Below are positions 1 through 64,000 of a stretch of 64,000 nucleotides of DNA, piece after piece. This stretch comes from Clostridium sp. (GTDB lineage: Bacteria > Bacillota > Clostridia > Clostridiales > Clostridiaceae), in NCBI RefSeq assembly GCF_036569345.1, contig NZ_DATCQT010000090.1, positions 4,201 through 68,200 on the forward strand. The letters are read 5' to 3'. Position numbers and translations under genes: made by a program. Numbering within the stretch: position 1 is the stretch's first letter; every line of letters begins with the position of its first letter. A model generated the notes under the pieces. That model worked only from the letters and a program-made list of their open reading frames with translations, ran no database searches and had not been told where the DNA came from.

Positions 1-329
1 GAAAAATAAATCTATCTCTTCTATTAAATGATAACTATGCAGATGGGAAAGATGTTTCTTGGATTTGGGATGTAAATTTTGAACGTTTAACTGATCTTAA
101 TATTGATAAAATTATGATATCTGGAATACGCCTCTACGATATGGCAATAAGACTTAAAGTCGCTGGATTTTCATCAGATTCCTTCCTGCTTTGTAAAGAC
201 GAACAAACCTTGCTTAATGAAATTAAGGGTTGTAACGGCGAAATAGTTTATATACTAGCTACATATACCGCCATGATAAATTTAAGAAAATTTTTACACA
301 CTAAAGGATACATAAATAAAATTTGGTAA
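1..329 (+). CDS. murT: MurT/Mur-ligase family protein, C-terminal part (5' truncated by window edge)
   Basis: Frame open from base 3 reads LLLNDNYADGKDVSWIWDVNFE (DUF1727/MurT motif); directly upstream of gatD. Confidence 0.9.
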   Translation, partial: KINLSLLLNDNYADGKDVSWIWDVNFERLTDLNIDKIMISGIRLYDMAIRLKVAGFSSDSFLLCKDEQTLLNEIKGCNGEIVYILATYTAMINLRKFLHTKGYINKIW

Positions 330-370
330 TATAAAAAATATAACTTAGAATGTGAGGTAACTAAAAGAAT

Positions 371-1099
371 ATGGAAATTAATATTTGTCATTTATATCCT
401 GACTTATTGAATGTATATGGAGACGTAGGGAATATTCTAATATTGAAACACAGAGCCGAATCACGTGACATTAAAGTAAACATTGTTAATGTATCTATGG
501 GTGATGAGTTTATTACTGACGATTATGATATTGTATTTTTCGGTGGAGGTCAAGATTATGAACAGGCTATAGTTTCACCAGACCTAATAGAATTCAAGAA
601 ATCTGCAATTGACGACTATATACAAAGCGGAAAAGTATTTTTAGCTATTTGTGGTGGATATCAATTGCTTGGGAAATACTATACTACACCAGACGGCGTA
701 CAACTTGAGGGACTTGGTATTTTGGATATTTATACAAAAGGCGGAGAAAAACGTTTTATAGGTAACACAATTATTCATAATGAAGTTTTTGATGAAACTT
801 ATGTAGGATTTGAAAACCATTCTGGAAGAACTTATATTAATGGTCTAAACCCCCTTGGCAAAGTTAAAGTTGGATATGGCAACAACGGCGAAGATGGTTA
901 TGAGGGTTGTGTTTATAAAAATACCTTCTGTACTTATTTCCATGGTTCTCTTTTATCCAAAAACCCTGAACTTGCCGACAGGCTACTTTCTCTTGCCTTA
1001 AACAATAAATATAACGAAGTTGCTTTAACTTCTTTAGATGATACTTTAGAAATTAAAGCCAAGGAATTTATAATAAATAGAGAATTAAAATCCACATAA
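371..1099 (+). CDS. gatD: Type 1 glutamine amidotransferase (CobQ-like), lipid II isoglutaminyl synthase subunit
   Basis: LYPDLLNVYGDVGN, FFGGGQDYEQ, LAICGGYQLLG, GFENHSGRT, TYFHGSLLSKNP; follows murT. Confidence 0.92.
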   Translation: MEINICHLYPDLLNVYGDVGNILILKHRAESRDIKVNIVNVSMGDEFITDDYDIVFFGGGQDYEQAIVSPDLIEFKKSAIDDYIQSGKVFLAICGGYQLLGKYYTTPDGVQLEGLGILDIYTKGGEKRFIGNTIIHNEVFDETYVGFENHSGRTYINGLNPLGKVKVGYGNNGEDGYEGCVYKNTFCTYFHGSLLSKNPELADRLLSLALNNKYNEVALTSLDDTLEIKAKEFIINRELKST

Positions 1100-1158
1100 T
1101 TTTAATGTTTTTTCAACCTGCTATCCATACTAAATACATCTTAGAGTAAATGTGATAT

Positions 1159-1403
1159 AGTATGAACTTTCTCCGGGAGTGGCACCAAATAAGAAGAGCA
1201 GAAACATTGAAATTCCATTTAAAATTCTTCTTTTTCAAATATAAAATTCTCGTAAAACTGCCAGGAAGGCAGTCTAGTGAACCCGAGACAGGACGTCGAG
1301 TGTGAACGTTAGAGAATTTTATATTTTAAAAAAATTAGAATTTCTTAATGGAATTTCACGTTTCAAACTCTTATTTGGTGCCACGCAGGAGAAAGTTCAT
1401 ACT
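1159..1403. repeat. ~245-bp palindromic element: ~94-bp imperfect inverted arms around a ~58-bp GC-rich core
   Basis: 1159-1252 (agtatgaactttctccgggagtggcaccaaataag...aattccatttaaaattc...ataaaattctc) is the imperfect reverse complement of 1311-1403; core contains the hairpin ctgcc-aggaa-ggcag. Confidence 0.85.
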
Positions 1404-1447
1404 GATTGCACTAGAAAAAAAGATGTAGGTTTTGGAAAATTCCAAAC

Positions 1448-2710
1448 CTACATCTTTTTTTCAAGTTTTATAGCTAAACTAAAATACTTTATAGAATCGG
1501 CTACATTACACAGTTTATGGTACATACTTCCCATTTCTAAGTAACGCGCATATATATCTTGCTTTTTACCAAATTTGAATAAAGAGTCTAAAGATAAATT
1601 CATATATATCTCTGCATTAGCTGACTTTCCTTGTTTATCAAGAATAATAGCTTTATAATAATAGCTTTTTTCAATGAATTTTATATCATCTAAATCAATA
1701 GCATAGTTTAACACTTCATCAGAAATAGTTTGTGCCAAATCAACAACGTCATTTCTGATAAGTTCTTTAATACATTCTAGCATAAAACTAACTAACCCTG
1801 TCTTATCTTCTCTAGGATAGCAGCTTAACCCCTTATTTATATATTCAACTGCACGCTCACGCATATTACAGTCAAACATTGTTGAACCATAATTAAAAAT
1901 GGCCATTGCCTTACTAGAAGTTTCATCTTTATATAGCTCATAAGATTTTTTTTCATATATCTCAAACTTGCCATTCTTCACTCTTATAGATAATATAGCA
2001 AGCATATGATATATCTCGGCCGCTTTAAGATCTGTATCCACGTGCTTAACCAAATCTAATAATTTTTTCCCTACATCAAAAGCGTTCTTATAATTTTTTA
2101 GCATAATATTACAAGCAGCCTCATTATAAGTGACTATTATTAATTTTTTATAATTAGGAATTTTGCTTTCGCTTAACCCCTTTCGTACATTACAATAATA
2201 GCTGGAAGCCTGGAGATAATCTTCTTTTATATATAAATGTCTTGCCATGTCAATATAATAATTTAATTTGTTATCTTCTAATGATGCTTGTAAATGTAAA
2301 TCATAGTACTTGGAAGTAATTGATTGTATTTTCTCAAAATCTCTTTTATCTAAGTAAAAATTAAACAACATATGTATTAGCTCAATAGCTAAGTCGTAGT
2401 AATTATATTTTTCAGCAAACTCCAAATTATAGGATACCTTAGTTTCAAAATCTACATTTTTATCATCATACTTTTTTAAAATATTAATATTTTCCTGAAC
2501 TTGCTCTAATACATTTTCTTTTAAATATTCAATATCTATGTCCAATTTTTCACTTATAAGATCTAGAATCCAAGATTCCGCCATGACTTTGTTGTTTTCT
2601 ATACAACTCATCTTAGATACTGAGATTTTATCACCGCATATCTCTTTCAAGGTATACCCCTTATATATTCTACTTCTTTTTATCTTTTCTCCCGTTGATA
2701 ATATTTTCAT
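1448..2710 (-). CDS. XRE-HTH plus TPR-repeat transcriptional regulator (RRNPP/PlcR-like)
   Basis: N-terminal LSTGEKIKRSRIYKGYTLKEI..MSCIENNK HTH followed by helical TPR-like repeats; start placed at ATG 2710. Confidence 0.85.
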   Translation of the reverse strand: MKILSTGEKIKRSRIYKGYTLKEICGDKISVSKMSCIENNKVMAESWILDLISEKLDIDIEYLKENVLEQVQENINILKKYDDKNVDFETKVSYNLEFAEKYNYYDLAIELIHMLFNFYLDKRDFEKIQSITSKYYDLHLQASLEDNKLNYYIDMARHLYIKEDYLQASSYYCNVRKGLSESKIPNYKKLIIVTYNEAACNIMLKNYKNAFDVGKKLLDLVKHVDTDLKAAEIYHMLAILSIRVKNGKFEIYEKKSYELYKDETSSKAMAIFNYGSTMFDCNMRERAVEYINKGLSCYPREDKTGLVSFMLECIKELIRNDVVDLAQTISDEVLNYAIDLDDIKFIEKSYYYKAIILDKQGKSANAEIYMNLSLDSLFKFGKKQDIYARYLEMGSMYHKLCNVADSIKYFSLAIKLEKKM

Positions 2711-2829
2711 CCTCATCACCTATCCACAGATTAAATAGCTAATTTATGAATTAAAGGGTCTAACAAATAAATAATAAGTAATATGCTTGTTATTTGCTCG
2801 TCCCTATCCATAAAATAGTTTTACTTAAA

Positions 2830-4128
2830 TCACTTGATTATTCCCAATTTCGTAAATAATTCCACACCTTCATTTAAATATTTAGCCGCGTCTGTTGCTC
2901 TACCACCTTCAATATAAAACTTTCCAATCATTATAGATATTTCAGCAGCCTCTTTTATTTGATCTTGTTCTTTTACAAAATTTAGTGCTTGTAATAAAGT
3001 TTTTTCTGCTTCATCCTTATTGCCTTCTAATAGATCTACTCTATATTTTAATAAATAATAATGATATAAGGCCTTATAATTACCATCTTCTATATATTCT
3101 AGAATATTTTTTAAAGCTTCTTTCGCTTTATCTACTGATTTAAGCTTAATGTGATTTTCACAAATATTTGCTAAGGTTTCTATTAACTTTATGTCATTAG
3201 TCTTTTCCCTAATTTCCTTAGCTTTATATAAGTGTATAAAAGATTCTTCCATGTTTTCAAATTCATAAAACAATCTTCCCAAATTGTTTTCTATCTCTGA
3301 TACATAAATTAAATTGTTAACTTCATTAAACACTTTCAGTGTATTTAAAGAATATTTTATTGCATTAACAACATCACTTTTTTTATTATATTCATATGCT
3401 AACAATAAAAGTGAATTAGCATATTCTTTTTTATTATCTATTTGCTTAAACTTTTCCTGAGCTAAATATGAATATTTAACAGCTTTATCCATATCTTCTA
3501 GCTTAAAACACGTATAACCAATGTAATAATATATTTCACCTAATAAAAAATCGTTTCCCATTTGATTGTCCATAAAAACCTTTTCGCCTTGTCTAAAATA
3601 ACTTGAAGCCGACTGATAACCCTTAAGTTTAAGTGTTATTTTACCGAGTTTTAGAAAAGTTCTAATTATTTCTTCATACGAATTATTTTTAATAAAAATA
3701 ACATTTGAAGAAAGAAAAACCTCTTGAGCTGCCGCAATGTCGTCCTTAGCCATATATATATCCCCTCTTAGAGATAAATTTTTGGCTTTTCTATATTCCA
3801 ACTTGTATTTTTCAGAATAAAATATAGATTTGTCAATGTTTTGCTCAGCCTGTACTAAATCATTATTTAAAATAAGTGCTTCAGCAATATTTTGATAAAA
3901 CAAACATATTTTCTCTGCTTGAGCTTCCTCTGACTCCATAAGGTATTCAACAGATGTGTTTAATGTACTTGCCAAATATTCTAATAAATCCATACTCGGG
4001 TTAGATTTTCCAGATTCAACAAGACTAATTTGTCCTGGTGTTATTCTATTTCCCGCAAGGTCTTTTAATGTCATATTCAGCTCTTTTCTTTTCCTCTTTA
4101 TCTTTTCCCCTAAAGACAATATTTCCAT
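2830..4128 (-). CDS. XRE-HTH plus TPR-repeat transcriptional regulator (RRNPP/NprR-like)
   Basis: MEILSLGEKIKRKRKELNMTLKDLAGNRITPGQISLVESGKSNPS HTH plus TPRs; ATG 4128 follows an RBS-like aaggaaga. Confidence 0.87.
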   Translation of the reverse strand: MEILSLGEKIKRKRKELNMTLKDLAGNRITPGQISLVESGKSNPSMDLLEYLASTLNTSVEYLMESEEAQAEKICLFYQNIAEALILNNDLVQAEQNIDKSIFYSEKYKLEYRKAKNLSLRGDIYMAKDDIAAAQEVFLSSNVIFIKNNSYEEIIRTFLKLGKITLKLKGYQSASSYFRQGEKVFMDNQMGNDFLLGEIYYYIGYTCFKLEDMDKAVKYSYLAQEKFKQIDNKKEYANSLLLLAYEYNKKSDVVNAIKYSLNTLKVFNEVNNLIYVSEIENNLGRLFYEFENMEESFIHLYKAKEIREKTNDIKLIETLANICENHIKLKSVDKAKEALKNILEYIEDGNYKALYHYYLLKYRVDLLEGNKDEAEKTLLQALNFVKEQDQIKEAAEISIMIGKFYIEGGRATDAAKYLNEGVELFTKLGIIK

Positions 4129-4386
4129 AATCACTCTTCCTTTACAACATGGTAATGTACAAAACACATTCAAATAAACAACAAGTTTATATATTAGTTT
4201 TTATTCATCCACCTAAAATATTATTAATTTAAACAATCTTAGACAATTTTATTTAATTATAACATAGATTGCCTATATGTTTCTAATTATATGAACAGGT
4301 TTTGAATATTCCACGAACAAAATTAAACTAAATTAATTAAACTCCAAACCATATCTATTAATATAGTTTGGAGTCTCTTAATTTTT

Positions 4387-4563
4387 TTATAAGATATAGT
4401 CCTTTACGCTATCATAAACATCGCCTGCCATATTCATAACCATTTTGCCAGTTCTTTTAGCTCTTCTTCTTGTATTTCTGTCCATATTCGGAATTAACAT
4501 TACACCTGCTGCTACTCCAATTATTGCACCTGCTGTAATTGTTGATATAAATTTGTTTTGCAT
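4387..4563 (-). CDS. YtxH-like small membrane protein, 58 aa (missing from ORF track)
   Basis: Hand translation MQNKFISTITAGAIIGVAAGVMLIPNMDRNTRRRAKRTGKMVMNMAGDVYDSVKDYIL; RBS agaggatg. Confidence 0.8.
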   Translation of the reverse strand: MQNKFISTITAGAIIGVAAGVMLIPNMDRNTRRRAKRTGKMVMNMAGDVYDSVKDYIL

Positions 4564-4717
4564 AATTTACACATCCTCTCTTTATTTATTTATACTTTAT
4601 AGCATGTGCATTTTTAGTTTAATTAATGTATTTTTTTAATAACAATAACGCAAAAAAATAGTGAACATTTTCATTCTTTTATAGTGAAATTTTTATAAAA
4701 TATCTTAAATAATAGAG

Positions 4718-7441
4718 TTATGAGTAAACATCTGAAAGCTCTACTCTTATATTTTCATCTATACTTCTCACATTGCTACTATATAACATGTTTTCATGAA
4801 GTACCATTATTGACGGTAATTTGACTGTAAATTTGCTTCCTTTTCCAAATTCACTATCCACATAAATACTACCACCATGTAATTCTACAATGGACTTAAC
4901 TAAACTAAGGCCAATGCCTGTGCCTTCTGCATTTCTTGATAATGATTTATCTACCTGCTTAAACCTATGAAATATCATATCCAAATATTCCTCTTTAATG
5001 CCAATTCCATTATCTCTAACTGATATTTCAACAAATTCATTTTTTTTCTTAACCTCAACGAATATCTCATCACCAATATCCGAAAATTTTATGGCATTTG
5101 AAATAAGATTTAATACTATTCTCTCTATCTTTTCTGTATCACAAGCAATGATGTTTTCCTCAACATCCGTATCAAAAATAATATTTAAGCCTTTACTGTA
5201 AGTAAAGTCGGTCACAGATACCACTATTTCTTCTACAACTTCAACTATATTGTTATTAGATAGATTTAATTTAAAGAATCCTGCTTCAATTTTTGACAAA
5301 TCAACTATATTATTAATAATTTTAGATAATCTGTTGGAATTTTGTTTAATTGAGTCTATATATTTAATGAAAGAATCCTTTTTCTCGTCTAGAGATCCAC
5401 TTTCGCAATACATATTAAATAACTGAGCGGTAGCAAATATAATATTTAGTGGTGTCTTAAGTTCATGAGATACATTAACAAGAAACTCTCCCTGTTGTTT
5501 TAGTGCTTTTTCCATAACCATATTAGATTCTATTTCAGCAGTAACATCTATTATTAAAATTATTATTTCGCGGATTTCTCCATTCACCTCAAGCATAGGT
5601 TCAAAAACAATATTCCAATATACCCGGTTCCCATTTAGCAAAATATTTTTATTATTTAAATACTTAATTCTTTTTTCTTTTAAAACTTCACTAATACACT
5701 TACAATATTCACTTGATTTAAAGTTTTCAAATAAATCTTCAACTTTTTTATTTTTTAATTCCACCATTGATTTAACCTCAGGTTTAAGTAACTTTATTAT
5801 TTCAAATGCCTTTTTATTAATATCAACAATTAATAAATCTAGGTTGGATAATCTAACAACAGGTAAATCAAAAGTATTTACCATCCTATTTAAAAATTCA
5901 TATCTGCTTCTTATAATTTCTTCATGTTTAAAATAGTCTGTCATATCTTTGCTACAAAGCACACCTAAAGTAAACTTTCCCTTACTATCATAAATAGGAG
6001 TTCCACTAATATCTAATTGTAATGTTTTATAAGGAGACTTTACTGTTACTCTCATATTTTTAAATTTTTCACCCCTCATAACCCTACGAGCTGGAATATT
6101 TTCAGGATCAATTTTATCTCCATTAGGATCATAAAAGTCAGATGGTTTATATCCATCACCTATATTGTTCATGTTGTCATAAGAAGAGAAAAACAGTTCT
6201 CTTGATGTTTTGTTTAATAATGTATACTGTTCTTTACTATCAAAAATAGCAATAGAATCGGAAATGTTTTCTATGATAGCCTCTAGTTCCTTTTTCTGTT
6301 CTTCAATTTTTCTAGATTGATTTATTGTTTCTGTAATATCATGAAAACACGATACTATCATTGTTAACTTTCCAAGGGAATTATAAATCGGTATTGAACT
6401 TATTTCAGCAAAATATTCTATATTTGGATGACGTACAAATATTTTAACGCTTTTTACTATTTCACCTCTTAATGCTCTAACCGATGGAAAGTTTTCAAAT
6501 GGTATCTCATTTCCCACCATATCAAATACTTTAGTGTCTTTTAGCGCTTCCCCTAGTGTAACTCCCTTACCTGATTGATAAATAAACCTCTTTGCTTCTG
6601 AATTTACCATTGTAAGTTCACCTTTGTTATCAGCAAACATTACTCCCTCAGATAAATTTTCAAGTATACTAACTAGCTGTGTATTATGTTCTTCTAGCTG
6701 CTGCTTTTGCAAATTAATTATCTTGTTTTTCCTCTCCAAATTCTGATTTTCAAAAACCCTCTGAGTAACCTCAGTCACGATTTCAAATATGTATTTCATC
6801 TTTCCATTTTCATATATAGCTGTTTGATTAAACCTCCAATAAGTTATTTCTTCCACTGAATTATTAAATACGATTTCCTTTATATAGCTACTTTTTAAAG
6901 AACTAAAAATAGAGTTATAAATAAGTTCGGCTTGGCTACCTACAAAATCCTTTACAATTTCTCCTATAGGTCTACCTAAAGTATCACTATATTTTTCAAA
7001 ATTTGAATCTGTTAAATCAATATATTTTTGATTTGCCTTAAGCAATATTAAATCTGGCACACTGTAAACAGCTACTCCTGATATGTTATCTAAAAATGAT
7101 TGTTCCACAAAAATGAGTTTATCATTAAGTTTAGAATTTGGTCTTTTGGAAAAAGTATATTTTCTTTCATTAATTTTACTACCATCAAAAAGTGATATAG
7201 TGACGTCACGTGCTTCAAGGGTTTTTGTGAATATGTATCCTAAGTACTTGCAACTTATATTCTGAGGGAATTTCAAAAAATTGATTTTCAGCATATGACA
7301 AATTTCTATAATGGTTTTACCTAACAATTCAACATCTGTATACCCTGTAAAATTAAGAAATTCTTTATTAACCTCTGTTACAATGTTGTCACATAGATAC
7401 AAATATGGTTTTATCATTTTGTTTTTTAAAAAATCACCCAA
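4718..7441 (-). CDS. Cytoplasmic multi-PAS sensor histidine kinase (no adjacent response regulator)
   Basis: H-box SHELKTPL, N-box RIVLNLISNAIKF, DNGIGI, GTGIGL; repeated PAS-like segments; no transmembrane helix evident. Confidence 0.92.
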   Translation of the reverse strand: MGDFLKNKMIKPYLYLCDNIVTEVNKEFLNFTGYTDVELLGKTIIEICHMLKINFLKFPQNISCKYLGYIFTKTLEARDVTISLFDGSKINERKYTFSKRPNSKLNDKLIFVEQSFLDNISGVAVYSVPDLILLKANQKYIDLTDSNFEKYSDTLGRPIGEIVKDFVGSQAELIYNSIFSSLKSSYIKEIVFNNSVEEITYWRFNQTAIYENGKMKYIFEIVTEVTQRVFENQNLERKNKIINLQKQQLEEHNTQLVSILENLSEGVMFADNKGELTMVNSEAKRFIYQSGKGVTLGEALKDTKVFDMVGNEIPFENFPSVRALRGEIVKSVKIFVRHPNIEYFAEISSIPIYNSLGKLTMIVSCFHDITETINQSRKIEEQKKELEAIIENISDSIAIFDSKEQYTLLNKTSRELFFSSYDNMNNIGDGYKPSDFYDPNGDKIDPENIPARRVMRGEKFKNMRVTVKSPYKTLQLDISGTPIYDSKGKFTLGVLCSKDMTDYFKHEEIIRSRYEFLNRMVNTFDLPVVRLSNLDLLIVDINKKAFEIIKLLKPEVKSMVELKNKKVEDLFENFKSSEYCKCISEVLKEKRIKYLNNKNILLNGNRVYWNIVFEPMLEVNGEIREIIILIIDVTAEIESNMVMEKALKQQGEFLVNVSHELKTPLNIIFATAQLFNMYCESGSLDEKKDSFIKYIDSIKQNSNRLSKIINNIVDLSKIEAGFFKLNLSNNNIVEVVEEIVVSVTDFTYSKGLNIIFDTDVEENIIACDTEKIERIVLNLISNAIKFSDIGDEIFVEVKKKNEFVEISVRDNGIGIKEEYLDMIFHRFKQVDKSLSRNAEGTGIGLSLVKSIVELHGGSIYVDSEFGKGSKFTVKLPSIMVLHENMLYSSNVRSIDENIRVELSDVYS

Positions 7442-7481
7442 TATATTACCTCCATATTTTGTATTATATCCATATATTTAT

Positions 7482-8435
7482 TTACTTGATTAGTTCTAAT
7501 AAATAAGTAATAAACTTTGTTTTCTCGACGCTGGTTAGCTTCTTTATTAAACTAATAGTATCTCCTGGATTTAAGTTGTATTCATTAATAATATCATTAA
7601 ATGAATATTTTTTTATTTTTTCTTCTATTTTTTCTTTTATTTCTTCATTATTTTCCTCTTTAATTTTCTTATCCTTTGAATTTACAACAATTATATTGTT
7701 CTCTCCACTAGGAGCTATTTTTAGAATTTCTTCTTTTACATCCTCACTGGCTACATTTATAATATTTTTAAGTAACCATTTTTCCACAACCTTATCTGAC
7801 TTTATCCCTAATTGTTCTTTACATTTTTCATCAACAAGTTCGTTAAACAAATCTCCAGTGTGGCTATCCACCTTAACAAATATAACTTCTAATCCACTCT
7901 TCATAAGACCTTGCATTTTCTTGTAATATTCCTTTGAAGATTCTTCTTTTCTCTCCCAAAATCCTGTAGCATGGTAACATATCCCAACATAATCATGAAA
8001 TATTACTACTTTCTTTTCTCCCTTTAATAAAGCATACTGGCAGGCCTTTGCTGCGCCTTCTAATTCCCCTGCTATTTGTCTTATATTTTTAGTTGAATCA
8101 CTTTTACTAGTCCCGCTCTCTATATGTAGAACTATACTGTTACGCACAGCTACCACCCCATAAGAATATTCTTCACTGGTTGAATTATAACTTCCATCAA
8201 CATAAACATGAAGGCAATCTTTTGGGTAATTATCATCTATTTTATTAAAAACATTTGAAGCACCCTTTAAAAACTCTTTAGCATCATTTGGGTCCTCAAA
8301 GCTTTTATATTTAGCACCTTTTACTCCTTTTACATATTTTAAACACTCTGCCCAAGTGCCAACTATTTTATTTTCTATTTTCTCGTTAGTACTAGCATTA
8401 AATCCTTCCTTTATCGCATAAACTTTCTTTCCCAT
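7482..8435 (-). CDS. rnhA: Ribonuclease HI with N-terminal hybrid-binding (caulimovirus viroplasmin-like) domain
   Basis: YAIKEG..W.EC...VKGVKGAKYKSF N-domain; HVYVDGSY, AGELEGA, KVDSHTGDLFNELVD RNase H motifs. Confidence 0.85.
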   Translation of the reverse strand: MGKKVYAIKEGFNASTNEKIENKIVGTWAECLKYVKGVKGAKYKSFEDPNDAKEFLKGASNVFNKIDDNYPKDCLHVYVDGSYNSTSEEYSYGVVAVRNSIVLHIESGTSKSDSTKNIRQIAGELEGAAKACQYALLKGEKKVVIFHDYVGICYHATGFWERKEESSKEYYKKMQGLMKSGLEVIFVKVDSHTGDLFNELVDEKCKEQLGIKSDKVVEKWLLKNIINVASEDVKEEILKIAPSGENNIIVVNSKDKKIKEENNEEIKEKIEEKIKKYSFNDIINEYNLNPGDTISLIKKLTSVEKTKFITYLLELIK

Positions 8436-8831
8436 TTTATCTGTTCTCCTTTTTAAAATCTACGCCATATGTTAAAACATAGATATATTATCCCCTACCC
8501 CAAAAACTATTATAAATAAATTATACAACAAATAATATATTTATCAATTATTTCTTACATTATTTACATTTCCAAATTCTATTAGGTTCGTTGGACAAGA
8601 CTACAAATAAATACTATAATAACTCATATAAGTTGATATTCGCGTTATGTATTTTGCGTAACATATAAAATTTGTAAATTATTTTAACAAAATTATAATT
8701 GTTTTAATAAAAATATAATTCGAACATTTTCAATTATCAAAAATAAAGAAAAATATATTAGATGAAAGGATGGTGAATGAAGCGAAATCCACACTACTCT
8801 AAAAGCATAGTGGTTTTCTTGCTTCTATTAT

Positions 8832-10613
8832 ATGAATAAAATTAAAAACAAATATATTTTTATCCCTATTGTAACTGCTGTTTTTTCATTAATATTTCTG
8901 ATTTTTATAAGTAATACCTTTAAAGTATCTACAAATAAAAAATATACTGACTTTCTTAAAGATACTTCAAAAAACATAGTCTCAACAGTGTACGTAACAA
9001 CCTCTCCTATAATTCAAGTTAAACTTAAAGATGGTACCATTTACCAAACGGATAATCCAAGAACTAATAATTTCAAAGATGTATTGCTTAAGGATGGAAT
9101 AAATGTTTCTGAGCAGGCTCTAACAAATCCCGCTGAAATAGCTTCAATTTCTGGATTTGTTATTTCTCTCATAGCACTAGGAATTATGACCTTCAAAACT
9201 ACCAAGAGAAAGTCGAAAAGTATGTTCTCAGCTACTAATTTAGACGTTACAGCTGTTGAGGATATAGGTTTTAACTTTGAAAATGTAGCAGGTAATGAGG
9301 AAGCTAAAGATAGTGTACAAGATGTAGTAGATTTTCTTAAAAATCCTGAAAAATATACCGCTTATGGTGCTAGAATGCCAAAAGGAGTAATTTTATATGG
9401 AGATCCAGGGACTGGTAAAACACTTCTAGCAAAAGCCGTTGCCGGAGAAGCAAATGTACCTTTTTATGCAGTATCCGGGTCTGATTTTGTTCAAATATAT
9501 GTAGGGGTTGGTGCTGGTAGGATTAGAAGCTTATTTAAGAAAGCAAGAGGTCAAGGTAGAGCAGTTATCTTTATTGATGAAATTGATGCAATAGGCAAAA
9601 AAAGGGATAATGGACGCGGTGGCGGATCTGACGAAAAAGATCAAACACTTAACGCTCTTTTAACGGAAATGTCTGGTTTTAATGAAACAGAGGGCATAAT
9701 TGTAATTGCAGCAACTAATCGGCTTGATATGCTAGACGAGGCTCTTCTAAGACCGGGTCGTTTTGATAGACATATTGAAGTTACATTACCTGATGTATCT
9801 GCTCGGGAGAAAATTTTAAAACTTCACTTTAAAAATAAGCCTGTTAAGGATATAGACTATACGGAATGGGCACATAAAACAACATCATTTTCAGGTGCAA
9901 AACTTGAGAATTTAACAAATGAGGCTGCTATTATTGCATGTAAGGACAATGCTGTATTTATTGGAAATGAACAAATGGATAAAGCGTATTCAATAATGTT
10001 AGCTGGTTATGAAAAAGTTGATAGGGATTACATTAAAGAGGAGGATAGGAAAATAACCGCCTTCCACGAGGCAGGACATGCCCTGATTTCGCTTAAGATG
10101 TTACCAAATGATAAAGTATCAAAGGTAACTATAATCCCAACTACTAAAGGTGCTGGTGGTTATACACTAAGTATTCCAGAAGACACATTATATCAGAATA
10201 AAGAACATTTAAAGAAAAAAATAATGGTACTTTTAGGTGGTAGAGCTGCTGAAGAAATTATTTTCGGAGAGGACCATGTAACTACCGGTGCTTATAATGA
10301 TTTGCAAAGAAGCACTCATATTGTAGCAAATATGATAACAGAATACGGAATGGGTGAATCCTTAGGTCTACTTACTATGAACAAGCTAAGTGAATCAGGA
10401 TTTACAAACCAAGAAGCTGTATTTTTAGAATGTAAGAATTTAATTACAGAATTATATGAAGATGTTAAAAGGATTCTCACTGATGAAAAAGAATCTTTAG
10501 AGGCTATTACATCACTATTAATTGAAAAAGAAACAATATATTATGAAGATTTTGCGAGCATTATCAAGGTTAATAACCTTATTGCAGATAATCGAAATAA
10601 TGGAGTTGCATAA
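8832..10613 (+). CDS. ftsH: FtsH-family ATP-dependent zinc metalloprotease
   Basis: Two TM helices, Walker [30 protein letters not shown]. Confidence 0.93.
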
Positions 10614-10620
10614 ACCGTTT

Positions 10621-10654
10621 AAGACCCTCGAAGCGAAATCTTCGAGGGTCTTTT
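10621..10654. terminator. Rho-independent terminator between convergent ftsH and rhomboid genes
   Basis: aagaccctcgaag-cgaaat-cttcgagggtctt followed by tt. Confidence 0.85.
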
Positions 10655-10672
10655 ATTTATAATTGTGACTTA

Positions 10673-11680
10673 TTAAGTTTCTGTTTTAAAATCTACCAAA
10701 AACGATACAATCATACCACCAAGAAGTCCACCCACATGGGCGAAATTATCAATATTTGGTAGAGTGGCTCCTATAAATATATTTACAAATATAACTGATA
10801 AAATACTTTTTATAAAACCACTTCCAGTTTTCCCTTTAGACTTAATTGCAAAAATAAGTACAGCACCAAGTAATCCAAAAATCGCTCCAGATGCCCCAAT
10901 AGATACACTTGTTGAAAATATATAACTAAATACAGATGCACATATTCCAGACACAAAATAAATAGCAATATATTTGGCCTTTCCGTAAACTCTCTCAACC
11001 ATTGGACCTATAGCATAAAGTGAATACATATTGACACCTATATGCACAATTCCACCATGCAAAAACATACATGTGAAAAGTCTATAATACTGTCCTTGTG
11101 AAATAAGATTATTAACCTTAGCTCCAAGAAAAATTAAAACATTAGTATCACTATTAAAAATGCTACCTTGCGCAGCTAAACTCAAATAAGCTGTAATTAT
11201 ATACATTACAATGTTTATAATTATAATTCCAATAGTAATAACTGGTTTATCACTGATATTTATCTTTTGATTTTTAACATATAAATTGTTATTGCTCATC
11301 ACTGCTGCTATCTCGTTAACTACCTGTATATTTACATTTTCAGAATAGTTTACTTTTTTTTCTGATATATTCACTCTAATTATTGGTTTTTCTAATATAT
11401 TGCTTAAAGAAAGAGCTTTTGCCATTTCATCCTTGTCGGTTTCACCTTGAGACAATAATACATATATATTGTTTTTATCATTTGGAATGTCATACATCAT
11501 TAATTGATGTAGCTTCATCTCAGATTCAGTCATAAATATTACCCGATATAACACTCCACTTATGTCTTTACTAACTGTCCACATATCAGAATTGTTATTC
11601 TTACTTTTTATATCCTCTAATAAATATCCATGTTGCCTCGTCATACCATTTATAATGATATTTATATTTTTATCTTTCAT
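10673..11680 (-). CDS. Rhomboid family intramembrane serine protease
   Basis: GQYYRLFTCMFLHGGIVHI, SIGASGAIFG, NFAHVGGLLGG. Confidence 0.92.
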   Translation of the reverse strand: MKDKNINIIINGMTRQHGYLLEDIKSKNNNSDMWTVSKDISGVLYRVIFMTESEMKLHQLMMYDIPNDKNNIYVLLSQGETDKDEMAKALSLSNILEKPIIRVNISEKKVNYSENVNIQVVNEIAAVMSNNNLYVKNQKINISDKPVITIGIIIINIVMYIITAYLSLAAQGSIFNSDTNVLIFLGAKVNNLISQGQYYRLFTCMFLHGGIVHIGVNMYSLYAIGPMVERVYGKAKYIAIYFVSGICASVFSYIFSTSVSIGASGAIFGLLGAVLIFAIKSKGKTGSGFIKSILSVIFVNIFIGATLPNIDNFAHVGGLLGGMIVSFLVDFKTET

Positions 11681-11691
11681 ATTCCAGCCCT

Positions 11692-11751
11692 AAAGTGCCA
11701 CCCACGCTACAAGTGGCATGTGAAAGTGCCACTTGCCACATGTGTGGCACT
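11692..11751. repeat. Cluster of GTGCCAC/GTGGCAC palindromes (REP-like)
   Basis: aaagtgccac...gtggca and aaagtgccac...gtggcact form two adjacent GC-rich hairpins in a short intergenic gap. Confidence 0.55.
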
Positions 11752-11760
11752 ATCCTTTTC

Positions 11761-12819
11761 TTAGATTACTGACTTAACTACAACATTATGGGACTTTAGC
11801 AAATCTATTTCATAAAATTTTATTGGTTTCCTACTTTCATTATCATAAAGAACTCTTATTACAGGTCTATCAGGAAAATTTTTATTTTGCTTAATTACAT
11901 ATCCCTCAACACCGTTTGATAATTTTAAACAAACGCCTAATGGGAATACTGAAAATGTTTTTTTGAAACTTTTAACTACTTCTTCATCAAAATAATTTCC
12001 AGAGCCTGATAAAATTAACTCATAGGCATCGCTAGGATTAAATTTTTCTCTATAACATCTATCATTACTTACTGAATCATAAACGTCACAAACAGCAATT
12101 ATTTTTGCAAACTTAGAAATTTGATTTTTAATAAGCCCATAAGGATACCCACTACCATCAACTCTTTCATGGTGATGTTCCACTGATTCTAAAACTTCCA
12201 GTGGAATTGAAAAATTTTTTTCTAACAATTGCCTTCCATATATAGGATGTTTTTTAATTTCTTCAAATTCTAAACTAGTTAATCCACTTGGTTTGCTTAT
12301 GATACCTTTATCAATTTTAGTTTTACCTATATCATGAAGGATAGCACCAACGCTTAGTTGCTTCAATTCTTTTTCTGAAAAATCCATTGAAATTCCTAAA
12401 AAAATCGCCATAATTCCAGTATCTATAGAGTGAAGGTACGTATAGTTATCATGGGTTTGAATATCGTATAAACTTTTATTTACATCACCGAGTTCTATAA
12501 CATAATTAACTAGGTCTGTAACAACTGATAAGGAATTTTGGGTCTCTTTTTTATTTCCTCCAGTTACATTTTTCATAATTTTAGACATATTCTGAATGGT
12601 TATCGCTTTTAAATCACATAATTTTTCGTCTTCTATTGATATATCATCCAGCCTAGAATCCTCTACATATACATAAAAAACCCCTAACTTTTTAAGCCTT
12701 TTGATATATACTTCACTTAACTTAACCCCTGTTCTTAGCAATATGCTTCCATCATTTGAAAATATATTTTTTCCTATAATTTCATCAACCTTTACTCTAT
12801 CAATAAATTCAAGTCTCAT
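11761..12819 (-). CDS. HD-GYP domain c-di-GMP phosphodiesterase-like protein
   Basis: YTYLHS, ILHDIGK, HHERVDGSGYP, AVCDVYD; start placed at MRLEF (12819). Confidence 0.9.
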   Translation of the reverse strand: MRLEFIDRVKVDEIIGKNIFSNDGSILLRTGVKLSEVYIKRLKKLGVFYVYVEDSRLDDISIEDEKLCDLKAITIQNMSKIMKNVTGGNKKETQNSLSVVTDLVNYVIELGDVNKSLYDIQTHDNYTYLHSIDTGIMAIFLGISMDFSEKELKQLSVGAILHDIGKTKIDKGIISKPSGLTSLEFEEIKKHPIYGRQLLEKNFSIPLEVLESVEHHHERVDGSGYPYGLIKNQISKFAKIIAVCDVYDSVSNDRCYREKFNPSDAYELILSGSGNYFDEEVVKSFKKTFSVFPLGVCLKLSNGVEGYVIKQNKNFPDRPVIRVLYDNESRKPIKFYEIDLLKSHNVVVKSVI

Positions 12820-12884
12820 ACGATACGCACCTCTAATCTTTTTCATTAGTTAATTATTTTTTATATATTTAAAATTTTGAATAT

Positions 12885-13283
12885 CTATTTATATTCTTCT
12901 TCTTTTTCCTTAATCTTTATAAAAACTTCTTTGAGTTCTTGTTTTATTAATTCACATATTTCAATTATAGCTTCGCGAACAACTGTGTGTTCTTCAGAAT
13001 AGTTGAACTTAACCAGCCATGTTGGATTATATTCATCATCTACGGCTTCAATAATATAACCCTTAGACCTAAAAGGTTCTTCATTAAAATAATCATAAAT
13101 TGCTGTATATTGCCACTCCAAAACATCCACTTGAGTATCAAAAGTCAAGTTGATTAATTCTCCGAAGTAATTTAATTTTGTAACAAATTCTGCACCTTGG
13201 GAGGCTTCATAACTTCCAAGTTCGCGAACAAATTGCTTAGTATCTTTATCTATTTCCATTAGTACCAATGAAGAAAATTGCAT
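12885..13283 (-). CDS. Conserved clostridial hypothetical protein (DUF6762-like)
   Basis: MQFSSLVLMEIDKDTKQFVRELGSYE start; family assignment from memory; operonic with Fur gene. Confidence 0.65.
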   Translation of the reverse strand: MQFSSLVLMEIDKDTKQFVRELGSYEASQGAEFVTKLNYFGELINLTFDTQVDVLEWQYTAIYDYFNEEPFRSKGYIIEAVDDEYNPTWLVKFNYSEEHTVVREAIIEICELIKQELKEVFIKIKEKEEEYK

Positions 13284-13297
13284 AAAACCATCCTTTC

Positions 13298-13741
13298 TTA
13301 TTCTTTAAATTCTTTAAAGATTTTAACCTCTTTAAAGTCTTTACATTCCCTGCAAACGCCTTTTAAAATAACATGACTTTCAGTAAGCGTTATTCCGGTC
13401 TTTGCTTTTATTTGTTCTTCTATTTGTGGTATTGGGCAGTCAATAACCATTCTCTTATGACATAAATCACACTCAATTATATGTTTGTGAGCATTATTAT
13501 TTATAGTATAGTTATACATATTATTACCCAAATCAAATTTATTTAAAATGTTTTTATTCTCTAGCAAATCTAGGGTTCTGTATACCGTTGACAAATCTAT
13601 TTTTATGTCATCTTTTTCAAGTAATTCATATATGAGATTTGCGTTTATAGCTTCACTACTACGAAGTATAATCTCTAGAATGCTTTTTCTTGCTTTAGTA
13701 ATCCTAATATTATTCTCTTTTAAATATGAAATTACATTCAT
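13298..13741 (-). CDS. Fur family transcriptional regulator
   Basis: RITKARKSIL, DLSTVYRTLDLL, HKHIIECDLC, LKGVCREC. Confidence 0.92.
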   Translation of the reverse strand: MNVISYLKENNIRITKARKSILEIILRSSEAINANLIYELLEKDDIKIDLSTVYRTLDLLENKNILNKFDLGNNMYNYTINNNAHKHIIECDLCHKRMVIDCPIPQIEEQIKAKTGITLTESHVILKGVCRECKDFKEVKIFKEFKE

Positions 13742-13759
13742 CTACATCACCCTATTACA

Positions 13760-15229
13760 TTATTTTATTTCCTTTAAAATTGCTATTAAGTAATCCCACA
13801 TTCTATCTGTTGATGAAATACTTAGGTGTTCACCTGGTGTATGCACATCATAAATATTAGGTCCAAAAGATATTTGATCTAGATTACCTCCAAATTTTTC
13901 ACTAAATAATCCACACTCAAGACCTGCATGTATAGCTGCTATTTCAGGTTTCTTACCGTATAAATTATTATATACTTTTTCAAGTACAGTTCTTATCTTA
14001 GAATCCGGATTGTATTGCCACTCTGGGTATTCAGATTCAAATTCAATAGTTGCTCCTACCATTTCTGCAAGTACTATAGTTTCATCAGCTATTGCTTTCT
14101 TTAAAGTTTTTACACTACTTCTTATAGCAGAGTCAAATTCTAAAAATTCATCACTAGTAATAAGAACTCCAATGTTAGTTGAACTTTGCACTAATCCACT
14201 AATAGCAGTGCTCATGCTTTTAACTCCATTTGGAATAAGGAAAAGTATTTGAAGAGCTTTTGTAGCTGTGTCCTGTGAAAAGATTTTATCTACCTTATTT
14301 TTCATTATTTCCATTGTTAAATCCACATTTGGATCAATTGTATTTAGCTCATTTTTAAGTGTAGCATTCCACTGTTTCACTTTTTCTATAACTATAGCTT
14401 TATCGTTTTCTCTAAACAATATAACAGCATCAGCATCACGAGGAATCGCATTGTTTTTAGCTCCACCGTTTATAGAATTTATTTTGAAATCTATAACTGA
14501 TTTTAAATCCATTAAAAAGCGTCCCATAATCTTGTTAGCGTTTCCTCTCTCTTTGTTAATTTCCATTCCAGAGTGACCGCCTTTTAAACCTCTTAGTTTT
14601 ACTTCACAGCATAAAAAGCTTTTATCTGTTTCTTCCCAAATTATTGGAAGCTTTATCTTCTCGCGTACGCCACCCGCGCAACTTACTAAAAGTTTTCCTT
14701 CTTCTTCTGAATCTATATTTATTAATATTCTTCCATCTAAATTCTTAGGATCTAATGCCTGAGCTCCACCCATACCCGTTTCTTCCTCGGTAGTTACTAA
14801 TAACTCCATTGGGGGATGAGGAATGTCAGTAGATGCCAAAATAGCAAGACCAAAGGCAACTGCAATACCATCATCGCCGCCGAGTGTTGTTCCATTAGCT
14901 CTTAAAAAATCACCTTCTACAATAAATTCAATTGGGTCCTTTAAAAAATCATGTTTAGAATCTATGTTTTTTTCACAAACCATATCCATGTGACCTTGAA
15001 TTATTATATTTGGAGCATTCTCGTATCCAATAGTTCCTGGCTTTTTAATTATAATATTTAAAGATGGGTCTTGGATAACTTTTAAATTATGTTCTTTTGC
15101 AAAGTTTACAAGAAAGTCGCTAACACCTTTCTCATTTCCAGAACCTCTTGGAACCTTGTTCATCTCTTTAAAATATTCAAATGCCTTAAATGAATTTAAA
15201 CCTTTTAATTTTTCTAACATATTTATCAT
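13760..15229 (-). CDS. pepD: Aminoacyl-histidine dipeptidase (peptidase M20C)
   Basis: VPRGSGNE, QGHMDMVCEK, TTLGGDDGI, TTEEETGM, HAGLECG, DVHTPGE. Confidence 0.93.
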   Translation of the reverse strand: MINMLEKLKGLNSFKAFEYFKEMNKVPRGSGNEKGVSDFLVNFAKEHNLKVIQDPSLNIIIKKPGTIGYENAPNIIIQGHMDMVCEKNIDSKHDFLKDPIEFIVEGDFLRANGTTLGGDDGIAVAFGLAILASTDIPHPPMELLVTTEEETGMGGAQALDPKNLDGRILINIDSEEEGKLLVSCAGGVREKIKLPIIWEETDKSFLCCEVKLRGLKGGHSGMEINKERGNANKIMGRFLMDLKSVIDFKINSINGGAKNNAIPRDADAVILFRENDKAIVIEKVKQWNATLKNELNTIDPNVDLTMEIMKNKVDKIFSQDTATKALQILFLIPNGVKSMSTAISGLVQSSTNIGVLITSDEFLEFDSAIRSSVKTLKKAIADETIVLAEMVGATIEFESEYPEWQYNPDSKIRTVLEKVYNNLYGKKPEIAAIHAGLECGLFSEKFGGNLDQISFGPNIYDVHTPGEHLSISSTDRMWDYLIAILKEIK

Positions 15230-15237
15230 CCTTTCTT

Positions 15238-15798
15238 TTAAAAAAACATCATCTTCAGTCCAAAAAATATTAAGATTATTCCTCCAATGTAGTCTGCATA
15301 TTTACTTATAACCTCTATTTTTTTCAAATACTTAGAAATTATAAATGCCATTGTCACCATCACTAGAGTTACTACCCCAATAAATAATGTATCTTTTAAT
15401 AATATAACCTTTGTTATACTATTTAATACCGTAAATCCTACAACCATAGCATCTATACTTACTGATATTCCTAAAATAAAATACATTTTAGGTTTAAGTA
15501 ATGGACACTTTCCCTTGTTTTCAAAACCTTCTTTAATCATAACCACTCCAACTATGGATATAATCACGCCACCAATTATGGTTGGCATTGAAGCTACATA
15601 TGTATTAAAAAGAAACCCGACATAAGCCCCTATATACGATAACAAAAATTGAAAAAATGCAAAAGAAATAATAAAACAAACCTTATTTTTAAATCTAGTT
15701 TTACTATTTAAACCTATACACAAAGCTACTCCAAAAGCATCTAAAGATAGCGCTAATGCTATTATAAATAATGGGTATATTTCCATAAATGCACACAT
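15238..15798 (-). CDS. mntP: Manganese efflux pump MntP family
   Basis: [11 protein letters not shown] and [12 protein letters not shown] repeats; multi-TM. Confidence 0.85.
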
Positions 15799-16031
15799 CC
15801 CCCTCCATAATATGCTGAAATATTTTAATCTATTTCATTTATTACTATTCATATTATTAGAATTTATGTGTATAACTTTCCAACTACCATTATCAATTAT
15901 TCAGCCTTTCTTGTCAACTATGCTTTACCACTTTGCTAGCTTTTTCTAAAATTTATTTAATTAATTATTTCTTGTATATGTCTGCTTTTATAGACTATAA
16001 TATAAATGAAATTATACAAGGAGGTGTTGTG

Positions 16032-16976
16032 ATGCTTTCAATATATAGCAGTACTGAAACCAATCAGTTATCACGACTGGAAAATATAGAACCAGGTTGT
16101 TGGATTAACCTGATAGATCCATCAGATGAAGAATTAATATTTGTATCCAAAAATACTAATGCACCTATGGATTTTTTAAGAGCTGCTTTGGATGAAGAAG
16201 AAACCTCTCGTATTGATATAGAAGATTGTACATTAATTATTCTAGATATTCCCTTTACAGATATGGATGATAATTCTTTAACCTACGACACTTACCCTAT
16301 AGCTATGATCTACACTGAAACAGTAATAATCACAGTTTGTTTGAAGAACTGCAAAATGTTATTAGATTTTGCTGAAGGAAAAATCGGCTCCTTTTATACC
16401 TATAAGCGTTCAAGGTTCATGCTCCAAATTTTATATAGAATAGCAAAGTATTATCTAATATACCTAAGACAAATTGATAAAAAAAGTTCCATAGTTGAGA
16501 AACAACTACATAAAACCTTGAGAAATAAAGAGCTTCTTCAATTATTAGCATTGGAAAAATCTCTTGTATATTTTTCTACCTCTTTAAAAGGAAATGAAAT
16601 TACTCTAGAGAAAATGCTTAAACTTGAAATTCTTGATAAATATGATGATGATCAAGATGTACTCGAGGATGTTATTGTTGAAAACAGACAAGCTATAGAA
16701 ATGTGTACTATTTATAGTAACGTTTTAAAAGGAACCATGGCTGCCTATGCTTCAGTTATATCAAATAAACTAAATGTAGTAATGAAGTTTTTGGCTGCTA
16801 TTACTATAGTTATGGCTATACCTAATATGATTTCTGGACTATTTGGTATGAATGTAACTGGAATACCCTTCGGTGTTACTGATGTAGGCTTAGGTTTTTG
16901 GTATGTTGTTGCATTCATTGGACTACTAGTTATAATTGTAATTTATTTCTTAAATAAGAAAGATATGTTTAAATAA
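16032..16976 (+). CDS. corA: CorA family Mg2+/Co2+ transporter
   Basis: CWINLIDP, ALDEEETSRI, GLFGMNV signature; ATG 16032 after ggaggtg RBS. Confidence 0.9.
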   Translation: MLSIYSSTETNQLSRLENIEPGCWINLIDPSDEELIFVSKNTNAPMDFLRAALDEEETSRIDIEDCTLIILDIPFTDMDDNSLTYDTYPIAMIYTETVIITVCLKNCKMLLDFAEGKIGSFYTYKRSRFMLQILYRIAKYYLIYLRQIDKKSSIVEKQLHKTLRNKELLQLLALEKSLVYFSTSLKGNEITLEKMLKLEILDKYDDDQDVLEDVIVENRQAIEMCTIYSNVLKGTMAAYASVISNKLNVVMKFLAAITIVMAIPNMISGLFGMNVTGIPFGVTDVGLGFWYVVAFIGLLVIIVIYFLNKKDMFK

Positions 16977-16977
16977 T

Positions 16978-17004
16978 TGAAACTAAATCACTAACCTAAT
17001 CGTA
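16978..17004 (+). promoter_or_regulatory. ECF-sigma-type promoter TGAAAC-N17-CGTA
   Basis: tgaaac taaatcactaacctaat cgta, ~85 bp upstream of the 17088 gene; same motif class recurs in this locus. Confidence 0.6.
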
Positions 17005-17087
17005 ATACATATAAGCGATAAAATTATATTATTTAGAACCACTATATATATGGAGTTAAACTTTTAAATAAAAGGGGGAATAAACTT

Positions 17088-17468
17088 ATGAAAAGAAGAA
17101 AGATTTTTTATGTTACATTATTTATAGCAGCTTTTTCTACTATATCTGGAGTGATAACTTATGCAGCTGGAGTGGCTATGCCCGGCGGTACTGTAGTTAT
17201 TGGTACTAAAGCCTATGATATTACCTATGCTAATGATTCTAAAAATGAATCTGAAATTACCGCAGCGCTGCTTGCTGGTGGTGAAATTTATGTTAAAGAT
17301 TTTGGATCAAGCTGGGTTGACAATAGTACCTCGGCAATTATAAATGCTAACATACTTCCTAGTGTAACTTATAAAAGTGCAACTGGTATTATAAGCACAT
17401 ATTCAGCTGGAGATGCAGGTAATAGTACACCCGTAACTGATGAATTTAAAATACTTAGCATAGAGTAA
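17088..17468 (+). CDS. Exported protein consisting almost only of the shared surface N-terminal module
   Basis: Signal peptide then GTVVIGTKAYDITYAND..AGGEIYVKDF..WVDN..LPSVTYK. Confidence 0.8.
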   Translation: MKRRKIFYVTLFIAAFSTISGVITYAAGVAMPGGTVVIGTKAYDITYANDSKNESEITAALLAGGEIYVKDFGSSWVDNSTSAIINANILPSVTYKSATGIISTYSAGDAGNSTPVTDEFKILSIE

Positions 17469-17510
17469 TTTATTATAAAATGATTAGCTTTTTATAAATT
17501 ATAAAGGTAA

Positions 17511-17553
17511 ATAGAAGGGGTGAGATAGTCTAAGCTATCTCACCCCTTCTATT
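17511..17553. terminator. Bidirectional terminator
   Basis: aatagaaggggtgagatag-tctaag-ctatctcaccccttctatt between convergent genes. Confidence 0.85.
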
Positions 17554-17563
17554 TTTAAAAGTC

Positions 17564-17959
17564 TTAATTTTTCTTAACTGCTTCTCCCTTTTGTAAACTC
17601 AAATCTACTGAATATGCCACTTTATCATCTGCTTTTAGAAGTTTAACCGCTACCTTATCCTTTTCTTTTCTAGCTGGATAAGCTGTAGTAGGTTTACCTA
17701 TTACTGTTTTTGGTGAAACAGCCTTTCCTTCATAAAATATCTGGTATTTTACAGCACCCTTATACTGTTTTTTTCCTTCTACTGAAAGAGTTACATTTAC
17801 TACAGAACTAAAAGCAGCTTTTCTTACTGTAGCAGTAATTGGTGCACTAGCCTGAGCTTTATTGGGTTTATTATTTATATAAAACACACTAGCAATTGCT
17901 ATGACAATTATTATAATAGCCAATATACCAATCACTTTTTTATTAATATTTTTTTTCAT
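17564..17959 (-). CDS. Membrane-anchored/exported hypothetical protein with ~80-aa beta-rich domain
   Basis: Basic N-terminus plus hydrophobic helix; YQIFYEG..TTAYP..VAVKLL domain. Confidence 0.75.
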   Translation of the reverse strand: MKKNINKKVIGILAIIIIVIAIASVFYINNKPNKAQASAPITATVRKAAFSSVVNVTLSVEGKKQYKGAVKYQIFYEGKAVSPKTVIGKPTTAYPARKEKDKVAVKLLKADDKVAYSVDLSLQKGEAVKKN

Positions 17960-17999
17960 ATGTTAATTCACTCCTATTATCGATTATTTATTTACTTTA

Positions 18000-18590
18000 C
18001 TATTTAGAGTTTAAAACTGTACTTAATTTTTTAATGACTTTCTTATTAACATCCATTAGATTTATTGTAACTCCTGTTCCAGCTTCTTGCGATGGAAAAA
18101 TATTTGTTTGGATTTTTGTAATGGCTTCCATCTTAGATATTGCTTTATTTCCCAGGAAAAACTGATAATATTTATAACTACTATCAAATTTACTATTATC
18201 AATAGAAATGTCTGCTATGGATCCAAAATTTGCAGCTTTAACAAATACCGTAATACCTACTTTAGCACTTTCGACTTTTGCTTGTTCTGCTGCCTTTACT
18301 TGCTCAGCAGTAACTTTATCACCAGTACTTGTTTTATCATTCACTGATCCAGTTGTCCCTGTTGTACCAGCCGTAGAAGTTGTACCTTTTGCGCCAGTTG
18401 CATCAGTTGTTGAATTTCCTTTTGCTGTTGTTCCACCGTTCTTATCTAATCCTTCGGTCTTAATAGCGTTTTTAGTTTTATTATTTGCGTTTATCTTATC
18501 ATTCTGATTTTTGTTAATAAGTAGAAATCCAGCTATTATTACCACAATTACTACTAATGAAATTGCTATTTTTTTATAGTTTTTTTTCAT
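18000..18590 (-). CDS. Membrane-anchored hypothetical protein with Thr/Gly linker and the same beta-rich domain
   Basis: TM helix, TAGTTGTTG linker, YYQFFLG..TNIFP..VTINLM. Confidence 0.75.
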   Translation of the reverse strand: MKKNYKKIAISLVVIVVIIAGFLLINKNQNDKINANNKTKNAIKTEGLDKNGGTTAKGNSTTDATGAKGTTSTAGTTGTTGSVNDKTSTGDKVTAEQVKAAEQAKVESAKVGITVFVKAANFGSIADISIDNSKFDSSYKYYQFFLGNKAISKMEAITKIQTNIFPSQEAGTGVTINLMDVNKKVIKKLSTVLNSK

Positions 18591-18604
18591 TTGTTTTCCT
18601 CCTT

Positions 18605-19453
18605 TTACTCTGATTTAAAATATACTTTGCAGTTGCTTATATCAAAATCTTTATTAACAATATAATCTTCTGTTATAGTAAAATCATAAATTTTAGCTTT
18701 ATGAGGATTTACATTTACATTTTCAATATTAAAGATGCCTTTAGCCACTACTTCCCCTGAATCATCCTTAACTATAATTGGTAATCTTTCTAATTTTACG
18801 ACTTTGTCACAACCATTACGGATTAGAAAAACTATAGAAATAGAATTATTTAAACACTTTAATACTTTAAATACCTCAATATTCACATCTCCAGCTTTTA
18901 TTAAAGGTAATTCATTTAAAAATTTTGTAAAAGTACCTTCTAATTCATGGTGAACATCACCAGGAAATCCCTCAAATTGAACCTGTACAGTATTTATAGC
19001 ACTAATAGATTTTTCAAATTTTATTTTCCAATCATCCTTTGAAATTGAATCAACAAATAAGCTAGTCTTATCAAAATAAACTTTATATGGTCTTGCAGAA
19101 AAAGGAGGTAATATACCAAAATCGTTCATGTCCATAACTTGTTTTGCAAGTATATCTCCATTATTGTTTACAATTACTAGTGGCACTTTGTCAAAATTAA
19201 TCTGTTTTGACAATCCATTTCTTAAATAAACACTAACCTCAATTTTATTTTCTATTTCAAAGGTGTATATACCATTGATAGATACTTGTCCTTCTTCCAT
19301 AGGTGGTAGTGTATCTAATTCTTCTCTTAAAAATTCCTTTTGATAATCTGACATAACCCCTTTATCATAATCATTAAGATACAGCTTTATATTTAGCGCC
19401 TTTTTTTCTTTTGTCGTTACATTATTGCTTGCTATTAAATTATTACTTGTCAT
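18605..19453 (-). CDS. SLAP-domain (duplicated) S-layer assembly-associated protein
   Basis: Two repeats VYLRNG..VPLVIVNNNGDILAK and FLIRNG..LPIIVKDDSGEVVAKG typical of SLAP domains. Confidence 0.75.
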   Translation of the reverse strand: MTSNNLIASNNVTTKEKKALNIKLYLNDYDKGVMSDYQKEFLREELDTLPPMEEGQVSINGIYTFEIENKIEVSVYLRNGLSKQINFDKVPLVIVNNNGDILAKQVMDMNDFGILPPFSARPYKVYFDKTSLFVDSISKDDWKIKFEKSISAINTVQVQFEGFPGDVHHELEGTFTKFLNELPLIKAGDVNIEVFKVLKCLNNSISIVFLIRNGCDKVVKLERLPIIVKDDSGEVVAKGIFNIENVNVNPHKAKIYDFTITEDYIVNKDFDISNCKVYFKSE

Positions 19454-19568
19454 ATTTAATTCCCCCTAATAGGTCCATATATCTCATTATTTATTATAAT
19501 TACTACTAATTATACCATATAATTCTTAAACAAATAATTAACTTTAATTTTATTCGTCCACAGTAAAT

Positions 19569-19594
19569 TACGCTAAACCTAACAAATAGTTGCA
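19569..19594 (-). promoter_or_regulatory. ECF-type promoter TGCAAC-N16-CGTA
   Basis: Minus strand tgcaac tatttgttaggtttag cgta upstream of the SLAP gene. Confidence 0.6.
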
Positions 19595-19663
19595 CTTCAT
19601 TTTTGAGATAATAAAATAATTTATTATATTTTTATTTGGTAATCATTTCTCATTCAAAAAATT

Positions 19664-19704
19664 AAGTAGCCTGAAACAGTTCTTTACTCCGTTTCAGGCT
19701 GCTT
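19664..19704 (-). terminator. Terminator hairpin downstream of the S-layer-like gene
   Basis: aagtagcctgaaacag...ccgtttcaggctgctt; near-identical to 22321-22352. Confidence 0.7.
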
Positions 19705-19713
19705 GGCCTTATT

Positions 19714-22050
19714 TTATTTATTCCCAATAGTTACATTTGCAGTTGCTTTAATAATAGAATCAACTACTGATTCCACAACTATAGAATCAGTCCCTGTTAT
19801 TACTCCAGTGTATGTTACATACATTTTTTTATCAACATCATCATAATTAACTACTGCAATAACCTTAGTTCCATTTACTATTTTAACCATAGTGGGATCA
19901 GTTATAACTTTTCCATATTGGTCAAGTACAACTATTTCTTTTTTTACAGCAACTCCCACAATTAATGAAACATTTACGTCTACAATTGTTATAGATTTTA
20001 TTGCACTTTTAGCTCTTACAATTACGTTTAATGTATCTTTAATAACATCAACCTCATCTATTGCTTTATTACCAACTGTTACAATTAATGTTGTGTTTTC
20101 CACAAAACTATTAACTGAAGTTTTGCTAGGATCAAATTTCACAGCTAATCCCTGTGCCCCAGCAAAGTCAGTTTCAATAATAGATCCTTGTGCATCATGT
20201 TTATAATAAATAAGGCTTGCAAAACCAGAAGCTTCCTTTATTCCATTTTTAGTGGAAATTCTCCAATTCGTAATATCAGGAATTATTTCATCCCCCTTAT
20301 TGTCTACTACACTTAGGACCCTATAAACAGGAGCCGTAGCATTAGCTATAATACTATTATCTCCAATGTTATTTCCAAGTTCAATCGACTTAAGTGTTGT
20401 AACCTCTGCCGATATTTCTAAATTATAGGTTGCAACCGTACCATTCACGTTTATATTTATTATATAATTCCCAGCAGCCTTAGCCTCAAACCTTAATGAC
20501 TTAACAACTCCAGTGGTTGCTACTTGCCCATCTTTATCTAATTTTTCAACTATTACATTATTAGATGTTATCCCATCATCACTATAAACTAAAGCAGTGA
20601 CATTATCACCTGCAACGTCTATAACTTCATTATTAGCATTTCTTATTACTAAATTTGCGTTTTGTTTTGTATTAACTTTAAGCTTTGGTAATGTTATAGA
20701 ATCAATTGTGGTTGTAACTGGATTTATGGTAGTTACTACATCAAATTTAGCTGCTTTTATAGTATCCTCTGCATCAAATGAAGTTCCTATATATGGAGTG
20801 ACTTCATAATTTCCAGCTTTTAATGTTCTAGCACTAATTACTATATTGTTTTTATAATAATCAGTACCACCTCTAAGTGATGCTGTAACTACTATATCAC
20901 TGGCCGAAATATCACTAGTTTTAGGAGTTACATTAAATTTAATCATATCAGGTGTTAATAAAGCACCATTATTTTGAGTTATTTTATTATATTTAACATC
21001 TTCATTATTAAACTTAGTAATTGGATTTTCGGAAGTTAACGTGAGCCCTGTAAGTTTTGTTGCTCCTACCTCAACTGTATAAGTAACTTTGACACCATTA
21101 AGAATGTTATAAGCACTTATAGTTACTGTACCAGCTTTTATAGCTTTAAAAGTAACGGTATTCACAGTTGTATCTAATGTTAATTTGCTACTATTAAGGT
21201 CAGAAGTACTATCCAGTAAGTTGCCACCCACCTCAACTATCCATCTTAATTTATTAATTGATAAATCTGTAGGGTTGTTATATTGGTCGCGTACATCGAC
21301 TCTTAAAATTACTGCCGCATCCCCAACTAAGACAGTATCTGCGGATGTTGTCACCGATAAAATTGACTTAGGGGATATTGGCTCATCCTTCCCTACTGTA
21401 TAATTATTGCTTATTGAAGATACTAATTCAGCAGTTGAAGATACCGCATCTTTATCAAATTTTTCTAACATTATAACTACAGCGTCATTTTCAGTTAATT
21501 TTTTATTTATTGTGATTTTTGCCATATTTCTATCTGTATCCAATCTTATTTCTGCATCACTTAAAGGCACTCCGTTTACTGTTGCCGTTACTTTATATGA
21601 AGAATCTGTTACGATATTGAAATCTTTTCCATATTGATCTACAGCTGTAAAATAAGCAAAATTAGATATATTTGTAATTTCATTTGTTACACTAGTAAAT
21701 GTTTTTGGATAGGCTGTTTCCTTAACAACTTGGTTTGTATCTGCAGCATCAAATCCAATTGTTTCATTACCATCTTTGTAAACAACGGCTGGTATAAGGC
21801 TTGTAGCTATAGGAAGTCCTGTAACATTATCTATCCAATCTCCATTGAAATTTTTAACATAAACTGGTCCACCTTCAACTATTGCATTAGTGATTTCACC
21901 CATATTTAATGGATCATTAGAATATCCTAAATCAAAAGCTTTATCCCCTATTACCATTGTTCCATTCTTCATTGCTGCAATCGTCGTAATAGATGTTAAG
22001 GCTGCCATCATTAAAGCAGCAAGGACTGAACTTGCAATTTTCTTGTTCAT
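19714..22050 (-). CDS. S-layer-like/Ig-fold surface protein with shared N-terminal module
   Basis: Signal peptide, shared module, then ~670 aa of Thr/Val-rich beta repeats (AVDQYG, VRDQYN, VLDQYG). Confidence 0.75.
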   Translation of the reverse strand: MNKKIASSVLAALMMAALTSITTIAAMKNGTMVIGDKAFDLGYSNDPLNMGEITNAIVEGGPVYVKNFNGDWIDNVTGLPIATSLIPAVVYKDGNETIGFDAADTNQVVKETAYPKTFTSVTNEITNISNFAYFTAVDQYGKDFNIVTDSSYKVTATVNGVPLSDAEIRLDTDRNMAKITINKKLTENDAVVIMLEKFDKDAVSSTAELVSSISNNYTVGKDEPISPKSILSVTTSADTVLVGDAAVILRVDVRDQYNNPTDLSINKLRWIVEVGGNLLDSTSDLNSSKLTLDTTVNTVTFKAIKAGTVTISAYNILNGVKVTYTVEVGATKLTGLTLTSENPITKFNNEDVKYNKITQNNGALLTPDMIKFNVTPKTSDISASDIVVTASLRGGTDYYKNNIVISARTLKAGNYEVTPYIGTSFDAEDTIKAAKFDVVTTINPVTTTIDSITLPKLKVNTKQNANLVIRNANNEVIDVAGDNVTALVYSDDGITSNNVIVEKLDKDGQVATTGVVKSLRFEAKAAGNYIININVNGTVATYNLEISAEVTTLKSIELGNNIGDNSIIANATAPVYRVLSVVDNKGDEIIPDITNWRISTKNGIKEASGFASLIYYKHDAQGSIIETDFAGAQGLAVKFDPSKTSVNSFVENTTLIVTVGNKAIDEVDVIKDTLNVIVRAKSAIKSITIVDVNVSLIVGVAVKKEIVVLDQYGKVITDPTMVKIVNGTKVIAVVNYDDVDKKMYVTYTGVITGTDSIVVESVVDSIIKATANVTIGNK

Positions 22051-22182
22051 ATGTTTTTACCTCCATTTTAAGTTTGATTTTTCATATTTAATATTAACAC
22101 CCTTAATTAAACATTAATTAAGGATTAATTTCTTTCAACTACTATAATTCCCTGGATATGTTTACATTTTTTACACTTATAT

Positions 22183-22209
22183 AACGTTTATTCTGACAAT
22201 ATAGTTGCA
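22183..22209 (-). promoter_or_regulatory. ECF-type promoter TGCAAC-N17-CGTT
   Basis: Minus strand tgcaac tatattgtcagaataaa cgttatat. Confidence 0.65.
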
Positions 22210-22320
22210 CTTTTATTAAGGTTTTTATATTTATATTTTTCGTGGGTGTCTTTGTGGGACTGTTATTGACTAAATATCCTTGAGACATAGTAAATTATTA
22301 CAACACCAAAAAATGAAAAA

Positions 22321-22352
22321 AGCCTGAAACAAAGCTTGACTCCGTTTCAGGC
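22321..22352 (-). terminator. Terminator hairpin downstream of acyltransferase
   Basis: agcctgaaac-aaagcttgactcc-gtttcaggc, flanked on the + strand by an A-run. Confidence 0.65.
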
Positions 22353-22361
22353 AAATTAATC

Positions 22362-23420
22362 TTAATGTTTTATAAATGTTACCTTTTTCCCCAACTTCAC
22401 AAATGGTGTTTCTAAATATTTATATGATATTAAAGAAATTATTATTGTAGAAATAATTGCTAATATGAATTGGAAAATTGGATTAGTCAAGCTAAAATAT
22501 TTATGAAGAACTATTCCAACATACACATTCACTACTGGATGTAACAAATATATAGAATAAGTAGCAATTCCTAAAATTTCTAATTGATATCTTATAATTT
22601 TGGGAACTGAAAAATCCATTTTATAAAATGATATAACTATACAAATTGATAAAATTGAAAAAATAGCTCTACCCATTCCAGTTATTAATACAATTTGATT
22701 CCCTTTAAATGGTAGTGTAATAAAACAGATCAAACAAACTATTAAAAGTACAATATTCATTTTTTTAGTTACTTTTATTTGTTTAAGATTATAAAAAATC
22801 GCTATCCCCGTAATATATAAATATAAATTATTAAAAGGATTAATATAAATTTGCCATTGATATGATAAATTCATTGTGGGTATTAACAAAATCTGAGAAT
22901 AATGAAAACCAATTAAAACTGTAAATAGAAAAAATAAATTCCCAAATAATATTTTTTTGTTGTACAAAAATATAATTAAAGGTGTAAATACATAATAAAG
23001 CATTTCGGATCCAATAGACCAAGTTCCCACAGCAATATAATCACTTGGTTTAATGAGTCCAACAGTTGTAGTAAGATTAAGAATTATATTAATAATAGAA
23101 TTACCCTGTTGGTTAAACGGTACTGGGTGAATAATAATTAATAGTGTAACCACCCACAATAAGGGCCAAATTCTAAATATTCGTCTTATAAAAAAGTATA
23201 AGGATGTTCTGATATCTTTTATATACCTACTATACACAATTGCCATACTCAATCCAGAAAGAATGAAAAATATGGATACTCCATAGATTCCTAACCTTCC
23301 TAAAACTGATCCAGCATTTAATTTGAAAAATGTTAATCCCACTAAATGGTACAACATAAGACTTAAGGCCATTAATCCCCTTAGCCAATCTAAAGATTCA
23401 ATGCGATTTTTATTTTTCAT
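22362..23420 (-). CDS. Acyltransferase family 3 (OafA-like) membrane protein
   Basis: RIESLDWLRGL, GVSIFFILSG, RRIFRIWPL, TWSIGSEM, YSIYLLH, YKYLETP. Confidence 0.9.
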   Translation of the reverse strand: MKNKNRIESLDWLRGLMALSLMLYHLVGLTFFKLNAGSVLGRLGIYGVSIFFILSGLSMAIVYSRYIKDIRTSLYFFIRRIFRIWPLLWVVTLLIIIHPVPFNQQGNSIINIILNLTTTVGLIKPSDYIAVGTWSIGSEMLYYVFTPLIIFLYNKKILFGNLFFLFTVLIGFHYSQILLIPTMNLSYQWQIYINPFNNLYLYITGIAIFYNLKQIKVTKKMNIVLLIVCLICFITLPFKGNQIVLITGMGRAIFSILSICIVISFYKMDFSVPKIIRYQLEILGIATYSIYLLHPVVNVYVGIVLHKYFSLTNPIFQFILAIISTIIISLISYKYLETPFVKLGKKVTFIKH

Positions 23421-23780
23421 TTCTAACCCTCTTATAATTTTATTTTTATGATTATTTGCCCAATTATTACTTTAGTTAATAAAAAAATTTAAAAAGTAAC
23501 AATTTTAATCCATGAAGTTGACATTAATAGTCTATCACTTTTCTCATCAATTATCATATTTTTTTAATAAAATTTAAACAAAATTAAAATTTAATCTATA
23601 TAGTTACAATATATTTACACTAAATCCATCCTATTTTAGCGTTTTATGACGTTTCCGTTTAAATTTTAGCATATTATAATACTTTGAAGTGAACACAAAA
23701 ATAGAACCGTCAACAAGATGACGCTAAAATAGGCATGAGATCTTTTTCTCATGCCTGTTTACTTTTCTTAAACTTCTATT

Positions 23781-25304
23781 TTATTGTAATAAAATACTAT
23801 CAGGGAATTTTTCATTAATCCAATTTTTAATCTCATTTGGCATATCACTAGCCCCTCGTTCAGTAGTATAATATTGAACTATAGCATTACCCATAGAATC
23901 AATATGTGAGAAAGCTAATCTAATATTTCCATTTTCGTCTAATTGTATGATACCTTCCATTATTGTGAATAAGCCAGGCTTTCCTCCAACTATTGTATAA
24001 GTTTTATTGATGTCATTATATTCTATATCTGTGGATATTGAATACATACAATCTTTAAATAGATCATAGTCAATTCCTAGTAATTCTTTAATCTTAGTAT
24101 CCACAACTGGTTCAGTAAATAAGTTGTAACTTTCATCTAATCTATTTTTGTAATTTGCAACAATATCGCCCACTGGATCCACATTTTCTATAACAAAATC
24201 TTTAAATATAATATTTCTATAAAAAGCATTAACTGCAGTATAATCATTAATTTGATTGCCCTTTAAATATAACTCTGTCAAGTTAATAAGTCCTCTTAAA
24301 GGTTCTATGTTAGTAATTTGATTGTACTCTAAATACAACCTATTCAAGTTAGTAAGTACACTTAAAGAGTCTAGATTACTGACTTGATTGAACCTTAAAG
24401 AGAACGTATTTAAAGTTATTAATCCTTTTAAAGGTTCAATGTTGCTTATTTTATTGTAATCTAAAAATAACTGAGTTAAGTTAGTAATCCCTCTTAACGC
24501 ATCTATGTTACTGATTTGATTGTTATCAGAAAGTAACGTAGTTAATTTAGTCATTCCTCTTAGAGAATCCATATCGCTAATTTGATTGTTATCTAAATCC
24601 AACTCAGTCAAGTTAGTTAATCCTCTTAAAGGTTCTATATTGTTGATTTGGTTGCTTTGTATATACAGCTCATTCAAGTTAACTAATCCTTTTAATGGTT
24701 CTATGTTGCTTACTCGGTTGTAACATAACCACAAATATTTCAAGTTAGTTAATCCTCTTAAAGGCTCTATGTTGCTAACTTGATCGTAAGATAAAACCAA
24801 TTTAGTTAAGCTGGTCAATTTTTCGATCCCTGAAAGATTTGTTATATTTTTCGATGGAATATTCAGTTCTGTTATTGTATCCACATCGCCTTTTAAAATA
24901 TCTCCAGTAGGTTTATTAATTTCATTTCTAACTTCCTTTTCTAAATTCTGATCTGGAAATGTAATAATTGTACTACTATCCACAACATCTTTATCTTGCG
25001 CATCATAATTAATTTCTTTATCAGCATTGGTATAAATTACAGCTGGTATAACATTTGCGTCAACAGGCTCACCACTATTATTGTCAATCCAAATTCCATC
25101 GAAACCTTTAACATAAACTTCTCCACCTGCAATTATTGCATCGGCAATTTTCTGAAGATTAACTGGGTCATTAGCATATTCTAAGTCAAAAGCCTTGTTT
25201 CCTATTACAACAGAACCACTCGTCATTGATGCAAACGCTGTGAAATATGTTGATCCTGCAATCATTAAAGTAGCTAGTGCAGTACTTATAATTTTCTTGT
25301 TCAT
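23781..25304 (-). CDS. Internalin-like LRR surface protein with shared N-terminal module
   Basis: Shared module, cap ITFPDQNLEKEVR, ~9 22-aa LRRs (LRGLTNLTELDLDNNQISD), unrelated C-terminal domain. Confidence 0.88.
   Translation of the reverse strand: MNKKIISTALATLMIAGSTYFTAFASMTSGSVVIGNKAFDLEYANDPVNLQKIADAIIAGGEVYVKGFDGIWIDNNSGEPVDANVIPAVIYTNADKEINYDAQDKDVVDSSTIITFPDQNLEKEVRNEINKPTGDILKGDVDTITELNIPSKNITNLSGIEKLTSLTKLVLSYDQVSNIEPLRGLTNLKYLWLCYNRVSNIEPLKGLVNLNELYIQSNQINNIEPLRGLTNLTELDLDNNQISDMDSLRGMTKLTTLLSDNNQISNIDALRGITNLTQLFLDYNKISNIEPLKGLITLNTFSLRFNQVSNLDSLSVLTNLNRLYLEYNQITNIEPLRGLINLTELYLKGNQINDYTAVNAFYRNIIFKDFVIENVDPVGDIVANYKNRLDESYNLFTEPVVDTKIKELLGIDYDLFKDCMYSISTDIEYNDINKTYTIVGGKPGLFTIMEGIIQLDENGNIRLAFSHIDSMGNAIVQYYTTERGASDMPNEIKNWINEKFPDSILLQ
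24230..24860 (-). repeat. 66-bp tandem coding repeats (LRR units)
   Basis: Recurring agttagttaatcctcttaaaggttctat-like units at 66-bp period inside the LRR gene. Confidence 0.8.
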
Positions 25305-25349
25305 TTATTTTTACCCCCATTTTATTGAGTTTAATTTCCCCGCGAAATA

Positions 25350-26915
25350 TTAGTTAAAAACAGGAATATCAAAAGTTAATGTAACGTCTGGAAATAAGTC
25401 GAAACAACTTTTAATGATTCTTATTTGACTATTTGCCCAATTAACATCTGTTGCATATTGATGATAAATATTTAAAGGGTTCCATCTCATTTTATAAAGC
25501 GTATTTTGGTAATTTCCTATATACCCTTTCGAAATCCATGCTGCCCCTCCATAAATTGCTAAATCTATACTTGTCCACCCATTTGTGAATGCAGTGCTTG
25601 TACCAAATGCATCCGGATCACTGTCAATTGCTCCAATACCAAATAAATTATACACAGGAATCCCATTTGTATAGTTTCCACTAGAATCTTTTGTACCACC
25701 ATTTGCTAAAAGTGAAGTGCCATATCCCGTTTCCAAAATCGCATGAGCCGCCAAATATATAGGATTAACATTATTTGCTTTTGCTGCATCAATAAACACT
25801 TGACCCTTACCCTTTAATGTACCATTAGATCCGAATACTGAATCCAATTGAGCCGCAGTTACACAATCAACATAATTCAATACTATAAACTCATAAATTT
25901 TTGCTGAATCATTTTCTAAATTTAAAGGATCTACATTTTTTACAAGTTGATCTTTAATACTATTATAAACTGCTAATGAATTTACCCAAGATCCATTAGG
26001 ATTCTTCATATCCGTAAAGTATCCTGGTTGTCCATTTTTTATTAAAGCATAACACCATTGACCATTAATAGCTGCTGCAGGTGTATTTAACATTTCTTGG
26101 CTAATAAAATCACTTAATAAAACATCATATTTTGTTAAAGTAAATGTATTATCTCCCTTAGATACTAATGCATCCAATACATTAATATTAGCTATTCTAA
26201 CATTAAACTCTTCTTTTTTAGTAGTATCTTTAACAACTCCTACAATTTCAGTTGCTGTTGTTACATCAACATTCATTCTAGAAGTTTCTGCTACTTTAAC
26301 TGCTGTTTCTGCCGCATCAATATTTGCTAAATCAGGATTTACTCCAACTACAACATTAACAGTTATATCTGGTTTTGTTCCGGTTACACCCTCTGGGAGT
26401 GCATAATCACCATTGAATATATACGATGATGTCTTTGTTTCATCATAATTAGAGCTTGTCCAAGTAACGTCAACCTCTTTAGTTGTATTATTACTTAATT
26501 TAAGTGTTACTTTTGCTGGCAAATTGGCATTAGCAACTGTTGTTCCGTAAACTACATTGATAGTATTAAAAGGATTAACTGATATTATATTCACTTGATC
26601 TTTATCTGCAGCATCAAAATTAATTTGTTTATCCACACTCTTATACACTACAGCTGGTATAACACTAGCTTCTACGACTTCACCTGTATTATTGTTAATC
26701 CAAATTCCATCAAACCCTTTGACATAAACTTCTCCAGCTGATAGTAATGCATTAGAAATTTGATAAAGATTAGCTGGGTCATTTGCATAAGCTAAATCAA
26801 AAGCTTTACCACCTATAGCAACAGTACCACTAGGCATTGCAGCAAACGCAGTGAAAGATGTAAATCCTGCTATCATAATGGCAGCAAGAACAGAACTTGT
26901 AATTTTCTTGTACAT
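25350..26915 (-). CDS. Surface glucosaminidase (GH73) with shared N-terminal module and Ig-like domain
   Basis: AAKANNVNPIYLAAHAILETGYG, YNLFGIGAID, TLYKMRWNP..HQYATDVNWA. Confidence 0.88.
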   Translation of the reverse strand: MYKKITSSVLAAIMIAGFTSFTAFAAMPSGTVAIGGKAFDLAYANDPANLYQISNALLSAGEVYVKGFDGIWINNNTGEVVEASVIPAVVYKSVDKQINFDAADKDQVNIISVNPFNTINVVYGTTVANANLPAKVTLKLSNNTTKEVDVTWTSSNYDETKTSSYIFNGDYALPEGVTGTKPDITVNVVVGVNPDLANIDAAETAVKVAETSRMNVDVTTATEIVGVVKDTTKKEEFNVRIANINVLDALVSKGDNTFTLTKYDVLLSDFISQEMLNTPAAAINGQWCYALIKNGQPGYFTDMKNPNGSWVNSLAVYNSIKDQLVKNVDPLNLENDSAKIYEFIVLNYVDCVTAAQLDSVFGSNGTLKGKGQVFIDAAKANNVNPIYLAAHAILETGYGTSLLANGGTKDSSGNYTNGIPVYNLFGIGAIDSDPDAFGTSTAFTNGWTSIDLAIYGGAAWISKGYIGNYQNTLYKMRWNPLNIYHQYATDVNWANSQIRIIKSCFDLFPDVTLTFDIPVFN

Positions 26916-26991
26916 ACACTTATTCCTCCCTATGGCAGTTATATTTTACATGTTTTCTATAATTATAGTTTTTCAAGTTTTACACCAATAT

Positions 26992-27018
26992 AACGCTTAC
27001 TAGGACAATATAGTTGCA
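26992..27018 (-). promoter_or_regulatory. ECF-type promoter TGCAAC-N17-CGTT
   Basis: Minus strand tgcaac tatattgtcctagtaag cgttatat. Confidence 0.65.
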
Positions 27019-27257
27019 TTTTTTATACTATTAATATGTACTATTTATTTAGCGATACTTCTGTTCCATCAACTAAATTATAGAAATTCACTTTGTAATT
27101 GATAGAGCATGGATTTCTACTAATATCCTCAATTCCAGTAATAGAAAATTGAGAAGAACAGCTACACGCTATCCTTCTCAATTTTTTAATGAATATCACC
27201 AAATTTAGGCCTTTAAAAGTACTAAATACAATAGTATCAAACTTATCTATACTATAT

Positions 27258-28100
27258 TTATAAAACTATTGGAGCAACTAAAATCACATCAATTATTTTA
27301 ACTACTGTTCCAGCTGTATTTAATAATTTAATTGTAACTGTATCTCCAACAACTTTTCCTGGGTATATTATTGTATCTGTTCCCAAATTAGCAATATTTG
27401 ATAAAACTCTTATTCCATCAAATATTTGGTATTGTGTAACGCCCTCTTGAGTTGACGTAACGCTTACTTTTGCTCCAATAGTAGCTGCTTGTACCGTTGC
27501 AATGACTAGTGTTTGTATTGGATTTTTAACTATAACAGTACAAGTTGAAGTCTTACTTCCATCCACTGTTGTTACCGTTATAGTTGCTGTCCCAGCACCT
27601 ACTGCTATTACCTTTCCGGTATTATCTACTGTTACTACCTTATTATCTGAAGATGCCCATGTTACCTTTTTATTTGCTGCATCTGTTGGGTTTATTATAG
27701 CTATTAAATTATCTGTTTTACCTACTATAAGAGAATCTGTGGTTTTATCTAAACTCACTGATTTAACTGGTGTGGCAATTTTCTCTTGATCTTCAGCACC
27801 ATAATTAATATCCTCATCATCACTCTTATAAACTACAGCTGGTATAACCTTTTCTTCTACAGCTTTATCTGTATTATTGTCAACCCAAATTCCATCAAAA
27901 CCTTTAATATAAACTTCCCCACCAGCCATAATTGCACTAGTTATTTTTTCGATATTAACTGGATCATTAGCATACTGTAAATCAAAAGCTACGTTACCTA
28001 TAACAAGACTACCCCTCGGCATTGCAGCAAAAGCTGTGAAAGATGTCACTCCTGCTATCATTAATGCAGCAATAGCTGAGCTTATAATTTTCTTATTCAT
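27258..28100 (-). CDS. Surface protein: shared N-terminal module, Big_2 Ig domain, C-terminal beta domain
   Basis: VKSVSLDKT..PTDAANKKVTWASSD..VDNTGKVIAVGAGTATITVTTVDG Big_2 pattern. Confidence 0.87.
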   Translation of the reverse strand: MNKKIISSAIAALMIAGVTSFTAFAAMPRGSLVIGNVAFDLQYANDPVNIEKITSAIMAGGEVYIKGFDGIWVDNNTDKAVEEKVIPAVVYKSDDEDINYGAEDQEKIATPVKSVSLDKTTDSLIVGKTDNLIAIINPTDAANKKVTWASSDNKVVTVDNTGKVIAVGAGTATITVTTVDGSKTSTCTVIVKNPIQTLVIATVQAATIGAKVSVTSTQEGVTQYQIFDGIRVLSNIANLGTDTIIYPGKVVGDTVTIKLLNTAGTVVKIIDVILVAPIVL

Positions 28101-28333
28101 ATATTTATACCCCCTTTTATTTTTAAATCTTAATTTTAATATAAAGCCTATACATTTTTAATATAATTTTTAAATTTTACTATCTAATCCTTATATTTAT
28201 ATATATCGTCTACATTTTTAAATAGTTTATAGTCAACATCATTTATTTTAACGACAAAGAAACTACTGAAATATATATTTCAGTAGTTCCATAGTAATGT
28301 GTAACTTACATATGTTTGTTGCAATTTTTAATC

Positions 28334-29329
28334 TTACTTTGGAGCTACAACTGTGCTCTGATCCAAAGTCACAGCAGTCTGTGCAAGTAGTCTACCATTT
28401 ATTGATGCATTAGTCCCTAGATCGATATTTGTCTTGCTCATTATATTTCCCTCAAAGTGCGAATTAGTTCCAATCGAAACTGTTCCCGCTGCCTGCCAGA
28501 ATATGTTCTTGGCTTGTGCTCCACCCGTTAGGATAATTTTAGCTCCGCTAGCTTGGGTAATTCCTTTAGCTATTTGGAAAATAAAAATATCGTTTGGTCC
28601 ACCACTTAGAGTTACATCAGAATTTATTAAAACATCTGTACCCCACTTGTAAACACCAGCCCTAAGTGTTTTGCCACTAATATCTCCAGTATACAGTTCT
28701 GTATAACCCGCAGCTCTTCCAGCAGCATCTGTGTATGCTGTTTCCATGTTGCTTACAGCTGTAGTTAGGTCACTTGGAGTTGTAGAACCATAATCCGAAG
28801 CATATACCATCCCTGTAATTTGGCTGGAAACTGAAAATTCATTAGTGGCATCAGCTGTCAAAGAAAATCCAGTAATGGCAGTCGAACCAATTGGGCTAAC
28901 TCCTATATTCCCAGTAATAATACTATTTGGTACGGAAGATATTCCCGATTTCGATAAAATAGCATAATTACCAGCAGTCCCAAGATTTACTGGAGCTACG
29001 TTAACGTAATCTTTATCTGCAACATCAAAGTTAGTTATTACTCCAGTAGCATTTTTATAAACTACAGCTGGTATAATACTTTCGTCTACAACTTCATTCG
29101 TATTATTGTTAATCCAAACTCCATCAAATCCTTTAACATAAACTTCAACATCTGAAGCTATCGCACTACTGATTTCATCAACATTTTTAGGGTCATTAGC
29201 ATACCCTAGGTCAAAAGCTTGGCCACCTATTACTACTGTACCATTATGCATTGCAGCCACCGCCGTCAAAGATGTTGACCCTACTATCATTAAAGCAGCA
29301 AGAACTGTACTTGTAATTTTCTTATTCAT
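28334..29329 (-). CDS. Ice-binding protein (DUF3494/IBP-1 fold) with shared N-terminal module
   Basis: VNLGTAGNYAILSKSGIS, ITGNIGVSP, METAYTDAAGR, TLRAGVYKW, FIFQI, GGAQAKNIFWQ, GRLLAQTAVTLD. Confidence 0.92.
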   Translation of the reverse strand: MNKKITSTVLAALMIVGSTSLTAVAAMHNGTVVIGGQAFDLGYANDPKNVDEISSAIASDVEVYVKGFDGVWINNNTNEVVDESIIPAVVYKNATGVITNFDVADKDYVNVAPVNLGTAGNYAILSKSGISSVPNSIITGNIGVSPIGSTAITGFSLTADATNEFSVSSQITGMVYASDYGSTTPSDLTTAVSNMETAYTDAAGRAAGYTELYTGDISGKTLRAGVYKWGTDVLINSDVTLSGGPNDIFIFQIAKGITQASGAKIILTGGAQAKNIFWQAAGTVSIGTNSHFEGNIMSKTNIDLGTNASINGRLLAQTAVTLDQSTVVAPK

Positions 29330-29402
29330 ACATTTATTTCTCCTTTTGTGGATTAATTTTACCTATTTACTATTAATAGTTTTTTACGTTTTATACTTAT
29401 AT

Positions 29403-29429
29403 AACGATTACCACAACAATAAAGTTGCA
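29403..29429 (-). promoter_or_regulatory. ECF-type promoter TGCAAC-N17-CGTT
   Basis: Minus strand tgcaac tttattgttgtggtaat cgttatat upstream of the ice-binding gene. Confidence 0.65.
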
Positions 29430-29908
29430 TTTTTGTATATTTTTTATAATTAGTATAAATTAAACCATTATGAATCAAATATTAATTAAGCTTAAAATTT
29501 TCTAAAAGCTATTATTAAACTTAATGCTTTTCATTTTTTACACTTATATAAAACACGTTATGACAATATATTTTTTCTTTTTAAACGTTTTTATGATTAA
29601 TCTATAAATAAAATACCTATGTTCCTCTTTACATTAAAAAACTATGATGATGAAACTGCAGTATTAGTCTATATTTGTTCCACGAAAATTAAAGGATTAT
29701 GACATGTAACGTTGAAGTAAATAATTCGGGGATTTTTATAAAAAGTATCTAGCTCTCTTCAGTTATTTACTTCCACGTCTTCATAATTTAACCTTTCATT
29801 AACATATAATAATTATAGTTATACAGAATAAATGCATATAAAATTATGTGTTTGTTCTATCGAGGGTACAATTTCAATGTTACTAAAAAATTTGGGGGAA
29901 TATAAAAA

Positions 29909-31993
29909 GTGAAAAAACTAACGACACTATTAATAACAACAGCATTAACATCAGCAGTAATTTTAGGTACAAATACTTTGATAACTCAAAGTAAGTCCAA
30001 AGCGCCAATCAAAAGCAATGTTTCTATTGCAAGACAAAAAACATTGTTATCCGAAAACACACCAGTTCCTGAGAAAGAGCTACTAGCTAAAGATAATGTT
30101 GATGTTTTGGCTATAAAAAAAACTACGACTCTTGCTTTAGATAATGCAAAACAAGCAGAAGCTATCAAATCGGCACAAATTGCTGCAACTGCTGGAAAAC
30201 AAGAAGAAATTGATAGAATAGCGGCTGAGAGACCAGCTACGTCTAAGCAGCCTGCAATAGCAAAAAATAATGTAACCCCACAGCAGAAAACTGCGAGTGT
30301 ACAAAGAGCTAATCTAGCTACAGCAAACACAAGTAGTCTAACTCAAGATGAAGAAGATGAAGCTGCTGCAGCAGCAGCTGAAGCGGCAGCAGCCGAAGCA
30401 GATAGGCTAGCTCAGATAGCAGCAGCTAACCATGCTATACTAATGCGTAACCAAACAGTAACTACAACAAGATTATCATCTTACTTAACACCTGCAGCTA
30501 ATGTTATTAGTGTACTAAACAGAGCTGTAGCACTCCATAGTGGAGATCCAGCAAATAATTGTGTTTATTTTTCAAGTGAAGCATTGAGAAGAATAGGTGT
30601 ATCAGTTCCACTAGCAACATGCAATACAGGACAATATTTATCTTATTTTCGTGCACATGCATGGATAACCTCGTCCGCAATTAAAGAACTTATACCAGGA
30701 AATATTTGTTTTACTACTAACGGCTGGAATGGCTATCCTACTCATACCTTTGTATTTATGGGATGGGTTACTGACGGAGACTATACTTGGGCATATGTAG
30801 CAGACAACCAAGGTACCTCTGTTCATGTACGTAACATGGGTGCAACCACTGAAACAGATGCTTTTGCTTACTATGTGCATACACCTACCACTCCTCAAGC
30901 ATTTGCTGCATTATCATCGGGATATAACAGTATTTATGTTGGTTGGAACACCGTAGCTGGAGTGAGTGGATATGAAGTTTCCAGAGCAACATCAAGTAAT
31001 GGAAGTTACACTTTAATAGCAACAACTTCAGCAACAAGGTTTAACAATACAGGACTTACAACCAATAATGCTTATTATTACAAAGTTAGGTCATATAAAG
31101 TAGTTGGTTCGGTTAAACAGTACAGTCCCATTTCAAATACAGTAAGTTCAAAACCAATACCATCTGCGCCATCAACAATAAGAATAGCTTCATCTTCATA
31201 TAACAGTATCAATACTATTTGGCTCGCTATAGCTGGAGCTAATGGATATGAAGTTTATAGTGCAACATCAAGTGACGGATTATACACTTTAATGTCTAAT
31301 ACTACAGCCCTAAGTTATAAGGATACTGGACTTACAACAAATAGTACTTATTACTATAAATTTAGATCATATAGGATGGTTGGCAGTGTAAAAATCTTCA
31401 GTGTTTTCTCAAATCCTATAAGTTCAACACCAATACCATCACCTCCAAAATCAGTTAACGCAACATCATCTTCACCTAGCAGTATAACTACTAGTTGGAA
31501 TACTGTAACTGGAGCAGCTGGATATGAAGTTTACGGTGCGCTATCAAGTAACGACACATACAATCTTTTACTTGATACTACCGGAAATAGTTATAACAAT
31601 ACTGGTCTTACAACATATAACAATTATTTCTATGTAGTTAGAGCATATACTATGGTTGATGATATAAAAGTGTACAGCAATTGGTCAATCGTAGTTAGTG
31701 CACATCCAGTACCAGCAGGCCCAGTAAATCTTGTAGCTACTAGAAAAAGCTCTAGTATTATTAGACTTACTTGGAGCCCCATAACAGGAGCGAGTGGTTA
31801 TGAAGTATATAAAGCTACCTCAAGTACTGGAACATATAGCTTATTATCAAGCATGTCATCTCCATATCAATATTATACAAATTATAATTTAACAACAGGA
31901 AAAACTTATTACTATAAAGTAAGATCGTTCCTAACTGTTGGGAATACAAGAATATATGGTAATTGGAGTACAGTAGTACATGCTACAACATAG
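29909..31993 (+). CDS. Secreted protein: Ala-rich stalk, papain-like (NlpC/P60/CHAP-like) domain, four fibronectin type III repeats
   Basis: NNCVYFSSEAL...PTHTFVF Cys/His pair; 4x W..V.GA.GYEVY.A.S..G.Y...Y.YKVRSY. Confidence 0.75.
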   Translation: MKKLTTLLITTALTSAVILGTNTLITQSKSKAPIKSNVSIARQKTLLSENTPVPEKELLAKDNVDVLAIKKTTTLALDNAKQAEAIKSAQIAATAGKQEEIDRIAAERPATSKQPAIAKNNVTPQQKTASVQRANLATANTSSLTQDEEDEAAAAAAEAAAAEADRLAQIAAANHAILMRNQTVTTTRLSSYLTPAANVISVLNRAVALHSGDPANNCVYFSSEALRRIGVSVPLATCNTGQYLSYFRAHAWITSSAIKELIPGNICFTTNGWNGYPTHTFVFMGWVTDGDYTWAYVADNQGTSVHVRNMGATTETDAFAYYVHTPTTPQAFAALSSGYNSIYVGWNTVAGVSGYEVSRATSSNGSYTLIATTSATRFNNTGLTTNNAYYYKVRSYKVVGSVKQYSPISNTVSSKPIPSAPSTIRIASSSYNSINTIWLAIAGANGYEVYSATSSDGLYTLMSNTTALSYKDTGLTTNSTYYYKFRSYRMVGSVKIFSVFSNPISSTPIPSPPKSVNATSSSPSSITTSWNTVTGAAGYEVYGALSSNDTYNLLLDTTGNSYNNTGLTTYNNYFYVVRAYTMVDDIKVYSNWSIVVSAHPVPAGPVNLVATRKSSSIIRLTWSPITGASGYEVYKATSSTGTYSLLSSMSSPYQYYTNYNLTTGKTYYYKVRSFLTVGNTRIYGNWSTVVHATT

Positions 31994-32065
31994 AGTATAA
32001 AACTAAAATCTCAATTAAAAAGACATCTTATCATAGGATTTAACCTAAGGTAAGGTGTCTTCTTT

Positions 32066-32123
32066 AATTCGGGTGGTGCCTGGCACCCTGCGGGTAATGC
32101 CTGTCACTTCGCGACAAAATTCG
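32066..32123. repeat. REP-like palindromes at the 3' flank of the RAYT gene
   Basis: aattcgggtggtgcctggcaccc and cgggtaatgcctgtcac, then acaaaattcg. Confidence 0.75.
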
Positions 32124-32128
32124 TTTTA

Positions 32129-32686
32129 TCAGTCAATGCTCTGTTCTACAAATTTTTTATATAATTCTCTACAGTTAATACTTCTATAATAATTAAGAAT
32201 TTTACTAGAATCTATTAACTTCTCTTCATTTAAGCCTATAAACATTCCATAACTACTCCATTTATAATTTTCTGGGGCTTGCACCATATTTGCTTTTACA
32301 GGATTTAAATGTATATACCGACTCACTTCTAATTTATAAGTCTCATCTTGAATAATATCCCAATGATATCTTCCTTGAAATAAATGCCCTATTAAAATAT
32401 ACTTATTGTTAAAGTATCTTGTATAAAATTCATTCAATCTCTTCATTATTTTACTTATTATTTCATTATTTGTTTCTATAACTAAATGTACATGATTTGT
32501 CATCATGCAATAGCAATATAATATAGCATTGTACTTTTCTAATACTTCTCCTAATATTCTAATGTAAACTTTATAATCTTCTACATCTCTAAAAATATCA
32601 TTTCTATGATTCCCTCGTTCAGTTATATGATATGTTGCTCCAGGATACCATATAAGTGCTTTTCTTCCCATATAATAAGCCTCCAT
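32129..32686 (-). CDS. REP-associated tyrosine transposase (RAYT; Y1/HUH)
   Basis: PGATYHITERGNHRNDIF, YCMMTNHVHL (HUH), GHLFQGRY, YIHLNPVKA, YKWSSY. Confidence 0.9.
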   Translation of the reverse strand: MEAYYMGRKALIWYPGATYHITERGNHRNDIFRDVEDYKVYIRILGEVLEKYNAILYCYCMMTNHVHLVIETNNEIISKIMKRLNEFYTRYFNNKYILIGHLFQGRYHWDIIQDETYKLEVSRYIHLNPVKANMVQAPENYKWSSYGMFIGLNEEKLIDSSKILNYYRSINCRELYKKFVEQSID

Positions 32687-32836
32687 GGTTTTATTAATTA
32701 TACTTAGAATATTCCCAATAATATTAATTTAAATCATTATTCAGTACATTTTTAAACACAAAAAGAGAACCGCCACTTAAATGACGATTCTTACTTTTTA
32801 TTTATTCTGCTATGCTGGTCCAAGTTCTCATTTTTC

Positions 32837-32898
32837 CACAAAATTCGGGCGATGCCTGACTCCCTTCGGGTGACAAAATTCGGGTGGTGCCTGTCACC
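32837..32898. repeat. REP-like palindromes on the 5' side of the RAYT gene
   Basis: acaaaattcgggcgatgcctgactccc and acaaaattcgggtggtgcctgtcacc; same consensus as 32066-32123. Confidence 0.75.
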
Positions 32899-32916
32899 TT
32901 TCTATAATGTCACCTA

Positions 32917-34110
32917 CTATATTCCAAAAATTTGTCTTAATAAAGAAAGATTTCCCGCATCGACATTCACAGCTAATGCATACTTAAATTGATTCTTACT
33001 AGCTGAATCCAAAGTACTATAAATAGACCTAACCGACGCTTGATCTCCGGCAGAACTATAGGATGGATTTGATGCCATTTTACCCATACTTGACTGCATT
33101 ATTGATATAATCTGCTTTCCTTTTGAAGTCTGTACCTGAGAATATGCACCACTTAGATTCGCCTGAGCTTTAGCTAATGCAACCCGCGTAGTCTCATTTT
33201 GTTGCTCTGCTATTTTTTCTTTTTCCGCTGCAGCCTTTTGAGCCTTTTCAGCTTCTAACCTGATTTTTTCTAATTCTTTCTTTTTATCACTGTTTGTTGC
33301 TTCAGCGATAGCTTTATCAATCTTAGTAATACTATCACCTATAACTATTTTCTTTTCTTCTATTGATTTACCCTTAGCTTTTACTATGATATTTTGAATT
33401 TCAGTTAATTTTGCTTTTTCTGCCGTATTCATAAGTACAGAAGCACTTTGTAATTTTTGTTTCAATATCTCTAGTTGTATATCAATCTCTGCCTCATTCA
33501 TTTTATTAAGCTCTTCAAATGAGGTTTTCATGACCTGCCCTAAAGCTATTCCTAATATTTTATTATTTCTAATTGTAAGACTGCTTATCTTAAAAGGAAA
33601 TAGACTTGGATTAATTTTAATTGAATTTCCCTCAACAGAAAAGCTATTATTTTTAAGCTTTGAAATTTGAGAAATAACAAATTTTTTAGGTAATGTGATC
33701 AAACCAATTTTAAAATAATCAGCATCATATGTAACTTTCCCATTAGAAAAACTTAGTTTTCCCTTGGTGGTCAATAATAAATTAATCTTATTCTCACTTA
33801 TAGGTGCCTTAATTAAAAGCTCATCATTTAAAATTTCTACATTAACTCCCTTAAGAGTTATATCTCCTTTGGTTATTGCCTTTGCAAAATATAGGTTGCT
33901 TAACTCATCTATATTCTTTTGAGTTAGTTCAAATTCTCCACCTTTTGCCTGTATAACTGCAAGTTTACCTATAACCTCTGTAGTAGTCGTTTTATTAATC
34001 ACCACTCCACCATTATATAAAATGCTGTATGAGAAAATTGCTAGTGCAGCAAATAAAATAATCAGTGCCCATATTAGTTTGTTTTTCTTAAATCCCTTAG
34101 TTATAGCCAT
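32917..34110 (-). CDS. Membrane-anchored hypothetical protein with beta-rich N-domain and coiled-coil C-terminus
   Basis: 397-aa ORF, N-terminal TM, KLEAEKAQKAAAEKEK coil. Confidence 0.7.
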   Translation of the reverse strand: MAITKGFKKNKLIWALIILFAALAIFSYSILYNGGVVINKTTTTEVIGKLAVIQAKGGEFELTQKNIDELSNLYFAKAITKGDITLKGVNVEILNDELLIKAPISENKINLLLTTKGKLSFSNGKVTYDADYFKIGLITLPKKFVISQISKLKNNSFSVEGNSIKINPSLFPFKISSLTIRNNKILGIALGQVMKTSFEELNKMNEAEIDIQLEILKQKLQSASVLMNTAEKAKLTEIQNIIVKAKGKSIEEKKIVIGDSITKIDKAIAEATNSDKKKELEKIRLEAEKAQKAAAEKEKIAEQQNETTRVALAKAQANLSGAYSQVQTSKGKQIISIMQSSMGKMASNPSYSSAGDQASVRSIYSTLDSASKNQFKYALAVNVDAGNLSLLRQIFGI

Positions 34111-34302
34111 ATTCTCCCCCCAATGTTTTTATATTTATATATTACCATGTATACCAGATTAATTTTAAGCTTTAATTTAGAAAGTTGCAAATAATTTTTT
34201 CTTTAAATTTACCATCTGTCGAAATCTAGTGGAAATTAGCACAAAAAATATCTACTATTAAAAGGGATTATTCTATATAATATAGAATAAGTAATATATG
34301 AA

Positions 34303-34385
34303 ATATTTTAGGGGAAACGATGAAGTACGTTCTGCATTTGGGCACCTGGAACGTATTGAGTTTATGGTGCAACCCACCCAATCTG
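34303..34385 (+). ncRNA. Cyclic di-GMP class II riboswitch
   Basis: ggaaacgatgaa-tacgttc..gggcacctg-gaacgta-ttgagtt..gtgcaacc matches class II consensus; gcac/gtgc pseudoknot; followed by a terminator. Confidence 0.85.
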
Positions 34386-34407
34386 TGTAAACAGGTTGGT
34401 TTTTTTT
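34378..34407 (+). terminator. Riboswitch expression-platform terminator
   Basis: ccaatctgt-gtaa-acaggttgg followed by T8. Confidence 0.8.
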
Positions 34408-34480
34408 ATGCTTTTATATGTAACTTAGTAAATAATAATAATATTCATAACTAAAATAATTAAATAGGGGGAGATATAAA

Positions 34481-34744
34481 ATGCTTTTTAATGGGATATT
34501 CAAGAAAAAAATATCAATAAAACAAGGTGAGAAACTTCTTACAGAATATTGTAAAGTAAATGGATTTGATGATAAGTCGGAATGGAAAAAAACTAGCCAT
34601 GCTAAAAATTTCTTTGCTTATCACAAACTATCAAATAAAAGAGTGTCAAATAATTGGGTATCCTATCACCCTAGTAGAGGGAATAATAAATATAGCGTAT
34701 GGATTGATTTAGTATCCAAGGAAATAAGAGAAGTTTTAAGGTAG
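34481..34744 (+). CDS. Hypothetical 87-aa basic protein downstream of the c-di-GMP-II riboswitch
   Basis: RBS aggggga; first ORF after the riboswitch terminator. Confidence 0.75.
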   Translation: MLFNGIFKKKISIKQGEKLLTEYCKVNGFDDKSEWKKTSHAKNFFAYHKLSNKRVSNNWVSYHPSRGNNKYSVWIDLVSKEIREVLR

Positions 34745-34754
34745 GGAACATAAC

Positions 34755-35426
34755 TTAGATAATAATACCATCTTTAATTTCAATTATTCTATCTGTCTGT
34801 TTTGCTATTCGCTCGTCATGAGTTATTATTATAAAAGTAGTTCCAAGCTCTTTGTTTATATCTCTAAATAAATTATATATATGTTCGGAGTTCTGAGAAT
34901 CCAAATTTCCTGTAGGCTCATCTGCCAGTATTATTTTAGGGTTGTTCATAAGTGCTCTTGCAATTGCAACCCTTTGCTGCTCCCCACCTGACAAGTTATA
35001 TACTTTATTCCTCTTAACCGTTGGAAGTCCCACAAGTTCTAGAAGTTCTTTTGCTTTTTCACGAGTTTTTCTGCCATAGAAAAAATTTCTTATATTTTGT
35101 GGCATAAGAACATTCTCAATGGCATTAAACTCTGGCAATAAATAATGAAATTGAAATACAAACCCTATTTCGCGATTTCTAATTGAAGCTAAAGCCCTTC
35201 TACTCATTTTGTCTATTCTTTTACCCTCCATTTGCACTTGTCCACTTGTTGGCCTATCAAGCATTCCTATTATATTTAATAAGGTCGTTTTACCGCTTCC
35301 TGATGCTCCTATAATAGAATTAAAAGATCCTTTATCAATGGATAGATTTATATTATTTAATACCTGCGTTTTCACTCTTCTTCCGTATATTTTATTGATA
35401 TTTTTTAATTCTAGAATACTATCCAT
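34755..35426 (-). CDS. ABC transporter ATP-binding protein (LolD/MacB-like)
   Basis: GASGSGKT, LSGGEQQRV, ILADEPTGNLD. Confidence 0.92.
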   Translation of the reverse strand: MDSILELKNINKIYGRRVKTQVLNNINLSIDKGSFNSIIGASGSGKTTLLNIIGMLDRPTSGQVQMEGKRIDKMSRRALASIRNREIGFVFQFHYLLPEFNAIENVLMPQNIRNFFYGRKTREKAKELLELVGLPTVKRNKVYNLSGGEQQRVAIARALMNNPKIILADEPTGNLDSQNSEHIYNLFRDINKELGTTFIIITHDERIAKQTDRIIEIKDGIII

Positions 35427-36576
35427 TTTTTATAACCTCCACAGGTGTTAATTTAAAGGATTTTATAGCTGGGAAAAATGCCGCTGAAGTTGCTGCTATT
35501 ATATCAATAATACATAATTTGATTATAAAACTATAATTTACTATTATTTTAATTATCGGTGCTCCATCAACTGGTGAAACTATATACCTATTAAAACCTT
35601 TTACATATAAATAAGTTAAACCCACACCAAGTATTGTACCAAGTACACCTAGTATAAAAGCTTGAATTAAAAATATAAAGGCGGCAGAGCCATCTTTTAT
35701 TCCCATAGCCTTTAAAATACCTATCTGCTTGTATTTCTGAACTACACTTATACTCATTATACTTATTATACTTAAAACGGCAGCAATCATTACGCTAACC
35801 TGAATTATAAGGCTACATACTTTTTCACCCGTTATTGCACTTACTAAAAGCTTGTTTTGATCTTTCCAATTTTCTATCTTTAAGGTTTTATCATTTAGAC
35901 CCTTTTTTAGCTTACTTGCAATAATATCTGCGTTATAAGGATCACTTGTAGATAATTCCATAGAGGTTGCAGCATCACCAAAACCCGCTAAATTTTGAGC
36001 AGTTTTTAAATCTGTTATAACTAAAATCTTATTAACCTTTATTGTATCTAAATCATAAAATCCTACCACTTTTAGAACCATTTTTCTATTGTCAGCTGTT
36101 ACTATGTTAATGTTATCTTTTATTTTTAAGCCTAGTTTTTCACTAAGTTCTTTTCCAACCAAAACTTCATTATGATTTTTCACAGCTTTTCCTTTATAGA
36201 TTTTATCGTTCATATTATATAATGATTCCAAATCTTTAGAAACAAACCCTCTAATTTGTATCGGTTCAGTCATATTTCTAATATTAAGATTTGCACTATA
36301 CTCAACTACTGGTGAAACTGATATTATTTTACTATCCAGTTTTTTAATTTTAACTTCCTTTTCATGATAATTTTCTATTATATTATTTGTAGGATAGATT
36401 GTTATATGAGTTGAATTTCCAACCACTTTATCAAGCAATGAGGTTTCGAGTCCAGTGCTTAGTATCCCAACAAATATTTGCACTGAAATACCGATGGCAA
36501 TACCTAAAACTATTACAAATGTTTGTATCTTACTGTTTATTAAAAATCTCCAGGCTATCTTTAGTGCTGTAAACAT
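35419..36576 (-). CDS. ABC transporter permease (FtsX/LolE/MacB-like)
   Basis: N-terminal TM, large extracytoplasmic loop, QIGILKAMG, three C-terminal TMs; overlaps the ATPase gene. Confidence 0.88.
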   Translation of the reverse strand: MFTALKIAWRFLINSKIQTFVIVLGIAIGISVQIFVGILSTGLETSLLDKVVGNSTHITIYPTNNIIENYHEKEVKIKKLDSKIISVSPVVEYSANLNIRNMTEPIQIRGFVSKDLESLYNMNDKIYKGKAVKNHNEVLVGKELSEKLGLKIKDNINIVTADNRKMVLKVVGFYDLDTIKVNKILVITDLKTAQNLAGFGDAATSMELSTSDPYNADIIASKLKKGLNDKTLKIENWKDQNKLLVSAITGEKVCSLIIQVSVMIAAVLSIISIMSISVVQKYKQIGILKAMGIKDGSAAFIFLIQAFILGVLGTILGVGLTYLYVKGFNRYIVSPVDGAPIIKIIVNYSFIIKLCIIDIIAATSAAFFPAIKSFKLTPVEVIKNG

Positions 36577-36709
36577 ACTATCTAGCCCCCACTTTATTTT
36601 TTATTTTGAAACTTTATAACTAGCTTTATAATAGAATACCATATTTTATTAAAAATAGACATTCTGTGGAACCTTATTATGCGACCTTAGTATTATGTTT
36701 TTTCACCTT

Positions 36710-37819
36710 TTAACTGCCAATTATGAACTTTAAAATTTTTGTTTTCTTGATTACATATGAAATCCCCAGCGAACCAAATAAAATAATAATAAACATAGAA
36801 GGCACCACTAAAAATGGAGAAATGTTTTTATCTGCAATATACTTTAGCATTATGTAAATCAATGGCGAATGGAAAAGATAAATTGCAAAACTTTCTTTGT
36901 CTAAAAACTTGAGGGTTCTGTTACTATTTAAGCTTTTATATTTATAGCTTATTAATGATAAAACAAAGAAGTAAAAAATAGTACCAGAAATATTACTCAA
37001 TAAGAATATAGAATTTTTAAATAATGTTCCAATTATATTATTATTAGAGGTTTTAAGTGAAACAGCTAAAAATAAAACCTGTAAAACAAATAATATAACA
37101 ATTAAAACAGTGTTCTTTTTTCCCTTAAATTCACTCACAAAATTTTTCTCATATTTTCTAATAATATAACCCAAATAAAAGAACATAAAATAATGTATTG
37201 AACCTGAAATTTGAAATAAATTAGGGAATTTATAACTAATGATATTTGCACATGCTATAATAATAAAACTAGCGGGTACACCAATTTTATTAATTATAGC
37301 CTCAAGTAAATAAAAGGCTATAAATATTTCAAATATGGCTAATAAGTACCATAAATGTCCCACGTCTATCCCAGTGAGAATATACTTATAAATTATTTTG
37401 ATTGCATTATAACCATGATAACCTTTATAATCAATCATCATTCTAATTGGTAATACGTAAATAAGTGCAACACAAATGTATGGCACTAATAACCTCTTTA
37501 CTTTGTCCAATGAAAACTTACCTAACTTCTTATATTTTCCACACTCCTTCCTACAATAATAATACATATACCCTGAAATAAAAATAAACAGTGGCATTTG
37601 GAAAGTGTCAATATAAATCTTTAATGTATTAAAAAAACTTGATTTAACAAGTGGAGTATAAATGCCCCAACTGTACTGATAAACAACCATACTGTGTCCT
37701 AAAACAACTATTAAAATAGCAAACGTTCTTAGTAAGGATATGTTATTTAGATATCCCCTTTCTTTTGGAATTTCCATATAGTTCCTCCTTAACTTGATAA
37801 GTTTGTGTATTAATAGCAA
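36710..37819 (-). CDS. Acyltransferase family 3 membrane protein
   Basis: NISLLRTFAILIVVLGHS, FQMPLFIFISGY, RLLVPY, GHLWYL, FAIYLFH. Confidence 0.88.
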   Translation of the reverse strand: MLLIHKLIKLRRNYMEIPKERGYLNNISLLRTFAILIVVLGHSMVVYQYSWGIYTPLVKSSFFNTLKIYIDTFQMPLFIFISGYMYYYCRKECGKYKKLGKFSLDKVKRLLVPYICVALIYVLPIRMMIDYKGYHGYNAIKIIYKYILTGIDVGHLWYLLAIFEIFIAFYLLEAIINKIGVPASFIIIACANIISYKFPNLFQISGSIHYFMFFYLGYIIRKYEKNFVSEFKGKKNTVLIVILFVLQVLFLAVSLKTSNNNIIGTLFKNSIFLLSNISGTIFYFFVLSLISYKYKSLNSNRTLKFLDKESFAIYLFHSPLIYIMLKYIADKNISPFLVVPSMFIIILFGSLGISYVIKKTKILKFIIGS

Positions 37820-37937
37820 TTATAACATATTTCATTAAAATTCGACTTATTTTTCATTGTATTCATTTTTTAGCGATGCCCTTAAGCTGAATATTTGCTG
37901 ATAAAGTAGTAATCCACCCAATAAAATGATTCTTAAC

Positions 37938-38085
37938 TACGAAAAACTACTGAATATATGCTCCCATATATTCAGTAGTTTTCATCACTGGCTATCTCCA
38001 AGTTTTTTGTCTCTATTTTTTAAATCTCTAAACTTCTCAACCGTAATTCACTTTAAATTTGCATCTAATGTCACATTTTAGGTTT
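37938..38085 (-). repeat. Dispersed ~150-bp repeat (distal, degenerate copy of the 56-63 kb family)
   Basis: aaactactgaatat..atattcagtagtt, ctggctatctccaagttttttgtctct, aaacttctca, gcatc shared with 56120 and 62550 copies. Confidence 0.7.
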
Positions 38086-38096
38086 ACTAATAAAAT

Positions 38097-38336
38097 TTAT
38101 TTTACGGCTCTACTTTCATTAATTACATTGCCTATCTTATTAATTGTTCCCTCTGTATGTGCAACTTTAAAAGTAATATTATCAATTTCTGCTTTATGTG
38201 TAGTATTACTGTGCTCAATAGCATTTACAACAGAAAATATTTCATCCTGCCTTATTTCCATATTCTTTTGTCTTTCGTCCATAGTATCTAATTTTTTCAT
38301 CAACATTTCAAACATTTTCTTTGTTTCATTATCCAT
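38097..38336 (-). CDS. Small coiled-coil protein, paralog of 62793-63053
   Basis: MDNETKKMFEMLMKKLD...; RBS ggcggtga; near-identical second copy. Confidence 0.8.
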   Translation of the reverse strand: MDNETKKMFEMLMKKLDTMDERQKNMEIRQDEIFSVVNAIEHSNTTHKAEIDNITFKVAHTEGTINKIGNVINESRAVK

Positions 38337-38439
38337 TCTAAATCACCGCCACTATTTTAATCTTCAAGTACTATAATTGTAACATCTTCAAACTTCTTTA
38401 TCAATATATACCTAATCTTAAATTAACTTATTAAACATA

Positions 38440-40140
38440 CTAATTAATTTCAAAAGTGAAATAATATCCATTTTTAATGCCTTTGCCATTTATGCTTAGA
38501 ACTTTCTCACTAATATAAACGACATATTGCTCACCTATTTCAAATTTATTTATTGGAATTATAGTTATTACTGTTCCATTACAATATACGTTAAAATCAA
38601 TCGAGTTCCCTTTTGAATCTTTCATGGAAATATTATTAGTAGTAACAGTTTTCTCATCAATTGTTTGGTTTAATTTAATGTCCCATTTTTTACTAGTATC
38701 TTTAGTTGATAAAAATGGACTATCTGTTAGTGACGGAAATTTACTTCGTGCTATATTATCTTGAATTGATTTTAAAATAGACTCTAATTTAGTTTGCAAT
38801 GTAGTCTTATCCCCACCACTCTTCAAATCACTTACAACAGCTAAAGCGACCTTGTAATTTCCCATAGTTGGTAATAGATATACCGTAGCTGTAAGGCTAG
38901 TAGCATTAACTATTTTTTGATACTCTACCTGTGTTTCATTAGTAATGTCATTTTGTACTAAATCTAATCTAAAAGTTAAAGCTGTTCTATTTTCACCAGT
39001 TGGCAAAGCATTTACTAAAACGCTAGCCGAGTCAACATCTACTTGCAATTTAGAGGTTTCTGCTTTAACTACTGCGTTCGTTGCAACTGCTAAATCATCA
39101 TCTATTACATATAAAGTCGTATGAGAAGTTGTGCTCATAATAGGTGGACTAATTGTTGTACGTTCATAATTTGATGAAATAGTTGCTACGTCATTGTAAT
39201 CATAGCCAACAGCAATATGCTCTGCTGGGTTAAGAGCTTTACCGAAATAATTCATTAACTCCCCATCTGATACTGCAGCTCCTGAAGAAAATTCTACAGT
39301 TGGTTCAGCAATGGTCCATCCGTAGTTAGGAAAGTAAACTTCTGCCCACATATGGAGCAATTGTGTTAAATCAACCGAGGTGCTATCACCAGGTTGCCAA
39401 TTTCTATATCCACTTACTGTTCTAGAAGGAATTCCACTTGCTCTACACAAAGCAACAAATAACTTAGAATAGTCTTCGCATACACCTTGTTTATAAGTCA
39501 ATGCACTTAAAGCACCTTTGTTCGCATATTTTGGGTCTAAGTTATATGTCATACTTGTATTAACAAATCTAAATATTGCAAAAGCTTTATCATAAATATT
39601 AGTAATGCCATTGGTTAAAATCTTAGCTTTTGCCTGTATTCCTGCATTATTCGTTTCCACACCAGTATCTGCTTTTAAATATTCCGTATAATTAGGTAAT
39701 CCACTATAATCAGACGTAATTGTAGACTTGTCTATATTATAGTCAATCGTACCTGTTGTAAAAGTTCTTTCAATAGTTATAGAATGTGAAGTGTTGGGTG
39801 TTATGCTACTTATTATGTCTGTTAATGTGTAGATACCATTTAAATCTTTAGTTATTGTTCCTTCAGACGCTTTAAAATCACTTACATTTATCATATAAGA
39901 AGAAAACAAATCAGTTCCTAATATTATTGTTGCTTTTGTATTTAATAAATTCCCACTATCCCCACTCTTAGTATTACTAATATCATAGGTATTGACCAGA
40001 TTATACTTTTTTAATAAATCTAATGTCGGATCTGTTGCACCAAACGTTACAGCTGTTATTCCAATAGTCAGGATTAATGTTATCGTTAGCATGAATATCA
40101 TTTTTAATATTTTTGATACTTTAAATATTTTTTTATTCAT
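38440..40140 (-). CDS. Exported transglutaminase-like protein with C-terminal Ig-like (Big_5) domain
   Basis: GVCEDYSKLFVALCRASGIPSR, HMWAEVY; C-terminal KKWDIKLNQTIDEKTV. Confidence 0.87.
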   Translation of the reverse strand: MNKKIFKVSKILKMIFMLTITLILTIGITAVTFGATDPTLDLLKKYNLVNTYDISNTKSGDSGNLLNTKATIILGTDLFSSYMINVSDFKASEGTITKDLNGIYTLTDIISSITPNTSHSITIERTFTTGTIDYNIDKSTITSDYSGLPNYTEYLKADTGVETNNAGIQAKAKILTNGITNIYDKAFAIFRFVNTSMTYNLDPKYANKGALSALTYKQGVCEDYSKLFVALCRASGIPSRTVSGYRNWQPGDSTSVDLTQLLHMWAEVYFPNYGWTIAEPTVEFSSGAAVSDGELMNYFGKALNPAEHIAVGYDYNDVATISSNYERTTISPPIMSTTSHTTLYVIDDDLAVATNAVVKAETSKLQVDVDSASVLVNALPTGENRTALTFRLDLVQNDITNETQVEYQKIVNATSLTATVYLLPTMGNYKVALAVVSDLKSGGDKTTLQTKLESILKSIQDNIARSKFPSLTDSPFLSTKDTSKKWDIKLNQTIDEKTVTTNNISMKDSKGNSIDFNVYCNGTVITIIPINKFEIGEQYVVYISEKVLSINGKGIKNGYYFTFEIN

Positions 40141-40346
40141 TTTTCCATCCCCAATTCTGTTATAGTTAATTTATTTCGATGGTTTTATTTTAGCTATTAA
40201 TTAAGTCATGAACTTTAATAATATTAGATTTGTCAATATGCTCTACATTGTTATTATTATCGTTGAAAAATTATTATTCTTTATATATATTATTTAAAAA
40301 AATATTATTTGAGATGATTAAATCCATAAGAGTATTTACCATAATT

Positions 40347-40880
40347 CTACATAAGAGCTTTCAGTTTCTCCAGTGCTTTTTTCTTAATTCTTAACAACTG
40401 ATAGTAGCTTTTATCACTATCACAGGCAACTTCCGAAAGGGGCTTTCCCAAAACATAAAACCCATCTATTATTGTACGCTCTAAGGGATCAAGAGTATCA
40501 AGAGCCACATTTAATTTTTTCACTTCCGCATAAGCTATCACTTCATCTTCTAAGGTAAATTCATAATTTCCTGCAGTATCGAAGTCTAACATATCATTGT
40601 TTGGGACTTCTCTAAAATGTTTTATTTCCCCTTTCAAAAGGGCTTTGAAATTCAATCTTATAGCATTTATACAATAGCCATTAAAGCTGTTGCTACCTAA
40701 TTTATACATCGCTATGGCTTTTACAACTGAAAGATAACCATGCTGAATTAAGTCTTCTAGTTCATATCCTGGAATGTGATATCTTGAAGCCTCTTTGATT
40801 ATTAGATACTTGAATTTTTCTATTATCTCGCCCATAGCACCATTATCTTTAGTTTTAGCCTTTTCAACTAGTTTTTCCAT
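40347..40880 (-). CDS. Alternative sigma-70 family factor (SigH-like/clostridial group-5-like)
   Basis: Region 2 YELEDLIQHGYLSVVKAI..SFNGYCINAIR; region 4 LDPLERTII..LSEVA..KKKALEKL. Confidence 0.8.
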   Translation of the reverse strand: MEKLVEKAKTKDNGAMGEIIEKFKYLIIKEASRYHIPGYELEDLIQHGYLSVVKAIAMYKLGSNSFNGYCINAIRLNFKALLKGEIKHFREVPNNDMLDFDTAGNYEFTLEDEVIAYAEVKKLNVALDTLDPLERTIIDGFYVLGKPLSEVACDSDKSYYQLLRIKKKALEKLKALM

Positions 40881-40978
40881 AATATACACCCACCTTTTTA
40901 ATTTTTAATTGGATATATTCAAAGATAATTTATTAGTGCTTGTCCTAATAACTATCTTTAAATTAATCCCTTCACATA

Positions 40979-41446
40979 TTAGCCAATGAGAGGTGTAGTT
41001 TGGTAACCAGATTTATTTAAAAGTTTTCTCAGCTTGTTAAGAACCTTCTTATTCCTTTTAACAATAGCTACATGTGAAACGTTTTCATTTTTTGCGATTT
41101 CTCTAACTGTAAGTTTTTTATAGTAAACATTTTTTATGAAATCTTGCTCTTTAGGGTTTAGTTCTACCATAGCCTCCTGTAAAATAATAAGCATTACTTT
41201 ATCGCATATAATATCTTCTATAGTTTTGTCATCTGTAAAATCTGTTCCATGCTCCATTAACCTATCAATAGAATCCTCTTTACTCGGAATAAAAGTAGTA
41301 ACCCCACTTTCTTCATTAACATCAATACGTCCAATCTTGATGTCGTTTTCCATATACCTCTCTCGTCTTGCCATTTTGTAATACTCTTTGTATATCTCCT
41401 CACTTACCTTTACTAATTCACTACCAATTTTAATAACTTTGTTCAT
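40979..41446 (-). CDS. Sigma-70 region-4 HTH protein of the type found in Firmicute integrative elements
   Basis: VSEEIYKEYYKMARRERY, LNPKEQDFI..TVREIA..SHVAIVKR; start at ATG 41446, 8 nt after GGAGG. Confidence 0.78.
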   Translation of the reverse strand: MNKVIKIGSELVKVSEEIYKEYYKMARRERYMENDIKIGRIDVNEESGVTTFIPSKEDSIDRLMEHGTDFTDDKTIEDIICDKVMLIILQEAMVELNPKEQDFIKNVYYKKLTVREIAKNENVSHVAIVKRNKKVLNKLRKLLNKSGYQTTPLIG

Positions 41447-41493
41447 TTTCATATCCTCCTTTGATTGTTTTGAGAGTTTTTTACCTGAGCAGC

Positions 41494-41595
41494 AAAAAAA
41501 AATAGCCAGGCAACAGCTAAAATTAATTAGCTGTTGTCCGGCTATTTGGTCACTCATGGTGCCATTGCTAGTCACTCATGGTGCCTTTGCTCGGT
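41494..41595 (-). promoter_or_regulatory. Attenuator-like leader element 2 (conserved box, 22-bp tandem repeat, terminator)
   Basis: Minus strand accgagcaaagg box, two 22-bp copies (41549-41570, 41571-41592), hairpin atagccggacaacagcta/tagctgttgcctggctat plus T-run. Confidence 0.7.
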
Positions 41596-41637
41596 ACGTT
41601 AATGTATTGTTCTTTCTGTTAACCCTAAAAATTAGAT

Positions 41638-41715
41638 AAAAAAAATAGCCAGATAACTACTTTAAATAAGTAGCTATCCGGCCATTTGGATGTTCACGTG
41701 ACTCCATTGCTCGGT
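41638..41715 (-). promoter_or_regulatory. Attenuator-like leader element 1 (conserved box plus terminator)
   Basis: Minus strand accgagcaatgg..ccaaatggccggatagctac/gtagttatctggctat plus T-run; homologous to element 2. Confidence 0.7.
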
Positions 41716-41724
41716 ATAAATGAA

Positions 41725-41880
41725 CTATCTTGTATATGTTTTTTTTATTGAACTTTTCTCTAAGTTAACTTTTGCTATCTTTCTGCAATAGGAACATTTA
41801 ATAGATATATCCCCATGTGCGTTCTCCTCCTTATCAAATAACCTATGGTCACAAATTGGACATTTTACTTGTTGAATCAT
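41725..41880 (-). CDS. 51-aa Com-like zinc-ribbon protein (missing from ORF track)
   Basis: Hand translation MIQQVKCPICDHRLFDKEENAHGDISIKCSYCRKIAKVNLEKSSIKKTYTR; two CxxC pairs; RBS aggggga. Confidence 0.8.
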   Translation of the reverse strand: MIQQVKCPICDHRLFDKEENAHGDISIKCSYCRKIAKVNLEKSSIKKTYTR

Positions 41881-41944
41881 GTAATTCCCCCTTTAACATA
41901 ATTTTAAAATTTATATTTTCATTTTTAAATTTATTTGTATCTCT

Positions 41945-41973
41945 ATTATACAACCGAACATGAGTTCGGTCAA
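41945..41973 (-). promoter_or_regulatory. SigA promoter TTGACC-N17-TATAAT with a LexA (Cheo/SOS) box in its spacer
   Basis: -10 at 41945-41950, -35 at 41968-41973; CGAAC-atga-GTTCG at 41955-41968. Confidence 0.85.
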
Positions 41974-42154
41974 TGCAATTTTACTTTAAATCCCATATAA
42001 AAAAATAGAAGTTGTTAATTACAAATACCACAAAGGTCACATAATTGTTTGATACTTATTACATATTTGTTTGTTATTATAAATACATAGGAAGTATATA
42101 AATTGATTTTTTTTAATTAGAGCCCCCCTTTAATTAAATAGAAATACAAAAAAC

Positions 42155-42192
42155 AAAAATAACTAGCTTAAATTAGCTAGTTATTTTTGGTT
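42155..42192. repeat. 38-bp palindromic direct repeat, left copy (terminator-like)
   Basis: aaaaataactagcttaaattagctagttatttttggtt; 37/38 identical to 47097-47134. Confidence 0.85.
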
Positions 42193-42226
42193 GAGAAAAC
42201 AGATATCTAGACCAGACGACCTAACT

Positions 42227-45200
42227 CTAACTCAAGGTTGAAGCCGCCTGATCACGGGCAAGGTCTTCAGAAAACTCAGTTTCAATAATATCTTCAGCAT
42301 AAATAATCATTTCACTTGCCGGTGGCGTAACTATAAAGTTTCTAAGCTCACATACTTCTTCTATAATAGGAGTTATTAGGTCATCGCAATATTTCTCTCT
42401 TTCACTACTTGCATATATATCACGAAGTCCTCTATCTGATAAAGTATTGTTTTCTGTTATTCTATCAATAACATATTCTATTTCATCTGTTGCAAGCAGA
42501 TAATCCTCAGCTATTTCTTGGAATACTTTATTAAATATTTCAAGCATAACATCTCCATCATTCTTTATAAATTCATTCATTGTTATCCCTACAATATTAC
42601 TACTAGCCATTCCAGCTAAAGATGCGCCCACCATACCTCCAACAAAAGTACCCACTCCTGGTATTGGTAAAATAAATGATCCAATAGCCGCCCCAGCATA
42701 AAACCCAGCAGATCCTCCCGCTACTCCTGCTGCAGTTACTGAAACATTTTTACACAACTGCTCTTTTGATATTCTACCAGCAATTAATCTCCCTATATCA
42801 GCAGAAGATAGTACAGTAGTTGTAGCTATTGAAGCTACAATATTTGATTTTAACATGTTTTTAGCCATTTTTTCTGTTATCACTTGACTTCCTTTTTTTT
42901 GTGTTGCCTTTGTAAGTACATTTCTCACATTACTACCTACTAATTTGTCTGTTACCTCAATGCTATTAATAAATACTGTTTTTGATAATTGTGATGTCAT
43001 TACTGAAGAACAAAATGCAACTCCAAAGGTTTTTACGCCTGCGTTAAGAGCCCTTTTAGATGCTTCCTCTGCACTTCCTCCACTTAATAAAGAAGTCGCA
43101 TATGATATTACAATTGTAATCCCCATAGCATTTCGGGCATTTACTATTCCGAGTTTTGAATCAACAATTAAAGAATCAATATTTCCGAATTTAGCTACAT
43201 TATATGCTTGCTTATAATCAAGTGAACTTGCCTTAACAAGATTTTTACCCTCTTCACCATATAATTCCGTCATCATCCTGATTGCATCATTAACTTTATC
43301 TTTTGGCACCTCTAAAATCATAGGTTTACCTGTGTTCTGATCAATATATTTATATTCTCCATTTTGAAGGCAATTAAATTTTAGAGCTGAATAATCTTTG
43401 CAAAATTTAGTTTGAATTAATTGACCATTCACTAATCTATCTGCACCATGTATGGCATTATTTGTGCCTAACCATTTTGCATTCTTAAATTTCAATAAAT
43501 CTGAAACATGGTCCGCATATTCAGCTGCATTACCCTGTCCTTGACTACCAAAGAAAGTACCAAAGTTTTTAGTAATATTAGCAGTACTAGCAATATTGGA
43601 TGCCTGAGTTCCAAACTTAATAGCTTTGTCTGTTGCTTCAAACTTATTTTTACCTTTTTTAATTTTGCAATTAACAAATTCATATTTTACTAATTCCGGG
43701 TAATCATTAATAATTTTATGTAACCCAATTATGTTTTTCTCTGTTGAACTCTTCCATATTAAATCATCTTCTTTTTTATCAAATTCAATAATGGTTTCAT
43801 CATATATACAATTATTGATAAGCTTAATTTTATTTAAAAACTTTTTAGTGTGATCTTTCCATTCTTTAGAATAATCATCACCCAATTCTGAAGCCTTATC
43901 AAAATACTTCTTTGCCTTAGATATATCTTTAGATATCCCTATACCATATTGATACATTAAACCAATATCCCTTAAAGCAGGTACAAACAATTTTTCAGCT
44001 GCCTTATTTATATATTCAAAAGCAATCTCATAATTAACTTCCACATAGTAATCTAATGTATGCATTAAACCGAAATAATAATATCCCTCTACTTGCTCTA
44101 GATCACATGCTCTTTTAAACAATTTAAATGCTTTTTCATTATTTATCTCTGTATGCTTCCCAAGGAAATACAATTCTCCCAGCTTTGATAATGCTAAATT
44201 ATAATTTTCCGCGCAAAGTTCATTTAAATATTCTACACCTATAGGTGCTTTATCAATAAATGTATCTATATCAACATATAGCTCTGCTATTAGATATTTG
44301 TAATACGAATTACAATCTACTCCATAGTTCAACCAATACGCTGCCTTTTGAAAATTCTGTTCACATCCATAAGCAAATCTATAACAAACCCCAATATTAG
44401 TTTTTATACTTATTGGTAGTTTGTCCTCTTGTACACTATCAATAATTAACTTATATTTAGAGAATGCTTCTGTATAATTTACATTTCTATTAATTCCTAG
44501 GAAATAAAAATTTGCAATCCAGACCTCAGATTCCACATCACCTAACTTAACACTTTCTTTAAAACATTTTTCAGCAAATGAATAATCCTTTTCACCTGTT
44601 TCACCATTATAATAAATTTCTCCAAGGATTCTGTTTGCAACTGCACTCTGTAATGAATTTAATATTTCTATAGATCTATTAATGTCTTTCTTTACATCAA
44701 TTCCAACTCTATACCTATTAGCAATTTCTATTCCAGCATAAGGATTTCCAATATCAAATTGTTGTTTAATCCACTTTATATCCTTATTTTTTAATTCTTC
44801 ACCAAATGAATTTAATATTTCTATATAATCATATCTGCAATTCGTTAAGTCATAATTATGAGGATTATTAGCAAAATCTTTGTAGAAAGTAATAATATCC
44901 TTAAGTAATAATAGGAGCTTATCTTCATTAAACACATCATTAGATATTTTTAATTTAGTACCATTTTTAAGTGTTAAATATAGATTTTTACCATCACCAT
45001 TCATATCATCTATATCTGCAAAATATACTGTGACATTTTCACCAAAATCTCTTGAATATATTCCCCAGAAAGTTAATATGCTTCCATTTTTCGCACTACC
45101 AAAAAAAGAAGATTCTGCGAATAAATAAGTTTGATCTAAAATAACATTTTTTGCATATATTTTTTTTGCCTTATTAAATTTTTCTTCATCAATATTACTT

Positions 45201-46222
45201 CTTAAATGCATAACACCTGTAGTTAATGTAGTTTGATATTTTTTGAGTATTCTATCTATATTCCCCTCAAATGTGTTATCTACTTTTTCATATTTATACA
45301 AATTATATTTAATATATAACTGTTTTATATAATCAAAAAATTCAATAAAATTTTGTAAAATTTCTTTATTGCTAGATATAAAATCTCCTTTACTAATACT
45401 AATTTCCACATCATCTCTAAGCCTTATTTTGCAAACTGTATTTTTGTTAGTTTCAGTGATTTCATTTATTTCTGATGATATATAATCCCTATAGTTTATA
45501 ATAAACTTGTTATTTGAGTACTTATAAACTATCTTGTCATATTCGAAAATTATTCCCTCCTTGCCACTTCCAAAAACTGAAAGATTCATAAAAGCCAGTA
45601 CATTCTTTTTATTAGTTTTAGGAGCAAATGCATTTATTGCATTTGCAAGTTTTACACCATTAATCTCATTTGTAAAAGTAGTTCTCTCCTTATCCATTTT
45701 AGAAATAATTGATTTAATTTTGCTAAGCTCTTCCTCAAAACATAAGAATTTCAATGCCGCACAACTATCTTCTACTTTTTCAACCTTAGTATTATCTTTC
45801 TTTATAATATGGGATATAGAAGATAAAATTTCTTTTAACACATCAATAAAGCCTTCCTCCAAAATATTTTTCATAACTAAAATAGTTCCATCTTTCTTTG
45901 TAACCAATATTTCACGTTTATCTCTAGTCTCTATTTTATCTACTTCACTAAAATAAAAGTAATAATTATCTCCGAATTCTCTTGAATAGTAACCATTTTC
46001 CGAAATAATTACTCCATTCTTTCCATTACTAAATAATGTAGTATCTACCATTAACAATACATCTTCAAACTCTACATCATTTGCATACAATGCTTGAGCA
46101 ATATTAAACTTTTTTTTATTAATATCATCACATAGTGATATTTTATAAATTTTACTAATCTTTTCTTTATTAACCTTGAGAATATCTATTATTTTTTGTT
46201 TATTACACATAATTGCCCCCAA
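42227..46222 (-). CDS. 1331-aa protein: three N-terminal ~130-aa repeats, Sel1-like repeats, YeeR-like domain, Gly/Ala-rich membrane segment
   Basis: 3x (D.TLFSNGKNG/LSVFGSGKEG/SSFFGSAKNG); SLRs such as ALRDIGLMYQYGIGISKDISKAKKYFDKASELG; GNAAE..NNAIHGADRLVNGQLIQTKFC..LEVPKD. Confidence 0.8.
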   Translation of the reverse strand: MGAIMCNKQKIIDILKVNKEKISKIYKISLCDDINKKKFNIAQALYANDVEFEDVLLMVDTTLFSNGKNGVIISENGYYSREFGDNYYFYFSEVDKIETRDKREILVTKKDGTILVMKNILEEGFIDVLKEILSSISHIIKKDNTKVEKVEDSCAALKFLCFEEELSKIKSIISKMDKERTTFTNEINGVKLANAINAFAPKTNKKNVLAFMNLSVFGSGKEGIIFEYDKIVYKYSNNKFIINYRDYISSEINEITETNKNTVCKIRLRDDVEISISKGDFISSNKEILQNFIEFFDYIKQLYIKYNLYKYEKVDNTFEGNIDRILKKYQTTLTTGVMHLRSNIDEEKFNKAKKIYAKNVILDQTYLFAESSFFGSAKNGSILTFWGIYSRDFGENVTVYFADIDDMNGDGKNLYLTLKNGTKLKISNDVFNEDKLLLLLKDIITFYKDFANNPHNYDLTNCRYDYIEILNSFGEELKNKDIKWIKQQFDIGNPYAGIEIANRYRVGIDVKKDINRSIEILNSLQSAVANRILGEIYYNGETGEKDYSFAEKCFKESVKLGDVESEVWIANFYFLGINRNVNYTEAFSKYKLIIDSVQEDKLPISIKTNIGVCYRFAYGCEQNFQKAAYWLNYGVDCNSYYKYLIAELYVDIDTFIDKAPIGVEYLNELCAENYNLALSKLGELYFLGKHTEINNEKAFKLFKRACDLEQVEGYYYFGLMHTLDYYVEVNYEIAFEYINKAAEKLFVPALRDIGLMYQYGIGISKDISKAKKYFDKASELGDDYSKEWKDHTKKFLNKIKLINNCIYDETIIEFDKKEDDLIWKSSTEKNIIGLHKIINDYPELVKYEFVNCKIKKGKNKFEATDKAIKFGTQASNIASTANITKNFGTFFGSQGQGNAAEYADHVSDLLKFKNAKWLGTNNAIHGADRLVNGQLIQTKFCKDYSALKFNCLQNGEYKYIDQNTGKPMILEVPKDKVNDAIRMMTELYGEEGKNLVKASSLDYKQAYNVAKFGNIDSLIVDSKLGIVNARNAMGITIVISYATSLLSGGSAEEASKRALNAGVKTFGVAFCSSVMTSQLSKTVFINSIEVTDKLVGSNVRNVLTKATQKKGSQVITEKMAKNMLKSNIVASIATTTVLSSADIGRLIAGRISKEQLCKNVSVTAAGVAGGSAGFYAGAAIGSFILPIPGVGTFVGGMVGASLAGMASSNIVGITMNEFIKNDGDVMLEIFNKVFQEIAEDYLLATDEIEYVIDRITENNTLSDRGLRDIYASSEREKYCDDLITPIIEEVCELRNFIVTPPASEMIIYAEDIIETEFSEDLARDQAASTLS

Positions 46223-46330
46223 TTTTCCCTAATTTACACATTATATTTTACCATACTTTATCATTTATTTATTAAACAAATTAATATCTTCAATGAACTT
46301 CATATAGTATAATAAAATCAACGCCTTAAA

Positions 46331-47104
46331 ATGAGAGGAGAAAGATTGATGTTATATATTATTAAAACCATTGCTAATTTGATTTTACCTCCAGGATGCT
46401 TGATCATTTCTCTGGTTATATATATTATTTTATATTACAAAAAAAACAAAGAATTACCTAAACTTATTGTTTTTATAACTTTACTTTTTTACATAATATC
46501 AATACCTCTTACCTCAAACTTATTAATGCATTCATTAGAATACAAATATCTACAACCTATTGAATTGGATGGAGACGTTATCGTAGTATTAGGTGGTGGA
46601 GCTACTTTAAGTTCTCCTGATTTAAGTGGTAGCGGTAATCTGTCAGGTTCTGCAGCTAATCGATTGCTATTAGCTGCCCGTATGCATATAACAACTGGAC
46701 TACCAATAATATTTTCAGGTGGCCAAGTATTTAAAACTTCTGGAAATGAAGCTGAAATCGCCAATCGTCAGTTATTAGATTTAGGATTAAGTAAAAATGC
46801 TGTGATTATGGAAAATAAAAGTCTCAACACTACTGAAAATGCAAATTTCACTAAAGTAATTTTAACAAAATATAAATACACAAACCCTATATTGTTGACA
46901 TCAGCTTTCCATATGTACCGGGCAATAATTAATTTTAATAATGCTGGAATAAAAAATCTCCAAATATATCCTTGCGATTTTACTACAAATAAAAAACTAT
47001 CTATTGGTTTTGATTCCTTTGTACCATCAGGTGCAAGTTTAAGTTCTTCTTCAGTAGCGTTGCATGAATATTTAGGTATAATTCAATTATTAATAAAAAA
47101 ATAA
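46331..47104 (+). CDS. YdcF/DUF218 family membrane protein
   Basis: IVVLGGG, IIFSGG, ENKSLNTTENA, LLTSAFHMYRA, LHEYLG. Confidence 0.9.
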   Translation: MRGERLMLYIIKTIANLILPPGCLIISLVIYIILYYKKNKELPKLIVFITLLFYIISIPLTSNLLMHSLEYKYLQPIELDGDVIVVLGGGATLSSPDLSGSGNLSGSAANRLLLAARMHITTGLPIIFSGGQVFKTSGNEAEIANRQLLDLGLSKNAVIMENKSLNTTENANFTKVILTKYKYTNPILLTSAFHMYRAIINFNNAGIKNLQIYPCDFTTNKKLSIGFDSFVPSGASLSSSSVALHEYLGIIQLLIKK

Positions 47105-47134
47105 CTAGCTTAATTTAGCTAGTTATTTTTGGTT
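47097..47134. repeat. 38-bp palindromic direct repeat, right copy (terminator-like)
   Basis: aaaaataactagcttaatttagctagttatttttggtt. Confidence 0.85.
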
Positions 47135-47165
47135 TTATCTATTTGTTCAATAGCATTACTTAAAC

Positions 47166-48482
47166 TTATTTTAAAGATATAAAACCCGCTACGAATGAAT
47201 CTCCTAAACCTACAGTACAAACAGGCATACATACTTTTCTACTAGGGGCCACAGCAATTGCTTGAGATTCATTTATTTTGCATATTAAATTTTCATCAAT
47301 TATTCCTTTTTTAATTAATCCCTCTATTTGTTCAATTCCTTCGGTACTAGCAGGAATTTCTTTTATACAATCCCTCAATTCTTCATATCCGCCAAACCAT
47401 CCTGTTCTTGCCCTGTTGCATGATACAAGATTTCCCATAAATAGTGAATCTCTTACCTTAATAGGATTATTCCCAGTTATTCCAACAGAGAAATTTTCCG
47501 TATGTATAATTAATTCCTTAAAATTTAATTCATTATACGTATATAAGGCCTTTTCTAATAAATCATTAATATTCTTAACATCTACTTGCATATTTCTATT
47601 TGCAAGTAAATCCTCAAATTCATTTTCATTCATTCCAATGCAATCAGCAAAATCCAGTACACTAAAAAATATAAGCTCTTTTAATTCCTTATTTTTAGTA
47701 TCCCCATTTTCGAAATATACAAATATATCATTATTTAATGCTTTTATTTGTTTTATACATTTACTTACATAATCTAATTTTTGCTGTAAATTTTCCTTAT
47801 TTGATATAATATTAAATCCAGATAACACAATAGCCCTTATACATTTTGCATTTTCTAAGGCAAATTCTAGAAAGTCTTTATTAAATTCTAGATTTTCATC
47901 TAAGTGCATTATTAATCTATTAGCACGTGGACATTTTATTTCTTTGTCCTTGTCTCCAACTATTAATGATTCATCAAATTCGAATATAAAATGTTCGTAA
48001 GGAGTTTTTTCATAATTGCACTTATCCAACTTTAGTATTTTGTTACCACTTGGTAAATATATATTCTCTCCAAAAAGAAGTGCTTTTAGTTTTTCCGACA
48101 TATAGGTGCTGTGAAGTATTACTTTATTATTTAGCATACTTAGTGCATTACATATTTGGGCTCCTGTTCCCCCTATCTTAAATTCCCACGGAAATTCATT
48201 TTTCATCCACTCACAAATTTCATTGTTTTCCACTAATAATTCTCCACCTCGTCCAGTACTTATATAACTGTACAAAGCACTGTAAAAGTCATTTTTATCT
48301 TTTATTACTGTTTCCTCATTAAACCTTGTATATAGGCATTTATCCTTTATATGTTCTTTGTTCAAATGTGTTACATAATCTATATTTGTAGCAAGCCCTG
48401 TCATAATATATTTGTTTTCATAAGTTTTAGACTTATTTTTACTTTCACTTAAAGCGCTAGTATAAAAGCAATCAACATCCAC
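47166..48482 (-). CDS. ADP-dependent glucokinase/phosphofructokinase family sugar kinase
   Basis: GLATNIDY, KIGGTGAQICNAL, CPRANRLI, LSGFN, MNENE, TVGLGDSFVAG. Confidence 0.82.
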   Translation of the reverse strand: MDVDCFYTSALSESKNKSKTYENKYIMTGLATNIDYVTHLNKEHIKDKCLYTRFNEETVIKDKNDFYSALYSYISTGRGGELLVENNEICEWMKNEFPWEFKIGGTGAQICNALSMLNNKVILHSTYMSEKLKALLFGENIYLPSGNKILKLDKCNYEKTPYEHFIFEFDESLIVGDKDKEIKCPRANRLIMHLDENLEFNKDFLEFALENAKCIRAIVLSGFNIISNKENLQQKLDYVSKCIKQIKALNNDIFVYFENGDTKNKELKELIFFSVLDFADCIGMNENEFEDLLANRNMQVDVKNINDLLEKALYTYNELNFKELIIHTENFSVGITGNNPIKVRDSLFMGNLVSCNRARTGWFGGYEELRDCIKEIPASTEGIEQIEGLIKKGIIDENLICKINESQAIAVAPSRKVCMPVCTVGLGDSFVAGFISLK

Positions 48483-48628
48483 AATAAATCCTCCCGCCTT
48501 TTATTCACATCATACTCAATCTCTACCTGCTATATTTATTAAATATAAATATTTTAATACTTTTCTAGTTTTATCTTACAAGAAATACTTAGAAGCTACT
48601 TCTTGTAAGATGTTTAAATGTGTTTACC

Positions 48629-49582
48629 CTATTTCTTGAAATTTGCTAAATTAGCCTTTGTTACAAGTTGGAATGGTATAAAATATTTTTTTTGTACGGT
48701 CTTTCCACTAGCTACCAGATTCGCTATCTCTATAGCTTTAGCCCCTTGTCCCTTTGCATCTTGAAAAACAGTTGCTATGAATTTTCCATCTTCTACAGCT
48801 TTTAACGCATCCGGAATTGCATCTATGCCTATGACTTTAATCTTATCTTTTTTACCTGCTGCTTCAATAGCATTGTATGCCCCTATGCCCATTTCATCGT
48901 TTTGTGCTACAACACAATTAATATCTAGCTTTGCTTGAATCCAATTTTCCATTAATGCCATGCCTTGAGCTCTATCCCAATTAGCTGATTGCTCTGCCAA
49001 TAATTTTATATTTGGGTTTTTAGCAAGTATTTGTTTAATCCCTTGTGTTCTTTGTACTTCAGCAGAGTTTCCCATTGGTCCATGCATTATTACTATGTTA
49101 CCTTTACCTTTTAATAAATCAGCAGCATATTTCATTTCTATAGTTCCTGCTTCTACATCATTTGATCCAACATATGCCGTTGCCTTGTCAATGTTTGAAA
49201 CTAGTGAATTAACTATAATAATTGGAATATTAGCTGCAACTGCCTTGTCGACTACTGGAGCACAAGCATTGGAATCTGTAGGAGCCATAACTATTGCGTC
49301 AACTTTCTGAGAAATCAAGCTTTCTGCTTGAGATATTTGTTTTGCTGCATCCCCCTGGCCGTCCAACCCAACGAACTCTACTCCTAACTCCTTTGCTTTT
49401 GCTTCAGCTGCACTTTTCATGTAAACCTGGAATTCATTACTTAAATTAGTGTTAATAAAACCTATCTTAATCTTTTTATTGTTACTCCCAGAGGTTGCAG
49501 TACTCTGTTTTCCACATCCTGTCAACGGCGCAAGCACCAACAATAAAGCTAGAAGTGTACCGATAACTCTTTTTTTATTCAT
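48629..49582 (-). CDS. Sugar ABC transporter substrate-binding lipoprotein (RbsB-like)
   Basis: Lipobox LTGC, QISQAESLI, ANWDRAQG, AQNDEMGIGA, GIDA. Confidence 0.92.
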   Translation of the reverse strand: MNKKRVIGTLLALLLVLAPLTGCGKQSTATSGSNNKKIKIGFINTNLSNEFQVYMKSAAEAKAKELGVEFVGLDGQGDAAKQISQAESLISQKVDAIVMAPTDSNACAPVVDKAVAANIPIIIVNSLVSNIDKATAYVGSNDVEAGTIEMKYAADLLKGKGNIVIMHGPMGNSAEVQRTQGIKQILAKNPNIKLLAEQSANWDRAQGMALMENWIQAKLDINCVVAQNDEMGIGAYNAIEAAGKKDKIKVIGIDAIPDALKAVEDGKFIATVFQDAKGQGAKAIEIANLVASGKTVQKKYFIPFQLVTKANLANFKK

Positions 49583-49656
49583 AATATTTCCCCCTTAATT
49601 TACTCAAATTTGAGTATCTTTTATTAATTGAATTAGGAATAAGTATTTACTCCTAA

Positions 49657-50634
49657 TTAATTTTTTGAATTATTTTTCTTATCAAAATATACTGCCCCCA
49701 CTATTATGACGCCTTTAACAATTTGTTGGTAATACGATGGCACATTTAACAAATCTAATCCATTATTCATAACTCCTATAATTAAAGCACCTATAACAGT
49801 ACCTTTGATTGATCCTTTACCACCACTTAAACTCGTGCCACCTATAACTACAGCCGCAATAGCATCTAATTCATACCCTTGTCCTGCAACAACTGTACCA
49901 GCCATAACTCTTGAGGATAGTATAACTCCTGCTAATCCAGTTAAAGTTCCTGCTAATCCATATACTAAAATTTTAATTTTATTTATATTTAAACCTGATA
50001 CCTCGGCTGAAACTTCATTCCCACCAATTGCATAAACATGACGACCAAACCTTGTATATTTCAGTATAAAGTTTGCTAAAACTATTACTACTATAAGAAT
50101 TATTACCGGTATCGGTATACCTATTATATATCCGCCACCAATATTATTATAAGAAGTACTTAAGTCAATTACAGGCCTTCCAGACTTATACACTAATGTA
50201 AGCCCTCTTGCTGTGGTCAGCATACCTAATGTAACTATGAAAGGAGCAACCTTGCCTTTTGCTATTATGAAGCCATTAGCTAGACCACATAATAGCCCTA
50301 TTCCAACTCCAATAATTATTGAAACAATTAACGGATATTGCCCTGGATGTGCGAAATCACAAGCCACTATTGAAGAAAATGCCAAAACCGAACCCGGTGA
50401 AAGATCAATTCCACCAGTAATAATTATAAAAGTCATTCCTACAGCTATTATTCCATTTATTGAAATTTGTCTTAATATATTCATAACATTGTCAACTGTC
50501 AAGAAGTTTTCATTAGCTAAAGTAAGTATTATACATAGCAATATAAAAACTATATATATTCCATATTCCAATAGATATCCCTTTACATTATCAATAAAAC
50601 TAACTGTTTCCTTTTTATCTAAAACCGCTTTCAT
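49657..50634 (-). CDS. Sugar ABC transporter permease (RbsC-like)
   Basis: GGIDLSPG, APFIVTLG, TRFGRHVYAIGGN, YELDAIAAVVIGGTSLSGG. Confidence 0.93.
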   Translation of the reverse strand: MKAVLDKKETVSFIDNVKGYLLEYGIYIVFILLCIILTLANENFLTVDNVMNILRQISINGIIAVGMTFIIITGGIDLSPGSVLAFSSIVACDFAHPGQYPLIVSIIIGVGIGLLCGLANGFIIAKGKVAPFIVTLGMLTTARGLTLVYKSGRPVIDLSTSYNNIGGGYIIGIPIPVIILIVVIVLANFILKYTRFGRHVYAIGGNEVSAEVSGLNINKIKILVYGLAGTLTGLAGVILSSRVMAGTVVAGQGYELDAIAAVVIGGTSLSGGKGSIKGTVIGALIIGVMNNGLDLLNVPSYYQQIVKGVIIVGAVYFDKKNNSKN

Positions 50635-52151
50635 TAAACAACTTCCCCCTTTTTATGACCAGCTGCACAAGCCATTATTTTCTCTTGACTAATTTCATCT
50701 CTCCTAAATTCACCGGTAATTTCACCTTCATATAGAACTATGACCCTATCACTCATTCCAATTACTTCAGGCATTTCTGAAGAAATCATTATTATTGCTT
50801 TTCCTTCACTTGCTAATTGACTCATTATACTGTAAATTTCAGATTTAGCTCCTATATCTATCCCTCTTGTTGGTTCATCAAGGATTATTACATCGGGGTT
50901 ACCAGAAATCCACTTTGCCATCACAACTTTTTGTTGATTACCCCCACTTAAATTATTTACACTTTGATTCAATGAATGAGTTTTAATATTAAACCTCTTA
51001 ACTAAATCCTTAGCAACTTCCTTCTCTTTTGAACCATCTATTATGTTATTCCATAGACAATACTTCTTAAGATTAACCAATGTTATATTTTCTTTAACGC
51101 TAAATTTTAAATTTAACCCTTTCAAGCTTCTATCTTCAGAAACAAAAGCAAGTCCTAACTTTATTGCATCCCTCGGCTTATTAATAACTACTGATTTACC
51201 TTTAAGAAGTATCTCTCCCGAATCAGCCTTATTGACACCAAATATAGCTTCTACTATTTCGGTTCTGCCAGCTCCCATAAGTCCAGCAATGCCCAAAATT
51301 TCTCCCTTTTGAACTTTAAAATTAATATTTTTAAATTTAGCTTCTTTACTAAAATTTTTGACTTCTAATGCAACTTCACCTACTTTAGTACTTTTTTTCA
51401 TAAAGACATCCTTTAATTCTCTTCCTACCATAAGTGATATTAATTTTTGATTATTAAGTTCTCCGGCAGTGCTTGTTTCAATATGCTTACCATCTCTTAG
51501 TACTGTGATATAATCTGAAATTTTAAAGATCTCTTCCATTTTATGAGAAATATATATTATACTCTTGCCTTTCTTTTTCAGCTCATTAATTAGTATGAAA
51601 AGCTTTTCAGTTTCCCTGGCGGTGATTGCAGAGGTAGGCTCATCCATAATAATTATATTTGAATTAAATGATATTGCTTTTGCAATTTCCACCATTTGCG
51701 CTTCTGCCACACTTAACTTTGAAAGTTTAATATTAGGATTCATCTTAACACCAATAGTATTTAGATAATAAATTGTTTGTTCTTTAATTTCCTTGTTGTT
51801 TATGATTTGAAAATGTTTTGTAGGCTCGCGACCAATAAACATATTTTCTGCAATAGTCATTTCTGGAATGAAATTTAGTTCTTGATGAATCATTGATATC
51901 CCATTTTTAAGTGCTTCTTTTGTATTGTTAATAATCACCTTATCCCCATTTAAAATGATTTCTCCACCATCCGGTTTATACATACCATTTAATATTTTCA
52001 TTAATGTTGACTTGCCTGCTCCATTTTCCCCCATTAGAGTATGTACAGAGCCCTTTTTCACTTTAATTGTTACATTATCTAGCACTTTAGCTCCTGAAAA
52101 AACTTTAGTTATATTGTTCATTTCCAAGACATATTCAGTTTCATTAATCAT
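50634..52151 (-). CDS. Sugar ABC transporter ATP-binding protein (RbsA/MglA-like)
   Basis: GENGAGKST, MDEPT, LSGGNQQKV, DEPTRGIDIG. Confidence 0.93.
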   Translation of the reverse strand: MINETEYVLEMNNITKVFSGAKVLDNVTIKVKKGSVHTLMGENGAGKSTLMKILNGMYKPDGGEIILNGDKVIINNTKEALKNGISMIHQELNFIPEMTIAENMFIGREPTKHFQIINNKEIKEQTIYYLNTIGVKMNPNIKLSKLSVAEAQMVEIAKAISFNSNIIIMDEPTSAITARETEKLFILINELKKKGKSIIYISHKMEEIFKISDYITVLRDGKHIETSTAGELNNQKLISLMVGRELKDVFMKKSTKVGEVALEVKNFSKEAKFKNINFKVQKGEILGIAGLMGAGRTEIVEAIFGVNKADSGEILLKGKSVVINKPRDAIKLGLAFVSEDRSLKGLNLKFSVKENITLVNLKKYCLWNNIIDGSKEKEVAKDLVKRFNIKTHSLNQSVNNLSGGNQQKVVMAKWISGNPDVIILDEPTRGIDIGAKSEIYSIMSQLASEGKAIIMISSEMPEVIGMSDRVIVLYEGEITGEFRRDEISQEKIMACAAGHKKGEVV

Positions 52152-52226
52152 ATTCCCACCCCCCCATTTAATTTTAACCTCTTAATTATTATTTGATTCC
52201 AAACTAATGTAAATTAAATTGTTTCC

Positions 52227-53105
52227 TTAAACTTTATCATCGGCCATAGATTCTTCATGCTCACTAATCCAACTATAAGCATCCCGTTTTTCTACAGCCA
52301 ATAATAAAAATAGAGTTTCTATAACAACCATAGAAGGTATTCTTGTAAAACTGAATTCATCGAAGAATAATTTTTCTCTTACTGCTGTATTTATTTGATA
52401 TTTACATTTATTGGCCAATGGAGACTTTTCATGACTAGTAATACAAATTGTAGTGGCCTGTTTCCCATTTGCAACATCAATTAAAGTTAATAGCCTCTTC
52501 GAAGAACCTGAATTAGATACCGCAATTACAACATCTTTTTCAGTTAAGGTATATACAAAAGCAAGTTGATTTTCCCATATGGTACTTGATACAGATGCTA
52601 TACCTATCTGATTGAATTTATATGCTCCATCTAAAGTTATAGGTATGGAATTTCCTAATGCTGCAAACTGAACTATTCTAGCATTCTTAATTGCATCTAA
52701 TATTTTTTTTAGTGTATCTTCATTCATCATTGATATAGTTTGCCTTAGCTCTTCAATTTTGTTGGCCAATATATTCTGAAGAGACTGTCCTATGTTATTT
52801 ATATCCAAATCATTAGATATATTTTTGTCTTCTGAATTTACAATCTCCTTAGCAAGTTGTATTTTCATGTGATGAAATCCCTTGAAGTCACTTTTTTTGC
52901 AAAACCTTATTATTGTAGCCTCGCTAACGTTACTTTGGAAGGACAGCTCAGAAACTGTCATATCTATAACCTTTTCTTGATTATTTAAAACATAATCAGC
53001 AACTTTTTTTTCTGCTTCGAATAGATTTTCATAAATTACTAAAATTTGATGTAATGCACTTTTCCCATTATTTTTCAATTCCAATAGCCCCTTAATTTTC
53101 GTCAT
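52227..53105 (-). CDS. MurR/RpiR family transcriptional regulator
   Basis: AEKKVADYV, VSEATIIRFCKK.DFKGF HTH; SIS domain VSNSGSS. Confidence 0.9.
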   Translation of the reverse strand: MTKIKGLLELKNNGKSALHQILVIYENLFEAEKKVADYVLNNQEKVIDMTVSELSFQSNVSEATIIRFCKKSDFKGFHHMKIQLAKEIVNSEDKNISNDLDINNIGQSLQNILANKIEELRQTISMMNEDTLKKILDAIKNARIVQFAALGNSIPITLDGAYKFNQIGIASVSSTIWENQLAFVYTLTEKDVVIAVSNSGSSKRLLTLIDVANGKQATTICITSHEKSPLANKCKYQINTAVREKLFFDEFSFTRIPSMVVIETLFLLLAVEKRDAYSWISEHEESMADDKV

Positions 53106-53165
53106 TAGATAGTTTTATTATTACATTGAGTCATATGATTAAATAGTAACTCAATATTTTCTTAT

Positions 53166-54428
53166 TTACACCTCTGGAGCATACTTAATCAAATAGTCTT
53201 CTGCTTCTGCATTCCATAGTCCATCATGTTTCTCTACTATTTTACCCAGCTCCTTAAGTAAATCATTATCACTAGCATTTTTCATATCATTAATTGCTGT
53301 TAACTTTAGGCATTTGTGAGTATACACTATCTTCTTACCACCTTCTATGTTAGGAAGGCTTAATGTAATTTTAACTGCATCATCCAGGCCAAGAATATGT
53401 GTTGCAATCTTTGCAACATTAATCTTCTTACCTTCAATCAATCTTAGCGCTTGTCTCATGTCATCTGTATTTCCTCCACTGGTACCAACTACATGGATTG
53501 CATTATAATGAACATTATAGAAATTAAATTCAGCTGAGAAATTCTTATCCTGTGGACCAGCAAAGAAATTTAAACAACCATCATATGCTAAAATAGATGT
53601 TCCTGATTCAACTAATGATTTTACTGGAGCGAGAATAAATACATCGTCAAATCCTTTGTCCCCTTCAGTTAGCCCTCGCAAATAACCTGCATCATCACTC
53701 AGACCTTTAGTATTAACGTACTTAAGTGTAATTCCTTGTTTCTTTGCCTCTTGTTCTGTATATAATTCACGTGCGAAATCTATCTTTTGTTGTGTACGTC
53801 CTGTAACTACAAGAAGCTTAGGCCTTTTAGGACCGTGTAGCGCAAAATCTATAGCTAAAAATCCCATTGGTCCGGTTGCTCCCAATAAAGCCAAGTTTCC
53901 ACCTTCACGTATACCCATTTCATGTTCATATCCACCACCAGATACCATATGATAGTTCGCATTAAATGCTCCTATGACACAAGACATTGGTTCTACTAAG
54001 GAGCCTTCAAAATATGACTCACCACTATAGGCTAGCAAACAATCCTTTTCCATAACAACGTTTGGAATTAAGATTATAGTGGCATCTCCTCCTATATAAT
54101 TATAGGAATACCCAGGAGCTAATCCTCCTTCTAAACCTAAATTTGGTTGAATTACAAATTTATCTCCTTCTTTATATTTTTCTCTCCACTTGTTACCAAC
54201 CTTTAGGATTTTCCCACAAAACTCATGTCCAACGATTACTGGATTTTCCCATACATCGTCCGGTACCTTTTTATGATTTTCTCCTTGCACTGTAGCTTTA
54301 TAACTTGACATACATAAACTATCACTCACTATTTCCGCAATTATTTCATCATCTTTCATTTCAGGCAATTCAAATTCCTCTAATCTCAAATCTTTTTTTC
54401 CATATAATCTTAACGCTTTAGTTTTCAA
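53166..54428 (-). CDS. sorE: L-sorbose-1-phosphate reductase-like zinc-binding dehydrogenase
   Basis: MKTKALRLYGKKDLRLEEFELP, SDSLCMSSYKA, VGHEFCG, EPMSCVIG, VVGTSGGNTDDM, GGKKIVY. Confidence 0.8.
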   Translation of the reverse strand: MKTKALRLYGKKDLRLEEFELPEMKDDEIIAEIVSDSLCMSSYKATVQGENHKKVPDDVWENPVIVGHEFCGKILKVGNKWREKYKEGDKFVIQPNLGLEGGLAPGYSYNYIGGDATIILIPNVVMEKDCLLAYSGESYFEGSLVEPMSCVIGAFNANYHMVSGGGYEHEMGIREGGNLALLGATGPMGFLAIDFALHGPKRPKLLVVTGRTQQKIDFARELYTEQEAKKQGITLKYVNTKGLSDDAGYLRGLTEGDKGFDDVFILAPVKSLVESGTSILAYDGCLNFFAGPQDKNFSAEFNFYNVHYNAIHVVGTSGGNTDDMRQALRLIEGKKINVAKIATHILGLDDAVKITLSLPNIEGGKKIVYTHKCLKLTAINDMKNASDNDLLKELGKIVEKHDGLWNAEAEDYLIKYAPEV

Positions 54429-54514
54429 GTTAAATCCACTTCCTTCATTAATTGTCTTTTATAACTCACACTCAACCCATAACTTTATGGAAAACTCACC
54501 TCATGTAACCCTCC

Positions 54515-55345
54515 TTATCCTCTTGTTTTTCCACCAGCTATATTATAAGTTACTCCATGAATATAGCTGGCTCTATCGGACGCCAGGTAGCAAACCAGAT
54601 CTGCAACTTCGCTTAATTTCCCAGGTCTTCCAATAGGAGTAATAGAACTATTAATATATCCTTTTCTTAAGTCATCTATAGTAATATTACGAGTATAAGA
54701 TAACGCTGTTTCATATTCAATGGTTCTTAATCCAGTTGCTTCTAAAATACCTGGTGCTACCCCAACAACTCTAATACCTTTTTTACCTAATTCTTTTGCC
54801 CAAGATCTTGTAAATGAATTAACAGCATTTTTCGTTGCCGCATAAGCACTTTGTCCTTCTGATCCTTCAAGTCCACATTCAGATGACATATTTATTATTA
54901 CACCAGAACCCTCTTTAATCATTTCTCGTGCGACAGCTTGAGCACAAAAAAATACACCCTTTTGGTTAACGTTTACAATTTTATCAAAAGTACTTTCATC
55001 TAGCTCATATTTCCCATACGGTTCTTTATCATCTACTAACAATCTTGGAATATTTATTCCAGCATTGTTTACTAAAATATCAATTTTACCAAAAATTTTC
55101 TTTGCCTTAAGTACCATTTTATTAACACTATCTAAACTTGTCACGTCTGTGTTTATATATATCATTTTGCCATTATCACCATTTTTGTCAAACTGAAGTT
55201 CCTTGGAACTCATATCACTCACAACTACATTTGCGCCATTTTCTAAAAATTCTTGTGCTATTTCTTTACCTATTCCTGATGCACCACCTGTAACAATTAC
55301 TGTTTTTGACCTCAACTCATCCAACCACTTACCCATATTATCCAC
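54515..55345 (-). CDS. sorD: Sorbitol-6-phosphate 2-dehydrogenase-like SDR
   Basis: TGGASGIG, NNAGINIPRLLVD, GLEGSEGQSAYAATK, NSFTRSWAKELG, NIAGGKTRG. Confidence 0.82.
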   Translation of the reverse strand: MDNMGKWLDELRSKTVIVTGGASGIGKEIAQEFLENGANVVVSDMSSKELQFDKNGDNGKMIYINTDVTSLDSVNKMVLKAKKIFGKIDILVNNAGINIPRLLVDDKEPYGKYELDESTFDKIVNVNQKGVFFCAQAVAREMIKEGSGVIINMSSECGLEGSEGQSAYAATKNAVNSFTRSWAKELGKKGIRVVGVAPGILEATGLRTIEYETALSYTRNITIDDLRKGYINSSITPIGRPGKLSEVADLVCYLASDRASYIHGVTYNIAGGKTRG

Positions 55346-55420
55346 CCTTCTTATACTTATCCTAACAAAGGACTAAATTGATCTTTATTAAAAATATTTA
55401 TTTTCTACAATCAAGCTTGA

Positions 55421-55478
55421 CGAAGTTTTATTTTCTCTATTATAATTTTATGATAATACGCGAAGTTTTATTTGTCAA
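55421..55478 (-). promoter_or_regulatory. SigA promoter TTGACA-N17-TATCAT with two 13-bp direct-repeat operator candidates
   Basis: cgaagttttattt at 55421-55433 and 55461-55473; -35 at 55473-55478, upstream of sorD. Confidence 0.65.
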
Positions 55479-55579
55479 TACAATATTTATAAAAAATTTT
55501 ATTTCTTACCTTTAATACAATTATATTATAATTTTAATATTTAATACCTCGCAATACATTAATTGTAATTTTCTATCCA

Positions 55580-56084
55580 TTATAATTTCTCTGTATGTCC
55601 ACTTATATCGAGCATTGTCCCTGATATTTTCTGCCTATATTTTAAAACCTCGTAATCCGTACAATGGCATCTTTGTTGACCATAATAACCACAAGAACAA
55701 GGATTCATAGCAGCTATAAGCATGAAACTTGATGGATAAACATTGGCATGTTTAACTCTAGCAATAGTTACATTATTGTCTTCCACAGGCTGCCTTAAAG
55801 CATCTAAAGTTTTCTTATTAAACCCTGCGATTTCGTCTAAAAATAATACACCGTTATGCGCAAGCGAAATCTCCCCGGGCATAGCATTATTACCTCCACC
55901 TACAAGTGAATTCATAGAAGCATTGTGATGTGGTGATCTGAACGGTCTCTCTGTAAACTTGAAAATCTTCTTCGTCTCTAAATATGTCATTTCTATGATT
56001 ACCACGAGCTATAATATGGAGTAAAGTTACACCCTCTGAAATCTGTGCCAACAAAATACACATCCTGTTTTTTAACTTATTCAC
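55580..56084 (-). pseudogene. Collapsed relic: RAYT 5' fragment joined to an internal comM fragment
   Basis: HIIARGNHRNDIFRDEEDFQVY (RAYT) joins TERPFRSPHHNAS..ISGTMLD (comM); ~55607-55957 is roughly 90% identical by eye to 60345-60692. Confidence 0.88.
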
Positions 56085-56119
56085 TATTTACCTAAACGTA
56101 ACAATGGATTTTTATCAAT

Positions 56120-56300
56120 GTCATGAAACCTTAGCTTCACGACGAAAAAACTACTTAAATATATTATTGCATATATTTAAGTAGTTCCATACCCTGGCTA
56201 TCGCCAAGTTTTTTCATCTCTCTTTTACCAAATTTTTCAACTCTCCAACCAAACTTCTCATCTGCTTAATTCGCATCAGATGTCCCATCTTCGCCTTGCC
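56120..56300 (-). repeat. Dispersed repeat family copy (24-bp hairpin, terminator-like stem, ~110-bp conserved tract)
   Basis: gtcatgaaaccttagcttcacgac; aactacttaaat/atttaagtagtt; ctggctatcgccaagtttttt..aaacttctcatctgcttaattcgcatcagatgtcccatcttcgcc. Confidence 0.85.
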
Positions 56301-56457
56301 ATAGAGCTAGATATAATAAAACAAATTGATATAAACACCTATTTAGCTATTTATATACTTGTATTACCCTTCATACAATAAAATATGTTATAATTTTATA
56401 TGAAGTAGTTAAACATTATAATAGTTATATTAAACCGAAACATACAGGAGGATATAT

Positions 56458-56988
56458 ATGAGCAGTAAAAATCTACAGGATTTTTTGAATAAGAATACAG
56501 AAAAAGAATCTAAAGAAAATAGCATAGATTGGGAAGTCCAAAAAAAATTTTGGTTACAGTCAGTAGACCATTTTTATTCTGATGTAAAAGAATGGCTTAA
56601 ACCATTTATAGATAAAAATCAAGTTCGAATAGAATTTAAAAATATTACTTTGCAAGAAGACCATATTGGAAAATATGATATAGACGCTATGTACATTTAT
56701 ATTTCAAATGAAAAAGTATTTTTTGAACCGATTGGCACTTTATTAGTTGGAGCCCGTGGAAGAATAGACATGAATGGAAAAAATGGAGTAACAAAATTTT
56801 TGTTAGTGGGTGAAAGTTCAAAAGGATTTAAAATTACCGTTACAGTAGGGAATGAAACACCTATAAAGACTGAAGATACAACTAAAGAAAAATTGGTTTG
56901 GAAGATATCTACACCACTTCCAAATATAAAGTTTTTAACATTAAATAGTGATTCCTTTTCAGACGCTCTGTTGAGCATAATAGAATGA
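56458..56988 (+). CDS. Hypothetical protein, first gene of a coupled pair
   Basis: 176-aa ORF, RBS caggagg; ATGA overlap with the next gene. Confidence 0.8.
   Translation: MSSKNLQDFLNKNTEKESKENSIDWEVQKKFWLQSVDHFYSDVKEWLKPFIDKNQVRIEFKNITLQEDHIGKYDIDAMYIYISNEKVFFEPIGTLLVGARGRIDMNGKNGVTKFLLVGESSKGFKITVTVGNETPIKTEDTTKEKLVWKISTPLPNIKFLTLNSDSFSDALLSIIE

Positions 56989-64000: not shown

Follow-up and report, generated by a model that had tools for sequence, protein, structure and literature searches.

A putative ECF-type promoter box shared by surface-protein genes of a psychrophilic Clostridium lineage

Introduction

The Bacillus subtilis ECF sigma factors sigmaM, sigmaV, sigmaW and sigmaX control cell-envelope stress regulons from promoters whose -35 element, of the TG(C/A)AAC type, is separated by 16-17 nt from a -10 element with CGT. 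Multiple tandem promoters, housekeeping-type and mutually different, drive the cwp operon of Brevibacillus brevis and slpA of Lactobacillus. In cellulolytic clostridia, the alternative sigma factor SigmaI and the sensing anti-sigma RsgI reportedly coordinate the cellulosome genes. The group 5 sigma factors TcdR, BotR, TetR and UviA, which carry SRQ in region 4.2, use promoters with a TTTACA -35 and a GTTATA -10 (PMC4031146).

The locus described here lies in a 64,000-nt stretch of Clostridium sp. DNA (hereafter the window). Its promoter-like sites agree with the commonly quoted Bacillus ECF consensus in the type of -35, the spacing and the CGT of the -10; the predicted targets likewise act on the envelope (an autolysin, polysaccharide, a secretion helper) and a sigma/anti-sigma operon has a promoter that may be of the same type. 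In contrast with Bacillus, the box extends over ~60 nt, with a near-invariant block of 15 bases after the CGT, phased A-tracts and tandem arrays, the putative regulon consists of surface-display proteins of one family, an ice-binding-like one among them, the box is limited to a single psychrophilic Clostridium lineage, and the candidate sigma factor is no equivalog of any named Bacillus ECF. As in cwp and slpA, two to four putative promoters stand in tandem before one surface-protein gene, although here the copies are repeats of a single ECF-type box. The system proposed here would resemble SigmaI/RsgI in combining a lineage-specific alternative sigma factor, a sensing anti-sigma and a family of exported modular proteins, but it differs in sigma family and promoter motif, and several paralogous sigma/anti-sigma pairs are not in evidence. 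The likeness to the TcdR-family promoters of toxigenic clostridia lies in CGTTATATAAG of the box, which contains GTTATA at the -10 (PMC4031146), whereas the -35 is TGCAAC instead of TTTACA and the spacing is one base longer. The SRQ marker is absent from region 4.2 of a sigma-like protein encoded in the window and of the sigma factors encoded on contigs C139, C29, C104 and C25.

A long conserved box with putative ECF-type promoter architecture

The window contains three TGCAAC-N17-CGTT motifs, compared with 0.01 +/- 0.10 expected from 100 dinucleotide shuffles (Table 1). All are part of a far longer conserved box of ~60 nt, here called class A, made up of two phased A-tracts, which are UP-element-like, a GTGCAACTAwAwT -35 block and, ~8 variable bases further on, an extended -10/start block, AAaCGTTATATAAGTGTAAAA. 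The sites split into this class and a related class B (TGCAAC-N16-CGTA); TGMAAC-N16-CGTA has two matches against 0.04 expected, the second of them (54688-54713) intragenic. The motifs quoted in the first-pass annotation are all present, its coordinates being the low ends of sites that lie on the minus strand except for that at 16978 (+). Their orientation had been described as correct, and indeed 5/5 sites share the strand of the gene that follows, with 77-136 nt between the CGT and the start codon (136 nt for the site at 22183, 80 for 26992, 77 for 29403, 119 for 19569, and 87 for 16978). By contrast, the weak ATAAAC-N16-CGAT that had been included as a member exists but falls below the threshold of our matrix scan, and probably represents either the remnant of a box or a chance match. 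The decayed tandem copy near the ice-binding gene has lost TGCAAC and carries an insertion in the CGT region. Orthologues L070 and L071 of the 126-aa gene have the -35 and -10 of the 16978 site upstream, but with another spacer. In most upstream regions of slaP-like orthologues TATGrTATAAT is kept, and the corresponding sequence in the window would provide the slaP-like gene with a second promoter.

Table 1. Genes, promoter-like sites and hairpins of the surface locus, in window coordinates
Feature	Position	Strand	Details
Looser ECF-type site, before 126-aa gene	16978..17004	+	TTGAAACTAAAT, 17-nt spacer, CGTAATA
126-aa protein	17088..17468	+	Diverged display module alone, 41% identity to module
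282-aa SLAP-domain protein (slaP-like)	18605..19453	-	Akin to accessory-Sec S-layer assembly proteins
SigmaA-type extended -10	19509..19517	-	TGgTATAAT, ~50 nt downstream of class B site
Class B ECF-type promoter (putative), before slaP-like gene	19569..19594	-	GTGCAACTATTT, 16-nt spacer, CGTAATTTA
Terminator-like hairpin, between 778-aa gene and slaP promoter	19669..19699	-	GCCTGAAAC...GTTTCAGGC, read directly
778-aa exported protein	19714..22050	-	N-terminal display module, no Pfam match
Perfect palindrome, 5' leader of 778-aa gene	22082..22104	-	CCTTAATTAAtgtTTAATTAAGG
Class A box, before 778-aa gene	22168..22229	-	Matrix score 61.6, genome's top; GTGCAAC, -35 at 22204-22209; 17-nt spacer; CGTTATATAAGTGTAAAA from 22186 downwards
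TGCAAC-N17-CGTT core of this box	22183-22209	-	
Intrinsic terminator, ends upstream unit just ahead of 22209 box	22322..22352	-	
507-aa protein	23781..25304	-	Display module, leucine-rich repeats (LRR)
521-aa protein	25350..26915	-	Display module, Big_4, GH73 glucosaminidase domain; autolysin-like enzyme
Class A box, before glucosaminidase gene	26977..27038	-	Matrix score 56.2; TGCAAC 27013-27018, CGTT 26992-26995 (core 26992-27018)
Terminator-like hairpin, between Big_2 gene and 27018 box	27149..27181	-	TTGAGAAG...CTTCTCAA then TTTT, read directly
280-aa protein	27258..28100	-	Display module, Big_2
Weak ATAAAC-N16-CGAT, before Big_2 module gene	28205..28230	-	Below scan threshold
Intrinsic terminator, behind ice-binding gene	28259..28290	-	
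331-aa protein	28334..29329	-	Display module, ice-binding-like (DUF3494) domain
Class A box, before ice-binding-like protein gene	29388..29449	-	Matrix score 57.4; TGCAAC 29424-29429, CGTT 29403-29406 (core 29403-29429)
Decayed leader palindrome, behind decayed tandem box	~29450-29470	-	
Decayed tandem copy of class A box	29545..29590	-	TTTTATATAAGTGTAAAA still present

A genome-wide scan with a matrix built from good box copies, a check proposed along with the first-pass annotation, retrieves nine sites scoring 42-62, the next best scoring 23. All nine class A boxes are in surface loci, six of them on contigs other than that of the window, and TGCAAC hardly varies, TGAAAC replacing it in two of the nine. 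The first-pass annotation had missed these six boxes, as well as the full length of the box and its decayed tandem copy. From the Clostridium estertheticum group, 37 non-redundant copies were collected that represent at least 10 species. Their information content is high solely between -20 and +48, counted from TGCAAC, and dips in the spacer; the -35 with its AAC core reaches 1.5-2.7 bits per position, whereas both flanks, leader and upstream, are unconserved (~0-0.3 bits). The spacing is rigid, N17 and CGTT being found in 52/52 matches to a pattern that permitted N16 or N17, while the spacer sequence varies freely at fixed length. The boxes are intergenic, run in the direction of the gene behind them and have terminators upstream. 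At 16 loci, 93-194 nt separate the T of TGCAAC from the start codon, as against ~380-445 nt for the last box of the tandem arrays; such arrays comprise 2-4 boxes and are found before the same gene in several species. With AAC in the -35, a fixed 16/17-nt spacing and CGT in the -10, the motif supports, at the level of sequence, a promoter architecture of the ECF type, as the first-pass annotation had recognized from its AAC-N16/17-CGT pattern.

The 15 nearly invariant bases after the CGT are more than ECF -10 recognition needs and suggest an extra factor or an RNA-level role. Together with the A-tracts, which also exceed the usual needs of an ECF promoter, they favour a different reading, in which housekeeping sigmaA would read the box with a DNA-binding regulator and the conserved blocks would serve as operators or activator-binding sites. 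TATAAG within the -10 block does match TATAAT at 5/6 positions, and highly expressed surface proteins are classically sigmaA-driven. Nevertheless, we consider this quite unlikely: the last base of the hexamer is a conserved G where sigmaA needs T, it has neither a TG extension nor a -35-like hexamer 17 nt upstream, the conserved upstream block (~-40 to -27) has the position of a -35 element and not that of an activator site, and the invariant positions are exactly TGCAAC, N17 and CGT. A sigmaA pattern scan found no strong site on the boxes (66 sigmaA-like sites in the region versus 83 in shuffles), and the box-bearing genes are separate, terminator-bracketed transcription units with no good sigmaA promoter. 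With an ECF-type promoter, RNA polymerase and its cognate sigma factor would start ~7-10 nt after the CGT, within the conserved AAGTG, and transcription would then run through a 60-400-nt leader into the gene.

Genes preceded by the box

Class A boxes of this genome precede six display-module genes, including those for the glucosaminidase and the ice-binding-like protein. Three of them stand in tandem before the gene of a Big_2 surface protein, whose arrays comprise 2-4 boxes across the group, and boxes are also found before a 41-aa membrane peptide gene and before a module gene heading a Wzz-CpsB-CpsD polysaccharide cluster, which, judging from gene order, is presumably co-transcribed with that gene. 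The LRR gene is the second of the glucosaminidase unit, after an intergenic gap of 45 nt, and both would form an operon on the 26977..27038 box. The slaP-like protein matches TIGR04398 with 208 bits, and TIGR04399 with 165 bits, under its cut-off. In this psychrophilic Clostridium, a class A box precedes most cell-surface genes.

In other genomes, the box is found before a CWB2-type protein gene (G007, G017), Wzz-CpsB (G001, G005, G015) and a SLAP paralogue (G020). Since the genes behind it are unrelated, the box appears to be a regulon signal and not co-duplicated DNA. The first-pass annotation had itself named the copying of 5' DNA as a danger to its proposal, and the unrelated genes and unconserved flanks speak against such copying. 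Most downstream genes do have the N-terminal module in common, and box and leader do get duplicated as a unit, witness the decayed tandem copy at 29545-29590; both would be expected if the motif were functionless DNA copied along with paralogous module genes. However, conservation is confined to the box, with a spacer that is free in sequence at fixed length, and the box also precedes module-less genes and is maintained across at least 10 species, which makes this explanation extremely improbable.

The distribution of the box is narrow. It is confined to one genus, where it occurs in 17 of the 30 sampled genomes, and is absent from the congeners without the module family and from 58 other genera of the family, in which the sole match has one mismatch that disrupts the AAC core. 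Within this range it is kept across at least 10 species, and the sequence data support a box that would define a surface-gene regulon conserved across species. Of the single ECF regulon put forward in the first-pass annotation, a surface-gene regulon is supported, whereas its sites form two classes and the one at 28205-28230 is not supported as a member.

Candidate sigma factors

Class B precedes both the slaP-like gene and an ECF sigma/anti-sigma operon (G000 contig C139:14633-16454), which encodes a 170-aa sigma factor and a membrane protein of 440 aa with homologues annotated as TolB family. Of 16 upstream regions retrieved from orthologues, 14 conserve the promoter of this operon itself, TGCAACTAAATATAA-N7-CGTATATTA, and two are cut by contig ends. 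The slaP site is conserved upstream of orthologues in 13 other species and missing from both slaP-bearing genomes that lack the C139 sigma factor. In 25 genomes, with phylogeny ignored, the presence of this sigma factor tracks TGCAAC-type promoters (15, 1; 2, 7; p = 0.0005), compared with p = 0.23 in the same test for the ECF of contig C29. Several box-bearing genomes lack the SigV-like (C25) and SigY-like (C104) ECFs. The C139 sigma factor falls short of the cut-off of every named equivalog model and passes that of the general sigma70-ECF superfamily model alone. It occurs without class A boxes in G006, G013 and G018, and in G002 save for one box, so that it is not dedicated to the box. Its self-promoter differs from class A by one base in spacing, by CGTA versus CGTT and by the lack of the ATAAGTGTAAAA extension. 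With moderate confidence, we consider the recurrent motif to be the core of a lineage-specific promoter read across both classes by an ECF-type sigma factor, probably that of C139.

The other conserved ECF of the genus, encoded with a zinc-finger anti-sigma in an operon on contig C29 of G000 (C29:38535-39505; 172-aa sigma), could read the box instead. Neither operon has the full box, C139 matching only its -35 and C29 only its -10 block, and the class A -10/start block is closer to the C29 self-promoter CGTTATAT(T)AAGTGTAAGG than to that of C139. The C29 upstream region, TGAAGT-N17-CGTTATAT(T)AAGTGTAAGG, is conserved in 14/14 orthologues retrieved and has the CGTTATAT..AAGTGTAA block and the 17-nt spacing in common with class A; moreover, 13 of 15 box-bearing genomes have this sigma factor. 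Yet its conserved -35, TTGAAGTGTTT, has no AAC core and matches TGCAAC at 3/6 positions, AAGGA of the common block is the ribosome-binding site of C29, and the sigma factor is also found in 7 of 10 box-less genomes (no association, p = 0.30) but not in G023, which has both box and module gene. We regard C29 as an unlikely reader.

Very unlikely, in turn, is a reading by a sigma-like protein whose multicopy gene lies in the window itself (40347-40889, minus strand). In G000, G003, G005, G007 and G008 a copy of this gene is found within or next to the surface locus, and the GTTATA of the box is the -10 of TcdR/BotR/UviA-type promoters (PMC4031146). Against this, the gene is present in 24/24 congeners, box-less ones included, G001 has six boxes and no copy nearby, the box lacks the TTTACA -35 and the protein the SRQ marker, and no box-like sequence precedes the sigma-like gene's own downstream gene.

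In the most likely model, the C139 ECF sigma factor would be autoregulated and read both classes, and its release from the anti-sigma would turn on the whole surface programme. One alternative sigma factor thus probably activates the surface coat as a unit, from autolysin and ice-binding protein to capsule operon. ECF sigma factors are usually stress-induced, which looks like a poor fit with tandem promoters on an apparent major surface protein. A speculative and rather doubtful extension is that the lineage ECF would be a dedicated surface-coat sigma factor, not a stress responder, active in normal (cold) growth and driving the major surface protein via 2-4 identical promoters, the capsule operon, the autolysin and the display-module family with its cell-anchored ice-binding protein, while the 15 bases after the CGT and the leader palindrome would be a second shared control layer, acting as an operator or as an RNA 5'-end signal.

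Leaders and hairpins

The 19669..19699 hairpin is absent from the pattern-scan list because of its short T-run. Leaders fold no better than shuffles, and Rfam covariance models find no match on the boxes between 16000 and 35000, the sole match being a c-di-GMP-II riboswitch at 34304-34387. The leader palindrome CCTTAATTAAtgtTTAATTAAGG recurs ~70 nt upstream of module-gene start codons.

A long, probable promoter box recurs in front of surface genes

The names carried by related loci (Clostridium estertheticum, C. tagluense, C. frigoris, and C. frigoriphilum) indicate that the source organism, whose draft genome (G000) comprises 4.72 Mb with 30.7% G+C, is a member of the psychrophilic C. estertheticum group. 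In the window's 17-30 kb interval, the minus strand holds the majority of genes, and these encode exported proteins with a common N-terminal display module of ~100 aa (MNKKI.S..LAALMIAGSTSFTAFAAM.NGTVVIG.KAFDL.YANDP.N...). Its passengers include a region without Pfam match (778 aa), a GH73 glucosaminidase, leucine-rich repeats, Big_2, and an ice-binding-like domain. Terminator hairpins end the upstream neighbours, so that each gene or gene pair forms a separate unit.

The first-pass annotation had claimed that an ECF-type promoter recurs before these surface genes. All the motifs that it listed occur in the window, its coordinates being the low ends of minus-strand sites, and every site has the same orientation as the gene that follows it, with 77-136 nt between the CGT and the start codon. 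Both patterns exceed chance expectation: three copies of TGCAAC-N17-CGTT were counted in the window, where 0.01 would be expected, and two of TGMAAC-N16-CGTA against 0.04, one of the latter sites preceding the slaP-like gene, which encodes a SLAP-domain protein. Each of the three N17-CGTT sites forms the core of a far longer element of ~60 nt, the class A box, which reads AAAA..AAA(G/A)TGCAACTAwAwT, ~8 variable bases, and AAaCGTTATATAAGTGTAAAA, with 15 nearly invariant bases after the CGT. Scanning the whole of G000 with a matrix made from eight box copies retrieved nine class A sites with scores of 42-62, the next position scoring 23, and a scan with an 18-mer allowing 4 mismatches yielded only noise in this AT-rich genome. 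Judging from gene order, the module gene behind the C70:76059 box is probably co-transcribed with the adjoining Wzz-CpsB-CpsD-CapD genes.

Features of the putative surface regulon and its surroundings (positions without contig label refer to the window, which is C90:4201-68200; C, contigs of G000; L, retrieved loci)
Feature	Position	Strand	Context
Class A boxes	three in window		
Class A boxes, three in tandem, spaced 113-115 nt	C70:68709/68824/68937		before 600-aa secreted Big_2 protein, then 1340-aa module protein
Tandem array, one decayed and three intact boxes	C70:68337-68977		before 600-aa Big_2 gene; leader ~410 nt
Class A box	C70:76059		before 242-aa module protein, then Wzz-CpsB-CpsD-CapD polysaccharide genes
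Class A box	C70:57222		before module-Big_4-Big_2-SH3 protein
Class A box	C178:29454		before 41-aa membrane peptide adjoining CapD-like gene
Decayed extra box and decayed leader palindrome	29545-29590 and 29450-29470	-	upstream of ice-binding gene's intact box
Leader palindrome CCTTAATTAAnnnTTAATTAAGG	22082-22104	-	
Leader palindrome CCTTAATTAAnnnTTAATTAAGG	C70:76145; L044, L046, L048-L051 at ~1420-1445		
Terminator hairpins	22322-22352, 28259-28290, 19669-19699, 27149-27181		close upstream neighbours
SLAP-domain (slaP-like) gene	18605-19453	-	relative of accessory-Sec S-layer assembly proteins
C139 ECF sigma gene	C139:14633-15142		then 440-aa membrane protein, homologues named TolB family
C139 putative anti-sigma gene	C139:15132-16454		
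C29 self-promoter TTGAAGTGTTT-N-AATCGTTATATTAAGTGTAAGGA	C29:38480-38535		conserved in orthologues L013-L026
Sigma-like gene	40347-40889		
Tandem sigma-like pair	40347-41575	-	sigma-like gene with region-4-only protein
TGCAACTTAAAC-N-CGTAT sites	C69:2535; C44:335	+; -	
IS200-like (Y1 transposase) gene	32129-32686	-	borders surface locus
c-di-GMP-II riboswitch (Rfam RF01786, 68.5 bits)	34304-34387	+	precedes 87-aa ORF

Two features of the class A boxes are unusual: their occurrence as tandem arrays of identical putative alternative-sigma promoters, and the great length of their conserved -10 and start block. The decayed box and palindrome upstream of the ice-binding gene's own intact box show that box-plus-leader units duplicate in tandem and then erode. 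The array before the Big_2 gene has counterparts of 2-4 boxes in five other genomes (G009, G010, G017, G024, and G284), in G017 before a CWB2-type gene instead.

Conservation of the box

With up to three mismatches allowed, the box was found in 14 of the 24 other genomes of the genus, in 1-6 copies per genome, and in none of the sampled genomes from ten other genera of the order; reversed-pattern controls gave a single match, outside the genus. When 401 genomes of the family were searched, 17 of the 30 belonging to this genus proved to contain the box, while the 58 other genera yielded a single match, whose one mismatch also breaks the AAC core. Genus members devoid of the module family likewise lack the box. 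All 52 sites retrieved with a looser pattern, in which either spacing was allowed, had N17 and CGTT.

In a profile pooled from 37 non-redundant copies of at least ten species, high information is confined to about -20 to +48 (counted from the T of TGCAAC) and dips in the spacer, the upstream flank and the leader reaching 0-0.3 bits. This confinement to two blocks is characteristic of a protein-binding bipartite site under selection and not of recently copied DNA. The box precedes orthologues of the Big_2 protein in G010 and G024, a SLAP paralogue in G020 and, in G007 and G017, a CWB2-type protein recognised by eye from the repeat GxDRYxTA..ARGDDLADALA, which is typical of CWB2 cell-wall-binding proteins; in G001, G005, and G015 it stands directly before the Wzz-CpsB operon. 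Since conservation is limited to the box and the genes downstream are mutually unrelated, mere co-duplication of 5' DNA, which the first-pass annotation had named as an outcome refuting its proposal, does not account for the motif.

Predicted promoter type and site classes

Its sequence leads us to predict that the class A box serves as an ECF-type promoter for an alternative sigma factor. TGCAAC, CGT, and the fixed 17-nt distance between them are invariant, the upstream conserved block occupies the place of a -35 element, and A-tracts occupy that of an UP element. No sigmaA promoter is evident at the box. SigmaA-like matches are not enriched in the region (66 versus 83 in shuffles), and TATAAG, the sole -10-like hexamer, has a conserved G where sigmaA needs T. 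No RNA family falls on the boxes in an Rfam search, and the leaders of box-driven genes are not unusual in structure. Within the -10 block lies GTTATA, which TcdR/BotR-type promoters have as their -10, but the box lacks their TTTACA -35, and the G000 sigmas examined lack the SRQ marker of the corresponding sigma factors (PMC4031146).

The site of the slaP-like gene represents a second class, B, with a TGCAAC-N16-CGTA core. It consists of GTGCAACTATTT, 16 nt, and CGTA(A/G)TTTA.AGTGG, and is kept upstream of orthologues in 13 other species. Downstream of it lies a sigmaA-type extended -10 (TATGrTATAAT), which probably gives the slaP-like gene two promoters. At 16978, the site (TTGAAACTAAAT, 17 nt, CGTAATA) has conserved counterparts with a different spacer in L070 and L071, from two other species. 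Intermediate forms exist, one of them being TGAAAC-N16-CGTATATAA, which L060 and L064 carry ahead of module genes, and the two classes therefore grade into each other.

Candidate sigma factors

The sigma repertoire of G000 comprises four ordinary ECF sigmas and one multicopy sigma-like gene; on the surface contigs, the tandem sigma-like pair is accompanied by no further sigma gene. The SigV-like (C25) and SigY-like (C104) ECFs were excluded, each being missing from several box-bearing genomes.

We favour the ECF sigma encoded on C139 as the cognate factor of the box, tentatively and at slightly less than an even chance, on the basis of its class B self-promoter, its co-distribution with the promoters, and the absence of the slaP site where the sigma is missing. 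Of 16 upstream regions retrieved from orthologues, 14 keep the self-promoter (ATGCAACTAAATATAA-N7-CGTATATTA), and contig ends truncate the remaining two. Its -35 half ranks in the top 155 of 9.4 million positions with a half-site matrix that, made from 37 near-identical copies, was otherwise too tight to inform on the self-promoters of the C139 and C29 sigmas. The C139 sigma is present in all box-bearing genomes of >90% completeness, and its presence tracks TGCAAC-type promoters (2 x 2 table 15, 1; 2, 7; p = 0.0005; 25 genomes, not corrected for phylogeny). G019 and G021, which carry slaP and lack this sigma, also miss the slaP site. The putative anti-sigma is ~50% identical between species versus 85-90% for its sigma; this sensor thus evolves much faster than the sigma.

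That the box is instead read by the second ECF sigma, encoded on C29 in an operon that also specifies two small membrane proteins and a zinc-finger anti-sigma, seems unlikely. The -10 and start block of its self-promoter (TGAAGT-N17-CGTTATAT(T)AAGTGTAAGG, kept in all 14 orthologues retrieved) nearly equals that of the class A box, but the -35 differs and presence of the gene is not associated with the box (p = 0.23-0.30). The remaining likelihood is spread over other or combined solutions. Among these, reading by the window's sigma-like gene would agree with its frequent location within or close to the surface locus (G003, G005, G007, and G008), although none of the 24 congeners lacks this gene and nothing box-like precedes the gene downstream of it. 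Other G000 copies lie on C13, C14, and C65, and each genome of the genus has 1-5.

The proposal of one ECF regulon is thus partly supported: its ECF-type surface regulon stands, refined into two site classes with one candidate sigma. The gene content would agree with cold or envelope stress as inducing signal, which the first-pass annotation suggested as a possibility. In the literature, we found no ECF-type regulon including a probable major surface protein described for clostridia, and searches for S-layers under ECF control, in clostridia or specifically in C. estertheticum, yielded nothing relevant. An S-layer identity of the 600-aa Big_2 protein is unsupported, as its homologues are named only 'Ig-like domain-containing'. 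One box and one or two candidate sigmas would span display proteins, autolysin, ice-binding-like protein, and capsule genes, providing one testable handle on surface building in the C. estertheticum group of psychrophilic clostridia that spoil meat. As a natural promoter, the box would moreover be compact and highly specific, and could be used as an expression part or to flag surface genes in such genomes.

Leader palindrome and neighbouring features

Many display-module genes carry the near-perfect palindrome CCTTAATTAAnnnTTAATTAAGG ~55-80 nt upstream of the start codon, and it also precedes operon-internal genes without a promoter box. Its role may be that of an operator or of an RNA hairpin acting as a processing or stability signal; together with the ATAAGTGTAAAA block of the box, it may provide a second control layer. 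An IS200-like gene and a c-di-GMP-II riboswitch were also detected in the window. Elsewhere in G000, two similar TGCAACTTAAAC-N-CGTAT sites were observed, the one on C69 being located ~330 nt upstream of the flagellar genes flgB-flgC-fliE-fliF.

Follow-up and report, generated by a model that had tools for sequence, protein, structure and literature searches.

What is the function of a module that six exported proteins, otherwise unrelated in sequence, all carry directly behind their signal peptides? In Gram-positive bacteria, S-layer attachment relies mainly on SLH and CWB2 domains, in addition to the Lactobacillus-type SLP attachment domains. The window, i.e., the whole stretch of 64,000 nucleotides of Clostridium sp. 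DNA analysed here, encodes the following proteins with the module:

17088..17468, plus strand: stand-alone module protein of 126 aa (signal peptide, module at 17178-17417, short conserved tail ending ILSIE)
19714..22050, minus strand: candidate S-layer protein of 778 aa (signal peptide, module at 21733-21972, long beta-repeat passenger)
23781..25304, minus strand: module plus internalin-like LRR protein (LRR_4/LRR_8) of 507 aa (module at 24987-25226)
25350..26915, minus strand: module plus Big_4 plus GH73 N-acetylglucosaminidase (Glucosaminidase, PF01832), 521 aa (module at 26598-26837)
27258..28100, minus strand: module plus Big_2 plus a C-terminal second beta-domain (~27258-27515), 280 aa (module at 27783-28022)
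28334..29329, minus strand: module plus ice-binding domain (DUF3494-type, Ice_binding, PF11999), 331 aa (module at 29012-29251)

A first-pass annotation had described six open reading frames sharing one N-terminal module, and all six are found at these positions with the same consensus behind the signal peptide. The length of the module is ~80 aa as measured, rather than the ~90 aa given earlier, and the six copies in the window belong to a total of ten in the genome. The passengers are those named in that annotation, to which are added a Big_4 domain in the GH73 protein and the second beta-domain at the C-terminus of the Big_2 protein.

Sequence and predicted fold of the module

The consensus G.VVIG.KAFDL.YANDP.N...I..A...GGEVYVK.F.G.W.DN......IPAVVYK follows the signal peptide in 6/6 window proteins. 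The signal peptides themselves are conserved and end AFA|AM, such that the module starts immediately behind the AxA cleavage site. An alignment of the six copies of the module spans 80 columns, 22 of which are invariant, with a mean column identity of 69%. Because a profile built from this alignment finds each copy at E = 1e-37 to 1e-42, a chance likeness is excluded. At the DNA level, the 5' regions of the genes share 52-78% identity, with no exact run in common longer than 22 nt; the earlier suggestion that similarity of the 5' ends could allow shuffling of passengers is thus not borne out for these sequences, and recent gene conversion or recombination among these ends was rejected on the same grounds.

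An AlphaFold2 model of the module, calculated from a 76-sequence alignment, reached a pLDDT of 96.5 and a pTM of 0.85 (it supersedes an earlier run from 6 sequences, which gave a poor pLDDT of 66), and on this basis the module is a real, independent domain. The model predicts an alpha/beta domain of ~80 aa that folds autonomously. The module is acidic (pI 4.0-4.3) and is found in a single copy per protein.

The module is unclassified in all resources searched. There was no match over it in Pfam or NCBIfam, neither in the window proteins nor in 102 members of the family, and newer precomputed Pfam assignments list "-" both for module-only proteins and for homologs composed of module and passenger. 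The best match of a profile search against PDB sequences had E = 0.57, while Foldseek searches with the model gave at best E = 1.2 against the PDB (TM <= 0.28) and E = 0.5 against BFVD. When a homolog search was limited to the module region, the query was the sole match. A match to a characterised anchoring domain would have spoken against the reading of the first-pass annotation; searches of Pfam, NCBIfam and PDB sequences and with Foldseek gave none. PF26918, which precomputed Pfam assigns to the 280-aa protein, was considered as a name for the module and rejected: the module-only proteins and most module homologs show "-" or only Big_2.

Distribution of the module and of known anchors

The family comprises 296 representative clusters. 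Among the best 150 of these, 138 carry the module at the N-terminus, right behind the signal peptide; a further 11 carry it at the extreme C-terminus and have N-terminal signal peptides of their own. An example from the present genome is a 1431-aa 5'-nucleotidase, with its own signal peptide and the module at the extreme C-terminus. Four of the ten copies in the genome are found on a single other contig, one of them a truncated C-terminal copy. The module is restricted to a few genera of Clostridiaceae, mainly the C. estertheticum group, and the hosts are mostly psychrophilic Clostridium species; the Clostridium analysed here is itself cold-adapted. Two carriers outside the family (G192 and G244) also have SLH proteins. 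C. estertheticum, C. frigoris and Clostridium sp. CS001 have orthologs of the stand-alone 126-aa protein; these are 124-133 aa long, annotated without exception as "hypothetical" and free of Pfam domains. The stand-alone gene adjoins the gene of a SlaP homolog (see below), an arrangement kept in all genus members; in a single same-genus genome (G031) the module is absent, as are SLAP and CWB2.

Known anchors are scarce in the same proteins. SLH (PF00395) was found neither in the six window proteins (E <= 0.1) nor in 102 members of the top families, and the whole genome has 0 matches. CWB2 (PF04122) is absent from the six window proteins; the whole genome contains one weak match, and in 1/102 family members (P0150) CWB2 occurs together with a truncated module. 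No LPxTG or sorting-like motif and no C-terminal transmembrane or hydrophobic tail was found in the last 60 aa of the ten module proteins, so that the earlier observation of proteins lacking SLH, CWB2 and LPxTG extends to all ten. Among module-rich genomes, 0/8 are rich in CWB2 vs ~45/149 of the family (p = 0.05, a comparison confounded by phylogeny), i.e., the mutual exclusivity of CWB2 and the module is suggestive but marginal, and by itself not significant.

SLH at the position of the module

The passenger of the 778-aa protein, in which Pfam finds no domain, has homologs among S-layer-like proteins that bear SLH: it is 33-34% identical over ~650 aa both to the SLH-bearing protein P0192 (E 4e-75) and to P0191 from Lysinibacillus (E 2e-81). 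The N-terminus of P0192 is a canonical triple SLH, at the position that the module holds in the 778-aa protein. Exchange of the type of anchoring domain between homologous S-layer proteins has been documented (preprint 10.1101/2025.04.02.646754), and the alignment supports a swap in which the module would replace SLH as the anchor on a homologous passenger. A paralog of the 778-aa protein, of 1340 aa (C70_71297), is encoded in the same genome. A 738-aa neighbour in C. estertheticum, considered as a further module protein, is instead a weak-SLH protein with no counterpart in the window.

The alignment with P0192 also bears on a model in which the modules associate with one another or with the S-layer lattice, the wall attachment being provided by something else. 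Such co-assembly would agree with the presence of one domain in all module proteins, the putative lattice protein included, and the conserved stand-alone protein could then serve as a spacer or cap. However, SLH, which holds the equivalent position in P0192, is a wall-binding and not a lattice domain. In addition, the array would be left with no wall anchor, as the genome has no expansion of SLH or CWB2 and no member has LPxTG. We consider this model improbable.

The SlaP homolog and export

Directly downstream of the 778-aa gene is the following gene:

18605..19453, minus strand: SlaP homolog of 282 aa, cytoplasmic, with two SLAP domains

The protein scores 208 bits against TIGR04398 (SLAP_DUP; cut-off 28.5, passed) and 165 bits against TIGR04399 (acc_Sec_SLAP), which is under the equivalog cut-off of 250, and it shares 71% identity with a protein of C. 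estertheticum that carries the label PF27872 (Sec_acc_SLAP). The assembly encodes a single SecA and no second one (SecA2). Because of the score below the cut-off and the single SecA, we regard the 282-aa protein as a SLAP-domain protein rather than a proven SlaP equivalog, and a SecA2-dependent export route was rejected. The B. anthracis genes slaP, slaQ and secA2 are located ahead of sap/eag and help in the secretion of the S-layer proteins (PMC9277125); with only one SecA in the present assembly the analogy to that SecA2/SlaP system is incomplete.

SLAP is found in 10/11 module-bearing genomes vs 58/137 others (Fisher p = 0.002), and a module gene is located 1-13 kb from a SLAP gene in 9 genomes of 5 genera. 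Relatives of the CWB2 type instead have their SLAP gene beside CWB2 genes.

The adjacency to SlaP, the usual location of the module right behind the signal peptide and the unusual similarity of the signal peptides would all be accounted for if the module acted in export, i.e., if it were seen by SlaP or an accessory route, or served as an N-terminal pro-domain, with no role after export. The first-pass annotation had offered export targeting as an alternative to anchoring. It is disfavoured because, in 11 of the best 150 members, including the 1431-aa 5'-nucleotidase, the module is found behind the passengers in proteins that carry their own signal peptides. Furthermore, SLAP is present in 58 module-free family genomes, often beside CWB2 genes, and SlaP is therefore independent of the module. 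SecA2 is absent, and a stably folded 80-aa domain is unlike Sec targeting signals. Taken together, an exclusive function in export appears very improbable.

A second, co-inherited domain

Between the SlaP gene and the stand-alone module gene, in an arrangement that is conserved, the window encodes two membrane-anchored proteins with the second beta-domain that is also found in the 280-aa protein:

18000..18590, minus strand: 196-aa protein (N-terminal TM helix, ~100-aa T/G/A/K-rich linker, C-terminal second beta-domain)
17564..17959, minus strand: 131-aa protein (N-terminal TM helix, C-terminal second beta-domain)

The second beta-domain is found in exactly 9/148 family genomes, all nine of which bear the module and which include all 8 module-rich genomes. 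Secreted proteins of ~440-600 aa with two copies of the beta-domain are encoded immediately upstream of large, S-layer-like genes with the module, and this gene pair is conserved in 4 genera.

These observations raise the possibility that the module binds a protein, namely the beta-domain displayed by the TM-anchored 131-aa and 196-aa proteins and by the secreted two-domain proteins, such that the tether is a protein scaffold and not a glycan. The perfect co-occurrence in nine genomes fits a protein partner as well as a polysaccharide, and the acidic module is no less suited to a protein interface than to a site for an anionic polymer. Yet the co-occurrence may reflect only membership of one S-layer cassette, and the secreted two-domain proteins would need an anchor of their own. 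In addition, four distant or weak carriers of the module (G080, G116, G192 and G244) have no second beta-domain at E <= 0.05, and the module thus does not strictly need it. Protein-protein docking is in our view unlikely. The same low probability is assigned to its extension, where module and beta-domain would form a cognate "plug and socket" pair of new fold that replaces the glycan-based SLH and CWB2 in psychrophilic clostridia; likewise, it is doubtful that the membrane-tethered and secreted beta-domain proteins are the sockets and all module-bearing proteins the plugs.

The polysaccharide locus and promoter elements

In 6/8 genomes from 3 genera, module genes lie directly beside the only CpsB polysaccharide locus of the genome. 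This linked locus encodes Wzz, CpsB, CpsD, CapD and a sugar transferase. Surface-protein genes are commonly found near CPS loci, and the linkage is in this sense unspecific. Anionic polymers are bound by basic grooves, from which the acidic module differs, and an anionic ligand is in this respect less evident. A membrane acyltransferase, possibly a glycan O-acyltransferase, is encoded inside the cluster, and the same promoter-like element precedes three of the module genes:

22362..23420, minus strand: Acyl_transf_3 membrane acyltransferase (PF01757, E 1.9e-23)
22181..22209, minus strand: ECF-type promoter-like element TGCAAC-N17-CGTTAT, 130 nt upstream of the 778-aa gene
26990..27018, minus strand: same element, 74 nt upstream of the GH73 gene
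29401..29429, minus strand: same element, 71 nt upstream of the ice-binding gene

Genome-wide the element was observed 10 times vs ~0.7 expected, and 7/10 of the occurrences are within the two surface loci.

Proposed function

Two features of S-layer-type systems are found here: one terminal domain is common to a large lattice-type protein and to diverse accessory proteins, all with Sec signal peptides, and the genes are coupled to SlaP and to wall-glycan synthesis genes. The module is probably a domain for retention or anchoring in the envelope of some kind. On balance we favour a more specific assignment, made with somewhat less confidence, in which it is a new domain that anchors an S-layer protein and its accessory proteins non-covalently in the envelope, as part of an S-layer system. 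It would then be the functional equivalent of SLH in Bacillus and Paenibacillus and of CWB2 in C. difficile and C. tetani. A wall glycopolymer is proposed tentatively as the ligand. The proposal of the first-pass annotation, an uncharacterised wall/S-layer anchoring domain acting as a plug-in platform, is supported indirectly and in part by independent observations, namely the lack of a known-domain match, the linkage to SlaP and to the polysaccharide locus, the SLH anchor swap and the lack of SLH, CWB2 and LPxTG, the binding itself being putative. We infer from these gene-level data that the module binds, what it binds and that an S-layer is present in these species; our literature search yielded no description of an S-layer for the C. 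estertheticum complex.

In the anchoring model, the module proteins would be transcribed from the common ECF-type promoter and exported by Sec, aided by the adjacent SlaP homolog. Signal peptidase would cleave at AxA, which would make the module the new N-terminus, and the module would then bind a wall-associated ligand non-covalently, preferably the secondary cell-wall polysaccharide from the linked Wzz/CpsB/CpsD/CapD/sugar-transferase locus, and keep the passenger on the cell surface. The passengers displayed in this manner would be the S-layer lattice protein, the GH73 glucosaminidase, LRR and Ig-like adhesin-type domains, the ice-binding domain and the 5'-nucleotidase.

If this model is correct, the module would add to the wider picture of S-layer attachment a third, unrelated clostridial anchoring domain, which is single-copy, acidic and of a predicted fold with no PDB neighbours. 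The complete cassette would consist of the module, the second beta-domain, a SlaP homolog without SecA2 and a dedicated ECF-type promoter. The module would also provide a case from nature in which a single bacterial family has exchanged its anchoring system wholesale. It would explain how an anaerobe in the cold could tether an ice-binding protein, a peptidoglycan hydrolase and adhesin-type domains, and would serve as a compact tag of 80 aa for displaying proteins on the surface of non-pathogenic anaerobes.

Comparison with known systems

The 282-aa protein resembles B. anthracis SlaP (TIGR04399/PF27872) in having two SLAP domains, a length of ~280 aa, no signal peptide and a gene beside that of a putative S-layer protein; it differs in its score (165 bits vs the cut-off of 250) and in the lack of a SecA2 paralog in this assembly. 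The cohesin-dockerin pair of the cellulosome is similar in that a small module is found on many unrelated catalytic or binding passengers, together with a second, strictly co-inherited domain on anchored proteins. In contrast, the sequences are dissimilar, Pfam finds neither dockerin nor cohesin, some module carriers lack the second domain, and the interaction of the module is putative.

The CWB2 proteins of C. difficile and C. tetani (Cwp), anchored by binding of CWB2 to PSII (PMC4973711), are likewise a multi-copy, paralogous surface family in Clostridia, with genes clustered by the wall-polysaccharide locus. The anchor may be at either terminus, the passengers are hydrolases, proteases and adhesin-type domains, and the SLAP gene that adjoins the module genes here adjoins CWB2 genes in sister genera. 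The sequences are unrelated, however, CWB2 is used as three tandem repeats vs a single module, and the two families barely overlap in genomes, P0150 being a protein with both.

In SLH-type proteins, which are exported by Sec with the help of SlaP and encoded in the S-layer cluster (PMC9277125; PMC6081394), the similarity includes passengers, i.e., a homolog of the 778-aa passenger has SLH where the latter has the module. The S-layer and Bsl proteins of Bacillus and Paenibacillus also share a terminal domain that is common to S-layer and accessory proteins with unrelated passengers. SLH differs from the module in sequence and predicted fold and in forming a triplet, where the module is single-copy and acidic; its ligand is a pyruvylated SCWP, whereas that of the module is putative and the genome has no SLH domains. 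With SLH and CWB2 the module nevertheless shares the flexibility of terminal position, and its passengers, which comprise GH73, proteases, LRR, Ig-like domains and 5'-nucleotidase, mirror those of the Bsl and Cwp proteins.

The module and its passengers

Six open reading frames (ORFs) of the window encode exported proteins with a common N-terminal module, as ORF calls, alignment and a profile confirmed. The module was put at ~90 aa in the first-pass annotation, but an 80-column alignment places its length nearer ~80 aa. Domain searches recovered the passengers already listed there (none, LRR, GH73, Big_2 and ice-binding) and, in the 778-aa protein, a long β-repeat region.

Module-bearing ORFs of the window and their passengers
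17088-17468, plus strand, 126 aa: no passenger
19714-22050, minus strand, 778 aa: long β-repeat region, no Pfam hit
23781-25304, minus strand, 507 aa: internalin-like LRR
25350-26915, minus strand, 521 aa: Big_4 and GH73 glucosaminidase
27258-28100, minus strand, 280 aa: Big_2
28334-29329, minus strand, 331 aa: complete ice-binding domain (PF11999, E 1.9e-71), with the shared promoter upstream

The signal peptides of the six proteins are alike (MNKKI.S..LAALMIAG.TSFTAFA|AM), and the module starts directly at the cleavage site with the consensus MP.GTVVIG.KAFDL.YANDP.N..EI..AI.AGGEVYVKGFDGIWIDNNTGE.V.ASVIPAVVYK....INYDAADK, where 22 of the 80 columns of the module-only alignment are invariant. 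Y17, N19, K40, W46, N49, Y65 and D78 are among the conserved residues, and in the 280-aa protein the module spans residues 27-106. The profile, the building of which had been proposed earlier, finds every copy (E = 1e-37 to 1e-42). There are ten copies in the genome (4.7 Mb, ~30% GC), four of them on another contig, C70. One C70 gene (63064-67359) encodes a 1431-aa protein composed of Big_2, two 5'-nucleotidase/metallophosphoesterase units, its own signal peptide and a truncated C-terminal module, which covers profile positions 1-53 and lacks the IPAVVYK strand; a short form (positions ~1-61) is also found in several other family members.

The diversity of the passengers shows that they have been shuffled over evolutionary time. 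The earlier suggestion that DNA similarity among the 5' ends could allow such shuffling did not hold for the current sequences, which are 52-78% identical and share at most 22 identical nt in a row.

Fold and distribution

The module is a real domain for which no relative is known. Neither the six proteins nor 102 family members have a Pfam-A or NCBIfam match over the module, and the precomputed Pfam labels, including newer models (e.g., PF27872), are blank for module-only proteins. Among module-bearing homologs of the 778-aa protein these labels are blank or Big_2-only in nearly all cases, the one exception being PF26918. This label, also carried by the 280-aa protein, was rejected as a name for the module because it is absent from module-only proteins and from nearly all module-bearing homologs. 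A profile search of PDB sequences gave a best E of 0.57. The structure prediction suggested in the first-pass annotation was run with AlphaFold2 on a 76-sequence alignment (pLDDT 96.5, pTM 0.85) and yielded a predicted fold composed of a β-hairpin, two helices and four further strands. Foldseek found no neighbor of this model in the PDB (best E = 1.2, TM ≤ 0.28) or in BFVD, so that the fold is provisionally novel. Thus, a characterized anchoring domain, a match to which would have contradicted the earlier description of the module as uncharacterized, was found in none of Pfam-A, NCBIfam, PDB and BFVD.

HMMER, run exhaustively against 1.84 billion representatives, defined a family of 296 clusters (E ≤ 1e-3). 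Among the best 150 of the 296, protein lengths range from 58 to 1976 aa, and the module directly follows the signal peptide in 138, is C-terminal in 11 and internal in one; most of the 11 have a recognizable N-terminal signal peptide of their own, while the others look truncated. Family passengers include Big_4, Big_2, Big_5, LRR, CopC, RCC1, trypsin, subtilase, PPC, SH3_3, DUF5050 and ice-binding domains. All named homologs belong to the C. estertheticum, C. frigoris and C. tagluense group and are annotated as “hypothetical” or “Ig-like domain-containing”. Carriers amount to 11/150 genomes (5/59 genera) within the bacterial family and 4/399 genomes (4/217 genera) across the class; where the module is expanded, the 4-18 copies per genome are clustered. 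The distribution of the module is limited to a narrow lineage, and the function proposed below is one that we infer.

Linkage to S-layer assembly genes

Directly downstream of the 778-aa gene lies an ORF for a homolog of the S-layer assembly protein SlaP:
18605-19453, minus strand: 282-aa SLAP-domain ORF

It matches TIGR04398 with 208 bits in two copies and TIGR04399 with 165 bits, i.e., under the model cutoff; the C. estertheticum ortholog is 71% identical and labeled PF27872 Sec_acc_SLAP. In B. anthracis, secretion of the S-layer proteins is supported by slaP, slaQ and secA2, which lie ahead of sap/eag (PMC9277125). SLAP is found in 68/148 family genomes, among them 10 of the 11 module carriers (Fisher p = 0.002), and the distance from a module gene to a SLAP gene is 1-13 kb in nine genomes of five genera and 37 kb in the tenth. 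In CWB2-rich relatives the SLAP gene instead adjoins CWB2 genes, and in Clostridiaceae genomes SLAP-domain genes are usually located beside either CWB2 or module genes. Within the genus, a single genome (G031) lacks the module; the second β-domain described below, SLAP and CWB2 are missing from it as well, which suggests that the surface cassette was lost as a whole. Such a species offers a natural negative-control strain.

An export-targeting role, the alternative raised in the first-pass annotation, is disfavored because the module also occurs C-terminally and because SLAP genes serve module-free genomes too. SecA2 was not found in the assembly, which harbors a single SecA (contig C202). This single SecA beside a SlaP homolog, together with the SLAP genes in 68/148 genomes, suggests that in clostridia SlaP may work independently of SecA2.

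A second, ~85-aa β-domain (..A.FG..V.VT....YQIF.G...I......FP...AGD.VTVKLL) is common to the C-termini of the 280-aa module protein and of 131-aa and 196-aa membrane-anchored proteins, whose genes lie between the SlaP gene and the stand-alone module gene:
Window 17564-17959: second β-domain site
Window 18000-18590: second β-domain site
Window 27258-27515: second β-domain site
C70 70643-71176: second β-domain site

Two tandem copies are found in the C70 gene C70_69380. In four genera, the gene that directly precedes a large module-bearing S-layer-like gene encodes a secreted protein of ~440-600 aa with two β-domain copies in tandem. The β-domain is present in exactly 9/148 family genomes, all nine of them module carriers; in the distant or weak module carriers G080, G116, G192 and G244 none was detected even at E ≤ 0.05. 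A β-domain protein as the partner of the module is unlikely and less favored than a wall glycopolymer, which is our tentatively preferred ligand.

The C70 module genes run directly into a locus with Wzz, CpsB, a CpsD-like kinase, CapD (an assignment that rests partly on reading the sequence by eye) and Bac_transf, followed downstream by putative sugar-nucleotide genes, likewise read by eye. In 6/8 genomes of three genera, the distance between the single CpsB gene and a module gene is 1-35 kb, and an Acyl_transf_3 gene is located inside the window's module cluster. Divergent from this cluster is the following gene, with a locally raised GC of 0.37:
29909-31993: 694-aa secreted protein with an Ala/Glu-rich region and four fn3-like repeats

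Shared promoter and leader

The genome contains ten copies of an ECF-type promoter-like motif, TGCAAC-N15-18-CGTTAT (~0.7 expected), seven of them in two surface loci:
Window 22181-22209, minus strand: TGCAACT..-N-CGTTAT
Window 26990-27018, minus strand: TGCAACT..-N-CGTTAT
Window 29401-29429, minus strand: TGCAACT..-N-CGTTAT
C70 68709, 68824, 68937 and 76059: promoter-like motif

Four motifs are found 71-130 nt upstream of module genes (778-aa, GH73, ice-binding and C70_242), and three, in tandem ~115 bp apart, precede C70_69380, a Big_2/β-domain gene. The leader of the 778-aa gene also contains an AT-rich inverted repeat, CCTTAATTAA-TGTT-TAATTAAGG (~22100-22140), conserved in the leaders of C70_242 and C70_1340. 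All three carriers are long 5' UTRs of module genes, and the repeat may be an mRNA-stabilizing or regulatory hairpin.

Alternative anchors

Residues ~130-720 of the 778-aa protein align at 33% identity (E 4e-75) with a homolog, P0192, that has a canonical triple SLH at the place of the module. An evolutionary pattern in which homologous S-layer proteins exchange one type of anchoring domain for another has been described (10.1101/2025.04.02.646754). A Lysinibacillus capsici β-repeat protein, P0191, matches this stretch of the 778-aa protein at 34% identity (E 2e-81). The N-terminal ~100 aa of P0191 and of a further homolog, P0193, are unclassified, neither SLH nor module, and may be further anchor types; that of P0193 has a faintly module-like look.

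Other anchors are scarce. The genome has no SLH match and one weak CWB2 match, and none of the ten module proteins has an LPxTG or C-terminal hydrophobic anchor, in line with the earlier reading for LPxTG. Genomes with 6-40 strong CWB2 repeats number 0/8 among the module-rich ones vs ~45/149 in the family (p = 0.05). The two out-of-family carriers (G192 and G244) have the module beside SLH-type proteins. Inside the module/SlaP cluster of relatives there is a ~740-aa protein whose only SLH-like motif is a weak one (C. estertheticum locus L011, 14546-16762; G115 C1:4001327; G079 C1:187607), a counterpart of which was found neither in the window nor in the genome.

Functional role

The genomic context identifies the putative setting of the module as an S-layer-type system, while no report of an S-layer in these species was found in the literature. 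In general terms, we infer that the module is probably a retention or anchoring domain, the most economical reading. Somewhat less firmly, we favor a mechanism where it would be the common envelope anchor of the S-layer protein and its associated proteins, equivalent in function to SLH or CWB2 yet unrelated to both. Reservations follow from the one family member with both module and CWB2 (P0150) and from the missing SecA2, and the single-copy, acidic nature of the module (pI about 4.1) also counts against certainty. If the module anchors, the ice-binding protein encoded by ORF 28334-29329 would be attached to the cells of a strict anaerobe.

As a kind of system, surface display that is modular, non-covalent and built around an S-layer is already known. 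What is new here is the domain, for which Pfam-A, NCBIfam, PDB sequences and both fold libraries searched contain no counterpart. The module is a clear candidate for a third S-layer anchor in clostridia, and one that can be tested.

Follow-up and report, generated by a model that had tools for sequence, protein, structure and literature searches.

A putative ice-binding protein fused to a shared N-terminal module in Clostridium

In a 64,000-nucleotide stretch of Clostridium DNA (hereafter, the window), an open reading frame at positions 28334-29329 of the minus strand encodes an ice-binding domain joined to an N-terminal module that recurs in neighboring genes, which raises the question of where such a protein would act and what it would do for an anaerobic cell. 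The ORF is intact, begins with ATG and encodes a protein of 331 aa. An AAGGAG ribosome-binding site lies 10 nt 5' of the start codon (29340..29345, minus strand), and the gene appears to be monocistronic, since it has its own intrinsic terminator, a hairpin of 14 pairs followed by a T-run (28259..28290, minus strand). At the protein level, residues 1-26 read as a Sec-type signal peptide with an MNKK start, a hydrophobic core and a TAVA/A cleavage site (29252..29329, minus strand). Residues 27-107 make up the shared N-module, a compact alpha/beta unit recognized by family alignment and AlphaFold2 (29009..29251, minus strand), and residues 110-331 form a DUF3494 (Ice_binding) beta-helix domain recognized by PF11999, PDB alignments, AlphaFold2 and Foldseek (28337..29002, minus strand). 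With the module reaching to about residue 107 and the domain beginning at about residue 110, the linker between them is no longer than 10 residues. There is no cysteine anywhere in the 331 residues, and hence no lipobox Cys, which rules out a lipoprotein anchor. Based on this layout, we favor, with moderate confidence, a Sec-exported protein of two domains, the N-module and DUF3494.

Residues 124-327 matched profile positions 1-207/208 of PF11999 (E = 1.9e-71; 240.5 bits against a cut-off of 28.7), and alignment to solved structures widened the domain to residues 110-330. Over that range, it aligned end to end with mFfIBP (4NU3; E = 1.6e-69), as well as with four ice-binding proteins of Ca. 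Cryosericum odellii (9LHN, 9LI0, 9LHS, and 9LHR), Typhula antifreeze isoforms, LeIBP, FfIBP, and ColAFP, and its identity to crystallized ice-binding proteins (Ca. Cryosericum odellii, mFfIBP, and TisAFP8) was 50-57%. AlphaFold2 modeled residues 113-331 with pLDDT >90 as an irregular triangular beta-helix with a long alpha-helix (residues 185-204) alongside, and Foldseek superposed the model on 9lhn, 4nu3, and 5b5h with TM-scores of 0.93-0.95 and an rmsd of 1.1-1.8 Å. The score against NCBIfam NF045625 (IBP_CFB, a Bacteroidota-type equivalog) was 240.5 bits. Since this is under the equivalog cut-off of 400, the protein is a relative rather than a member of that group. Residues 110-331 are thus a canonical DUF3494 beta-helix, most likely one that binds ice. 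The claim of the earlier note that a complete DUF3494 domain is fused to a shared module was thus borne out, as the profile is covered from positions 1 to 207/208 and residues 1-107 (signal peptide plus module) are common to this ORF and five others in the window.

The ice-binding faces of DUF3494 proteins have no consensus motif in the family (PMC7966756). By alignment, the central strand of the face in this protein, QTAVTL, is the same in mFfIBP and the Cryosericum proteins. When mapped on TisAFP7 and TisAFP8 (PMC7966756), Thr321 aligns with Ala214 at the center of the TisAFP ice-binding sheet, Val320 corresponds to the inward-facing position 213, and Ala151 aligns with Phe43. The last of these positions is occupied by Phe in the hyperactive TisAFP7, TisAFP8, and ColAFP and by Ser in the moderate TisAFP6 (PMC7966756). 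In FfIBP, a disulfide stiffens the capping head and raises activity (PMC10853241); since the present protein is without cysteine, it has no such bond. Given Ala at the Phe43 position and the lack of the disulfide, we would expect moderate thermal hysteresis and good recrystallization inhibition. Activity is therefore predicted to be probably moderate rather than hyperactive, and to consist mainly of ice-recrystallization inhibition and ice shaping. As a side observation, the LeIBP-capped chimera 4NU3 fits the domain better than native FfIBP does (238 vs. 184 bits), which accords with the missing capping-head disulfide.

A housekeeping protein encoded in the window falls into the same 90%-identity cluster as those of C. 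tagluense, C. algoriphilum, and C. psychrophilum, and the nearest ice-binding domains, 75-84% identical, belong to C. algoriphilum, C. vincentii, C. frigoris, C. lacusfryxellense, Paenisporosarcina sp. TG-14, Paenibacillus psychroresistens, and Desulfosporosinus MAGs. These closest relatives are Antarctic, permafrost and glacier Firmicutes, in which SLH, fn3 or Big_2 is the fusion partner of the domain. Membership of the organism in the cold-adapted Clostridium group is supported by this evidence, in keeping with the psychrophilic Clostridium that the earlier note had envisaged. Within the genus, 19 of 30 genomes encode a PF11999 domain, and it is absent from all 31 genomes examined from 21 neighboring genera. 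In the domain tree, the Firmicute ice-binding sequences form one clade (SH-aLRT 99), within which Clostridia and Bacilli are mixed on short branches, and archaeal (Methanoregula) and dinoflagellate (Polarella) sequences fall outside it. The tree and the genus-restricted distribution fit horizontal exchange among cold-habitat organisms, as the earlier note had also stated of DUF3494 proteins. A recent foreign origin of this particular copy was considered as well. The domain has a GC content of 40.5% and a GC3 of 25%, compared to 30-34% and 15-23% in its neighbors, a signal that is weak since it stems in part from a Gly/Ala-rich composition, and we rejected the idea because the closest relatives in the tree lie in the same genus.

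The fusion itself is rare, being found in the window genome and in P0003 and P0012, two sequences from metagenomes, with which the window domain groups in the tree (SH-aLRT 93). In both of these, the module and the ice-binding domain are separated by a Pro/Thr linker followed by an Ig domain resembling SbsC_C. Among 11 ice-binding protein genes from ten genomes of the same genus (nine of this subtype and two distant), none encodes the N-module. At the syntenic locus of a metagenome relative, CAP and Big_4 genes occupy the slot of the Big_2 and ice-binding genes, which indicates that this end of the cluster swaps passengers. In addition, the window genome has a fragment and, on contig C162, a further DUF3494 gene (257 aa) of a distant type.

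Ten copies of the N-module are encoded in the genome, in two clusters, with six in the window and four on contig C70. Besides the ice-binding protein, the window copies comprise a protein of 126 aa that consists of the signal peptide and module alone (17088..17468, plus strand; sequence comparison) and four minus-strand paralogues in which the signal peptide and module precede, respectively, 670 aa without a Pfam match in an S-layer-protein-like product of 778 aa (19714..22050), an internalin-like LRR region (23781..25304; profile matches), Big_4 and a GH73 glucosaminidase (25350..26915), and Big_2 (27258..28100; profile matches). One of the copies on contig C70 is C-terminal, in a 5'-nucleotidase-like protein of 1431 aa. 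A word-based search for homologues of the module was insensitive and returned three relatives only, compared to 304 representatives when 1.84 billion representative proteins were searched exhaustively by profile (185 at E <= 1e-10). The module is terminal in all 120 full-length family members; it begins at about residue 27, straight after the signal peptide, in 115 of them and lies at the extreme C-terminus in the other five. Its passengers across the family are GH73, LRR, Big_2, Big_4, S8 and trypsin proteases, and 5'-nucleotidase. The module is acidic (median pI 4.5 in the family), one family member also carries CWB2, and no LPXTG sorting signal was found among 147 members examined.

Comparisons with known domains returned no counterpart. 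Searches of Pfam and NCBIfam with the module gave only noise and no model, the best match of its profile to PDB sequences had an E-value of 0.13, and Foldseek of its model against the PDB yielded a best hit with E = 2 and a TM-score of 0.2. The initial full-length AlphaFold2 run, for which the alignment held just nine module sequences, assigned the module a pLDDT of 40-68. Rerun with an alignment of 57 sequences, AlphaFold2 predicted an alpha/beta structure with a pLDDT of 92.9 and a pTM of 0.81. Tyr43, Trp72 and Asn75 are invariant residues of the module. Judged from these models, the N-module is an undescribed domain of ~80 aa that is predicted with confidence to fold. The family was found in C. 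tagluense, C. estertheticum, C. frigoris, C. frigoriphilum, C. bovifaecis, and C. tepidiprofundi. Since C. bovifaecis and C. tepidiprofundi are non-psychrophilic, the module is not a cold trait.

The upstream region of the ice-binding gene contains a promoter motif of ECF-sigma type found by motif scan, TGCAAC-N17-CGTTATATAAGT (29395..29429, minus strand), ending ~65-70 nt 5' of the ATG, and a degenerate second copy, TATATTGTCATAACGTGTTTTATATAAGTGTAAAA, which when read against the consensus has lost its TGCAAC box (29535..29570, minus strand). The intact motif is the core of a ~45-bp block shared upstream of three module genes of the window, namely those for the ice-binding protein, the glucosaminidase and the 778-aa protein. 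The shared promoter described in the earlier note is therefore real as a motif but is present at only three of the six window genes. Its strict core, TGCAAC-N17-CGTTATA, occurs eight times in the 4.7-Mb genome, compared to ~0.5 occurrences expected from base composition, and seven of the eight lie at the two module loci. Four of these stand directly before module genes, and three are arranged in tandem before a gene of the second module locus whose product is a Big_2 protein. The gene that has most promoter copies (contig C70, position 69380) encodes a product without the module. The module loci of named relatives contain 26 copies in 275 kb, all of them gene-oriented and in arrays of up to four, and the strict motif is absent 5' of the sister fusion gene P0003.

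Promoters of the B. subtilis ECF sigma factors SigM, SigW, and SigX have AAC in the -35 box, CGT in the -10 box and a spacer of 16-17 nt. The TGCAAC-N17-CGTTA pattern likewise has AAC in its -35 box and CGT in its -10 box, with a 17-nt spacer and a restricted regulon, and by this Bacillus SigM/W/X consensus we take it to be an ECF-type sigma promoter. None of the eight genomic copies has a sigma gene downstream; sigma-like genes are present at 40347-41575 of the window. By its distribution in the genome, the shared motif is the predicted mark of a small dedicated regulon, presumably read by an ECF-type sigma factor.

To ask where the module might take its passengers, we considered the genes beside it. 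Inside the cluster, at 18605..19453 (minus strand), lies a gene for a SlaP homologue with two SLAP_DUP domains (TIGR04398, E = 3.4e-62), which scores 165 bits against TIGR04399 (acc_Sec_SLAP), below the equivalog cut-off of 250. A SlaP-homologue gene adjoins module genes in several relatives too. In B. anthracis, where SlaP is an accessory-Sec protein of S-layer assembly, slaP and secA2 together precede the S-layer genes, and slaP aids the secretion of S-layer proteins (PMC9277125). A search for SecA2 in the present genome found none and, since there is one SecA only, the parallel with B. anthracis is incomplete. A genome scan returned no SLH match (PF00395) and a single CWB2 match (PF04122), neither being in the ice-binding protein. 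Elsewhere in the genus, modules occur in 14 of 29 other genomes at 1-23 copies each. In the 12 genus genomes that encode 3-23 modules each, CWB2 is matched once at most, whereas modules are missing from the seven genus genomes with 3-54 CWB2 matches. This exclusion is significant by Fisher's exact test when kinship is ignored (P = 0.024), and may instead reflect two clades within the genus, or only one or two clade-level events.

Several of these observations point to retention on the envelope: the SlaP homologue in the cluster and its recurrence beside module genes in relatives; the terminal position of the module and passengers typical of wall-protein families; the combination of no SLH, one CWB2 and no LPXTG with the module/CWB2 exclusion in the genus; and the layout of P0003, which is that of an anchored, projected passenger. 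Others run against it, namely the acidic character of the module, which is unlike any known wall-binding fold; the member with CWB2, which would be redundant if both were wall anchors; the lack of a detectable SecA2; and the promoter-richest gene, whose product is without the module. On balance, we lean towards the view that the passengers are probably retained non-covalently on the envelope through the module, which would dock on a wall polymer or the S-layer. The cell attachment postulated in the earlier note thus has circumstantial backing from the SlaP neighbor, the wall-type passengers and the CWB2 exclusion, but the module on which it would depend resembles no known anchor.

The protein could alternatively be freely secreted and act in the surrounding water, with the module serving as an export or folding aid (through a SlaP-assisted route), an oligomerization domain or a matrix binder. 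Most characterized DUF3494 proteins are indeed secreted and soluble (PMC9957290), and the same reading would suit an acidic module without similarity to wall-binding folds and a family in which one member carries CWB2 besides it; furthermore, the very short linker would place an anchored domain within the wall or S-layer zone. However, the C-terminal copies of the module argue against a pure export leader, and the GH73 autolysin and nucleotidase passengers are normally wall-bound enzymes. With the mutual exclusion of module and CWB2 in the genus, and with P0003, in which a Pro/Thr linker and an Ig-like spacer lead from the module to the ice-binding domain, we regard free secretion as rather unlikely and continue to favor retention on the envelope.

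Two further explanations concern what the domain does rather than where it resides. A true ice adhesin, whose tethered domain sticks the cell to ice, has been proposed for SfIBP_1 and shown for MpIBP, and had been suggested for this locus as well; if the module anchors, cells could in principle attach to ice through an ice-binding domain at their surface (PMC5014055). Known adhesins, however, reach out on tandem Ig or RTX repeats, whereas here there is no extender and the linker spans 10 residues at most, and the benefit proposed for the MpIBP system, access to oxygen and light (PMC5550230), is not applicable to an obligate anaerobe. An adhesin is thus improbable, and less likely than the earlier note had it. 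It is very improbable that the domain does not bind ice at all and is instead a generic beta-helix adhesin or carbohydrate binder: while PF11999 is widespread outside icy habitats and the face offers no diagnostic motif (PMC7966756), the domain shares 50-57% identity with established ice-binding proteins and 75-84% with proteins from isolates of glaciers, permafrost and Antarctica, and the subtype is absent from the 31 genomes of neighboring genera.

Taken as a whole, the evidence makes us inclined to see here an exported ice-binding protein that is held on the envelope by its module and expressed from a dedicated ECF-like promoter. The gene would be transcribed alone from TGCAAC-N17-CGTTATATAA, common to other family members, and the product exported through Sec, after which the signal peptide would be cut. 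The module would then fold and dock the protein on a wall polymer or the S-layer, filling the niche that CWB2 repeats hold in sister species, and the beta-helix, no more than 10 residues away, would show its flat face directly at the cell surface. There, it might limit the size of ice crystals at the wall, or preserve a liquid film round the cell, in frozen mats or permafrost. Since there is no extender region and the lifestyle is anaerobic, local protection is more plausible than long-range ice adhesion, and the short linker is better matched by a surface-held recrystallization inhibitor than by an ice adhesin with a long reach. A wider generalization can be offered tentatively, as a possibility that we do not yet favor: the N-module could represent an unrecognized Gram-positive class of envelope anchor that replaces CWB2 in part of a cold-adapted Clostridium genus, employs a SlaP-type assembly factor and has its own alternative-sigma regulon, with the ice-binding protein as one of the products displayed on the S-layer or wall.

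The DUF3494 domain in this protein is ordinary and well conserved, and fusions of such domains to anchoring or adhesion modules are common. InterPro lists 237 DUF3494 architectures (PMC9957290). What is new is the undescribed 80-aa partner module, the dedicated promoter, and the exclusion of module and CWB2 within one genus. In the literature searched, no characterized ice-binding protein of a strict anaerobe was apparent, and nothing relevant was found on the Cryosericum structures or on S-layers of the C. estertheticum group. If display is true, this would be the first case of an obligate anaerobe carrying an ice-binding protein on its surface. Should the module be an anchor, the protein would show how strict anaerobes of frozen mats and permafrost shield their surface from growing ice, and ice-affinity partitioning of whole cells would report display and so provide a simple assay of module function. 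The main value of the locus is this easy assay for the module by way of its ice-binding passenger.

Compared with canonical DUF3494 proteins (FfIBP/mFfIBP, 4NU2/4NU3; Ca. Cryosericum odellii, 9LHN/9LHS; TisAFP6-8; and LeIBP), the present protein has the same fold at 46-57% identity and TM-scores of 0.9-0.95, and all of them have a signal peptide. It differs from them in its additional N-terminal module of 80 aa, from FfIBP in having no capping-head disulfide, and from the hyperactive TisAFP7, TisAFP8, and ColAFP in having Ala where they have Phe43, which suggests moderate activity. Among tethered relatives, SfIBP_1 of Shewanella frigidimarina (6BG8) and the SLH-, fn3- and Big_2-fused proteins of cold-habitat Firmicutes likewise combine an ice-binding domain with a module expected to hold it to the cell, and SLH wall anchors are present in the closest relatives of the domain, among them those of Paenibacillus and Desulfosporosinus. 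In the present protein, however, the partner is an undescribed module rather than SLH, Ig repeats or a lipobox, and it precedes the ice-binding domain almost without a spacer.

The module family as a whole is reminiscent of the CWB2 (Cwp) proteins of C. difficile and the SLH (BSL) proteins of B. anthracis, in which one terminal module is likewise joined to diverse exported passengers (autolysin, LRR, proteases, and Ig-like domains) and the genes are likewise clustered; in the present locus, a SlaP homologue is included (PMC9277125). Unlike the slaP/secA2 locus of B. anthracis, it came with no SecA2 that we could find. The module resembles CWB2 and SLH neither in sequence nor in fold, is present as a single 80-aa copy, not as three repeats, and is a putative rather than an established binder of a wall polymer. 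Its promoter pattern is like that of the B. subtilis ECF (group 4) SigM/W/X promoters, and the regulon that it marks is small and envelope-related, whereas the block found here is longer (~45 bp, with TATAAGT after CGT) and can stand in tandem, with as many as four copies in a row.

Families of the N-module, the ~80-aa conserved domain of the exported proteins of this cluster, were found in 12 of the 30 genomes of the genus (G000-G029; 3-23 copies), while families of CWB2, the wall-anchor repeat of the sister species, were found in 7 (3-54 repeat matches), with zero co-occurrence of the two. Neither element was expanded in 11 genomes of the set, two of which (G013 and G023) carried one N-module copy each. 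At the level of the locus, window positions 8832-32686 were syntenic with the corresponding loci of metagenome relatives (L061/L062), from FtsH to an IS200-like Y1 transposase gene (Y1_Tnp; 32129-32686) whose location was identical in both. The passenger slot held the Big_2 and ice-binding proteins in the window versus CAP and Big_4 in the relative, and the LRR, acyltransferase and 778-aa genes of the window were missing from the relative's locus.

The ice-binding domain itself (28337-29002) had a GC content of 40.5% (GC3, 25%), compared with 30-34% (GC3, 15-23%) for the adjoining genes and 30.7% for the genome; this is a weak oddity, for which Gly/Ala content accounts in part. Elsewhere in the same genome, we found a second, distantly related DUF3494 gene (C162:34379-34942; L002), encoding a 257-aa protein with a signal peptide and without the module, and a short PF11999 fragment (C47:40463-40582; L003).

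In relatives, exported ~740-aa proteins with an SLH-like N-terminus occurred within the module clusters (L064:2618-4816 in G001; G003:C1:187607; G029:C6:16483); no SLH match at E <= 1e-3 was obtained in the window's own genome. On contig C70, which carries its second module locus, a 1431-aa 5'-nucleotidase/metallophosphatase-like protein (C70:63064-67356) was one of the few cases with a C-terminal N-module, here truncated by a stop after 53 of 80 positions. A homologue of SlaP, the accessory-Sec S-layer assembly protein of B. anthracis, was encoded within the window's module gene cluster (18605-19453, minus strand) and carried two SLAP_DUP domains. Since the genome has only one SecA, this homologue would work without SecA2. 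Two small membrane-anchored proteins adjoining slaP (17564-17959 and 18000-18590) carried a recurrent ~90-aa repeat with the core (Q/K)YQIF.G...P and no Pfam match, which also formed the C-terminal ~90 aa of the Big_2 paralogue (27258-28100) and was present in two copies in the C70 Big_2 protein (C70:69380-71182).

The gene for the latter, a 600-aa protein with a signal peptide and two Big_2 domains but without the N-module, lay ~440 bp downstream of three tandem copies of the TGCAAC-N17-CGTTATATAA promoter, spaced ~115 bp apart, plus a degenerate fourth (C70:68337-68965). Further stacked sites were located at L010:679-1087 and L004:769-1053, and in relatives up to four copies were stacked. 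S-layer genes typically have such stacked promoters and a long leader. Upstream of the ice-binding gene, a degenerate relic of this family promoter lacking the TGCAAC box (29535-29570, minus strand) preceded the intact copy by ~110 bp.

Follow-up and report, generated by a model that had tools for sequence, protein, structure and literature searches.

Tandem terminator-overlapping RNA elements behind a Com-like zinc-ribbon gene in Clostridium: a proposed protein-dependent antitermination switch

Results and Discussion

We found, in the genome of a Clostridium species, two homologous RNA elements that lie in tandem between the gene of a 51-amino-acid zinc-ribbon protein and two sigma-like genes, and that each share nucleotides with the terminator directly behind them. 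We propose that each element is a protein-dependent, site-specific antiterminator, an ON switch that would need the small protein encoded just upstream (probability about 0.6). What the sequences display is the anatomy of the locus, folds of element and terminator that exclude each other, covariation in helix P1, hairpin P2 and the terminator, linkage of the protein gene to the RNA, and homology of the protein to Com of phage Mu. Judged by sequence comparison, the RNA element is a widespread, undescribed family of about 40-60 nt and not a local oddity.

Two homologous elements lie between the zinc-ribbon gene and the sigma-like genes

The window (the whole stretch of 64,000 nucleotides that was analysed, contig NZ_DATCQT010000090.1) contains the following features, and all genes at the locus are on the minus strand. 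The two sigma-like genes are inferred targets.

41945-41973, minus strand: near-consensus sigma-70-type promoter, TTGACC-17-TATAAT (-35 at 41973-41968, -10 at 41950-41945; 11 of 12 positions match)
41955-41968, minus strand: LexA (Cheo-type) box CGAACTCATGTTCG, read from the sequence, inside the promoter spacer and filling it
41725-41880, minus strand: gene of the 51-aa Com-like zinc-ribbon protein (MIQQVKCPICDHRLFDKEENAHGDISIKCSYCRK...), an ORF with two CxxC pairs and a basic tail
41677-41716, minus strand: proposed antiterminator domain of element 1, P1 (CCG-A-GC with GCCGG) enclosing hairpin P2 (from the fold and the R1 covariance model, 42.5 bits, E 2.3e-13)
41638-41687, minus strand: terminator 1, a 20-bp stem (41687-41643) and U8 (41645-41638), whose 5' arm begins with AAAUGGCCGG, the 3' strand of P1
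41537-41596, minus strand: proposed antiterminator domain of element 2, with P2 doubled by duplication (from the fold and the R1 covariance model, 50.8 bits, E 9.4e-17)
41549-41591, minus strand: 22-nt tandem duplication within element 2, comprising the P2 hairpin and part of the joining strand (repeat analysis)
41494-41547, minus strand: terminator 2, a 21-bp stem (41547-41500) and U9 (41502-41494), whose 5' arm begins with AAAUAGCCGG
40979-41446, minus strand: gene of a 155-aa protein with Sigma70 region 4 only, the proposed first regulated gene, with a ribosome binding site (RBS) and a start 41 nt past terminator 2
40347-40889, minus strand: gene of a 180-aa sigma-70 family factor (regions 2 and 4, domain match), the proposed second regulated gene

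The two elements have in common the pattern ACCGAGCAA-N-GG ... CCAAAT-R-GCCGG. Element 1 begins 10 nt past the stop codon of the 51-aa ORF and, with its terminator, spans 41716-41638 on the minus strand; it reads ACCGAGCAATGG-AGTCACGTGAACAT-CCAAATGGCCGG, followed by the 20-bp hairpin and eight U residues. Element 2 and its terminator (41596-41494, minus strand) read ACCGAGCAAAGG...CCAAATAGCCGG, followed by the 21-bp hairpin and nine U residues. Both hairpin regions fold far better than shuffled sequences (z -5.4 and -7.5), and a covariance model made from the copies of other genomes recognised element 1 at 42.5 bits (E 2e-13) and element 2 at 50.8 bits (E 9e-17). In the 4.7-Mb genome these two elements are the only places with the full two-box pattern, and a reversed control pattern is absent. 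A first-pass annotation of this DNA had described two homologous elements with common boxes, a long stem and a U-run, located between the zinc-ribbon gene and the sigma-like genes, and a 22-bp tandem duplication in the second of them. Sequence, folding and covariance model confirmed the elements; the 51-aa ORF at 41880-41725 and the start of the 155-aa gene at 41446 confirmed their location; and the duplication was recovered as two copies (41549-41569 and 41571-41591) that are 95% identical and 22 nt apart. Among the family variants that we listed, this duplication was seen solely in the genome of the window.

Neighbours of the module in the window are genes for an ABC exporter, an acyltransferase and a 566-aa secreted protein of transglutaminase-like type, the last being the first candidate for a gene that the sigma-like proteins switch on, and no integrase or relaxase was seen near the module; with such neighbours and no integrase or relaxase nearby, the module looks domesticated. 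The 51-aa Com-like gene (41725-41880) is below the usual ORF-length cut-offs.

Helix P1 shares a strand with the terminator stem

The family consensus is (U/C)A-CCGAGC-AAN-GG-[P2]-ACC-AAAUN-GCCGG-A, in which P1, a near-invariant 5-bp helix of CCG[A]GC paired with GCCGG, encloses the covarying hairpin P2. P2 opens with GG/CC and continues with three covarying pairs and then two more, each of these two blocks preceded by a bulged A; its loop is variable, and in some lineages a whole extra hairpin takes the place of the loop. In a gapless seed of 20 sequences 97.9% of the cells were paired and five pairs, all of them in P2, had changed on both sides; in the alignment of 99 model matches (76 distinct) the paired cells amounted to 96.8%, and 8 of 12 pairs had changed on both sides. 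None of 500 shuffles reached the covariation score of either alignment, and sliding the 3' partners in the 99-match alignment lowered the pairing to 16-48%. That alignment had been fitted to the model, which favours the structure; the covariation of P2 is nonetheless plain by eye. Collecting homologous leaders and testing them for covariation was a check that the first-pass annotation had put forward, as was an Rfam search. The former revealed the covariation just described, and the latter returned no matching family, either for the window (at E up to 10) or for five other loci (at E up to 1).

The near-invariance of P1 arose in part from our first scans, which fixed this helix. When the outer pairs were left free, compensated changes appeared in four copies, namely CCU...AGG in L212, L218 and L252 and CUG...CAG in the first copy of L212. 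P1 covariation is limited to these four sequences from a few related loci, and the invariance elsewhere is no evidence for or against pairing. Exceptions to P1 pairing comprise one copy with a G-U pair and two with a C-A mismatch.

In the minimum-energy folds of nearly all true copies, the N-GCCGG of the element formed the base of the terminator's 5' arm and was paired with CYGGC-N' of the 3' arm, and the N before GCCGG covaried with its partner in the terminator (A:U, G:C or G:U, C:G). Since these nucleotides serve both in P1, as its 3' strand, and in the terminator, as its 5' base, P1 and the terminator are mutually exclusive. In the first L212 copy and in L218, the changed base of the P1 3' strand (A) also faces a U in the 3' arm of the terminator, so that one nucleotide has two alternative partners and both have changed along with it. 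These shared nucleotides and mutually exclusive structures fulfil one test of membership among passive antitermination systems of the RAT/ANTAR type. The two conserved boxes, which the first-pass annotation had taken for parts of a double attenuator, are the two strands of P1, an arrangement with the geometry expected for antiterminators, and the computations support that reading. For element 1, P1/P2 alone had a folding energy of -9.4 kcal/mol, no better than shuffled sequences, versus -29.9 kcal/mol with the terminator. Because P1/P2 is weak relative to the terminator, termination would be the default and read-through would need something that stabilises P1/P2.

G-U pairs on the sense strand and the constant orientation of the element relative to the flanking genes point to a function as RNA rather than as DNA. 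Several other origins of the conservation were tried and rejected. Coding was dismissed because ORFs either terminate ahead of the element or extend into it in differing frames, ribosome-coupled attenuation because the stop codon lies anywhere from -41 to +115 nt from the element, and a promoter formed by the two boxes because their spacing varies by 30 nt.

The hairpins might also be plain strong terminators that end the small gene, with the conserved sequence before them serving as a processing or stability signal, as an insulator that borders a mobile element or as a DNA site, and with the sigma-like genes expressed from a non-sigma-70 promoter of their own. An alternative-sigma promoter would escape a consensus scan, and some orphan copies do lie beside host genes at the edge of an integrated element, which recalls the insulating terminator of Tn916 (PMC11658703). 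Such an arrangement leaves both the overlap of P1 with the terminator and the compensated P1 variants unexplained, and the covariation of P2, together with a length that varies by up to 30 nt, rules out a DNA site of fixed spacing. An independent promoter behind terminator 2 had also been raised as an alternative at the outset; only 41 nt separate this terminator from the start codon, which leaves no room for one, and the corresponding gap is below 75 nt in 28 of 66 loci. We consider plain terminators unlikely, and antitermination at each element remains the reading that we prefer.

The commonest subtype on mobile elements (L017:3424-3530 and many near-identical copies, in L014, L026, L063, L066, L113, L285 and others) carries behind the terminator a segment, CAUUCGGCUCU, and a U-run; the segment could base-pair with GGAGCCGAGUG, the 5' half of P2 together with its loop. 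This pairing would form a second, nested terminator-like helix that would also be disrupted by binding to P2; the window's copies lack a segment of this kind.

The element is patchily distributed among Bacillota, their phages and mobile elements

About 100 copies were collected from genomes of Clostridia and other Bacillota, from gut phages and from mobile elements. Within the same family, three other genomes carried the pattern, each time just past a small CxxC..CxxC ORF and in one of them in tandem. A pattern scan with one genome per species matched at least 120 stretches. Among the matches listed, about 75 were true copies, from Faecalibacterium, Ruminococcus, Oscillospiraceae, Lachnotalea, Clostridium, Peptococcaceae, Desulfitobacteriaceae and others; GC-rich matches in other phyla, without the flanking GG and without a terminator, were set aside as chance. 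Further copies came from IMG/VR contigs and from the GenBank gut phage PV036453.1 (Ca. Heliusvirales). Taken together, scanning by pattern and searching by covariance model gave 99 matches (76 distinct), which come from Clostridia and other Bacillota, from IMG/VR contigs and from this one phage. With the covariance model we obtained about 8 true matches in 399 genomes at the level of the class, and matches in 8 of 401 genomes at the level of the phylum. This patchy, sparse distribution fits carriage by mobile elements. Weak covariance-model matches under about 30 bits (L255-L275) were, on inspection, put down to chance, and a viral scan with the outer P1 pairs left free returned mostly chance matches, but was the source of the CCU...AGG variants. 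No match was found when the 551-nt region was compared by blastn with phage and plasmid records, when the common mobile-element copy was compared with plasmids, or when one member of the protein family was compared with plasmids by tblastn.

Tandem arrangements, in which each terminator has its own copy of the element, were found in the window, G092, L084, L212 and G954 (two copies each) and in L082 (three). In the last of these (L082:2439-2722, Eubacteriaceae), the three elements stand in series behind a single Com-like gene, and the first two have no convincing terminator. Near-identical copies of the Clostridia type were also present on short contigs of L023, L067, L069, L040 and L111, whose labels are Anaerolineae, Methanomicrobiales, Saccharibacteria and Bacteroidales (one is an archaeon); contamination of these bins by a common mobile element is the most likely origin of such copies in unrelated phyla. 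In Faecalibacterium (L012:4193-4257), a pemK RNA (Rfam RF02913, 72.7 bits) was located about 800 nt downstream of the element.

The linked protein is a homologue of Mu Com

The ORFs upstream of the element encode one family of proteins, with the pattern KCPxCxKRxFD...G.I.IKCPxC...V.I and a variable basic tail. Five residues (C7, C10, K28, C29 and C32) are invariant in the alignment of 39 relatives (A2). Comparison of A2 with Mu Com by hhalign gave a probability of 95% and an E of 3.4e-8 over the whole ribbon; 26 of the 39 members, the window protein included (E 4.7e-6), matched PHROG 6417 'translational regulator', and four matched PHROG 13819 'gpCom'. The window protein scored below the cut-off of Pfam Zn_ribbon_Com (PF10122; 15.7 versus 22.9 bits), which 6 of 39 relatives matched at E<0.01. 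AF2 modelled the window protein as a four-strand ribbon; the pLDDT is about 85 for residues 1-40, and the tail is of low confidence. A small protein with two CxxC knuckles that form a CCCC zinc ribbon, and sequence homology to Com, are two marks of the Mu Com family that are both present, and the assignment of the window protein as a homologue of Mu Com is supported at the level of sequence.

Pfam searches with the protein family returned zinc-ribbon families only, with no CAT/PRD or ANTAR domain, and there were weak profile matches to RpoP and Elf1. No solved structure of a relative was found; a profile search of the PDB gave generic zinc ribbons at E of 0.009 or more, and a Foldseek search only generic zinc ribbons with E above 2. 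In public sources most family members are unnamed, hypothetical or misnamed (Elf1, S27E, YacG and similar).

The gene and the RNA are linked in both directions. Seen from the RNA, 73 of 90 copies have a Com-like ORF that ends no more than 700 nt upstream on the same strand, and several of the copies without one sit at contig ends. Seen from the protein, six homologues that had been picked by the protein profile alone from 5.8 billion proteins all carry the element 5-200 nt downstream (51-63 bits). The proposal of the first-pass annotation that the zinc-ribbon protein is the partner of the RNA is supported by this linkage and by the homology to Mu Com, and no binding or read-through data exist for the pair. 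True orphans, with enough upstream sequence and no adjacent Com-like gene, number about ten copies, and in three genomes or bins with orphan copies the A2 profile found no Com-like gene. Two orphans (L046:2616 and L109:5842) lie at the junction of host genes and an integrated element, with an integrase fragment adjoining in L109; copies of this kind might insulate the integrated element from read-in, or might gain a Com-like neighbour only once the element has excised.

The clade with altered P1 (CCU...AGG, CUG...CAG) is accompanied by Com-like homologues that lack most or all of the zinc-binding cysteines, at the following places.

L218:10734-10892: zinc-less homologue, MKEVTVSCPEKKPAKVCKLVKEDSGIIYMKIKFPNTKELKINL...
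L282:1181-1348: zinc-less homologue, ...RPKRIFDMLLDDNGDLYIEIKLRK...
L252, about 125 nt upstream of the element: zinc-less homologue

No canonical Com-like member was found in the complete genome G474. An altered P1 beside an altered protein fits a cognate pair, and shared descent could explain it too; since linked gene and RNA share their ancestry, matching subtypes are not independent evidence of contact.

A small molecule or an ion could be the ligand instead, with P1, P2 and the conserved internal loop as a riboswitch and the zinc-ribbon gene as a mere co-transcribed neighbour. The compact, aptamer-like domain, with its near-invariant joining strands and bulged A residues on a classic terminator platform, would suit this, as would the roughly ten copies without an adjacent Com-like gene, and one membership test for riboswitches, a conserved aptamer-like domain joined to an expression platform, is met. 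The other, a described class with genes that point to a metabolite, is not: neither the window nor the five other loci searched match an Rfam family, and the genes downstream encode regulators (Sigma70_r4, HTH) rather than the transporters or enzymes that would hint at a ligand. A tight two-way linkage to one small protein of an RNA-binding type is unexpected for a metabolite sensor, and the pairing of the altered-P1 RNA clade with an altered, zinc-less protein also speaks against one. We regard a riboswitch as improbable and retain the Com-like protein as the proposed ligand.

Proposed mechanism of antitermination

Binding of the RNA by the protein, and read-through rather than termination upon binding, are inferences. 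By default, the nascent RNA would form the long terminator hairpin and RNA polymerase would stop, so that the promoter would yield only the short Com-like mRNA. Once enough of it has accumulated, the Com-like protein would bind the nascent P1/P2 domain, which is made up of hairpin P2, the near-invariant strands CCGAGCAA and CCAAAUNGCCGG and the conserved bulged A residues. With the protein bound, GCCGG would stay in P1, the base of the terminator could then not form, and the polymerase would read on. With two switches in series that both have to be occupied, a delay and a sharp threshold would be expected before the Sigma70_r4 protein and the sigma factor are made.

The protein could also act in reverse, by favouring the terminator or by tuning the stability or translation of its own mRNA, which would amount to negative autoregulation with read-through as the default or set by other means. 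The element does lie within the 3' untranslated region of the protein's own gene, and P1/P2, being transcribed first, might be the transient default fold. P1/P2 is, however, much the less stable of the two structures, and the terminator needs no help; doubled and tripled units suit the gating of downstream genes and not autoregulation. The RBS of the 155-aa gene, at least 25 nt past the U-run and outside any conserved helix, is not sequestered by the hairpins, and a translational role of the Mu type is not apparent. Reverse action is the least probable of the explanations that we considered.

Alternatively, protein and RNA together might load onto RNA polymerase and confer terminator resistance at a distance, as in lambda N-nut, conAn and canT. 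Small zinc ribbons often contact RNA polymerase, the weak RpoP and Elf1 profile matches would agree with this, and processive antitermination is used by mobile elements of Gram-positive bacteria (PMC8191782, PMC11658703). Here the element overlaps the terminator directly after it, and double and triple loci have a separate copy for each terminator, which a processive system would not need; judged by this layout alone, the expectation that one element serves several distant terminators is not borne out. The conAn paper mentions neither zinc nor cysteine. Processive action is, to our minds, very unlikely, although not quite as unlikely as the reverse action above. The conAn1/conAn2 system of pLS20 and canT of Tn916 likewise gate mobile-element genes through terminators, and conAn also consists of a protein and an RNA, but both work by altering RNA polymerase, with an effect on many terminators that are distant and unrelated (PMC8191782, PMC11658703), whereas the window's terminators each have their own overlapping element. 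We set both aside as processive and unrelated.

Site-specific antitermination, our preferred reading, has its closest parallels elsewhere. Like the BglG/SacY/LicT-RAT and ANTAR (AmiR, NasR, EutV) systems, the window pair has a short RNA that overlaps the 5' arm of a terminator, stabilisation by a protein (here proposed) that blocks the terminator, and one element acting on one terminator. It differs in its protein fold, which is unrelated and has no CAT/PRD or ANTAR domain, and in its RNA motif, which is neither RAT nor a dual hexaloop and is absent from Rfam, and these membership tests are not met. A further difference is that regulator and target share one transcript, on which the regulator comes first, directly ahead of the target, and the synthesis of the regulator itself would be both signal and delay. 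Tandem riboswitches and attenuators also place two or three complete switch-terminator units before one gene, with an expected sharper response, but the presumed ligand in the window is a protein from the same transcript and not a metabolite or tRNA.

Until now Com has been seen as an isolated oddity of phage Mu, a single gene whose product acts on translation, and our literature searches found no paper that links it to antitermination. Like Com, the window protein is a small CCCC zinc ribbon whose basic tail is disordered, and its gene lies directly before the RNA on which it is proposed here to act. Mu Com recognises and binds a hairpin in the RNA adjacent to its own gene, remodels the RNA structure (PMC6483171) and shifts a folding equilibrium in the mom mRNA. 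It opens a structure that inhibits translation, and this mark of the Mu Com family, activation of translation by exposing a hidden RBS, is not met here: the window target overlaps an intrinsic terminator and the RBS is free, so that control would be at the level of transcription. The RNA is also unlike the SELEX core reported for Com, GAG(N)2CC (PMC6483171), which the element resembles only loosely (GA-NNN-A-CC). The window protein belongs with Mu Com by homology and not by its proposed mode of action, for which there are no binding data.

If relatives of Com are antiterminators, they add a new protein fold to the few site-specific RNA-binding antiterminators, and a further structured RNA family, about 42 nt long and with its partner defined, becomes open to study. 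The system is small and self-contained (one 50-aa protein, one 42-nt RNA and a terminator), which would make it easily tested and a potential orthogonal genetic switch, and the zinc-less protein variants with altered P1 form a natural specificity series.

Genomic context and the putative LexA box

In about half of 61 loci, the next gene downstream encodes a Sigma70 region-4 protein (32 matches to Sigma70_r4_2 and 27 to Sigma70_r4); others have an HTH_11/DeoR-type protein or, occasionally, an excisionase or integrase. Upstream there is frequently a gene of an Xre-type HTH protein together with an ImmA-like M78 peptidase, which is the usual induction module of phages and integrative elements. 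In abundant gut Clostridia such as Faecalibacterium, Ruminococcus and Oscillospiraceae, the pair is placed where phages and integrative elements take their decision, between the repressor module and sigma-like master regulators, and from this place it could explain delayed, all-or-none induction of such elements.

Repression of the window's promoter by LexA is inferred, and the first-pass annotation had put the switch downstream of LexA control. In favour of this, CGAACTCATGTTCG lies in the promoter spacer, and the genome encodes LexA, with a similar box, AGAACAAATGTTTG, in the region upstream of lexA. Against it, only the window, 1 of 75 related loci, has such a box in the promoter, and genome-wide the strict palindrome is no commoner than a control pattern; the case for LexA therefore rests on position and consensus and not on statistics. 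Because the promoter carries this box, DNA damage would, in this genome, lead to the Com-like protein, from there to antitermination and finally to the sigma-like regulators.

As a wider hypothesis, to which we give about even odds, Com-type zinc ribbons and their zinc-less derivatives would be widespread, unrecognised, sequence-specific RNA-binding antiterminators, with the ~42-nt CCGAGCAA...CCAAAUNGCCGG element as their operator in Bacillota. In gut phages and integrative elements, the pair would be a timing gate that stands between a repressor module, either LexA or of the ImmR/ImmA-like kind, and sigma-like master regulators, and here it would have been domesticated into an SOS-induced sigma cascade.

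The sole other perfect CGAAC-N4-GTTCG in the genome is at G000:C139:11699-11730 (L300:1502-1545). It is directly followed by CGAACTCATATTTC, which is close to the window's box, and the site may be a double LexA operator.

Follow-up and report, generated by a model that had tools for sequence, protein, structure and literature searches.

An apparently phage-derived Clostridium cassette combining a predicted LexA-controlled promoter, a putative Com-like zinc-ribbon gene, and a candidate antitermination leader

Among proteins of its type, only Com of phage Mu has, to our knowledge, been studied, and its one known role is the translational activation of a single Mu gene. The RNA target of Mu Com is a short hairpin with CC(N)2-3GAG, in which the GA is contacted, beside a larger structure that the protein melts (PMC6483171). 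The locus described here lies in a 64,000-nucleotide stretch of Clostridium sp. DNA (the whole stretch analysed, referred to as the window) and resembles the Mu com–mom region in encoding a small four-cysteine zinc ribbon with the common core C-x2-C-x2-(L/R)LF...I-x-I-(K/R)-C-x2-C, in placing this gene immediately 5' of its presumed RNA target, and in carrying a short hairpin with C...GA/GAG motifs beside a larger inhibitory hairpin (PMC6483171). The Mu inhibitory hairpin, however, hides the mom start codon and exerts translational control, whereas those of the window form intrinsic terminators at a clear distance before the next start codon, implying transcriptional control. The input also differs, being predicted to be LexA here and C, Dam, and OxyR in Mu, as does the cargo, which consists of sigma-like regulators in the window and of a DNA-modification enzyme in Mu.

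LexA-controlled prophage switches, which include coliphage 186 Tum and CTXphi, resemble the predicted arrangement in that the first lytic or early gene is a direct target of SOS induction and encodes a regulator of very small size. A further likeness is found in the P1/gp7 system of the Bacillus thuringiensis phage GIL01, where a host LexA box in a mobile-element promoter replaces or supplements the phage repressor (PMC4551915, PMC6182141). In contrast to these switches, the window product is by homology neither an anti-repressor nor a LexA co-factor and is tied to an RNA element, and no prophage is left behind the cassette.

BglG/SacY/LicT with their RAT sites, the ANTAR proteins, HutP, and PyrR are protein-dependent RNA antiterminators. 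The window resembles them in a strong leader terminator, in a weaker alternative helix, here predicted by folding, that would engage the 5' side of the terminator base, and in a conserved sequence and structure immediately 5' that a protein could clamp. Unlike these regulators, the 51-aa zinc ribbon contains no CAT/PRD, ANTAR, HutP, or PyrR domain (its matches are to zinc ribbons only), and its gene directly precedes the leader within one transcript, a self-priming arrangement within a module that is phage-borne. By analogy, the protein may be RAT/ANTAR-like in mode while being a non-member of those families. In Clostridium perfringens, UviA, of the TcdR/BotR/TetR sigma group, is a UV-inducible alternative sigma factor that drives the bacteriocin gene bcn. 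The window would likewise relay a clostridial DNA-damage signal via a small alternative sigma factor to the gene of a secreted protein, but its sigma factor is a generic sigma-70/ECF-type match that does not imply TcdR-group status, a region-4-only protein and a zinc-ribbon/terminator gate are added, and the output is a transglutaminase-like protein.

The features of the locus, in window coordinates, are as follows.

42154-42189, minus strand: intrinsic terminator ending the 1331-aa Sel1-repeat gene that lies upstream (15-pair stem, then a T-run)
41945-41973, minus strand: SigA-type promoter TTGACC-17-TATAAT (−35 TTGACC at 41973-41968, −10 TATAAT at 41950-41945, 17-nt spacer between)
41955-41968, no strand assigned: candidate LexA (Cheo/SOS) box CGAACTCATGTTCG, which overlaps both −35 hexamer and spacer
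41887-41894, minus strand: ribosome-binding site AAAGGGGG, separated by 6 nt from the ATG (41880)
41725-41880, minus strand: 51-aa Com-like four-cysteine zinc-ribbon gene (dN/dS, homologue clusters, hhalign, AF2 model)
41635-41719, minus strand: leader/gate 1 (R1 model, 84.8 bits; terminator scan; folding)
41715-41707, minus strand: ACCGAGCAA box of gate 1
41705-41688, minus strand: P1 hairpin of gate 1
41687-41643, minus strand: terminator stem of gate 1 (20-bp)
41642-41635, minus strand: U-run of gate 1 (eight U's)
41714-41709 with 41682-41678, minus strand: candidate antiterminator pairing of gate 1 (CCG.GC with GCCGG)
41492-41600, minus strand: leader/gate 2, with the architecture of gate 1 (R1 model, 84.3 bits for 41492-41577)
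ending at 41492, minus strand: terminator stem and U-run of gate 2
40979-41446, minus strand: 155-aa protein with sigma-70 region 4 only (sigma-r4), first gene behind the gates (Pfam Sigma70_r4, 5.4e-8)
40347-40889, minus strand: 180-aa alternative sigma factor with regions 2 and 4 (Pfam and NCBIfam sigma70-ECF, 1.4e-18)
38440-40140, minus strand: 566-aa secreted protein with transglutaminase core and Big_5 (Pfam Transglut_core, 2.2e-25)

Taken as a whole, these features are read, with confidence slightly above even, as a phage-derived cassette of ~480 bp that would be under direct host SOS control and would act through antitermination by its zinc-ribbon protein. In an undamaged cell, a LexA dimer on CGAAC-N4-GTTCG, lying across the −35 hexamer and the spacer, would block RNA polymerase; upon DNA damage, LexA would be inactivated and the SigA promoter would fire. 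Most early transcripts would end at gate 1, so that only the 51-aa zinc-ribbon protein would be made. This protein would then bind the nascent leader at the box and at the bulged P1 hairpin, and, once bound, would hold the weak antiterminator helix formed by CCG.GC of the box and GCCGG of the terminator base, blocking formation of the terminator and allowing polymerase to pass gates 1 and 2. Read-through would yield the sigma-region-4 protein and the alternative sigma factor, which would presumably turn on the secreted transglutaminase-like gene, and the SOS signal would thereby be filtered by a threshold and a delay. What we infer from sequence is that LexA binds the box, that the protein binds RNA and acts in the direction of antitermination, and that a sigma cascade follows; antitermination by the zinc-ribbon protein, taken separately, is given roughly even chances.

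The 51-aa reading frame with its CxxC pairs and strong ribosome-binding site, on which the original prediction was built, is present behind the promoter, and its product is MIQQVKCPICDHRLFDKEENAHGDISIKCSYCRKIAKVNLEKSSIKKTYTR, with two CxxC pairs. The description of this frame as unannotated holds for the first open reading frame track, from which it was missing, but an identical 51-aa product (P0001) is present in a public protein collection. The coding sequence is conserved: Nei–Gojobori dN/dS is 0.08 between the window and a metagenomic chromosome (L161), 0.16 between the window and a phage-like contig (L013), and 0.13 between L161 and L013, and the ribosome-binding site is conserved in both of these loci and in two further relatives (L166 and L167). 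A word-index protein search with the peptide returned only two close homologues, a viral scan with the single 51-aa peptide as query gave no homologue, and tblastn of a common family member against plasmids gave no match; with a profile of six homologues, the representative clusters numbered 692 at E ≤ 1e-3 and 63 at E ≤ 1e-10, most of them with proteins of 41-110 aa. Four cysteines, one arginine, and one lysine are invariant among 22 diverse members, which follow the pattern C-P-x-C-x2-R-(L/A)-(F/L)-D...I-x-(I/L)-K-C-x2-C, and the AlphaFold2 model of the 51-aa protein is a four-stranded zinc ribbon with a mean pLDDT of 80. It is nearly certain that the frame is a real gene.

The resemblance to Com that had been proposed stands as remote homology, but not as membership of the Com family. 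Alignment of the family profile to Mu Com (AF083977) by hhalign gave a probability of 86% with 6 sequences and of 94.3% with 22 (E 1.1e-7, 32 columns), the alignment spanning both CxxC knuckles and the (L/R)LF motif, and the 51-aa peptide, members of its family, and Mu Com alike match phrog_6417 ("translational regulator"). Against Pfam Zn_ribbon_Com (PF10122), the peptide scores 15.7 bits (E 0.01), below the gathering threshold of 22.9, and even weak matches were obtained for no more than 3 of the 22 family members. In the Pfam and NCBIfam scans as a whole, the peptide gives zinc-ribbon matches, all of them sub-threshold. Cys_rich_KTR (PF14205), the other family named in the original prediction, gave no match to the peptide at E ≤ 0.1 and is absent among the families matched by the sets of 6 or 22 relatives, and searches of the PDB with the peptide, by sequence and by fold, returned generic zinc ribbons (S27e, LysW, and Rpb9), none of them significant. 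Judged by these profiles, the zinc-ribbon protein is a remote Com relative outside the curated Com family, and its Com-like homology is regarded as highly probable.

In the leader, which is reached 13 nt behind the stop codon of the zinc-ribbon gene, a near-invariant box, UACCGAGCAA, is followed by the hairpin GG-NNN-C...GA-N'N'N'-A-CC (P1), a linker AAAU, and a terminator with its U's. The P1 hairpin of gate 2, GGCAC-CAUGA-GUGaCC, includes CC-AU-GAG, and the box itself contains CC-GAG; such CC..GAG and C...GA motifs are like the SELEX site of Mu Com. Two gates are present in the window, L013, and L161, three in Clostridium vincentii, and one in L166. A segment of 22 nt covering the box and P1 of gate 2 (41595-41574) is duplicated at 41573-41552. 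Since no promoter-like site was found by the promoter scan between gate 2 and the sigma-r4 gene, this gene depends on read-through. A 198-aa GTG-started reading frame (41575-40979) was considered as the true sigma-r4 gene and rejected, since the gate-2 terminator makes up its first 43 codons and the orthologues start with MKMNK. The earlier proposal that an RNA-binding regulator heads the cassette appears to be strengthened by the conserved leader RNA directly behind the gene.

The distribution of the leader was followed with a covariance model (R1) built from eight copies. Among the genomes of 60 relatives, the full element was confined to the two with a zinc-ribbon gene; structure-model matches in relatives other than the congeneric genome G028 (for example, L032) were discarded as plain terminators without box or hairpin. 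An IMG/VR search with a pattern of RNA features only, taken from leaders behind zinc-ribbon genes, matched at least 113 viral contigs, of which 80 were fetched, and 72 of the 80 reach 39 bits or more under the structure model. In 70 of these 72 viral loci found via the RNA, a zinc-ribbon homologue detected by HMM ends 8-217 nt upstream on the same strand. Of the remaining two, L080 is truncated, and in L062 the zinc-ribbon gene is found at a distance of 0.8 kb, next to another copy of the element. A family of proteins with sigma-70 region 4 only (~131-136 aa) is encoded directly downstream in 65 of 69 viral loci, with DUF2800, an Enc34-type SSB, PolA, and VapE farther downstream, while an XRE-type repressor and an ImmA-like metalloprotease are the typical upstream neighbours. 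These neighbours place the zinc-ribbon gene as the first gene of the early operon, beside the immunity region, in a widespread group of temperate Firmicute phages. No Rfam family matches the leader, either at the gathering threshold (the window and five loci) or in permissive mode (two leaders), and a full-text literature search returned no description of the box/hairpin/terminator element. The zinc-ribbon gene and the RNA element thus apparently form a widespread and undescribed phage module, and their co-occurrence could come from shared descent of one phage region, not from function.

Pairing and covariation were counted on 54 distinct leader sequences. The P1 hairpin is 98.9% paired, with three covarying pairs that each occur as 3-4 Watson–Crick or wobble pair types and with near-invariant C...GA at the loop edges, and the terminator is 94.5% paired, with changes on both sides at 11 of its 16 pairs; for both structures, pairing far exceeds that of shuffled and slid controls. 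A helix between the box and GCCGG, enclosing P1, is predicted as part of the unconstrained minimum free energy fold of the segment transcribed before the 3' terminator arm in 49 of the 54 sequences. In 16 examples, this pre-terminator fold has −4 to −12 kcal/mol, compared with −26 to −38 kcal/mol for the full element. The box:GCCGG helix is nearly invariant, with one CG-to-UA double change (G028) and three U-G pairs, and covariation is therefore uninformative on it; the invariance is partly forced, because the search pattern required those bases. By analogy with described systems, a weak early helix that sequesters the terminator base, and that would be lost to the terminator unless held, is the layout of a protein-dependent antiterminator.

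It is rather unlikely, although an alternative of some weight, that the promoter is SOS-controlled and the reading frame real while the protein is no antiterminator but a translational activator of the Com type, an anti-repressor, or a partner of either LexA or a sigma factor; in this case, the hairpins would do no more than close a monocistronic unit, and the box and P1 would serve another factor or RNA stability. Mu Com itself activates translation, not transcription (PMC6483171), and modulation of LexA by a small phage protein is known for GIL01 gp7 (PMC4551915). A group of Lachnospiraceae phages fits this description in that a plain terminator and then a separate TTGACA-17-TATAAT promoter come after the zinc-ribbon gene, and in L164, a related prophage, a comparable terminator base, GAGC...AUAGCCGGA, persists behind a 75-aa reading frame that is not a zinc ribbon. 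Translational control, however, is difficult to reconcile with the position of the window hairpins, which are followed by U-tracts, the last of them ending ~45 nt before the sigma-r4 start, and which cover neither the ribosome site nor the start codon of this gene. A monocistronic unit is likewise at odds with the lack of a promoter for the sigma-r4 gene, and plain terminators would not readily account for tandem gates (two or three copies) that each have the complete box and P1. Moreover, the box/P1 element always accompanies the zinc-ribbon gene where upstream sequence existed, L062 again excepted. Ribosome-mediated attenuation may also be considered, as the stop codon of the zinc-ribbon gene is only 13 nt from the CCGAGC core of the gate 1 box, but this gap is larger at several loci.

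Antitermination by the zinc-ribbon protein would be coupled to DNA damage through the promoter. Among promoter-like sites within 40200-42300, TTGACC-17-TATAAT ranks best, with 11 of 12 matches, in agreement with the near-consensus SigA promoter that had been predicted. The predicted perfect palindrome CGAAC-N4-GTTCG was found in its spacer, at 41968-41955; its first C is also a base of the −35 hexamer, the box occupies 13 of the 17 spacer positions, and the symmetry reaches 7+7 nt (ACCGAAC/GTTCGGT). Compared with the Firmicute palindrome GAAC-N4-GTTC (extended, CGAACRNRYGTTYC), the half-sites are perfect and the N4 fits RNRY at three of four positions. Allowing at most one mismatch, this is the sole CGAAC-N4-GTTCG site in the window, against 0.09 expected, and 9 of 100 shuffles gave one. 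The whole 4.7-Mb genome (30.7% GC) contains two perfect CGAAC-N4-GTTCG sites, the window box being one of them, and 23 GAAC-N4-GTTC cores, again including the window box. As the upstream Sel1-repeat gene has its own terminator, the SOS promoter is insulated from read-in. Weak AT-rich promoter-like matches inside the 5' UTR of the zinc-ribbon gene could allow LexA-independent transcription.

The genome encodes a single lexA (C129) and a recA (C18), and its recA, uvrB, and lexA genes carry GAAC-N4-GTT(C/T) boxes (AGAACAAATGTTCG, CGAACAAACGTTCA, and AGAACAAATGTTTG, respectively); because these host boxes share the core, the window box matches the operators of the organism's own SOS genes at every core position. 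The box also keeps its position in the promoter across four distinct related loci, with the half-sites GAAC/GTTC constant and the N4 changing: TCAT in the window and L166, TAGT in L161/L169, TAAT in L167, and ATAC in L013, where the second half-site is GTTCC. The same placement recurs in an independent phage lineage, the Lachnospiraceae phages ("Ca. Heliusvirales"), whose zinc-ribbon protein is 39-43% identical to that of the window. In all 10 of the 10 homologous loci of this lineage with enough upstream sequence, GAAC-N4-GTTC with a variable N4 lies within the TTGACA/TATAAT spacer (TACAAT in L022), and this promoter heads the unit that contains the zinc-ribbon homologue. The identification of the palindrome as a LexA box is thereby borne out by the host genes and by its conserved position, and LexA control of the promoter is predicted with high probability.

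That the palindrome is instead the operator of a phage-type repressor (CI/XRE-like) encoded elsewhere, its likeness to an SOS box being convergent or incidental, is improbable. In close relatives of the module, control is exerted by XRE repressors encoded next to it, one locus (L075) has TTCGA-containing repeats around its promoter (CGAACAAAGTATTCG) with a spacing that is wrong for LexA, and G028 (L010) carries CGAAT-N4-ATTCG at the same spacer position. Against this reading stand the absence of an adjoining repressor gene from the cassettes of the window, L161, and L166, the agreement with the host recA and uvrB boxes, the constancy of the half-sites in related loci, and the recurrence of the box in the Lachnospiraceae phages.

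LexA control appears to be confined to particular lineages. GAAC-N4-GTTC occurs within 600 nt upstream in only 1 of the 70 viral loci with the general module, so that LexA control is a lineage-specific input and not a defining part of the module. No box was found upstream of the zinc-ribbon gene of C. vincentii (L018), and the window-type LexA promoter pattern gave no match in viral contigs. One metagenome match to this pattern (L168) precedes a 380-aa gene and was set aside as unrelated. The LexA input would thus have been gained repeatedly, lineage by lineage.

A broader generalization is put forward tentatively, at somewhat less than even odds: the Com-like proteins and the box/hairpin/terminator leader may constitute an undescribed class of self-encoded RNA-binding antiterminators that gate the early operons (a sigma-region-4 regulator, then replication genes) of many temperate Firmicute phages, including abundant human-gut lineages, and that in some lineages, including the window, have been wired to LexA, with domestication for a chromosomal sigma cascade. 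If Firmicute Com relatives control terminators, a new protein class would join the few RNA-binding antiterminators, and a conserved, unannotated RNA-plus-peptide module would be explained. The module is located at the lysis–lysogeny decision point of many gut and clostridial prophages, and the 51-aa gene gains weight as one half of a widespread RNA–protein module. The window would be the simplest test bed, as its circuit, which standard reporters could dissect, comprises a single candidate LexA box, a 51-aa protein, two gates, a pair of sigma-like genes, and a secreted enzyme, and natural variants in gate number are provided by L166 and C. vincentii. It would also illustrate the capture of a phage switch by the host SOS regulon.

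The extent of this switch is indicated by L013, whose homology with the window starts exactly at the −35 hexamer and stops just past gate 2; the sigma-r4 genes of the two are 29% identical over 86 residues. Because the homology is confined to this interval, the promoter, the zinc-ribbon gene, and the gates constitute the portable unit of ~480 bp. In the metagenomic chromosome L161, the zinc-ribbon protein is 96% and the sigma-r4 protein 80% identical to those of the window, the transglutaminase-like gene occupies the same position, and the neighbouring ABC-transporter genes are also those of the window; a second metagenomic chromosome, L167, has the same operon layout. The cascade probably has the 566-aa transglutaminase-like protein as its output. 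Genes for an integrase, a repressor, replication, or structural proteins were all absent from the vicinity of the window cassette, which looks like a domesticated phage switch with the host LexA in the place of the repressor. The same absence of phage genes, the rarity of the module in the genus (1 of 29 congeneric species genomes), and the private 22-nt duplication in gate 2, which is missing from L161, L167, and L013, would suit a decaying prophage remnant whose promoter, reading frame, and hairpins are debris without a current host role, but this is very improbable given the low dN/dS of the zinc-ribbon gene (0.08-0.16), the retention of the entire operon, from the promoter to the transglutaminase-like gene, at about 80-96% protein identity in the separate chromosomes L161 and L167, and the tidy one-gate variant of L166, in which the zinc-ribbon gene and its single gate lead directly to the counterpart of the 180-aa sigma factor gene.

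Within the minus-strand cassette of the window, the second gate, a leader RNA element composed of a conserved box, a P1 hairpin, and a terminator, contains an internal repeat.

Window 41552-41595, minus strand: tandem duplication of the box/hairpin segment of gate 2, 22 nt, GAGCAAAGGCACCATGAGTGAC / TAGCAATGGCACCATGAGTGAC

This duplication is missing from the orthologous gates of two metagenomic relatives (L161 and L167) and a phage-like contig (L013), which marks it as a private and recent event. Another metagenomic relative, L166 (metagenome contig Ga0209123_1000076), has a natural variant of the cassette in the first 900 nt after its LexA-box promoter. The promoter and the zinc-ribbon gene are the same as in the window; a single gate comes next, with the 180-aa sigma gene immediately behind it, and there is neither a second gate nor the sigma-r4 gene. 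In a related prophage of the Clostridium tyrobutyricum type (L164 5577-5920), a 75-aa ORF without cysteine pairs takes up the position flanked by the XRE/ImmA genes on one side and sigma-r4 on the other; the base of its terminator retains GAGC...GAUAGCCGGAU, and the hairpin is missing.

In the Lachnospiraceae phages ('Ca. Heliusvirales'), which encode distant zinc-ribbon homologues, a conserved 5' leader of ~130 nt lies behind the LexA-box promoter and has the sequence caggttcgctacc...ggtcag(c/t)(c/t)tgactttcccttagctggcc.

L014 4600-4740: conserved 5' leader
L015 670-800: conserved 5' leader
L022 2240-2370: conserved 5' leader

The 104-aa ORF between the promoter and the zinc-ribbon gene is degraded in L022, yet the leader is retained. 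This leader may be a second structured RNA.

Among the 70 viral loci carrying the general module (zinc-ribbon gene plus gate), a GAAC-N4-GTTC box was found only in L102, where GAACATGTGTTC lies directly past TATAAT and 60 nt upstream of 9015-9233, a zinc-ribbon homologue that lacks the first CxxC (KCAHDKK at this position). Among viral proteins, the one most similar to the window's zinc-ribbon protein (75 bits) comes from the viral locus L075 (740-898), which has a divergent XRE repressor. The L075 promoter is surrounded by four TTCGA-containing repeats, one of which, CGAACAAAGTATTCG, resembles a LexA box whose spacer is one base too long. These repeats hint at a possible route by which a phage operator could become a LexA site, or a LexA site a phage operator.

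The family also includes proteins of ~109 aa that match in two stretches and consist of two zinc ribbons in tandem (L067 538-867; P0004, P0005, and P0013). The window also contains a further RNA element.

Window 34304-34387, plus strand: c-di-GMP-II riboswitch (Rfam RF01786, 68.5 bits)

In L049, a contig of a common gut phage type, a tmRNA gene (7698-8068) lies ~6 kb from the module, which suggests that this contig type integrates at ssrA.
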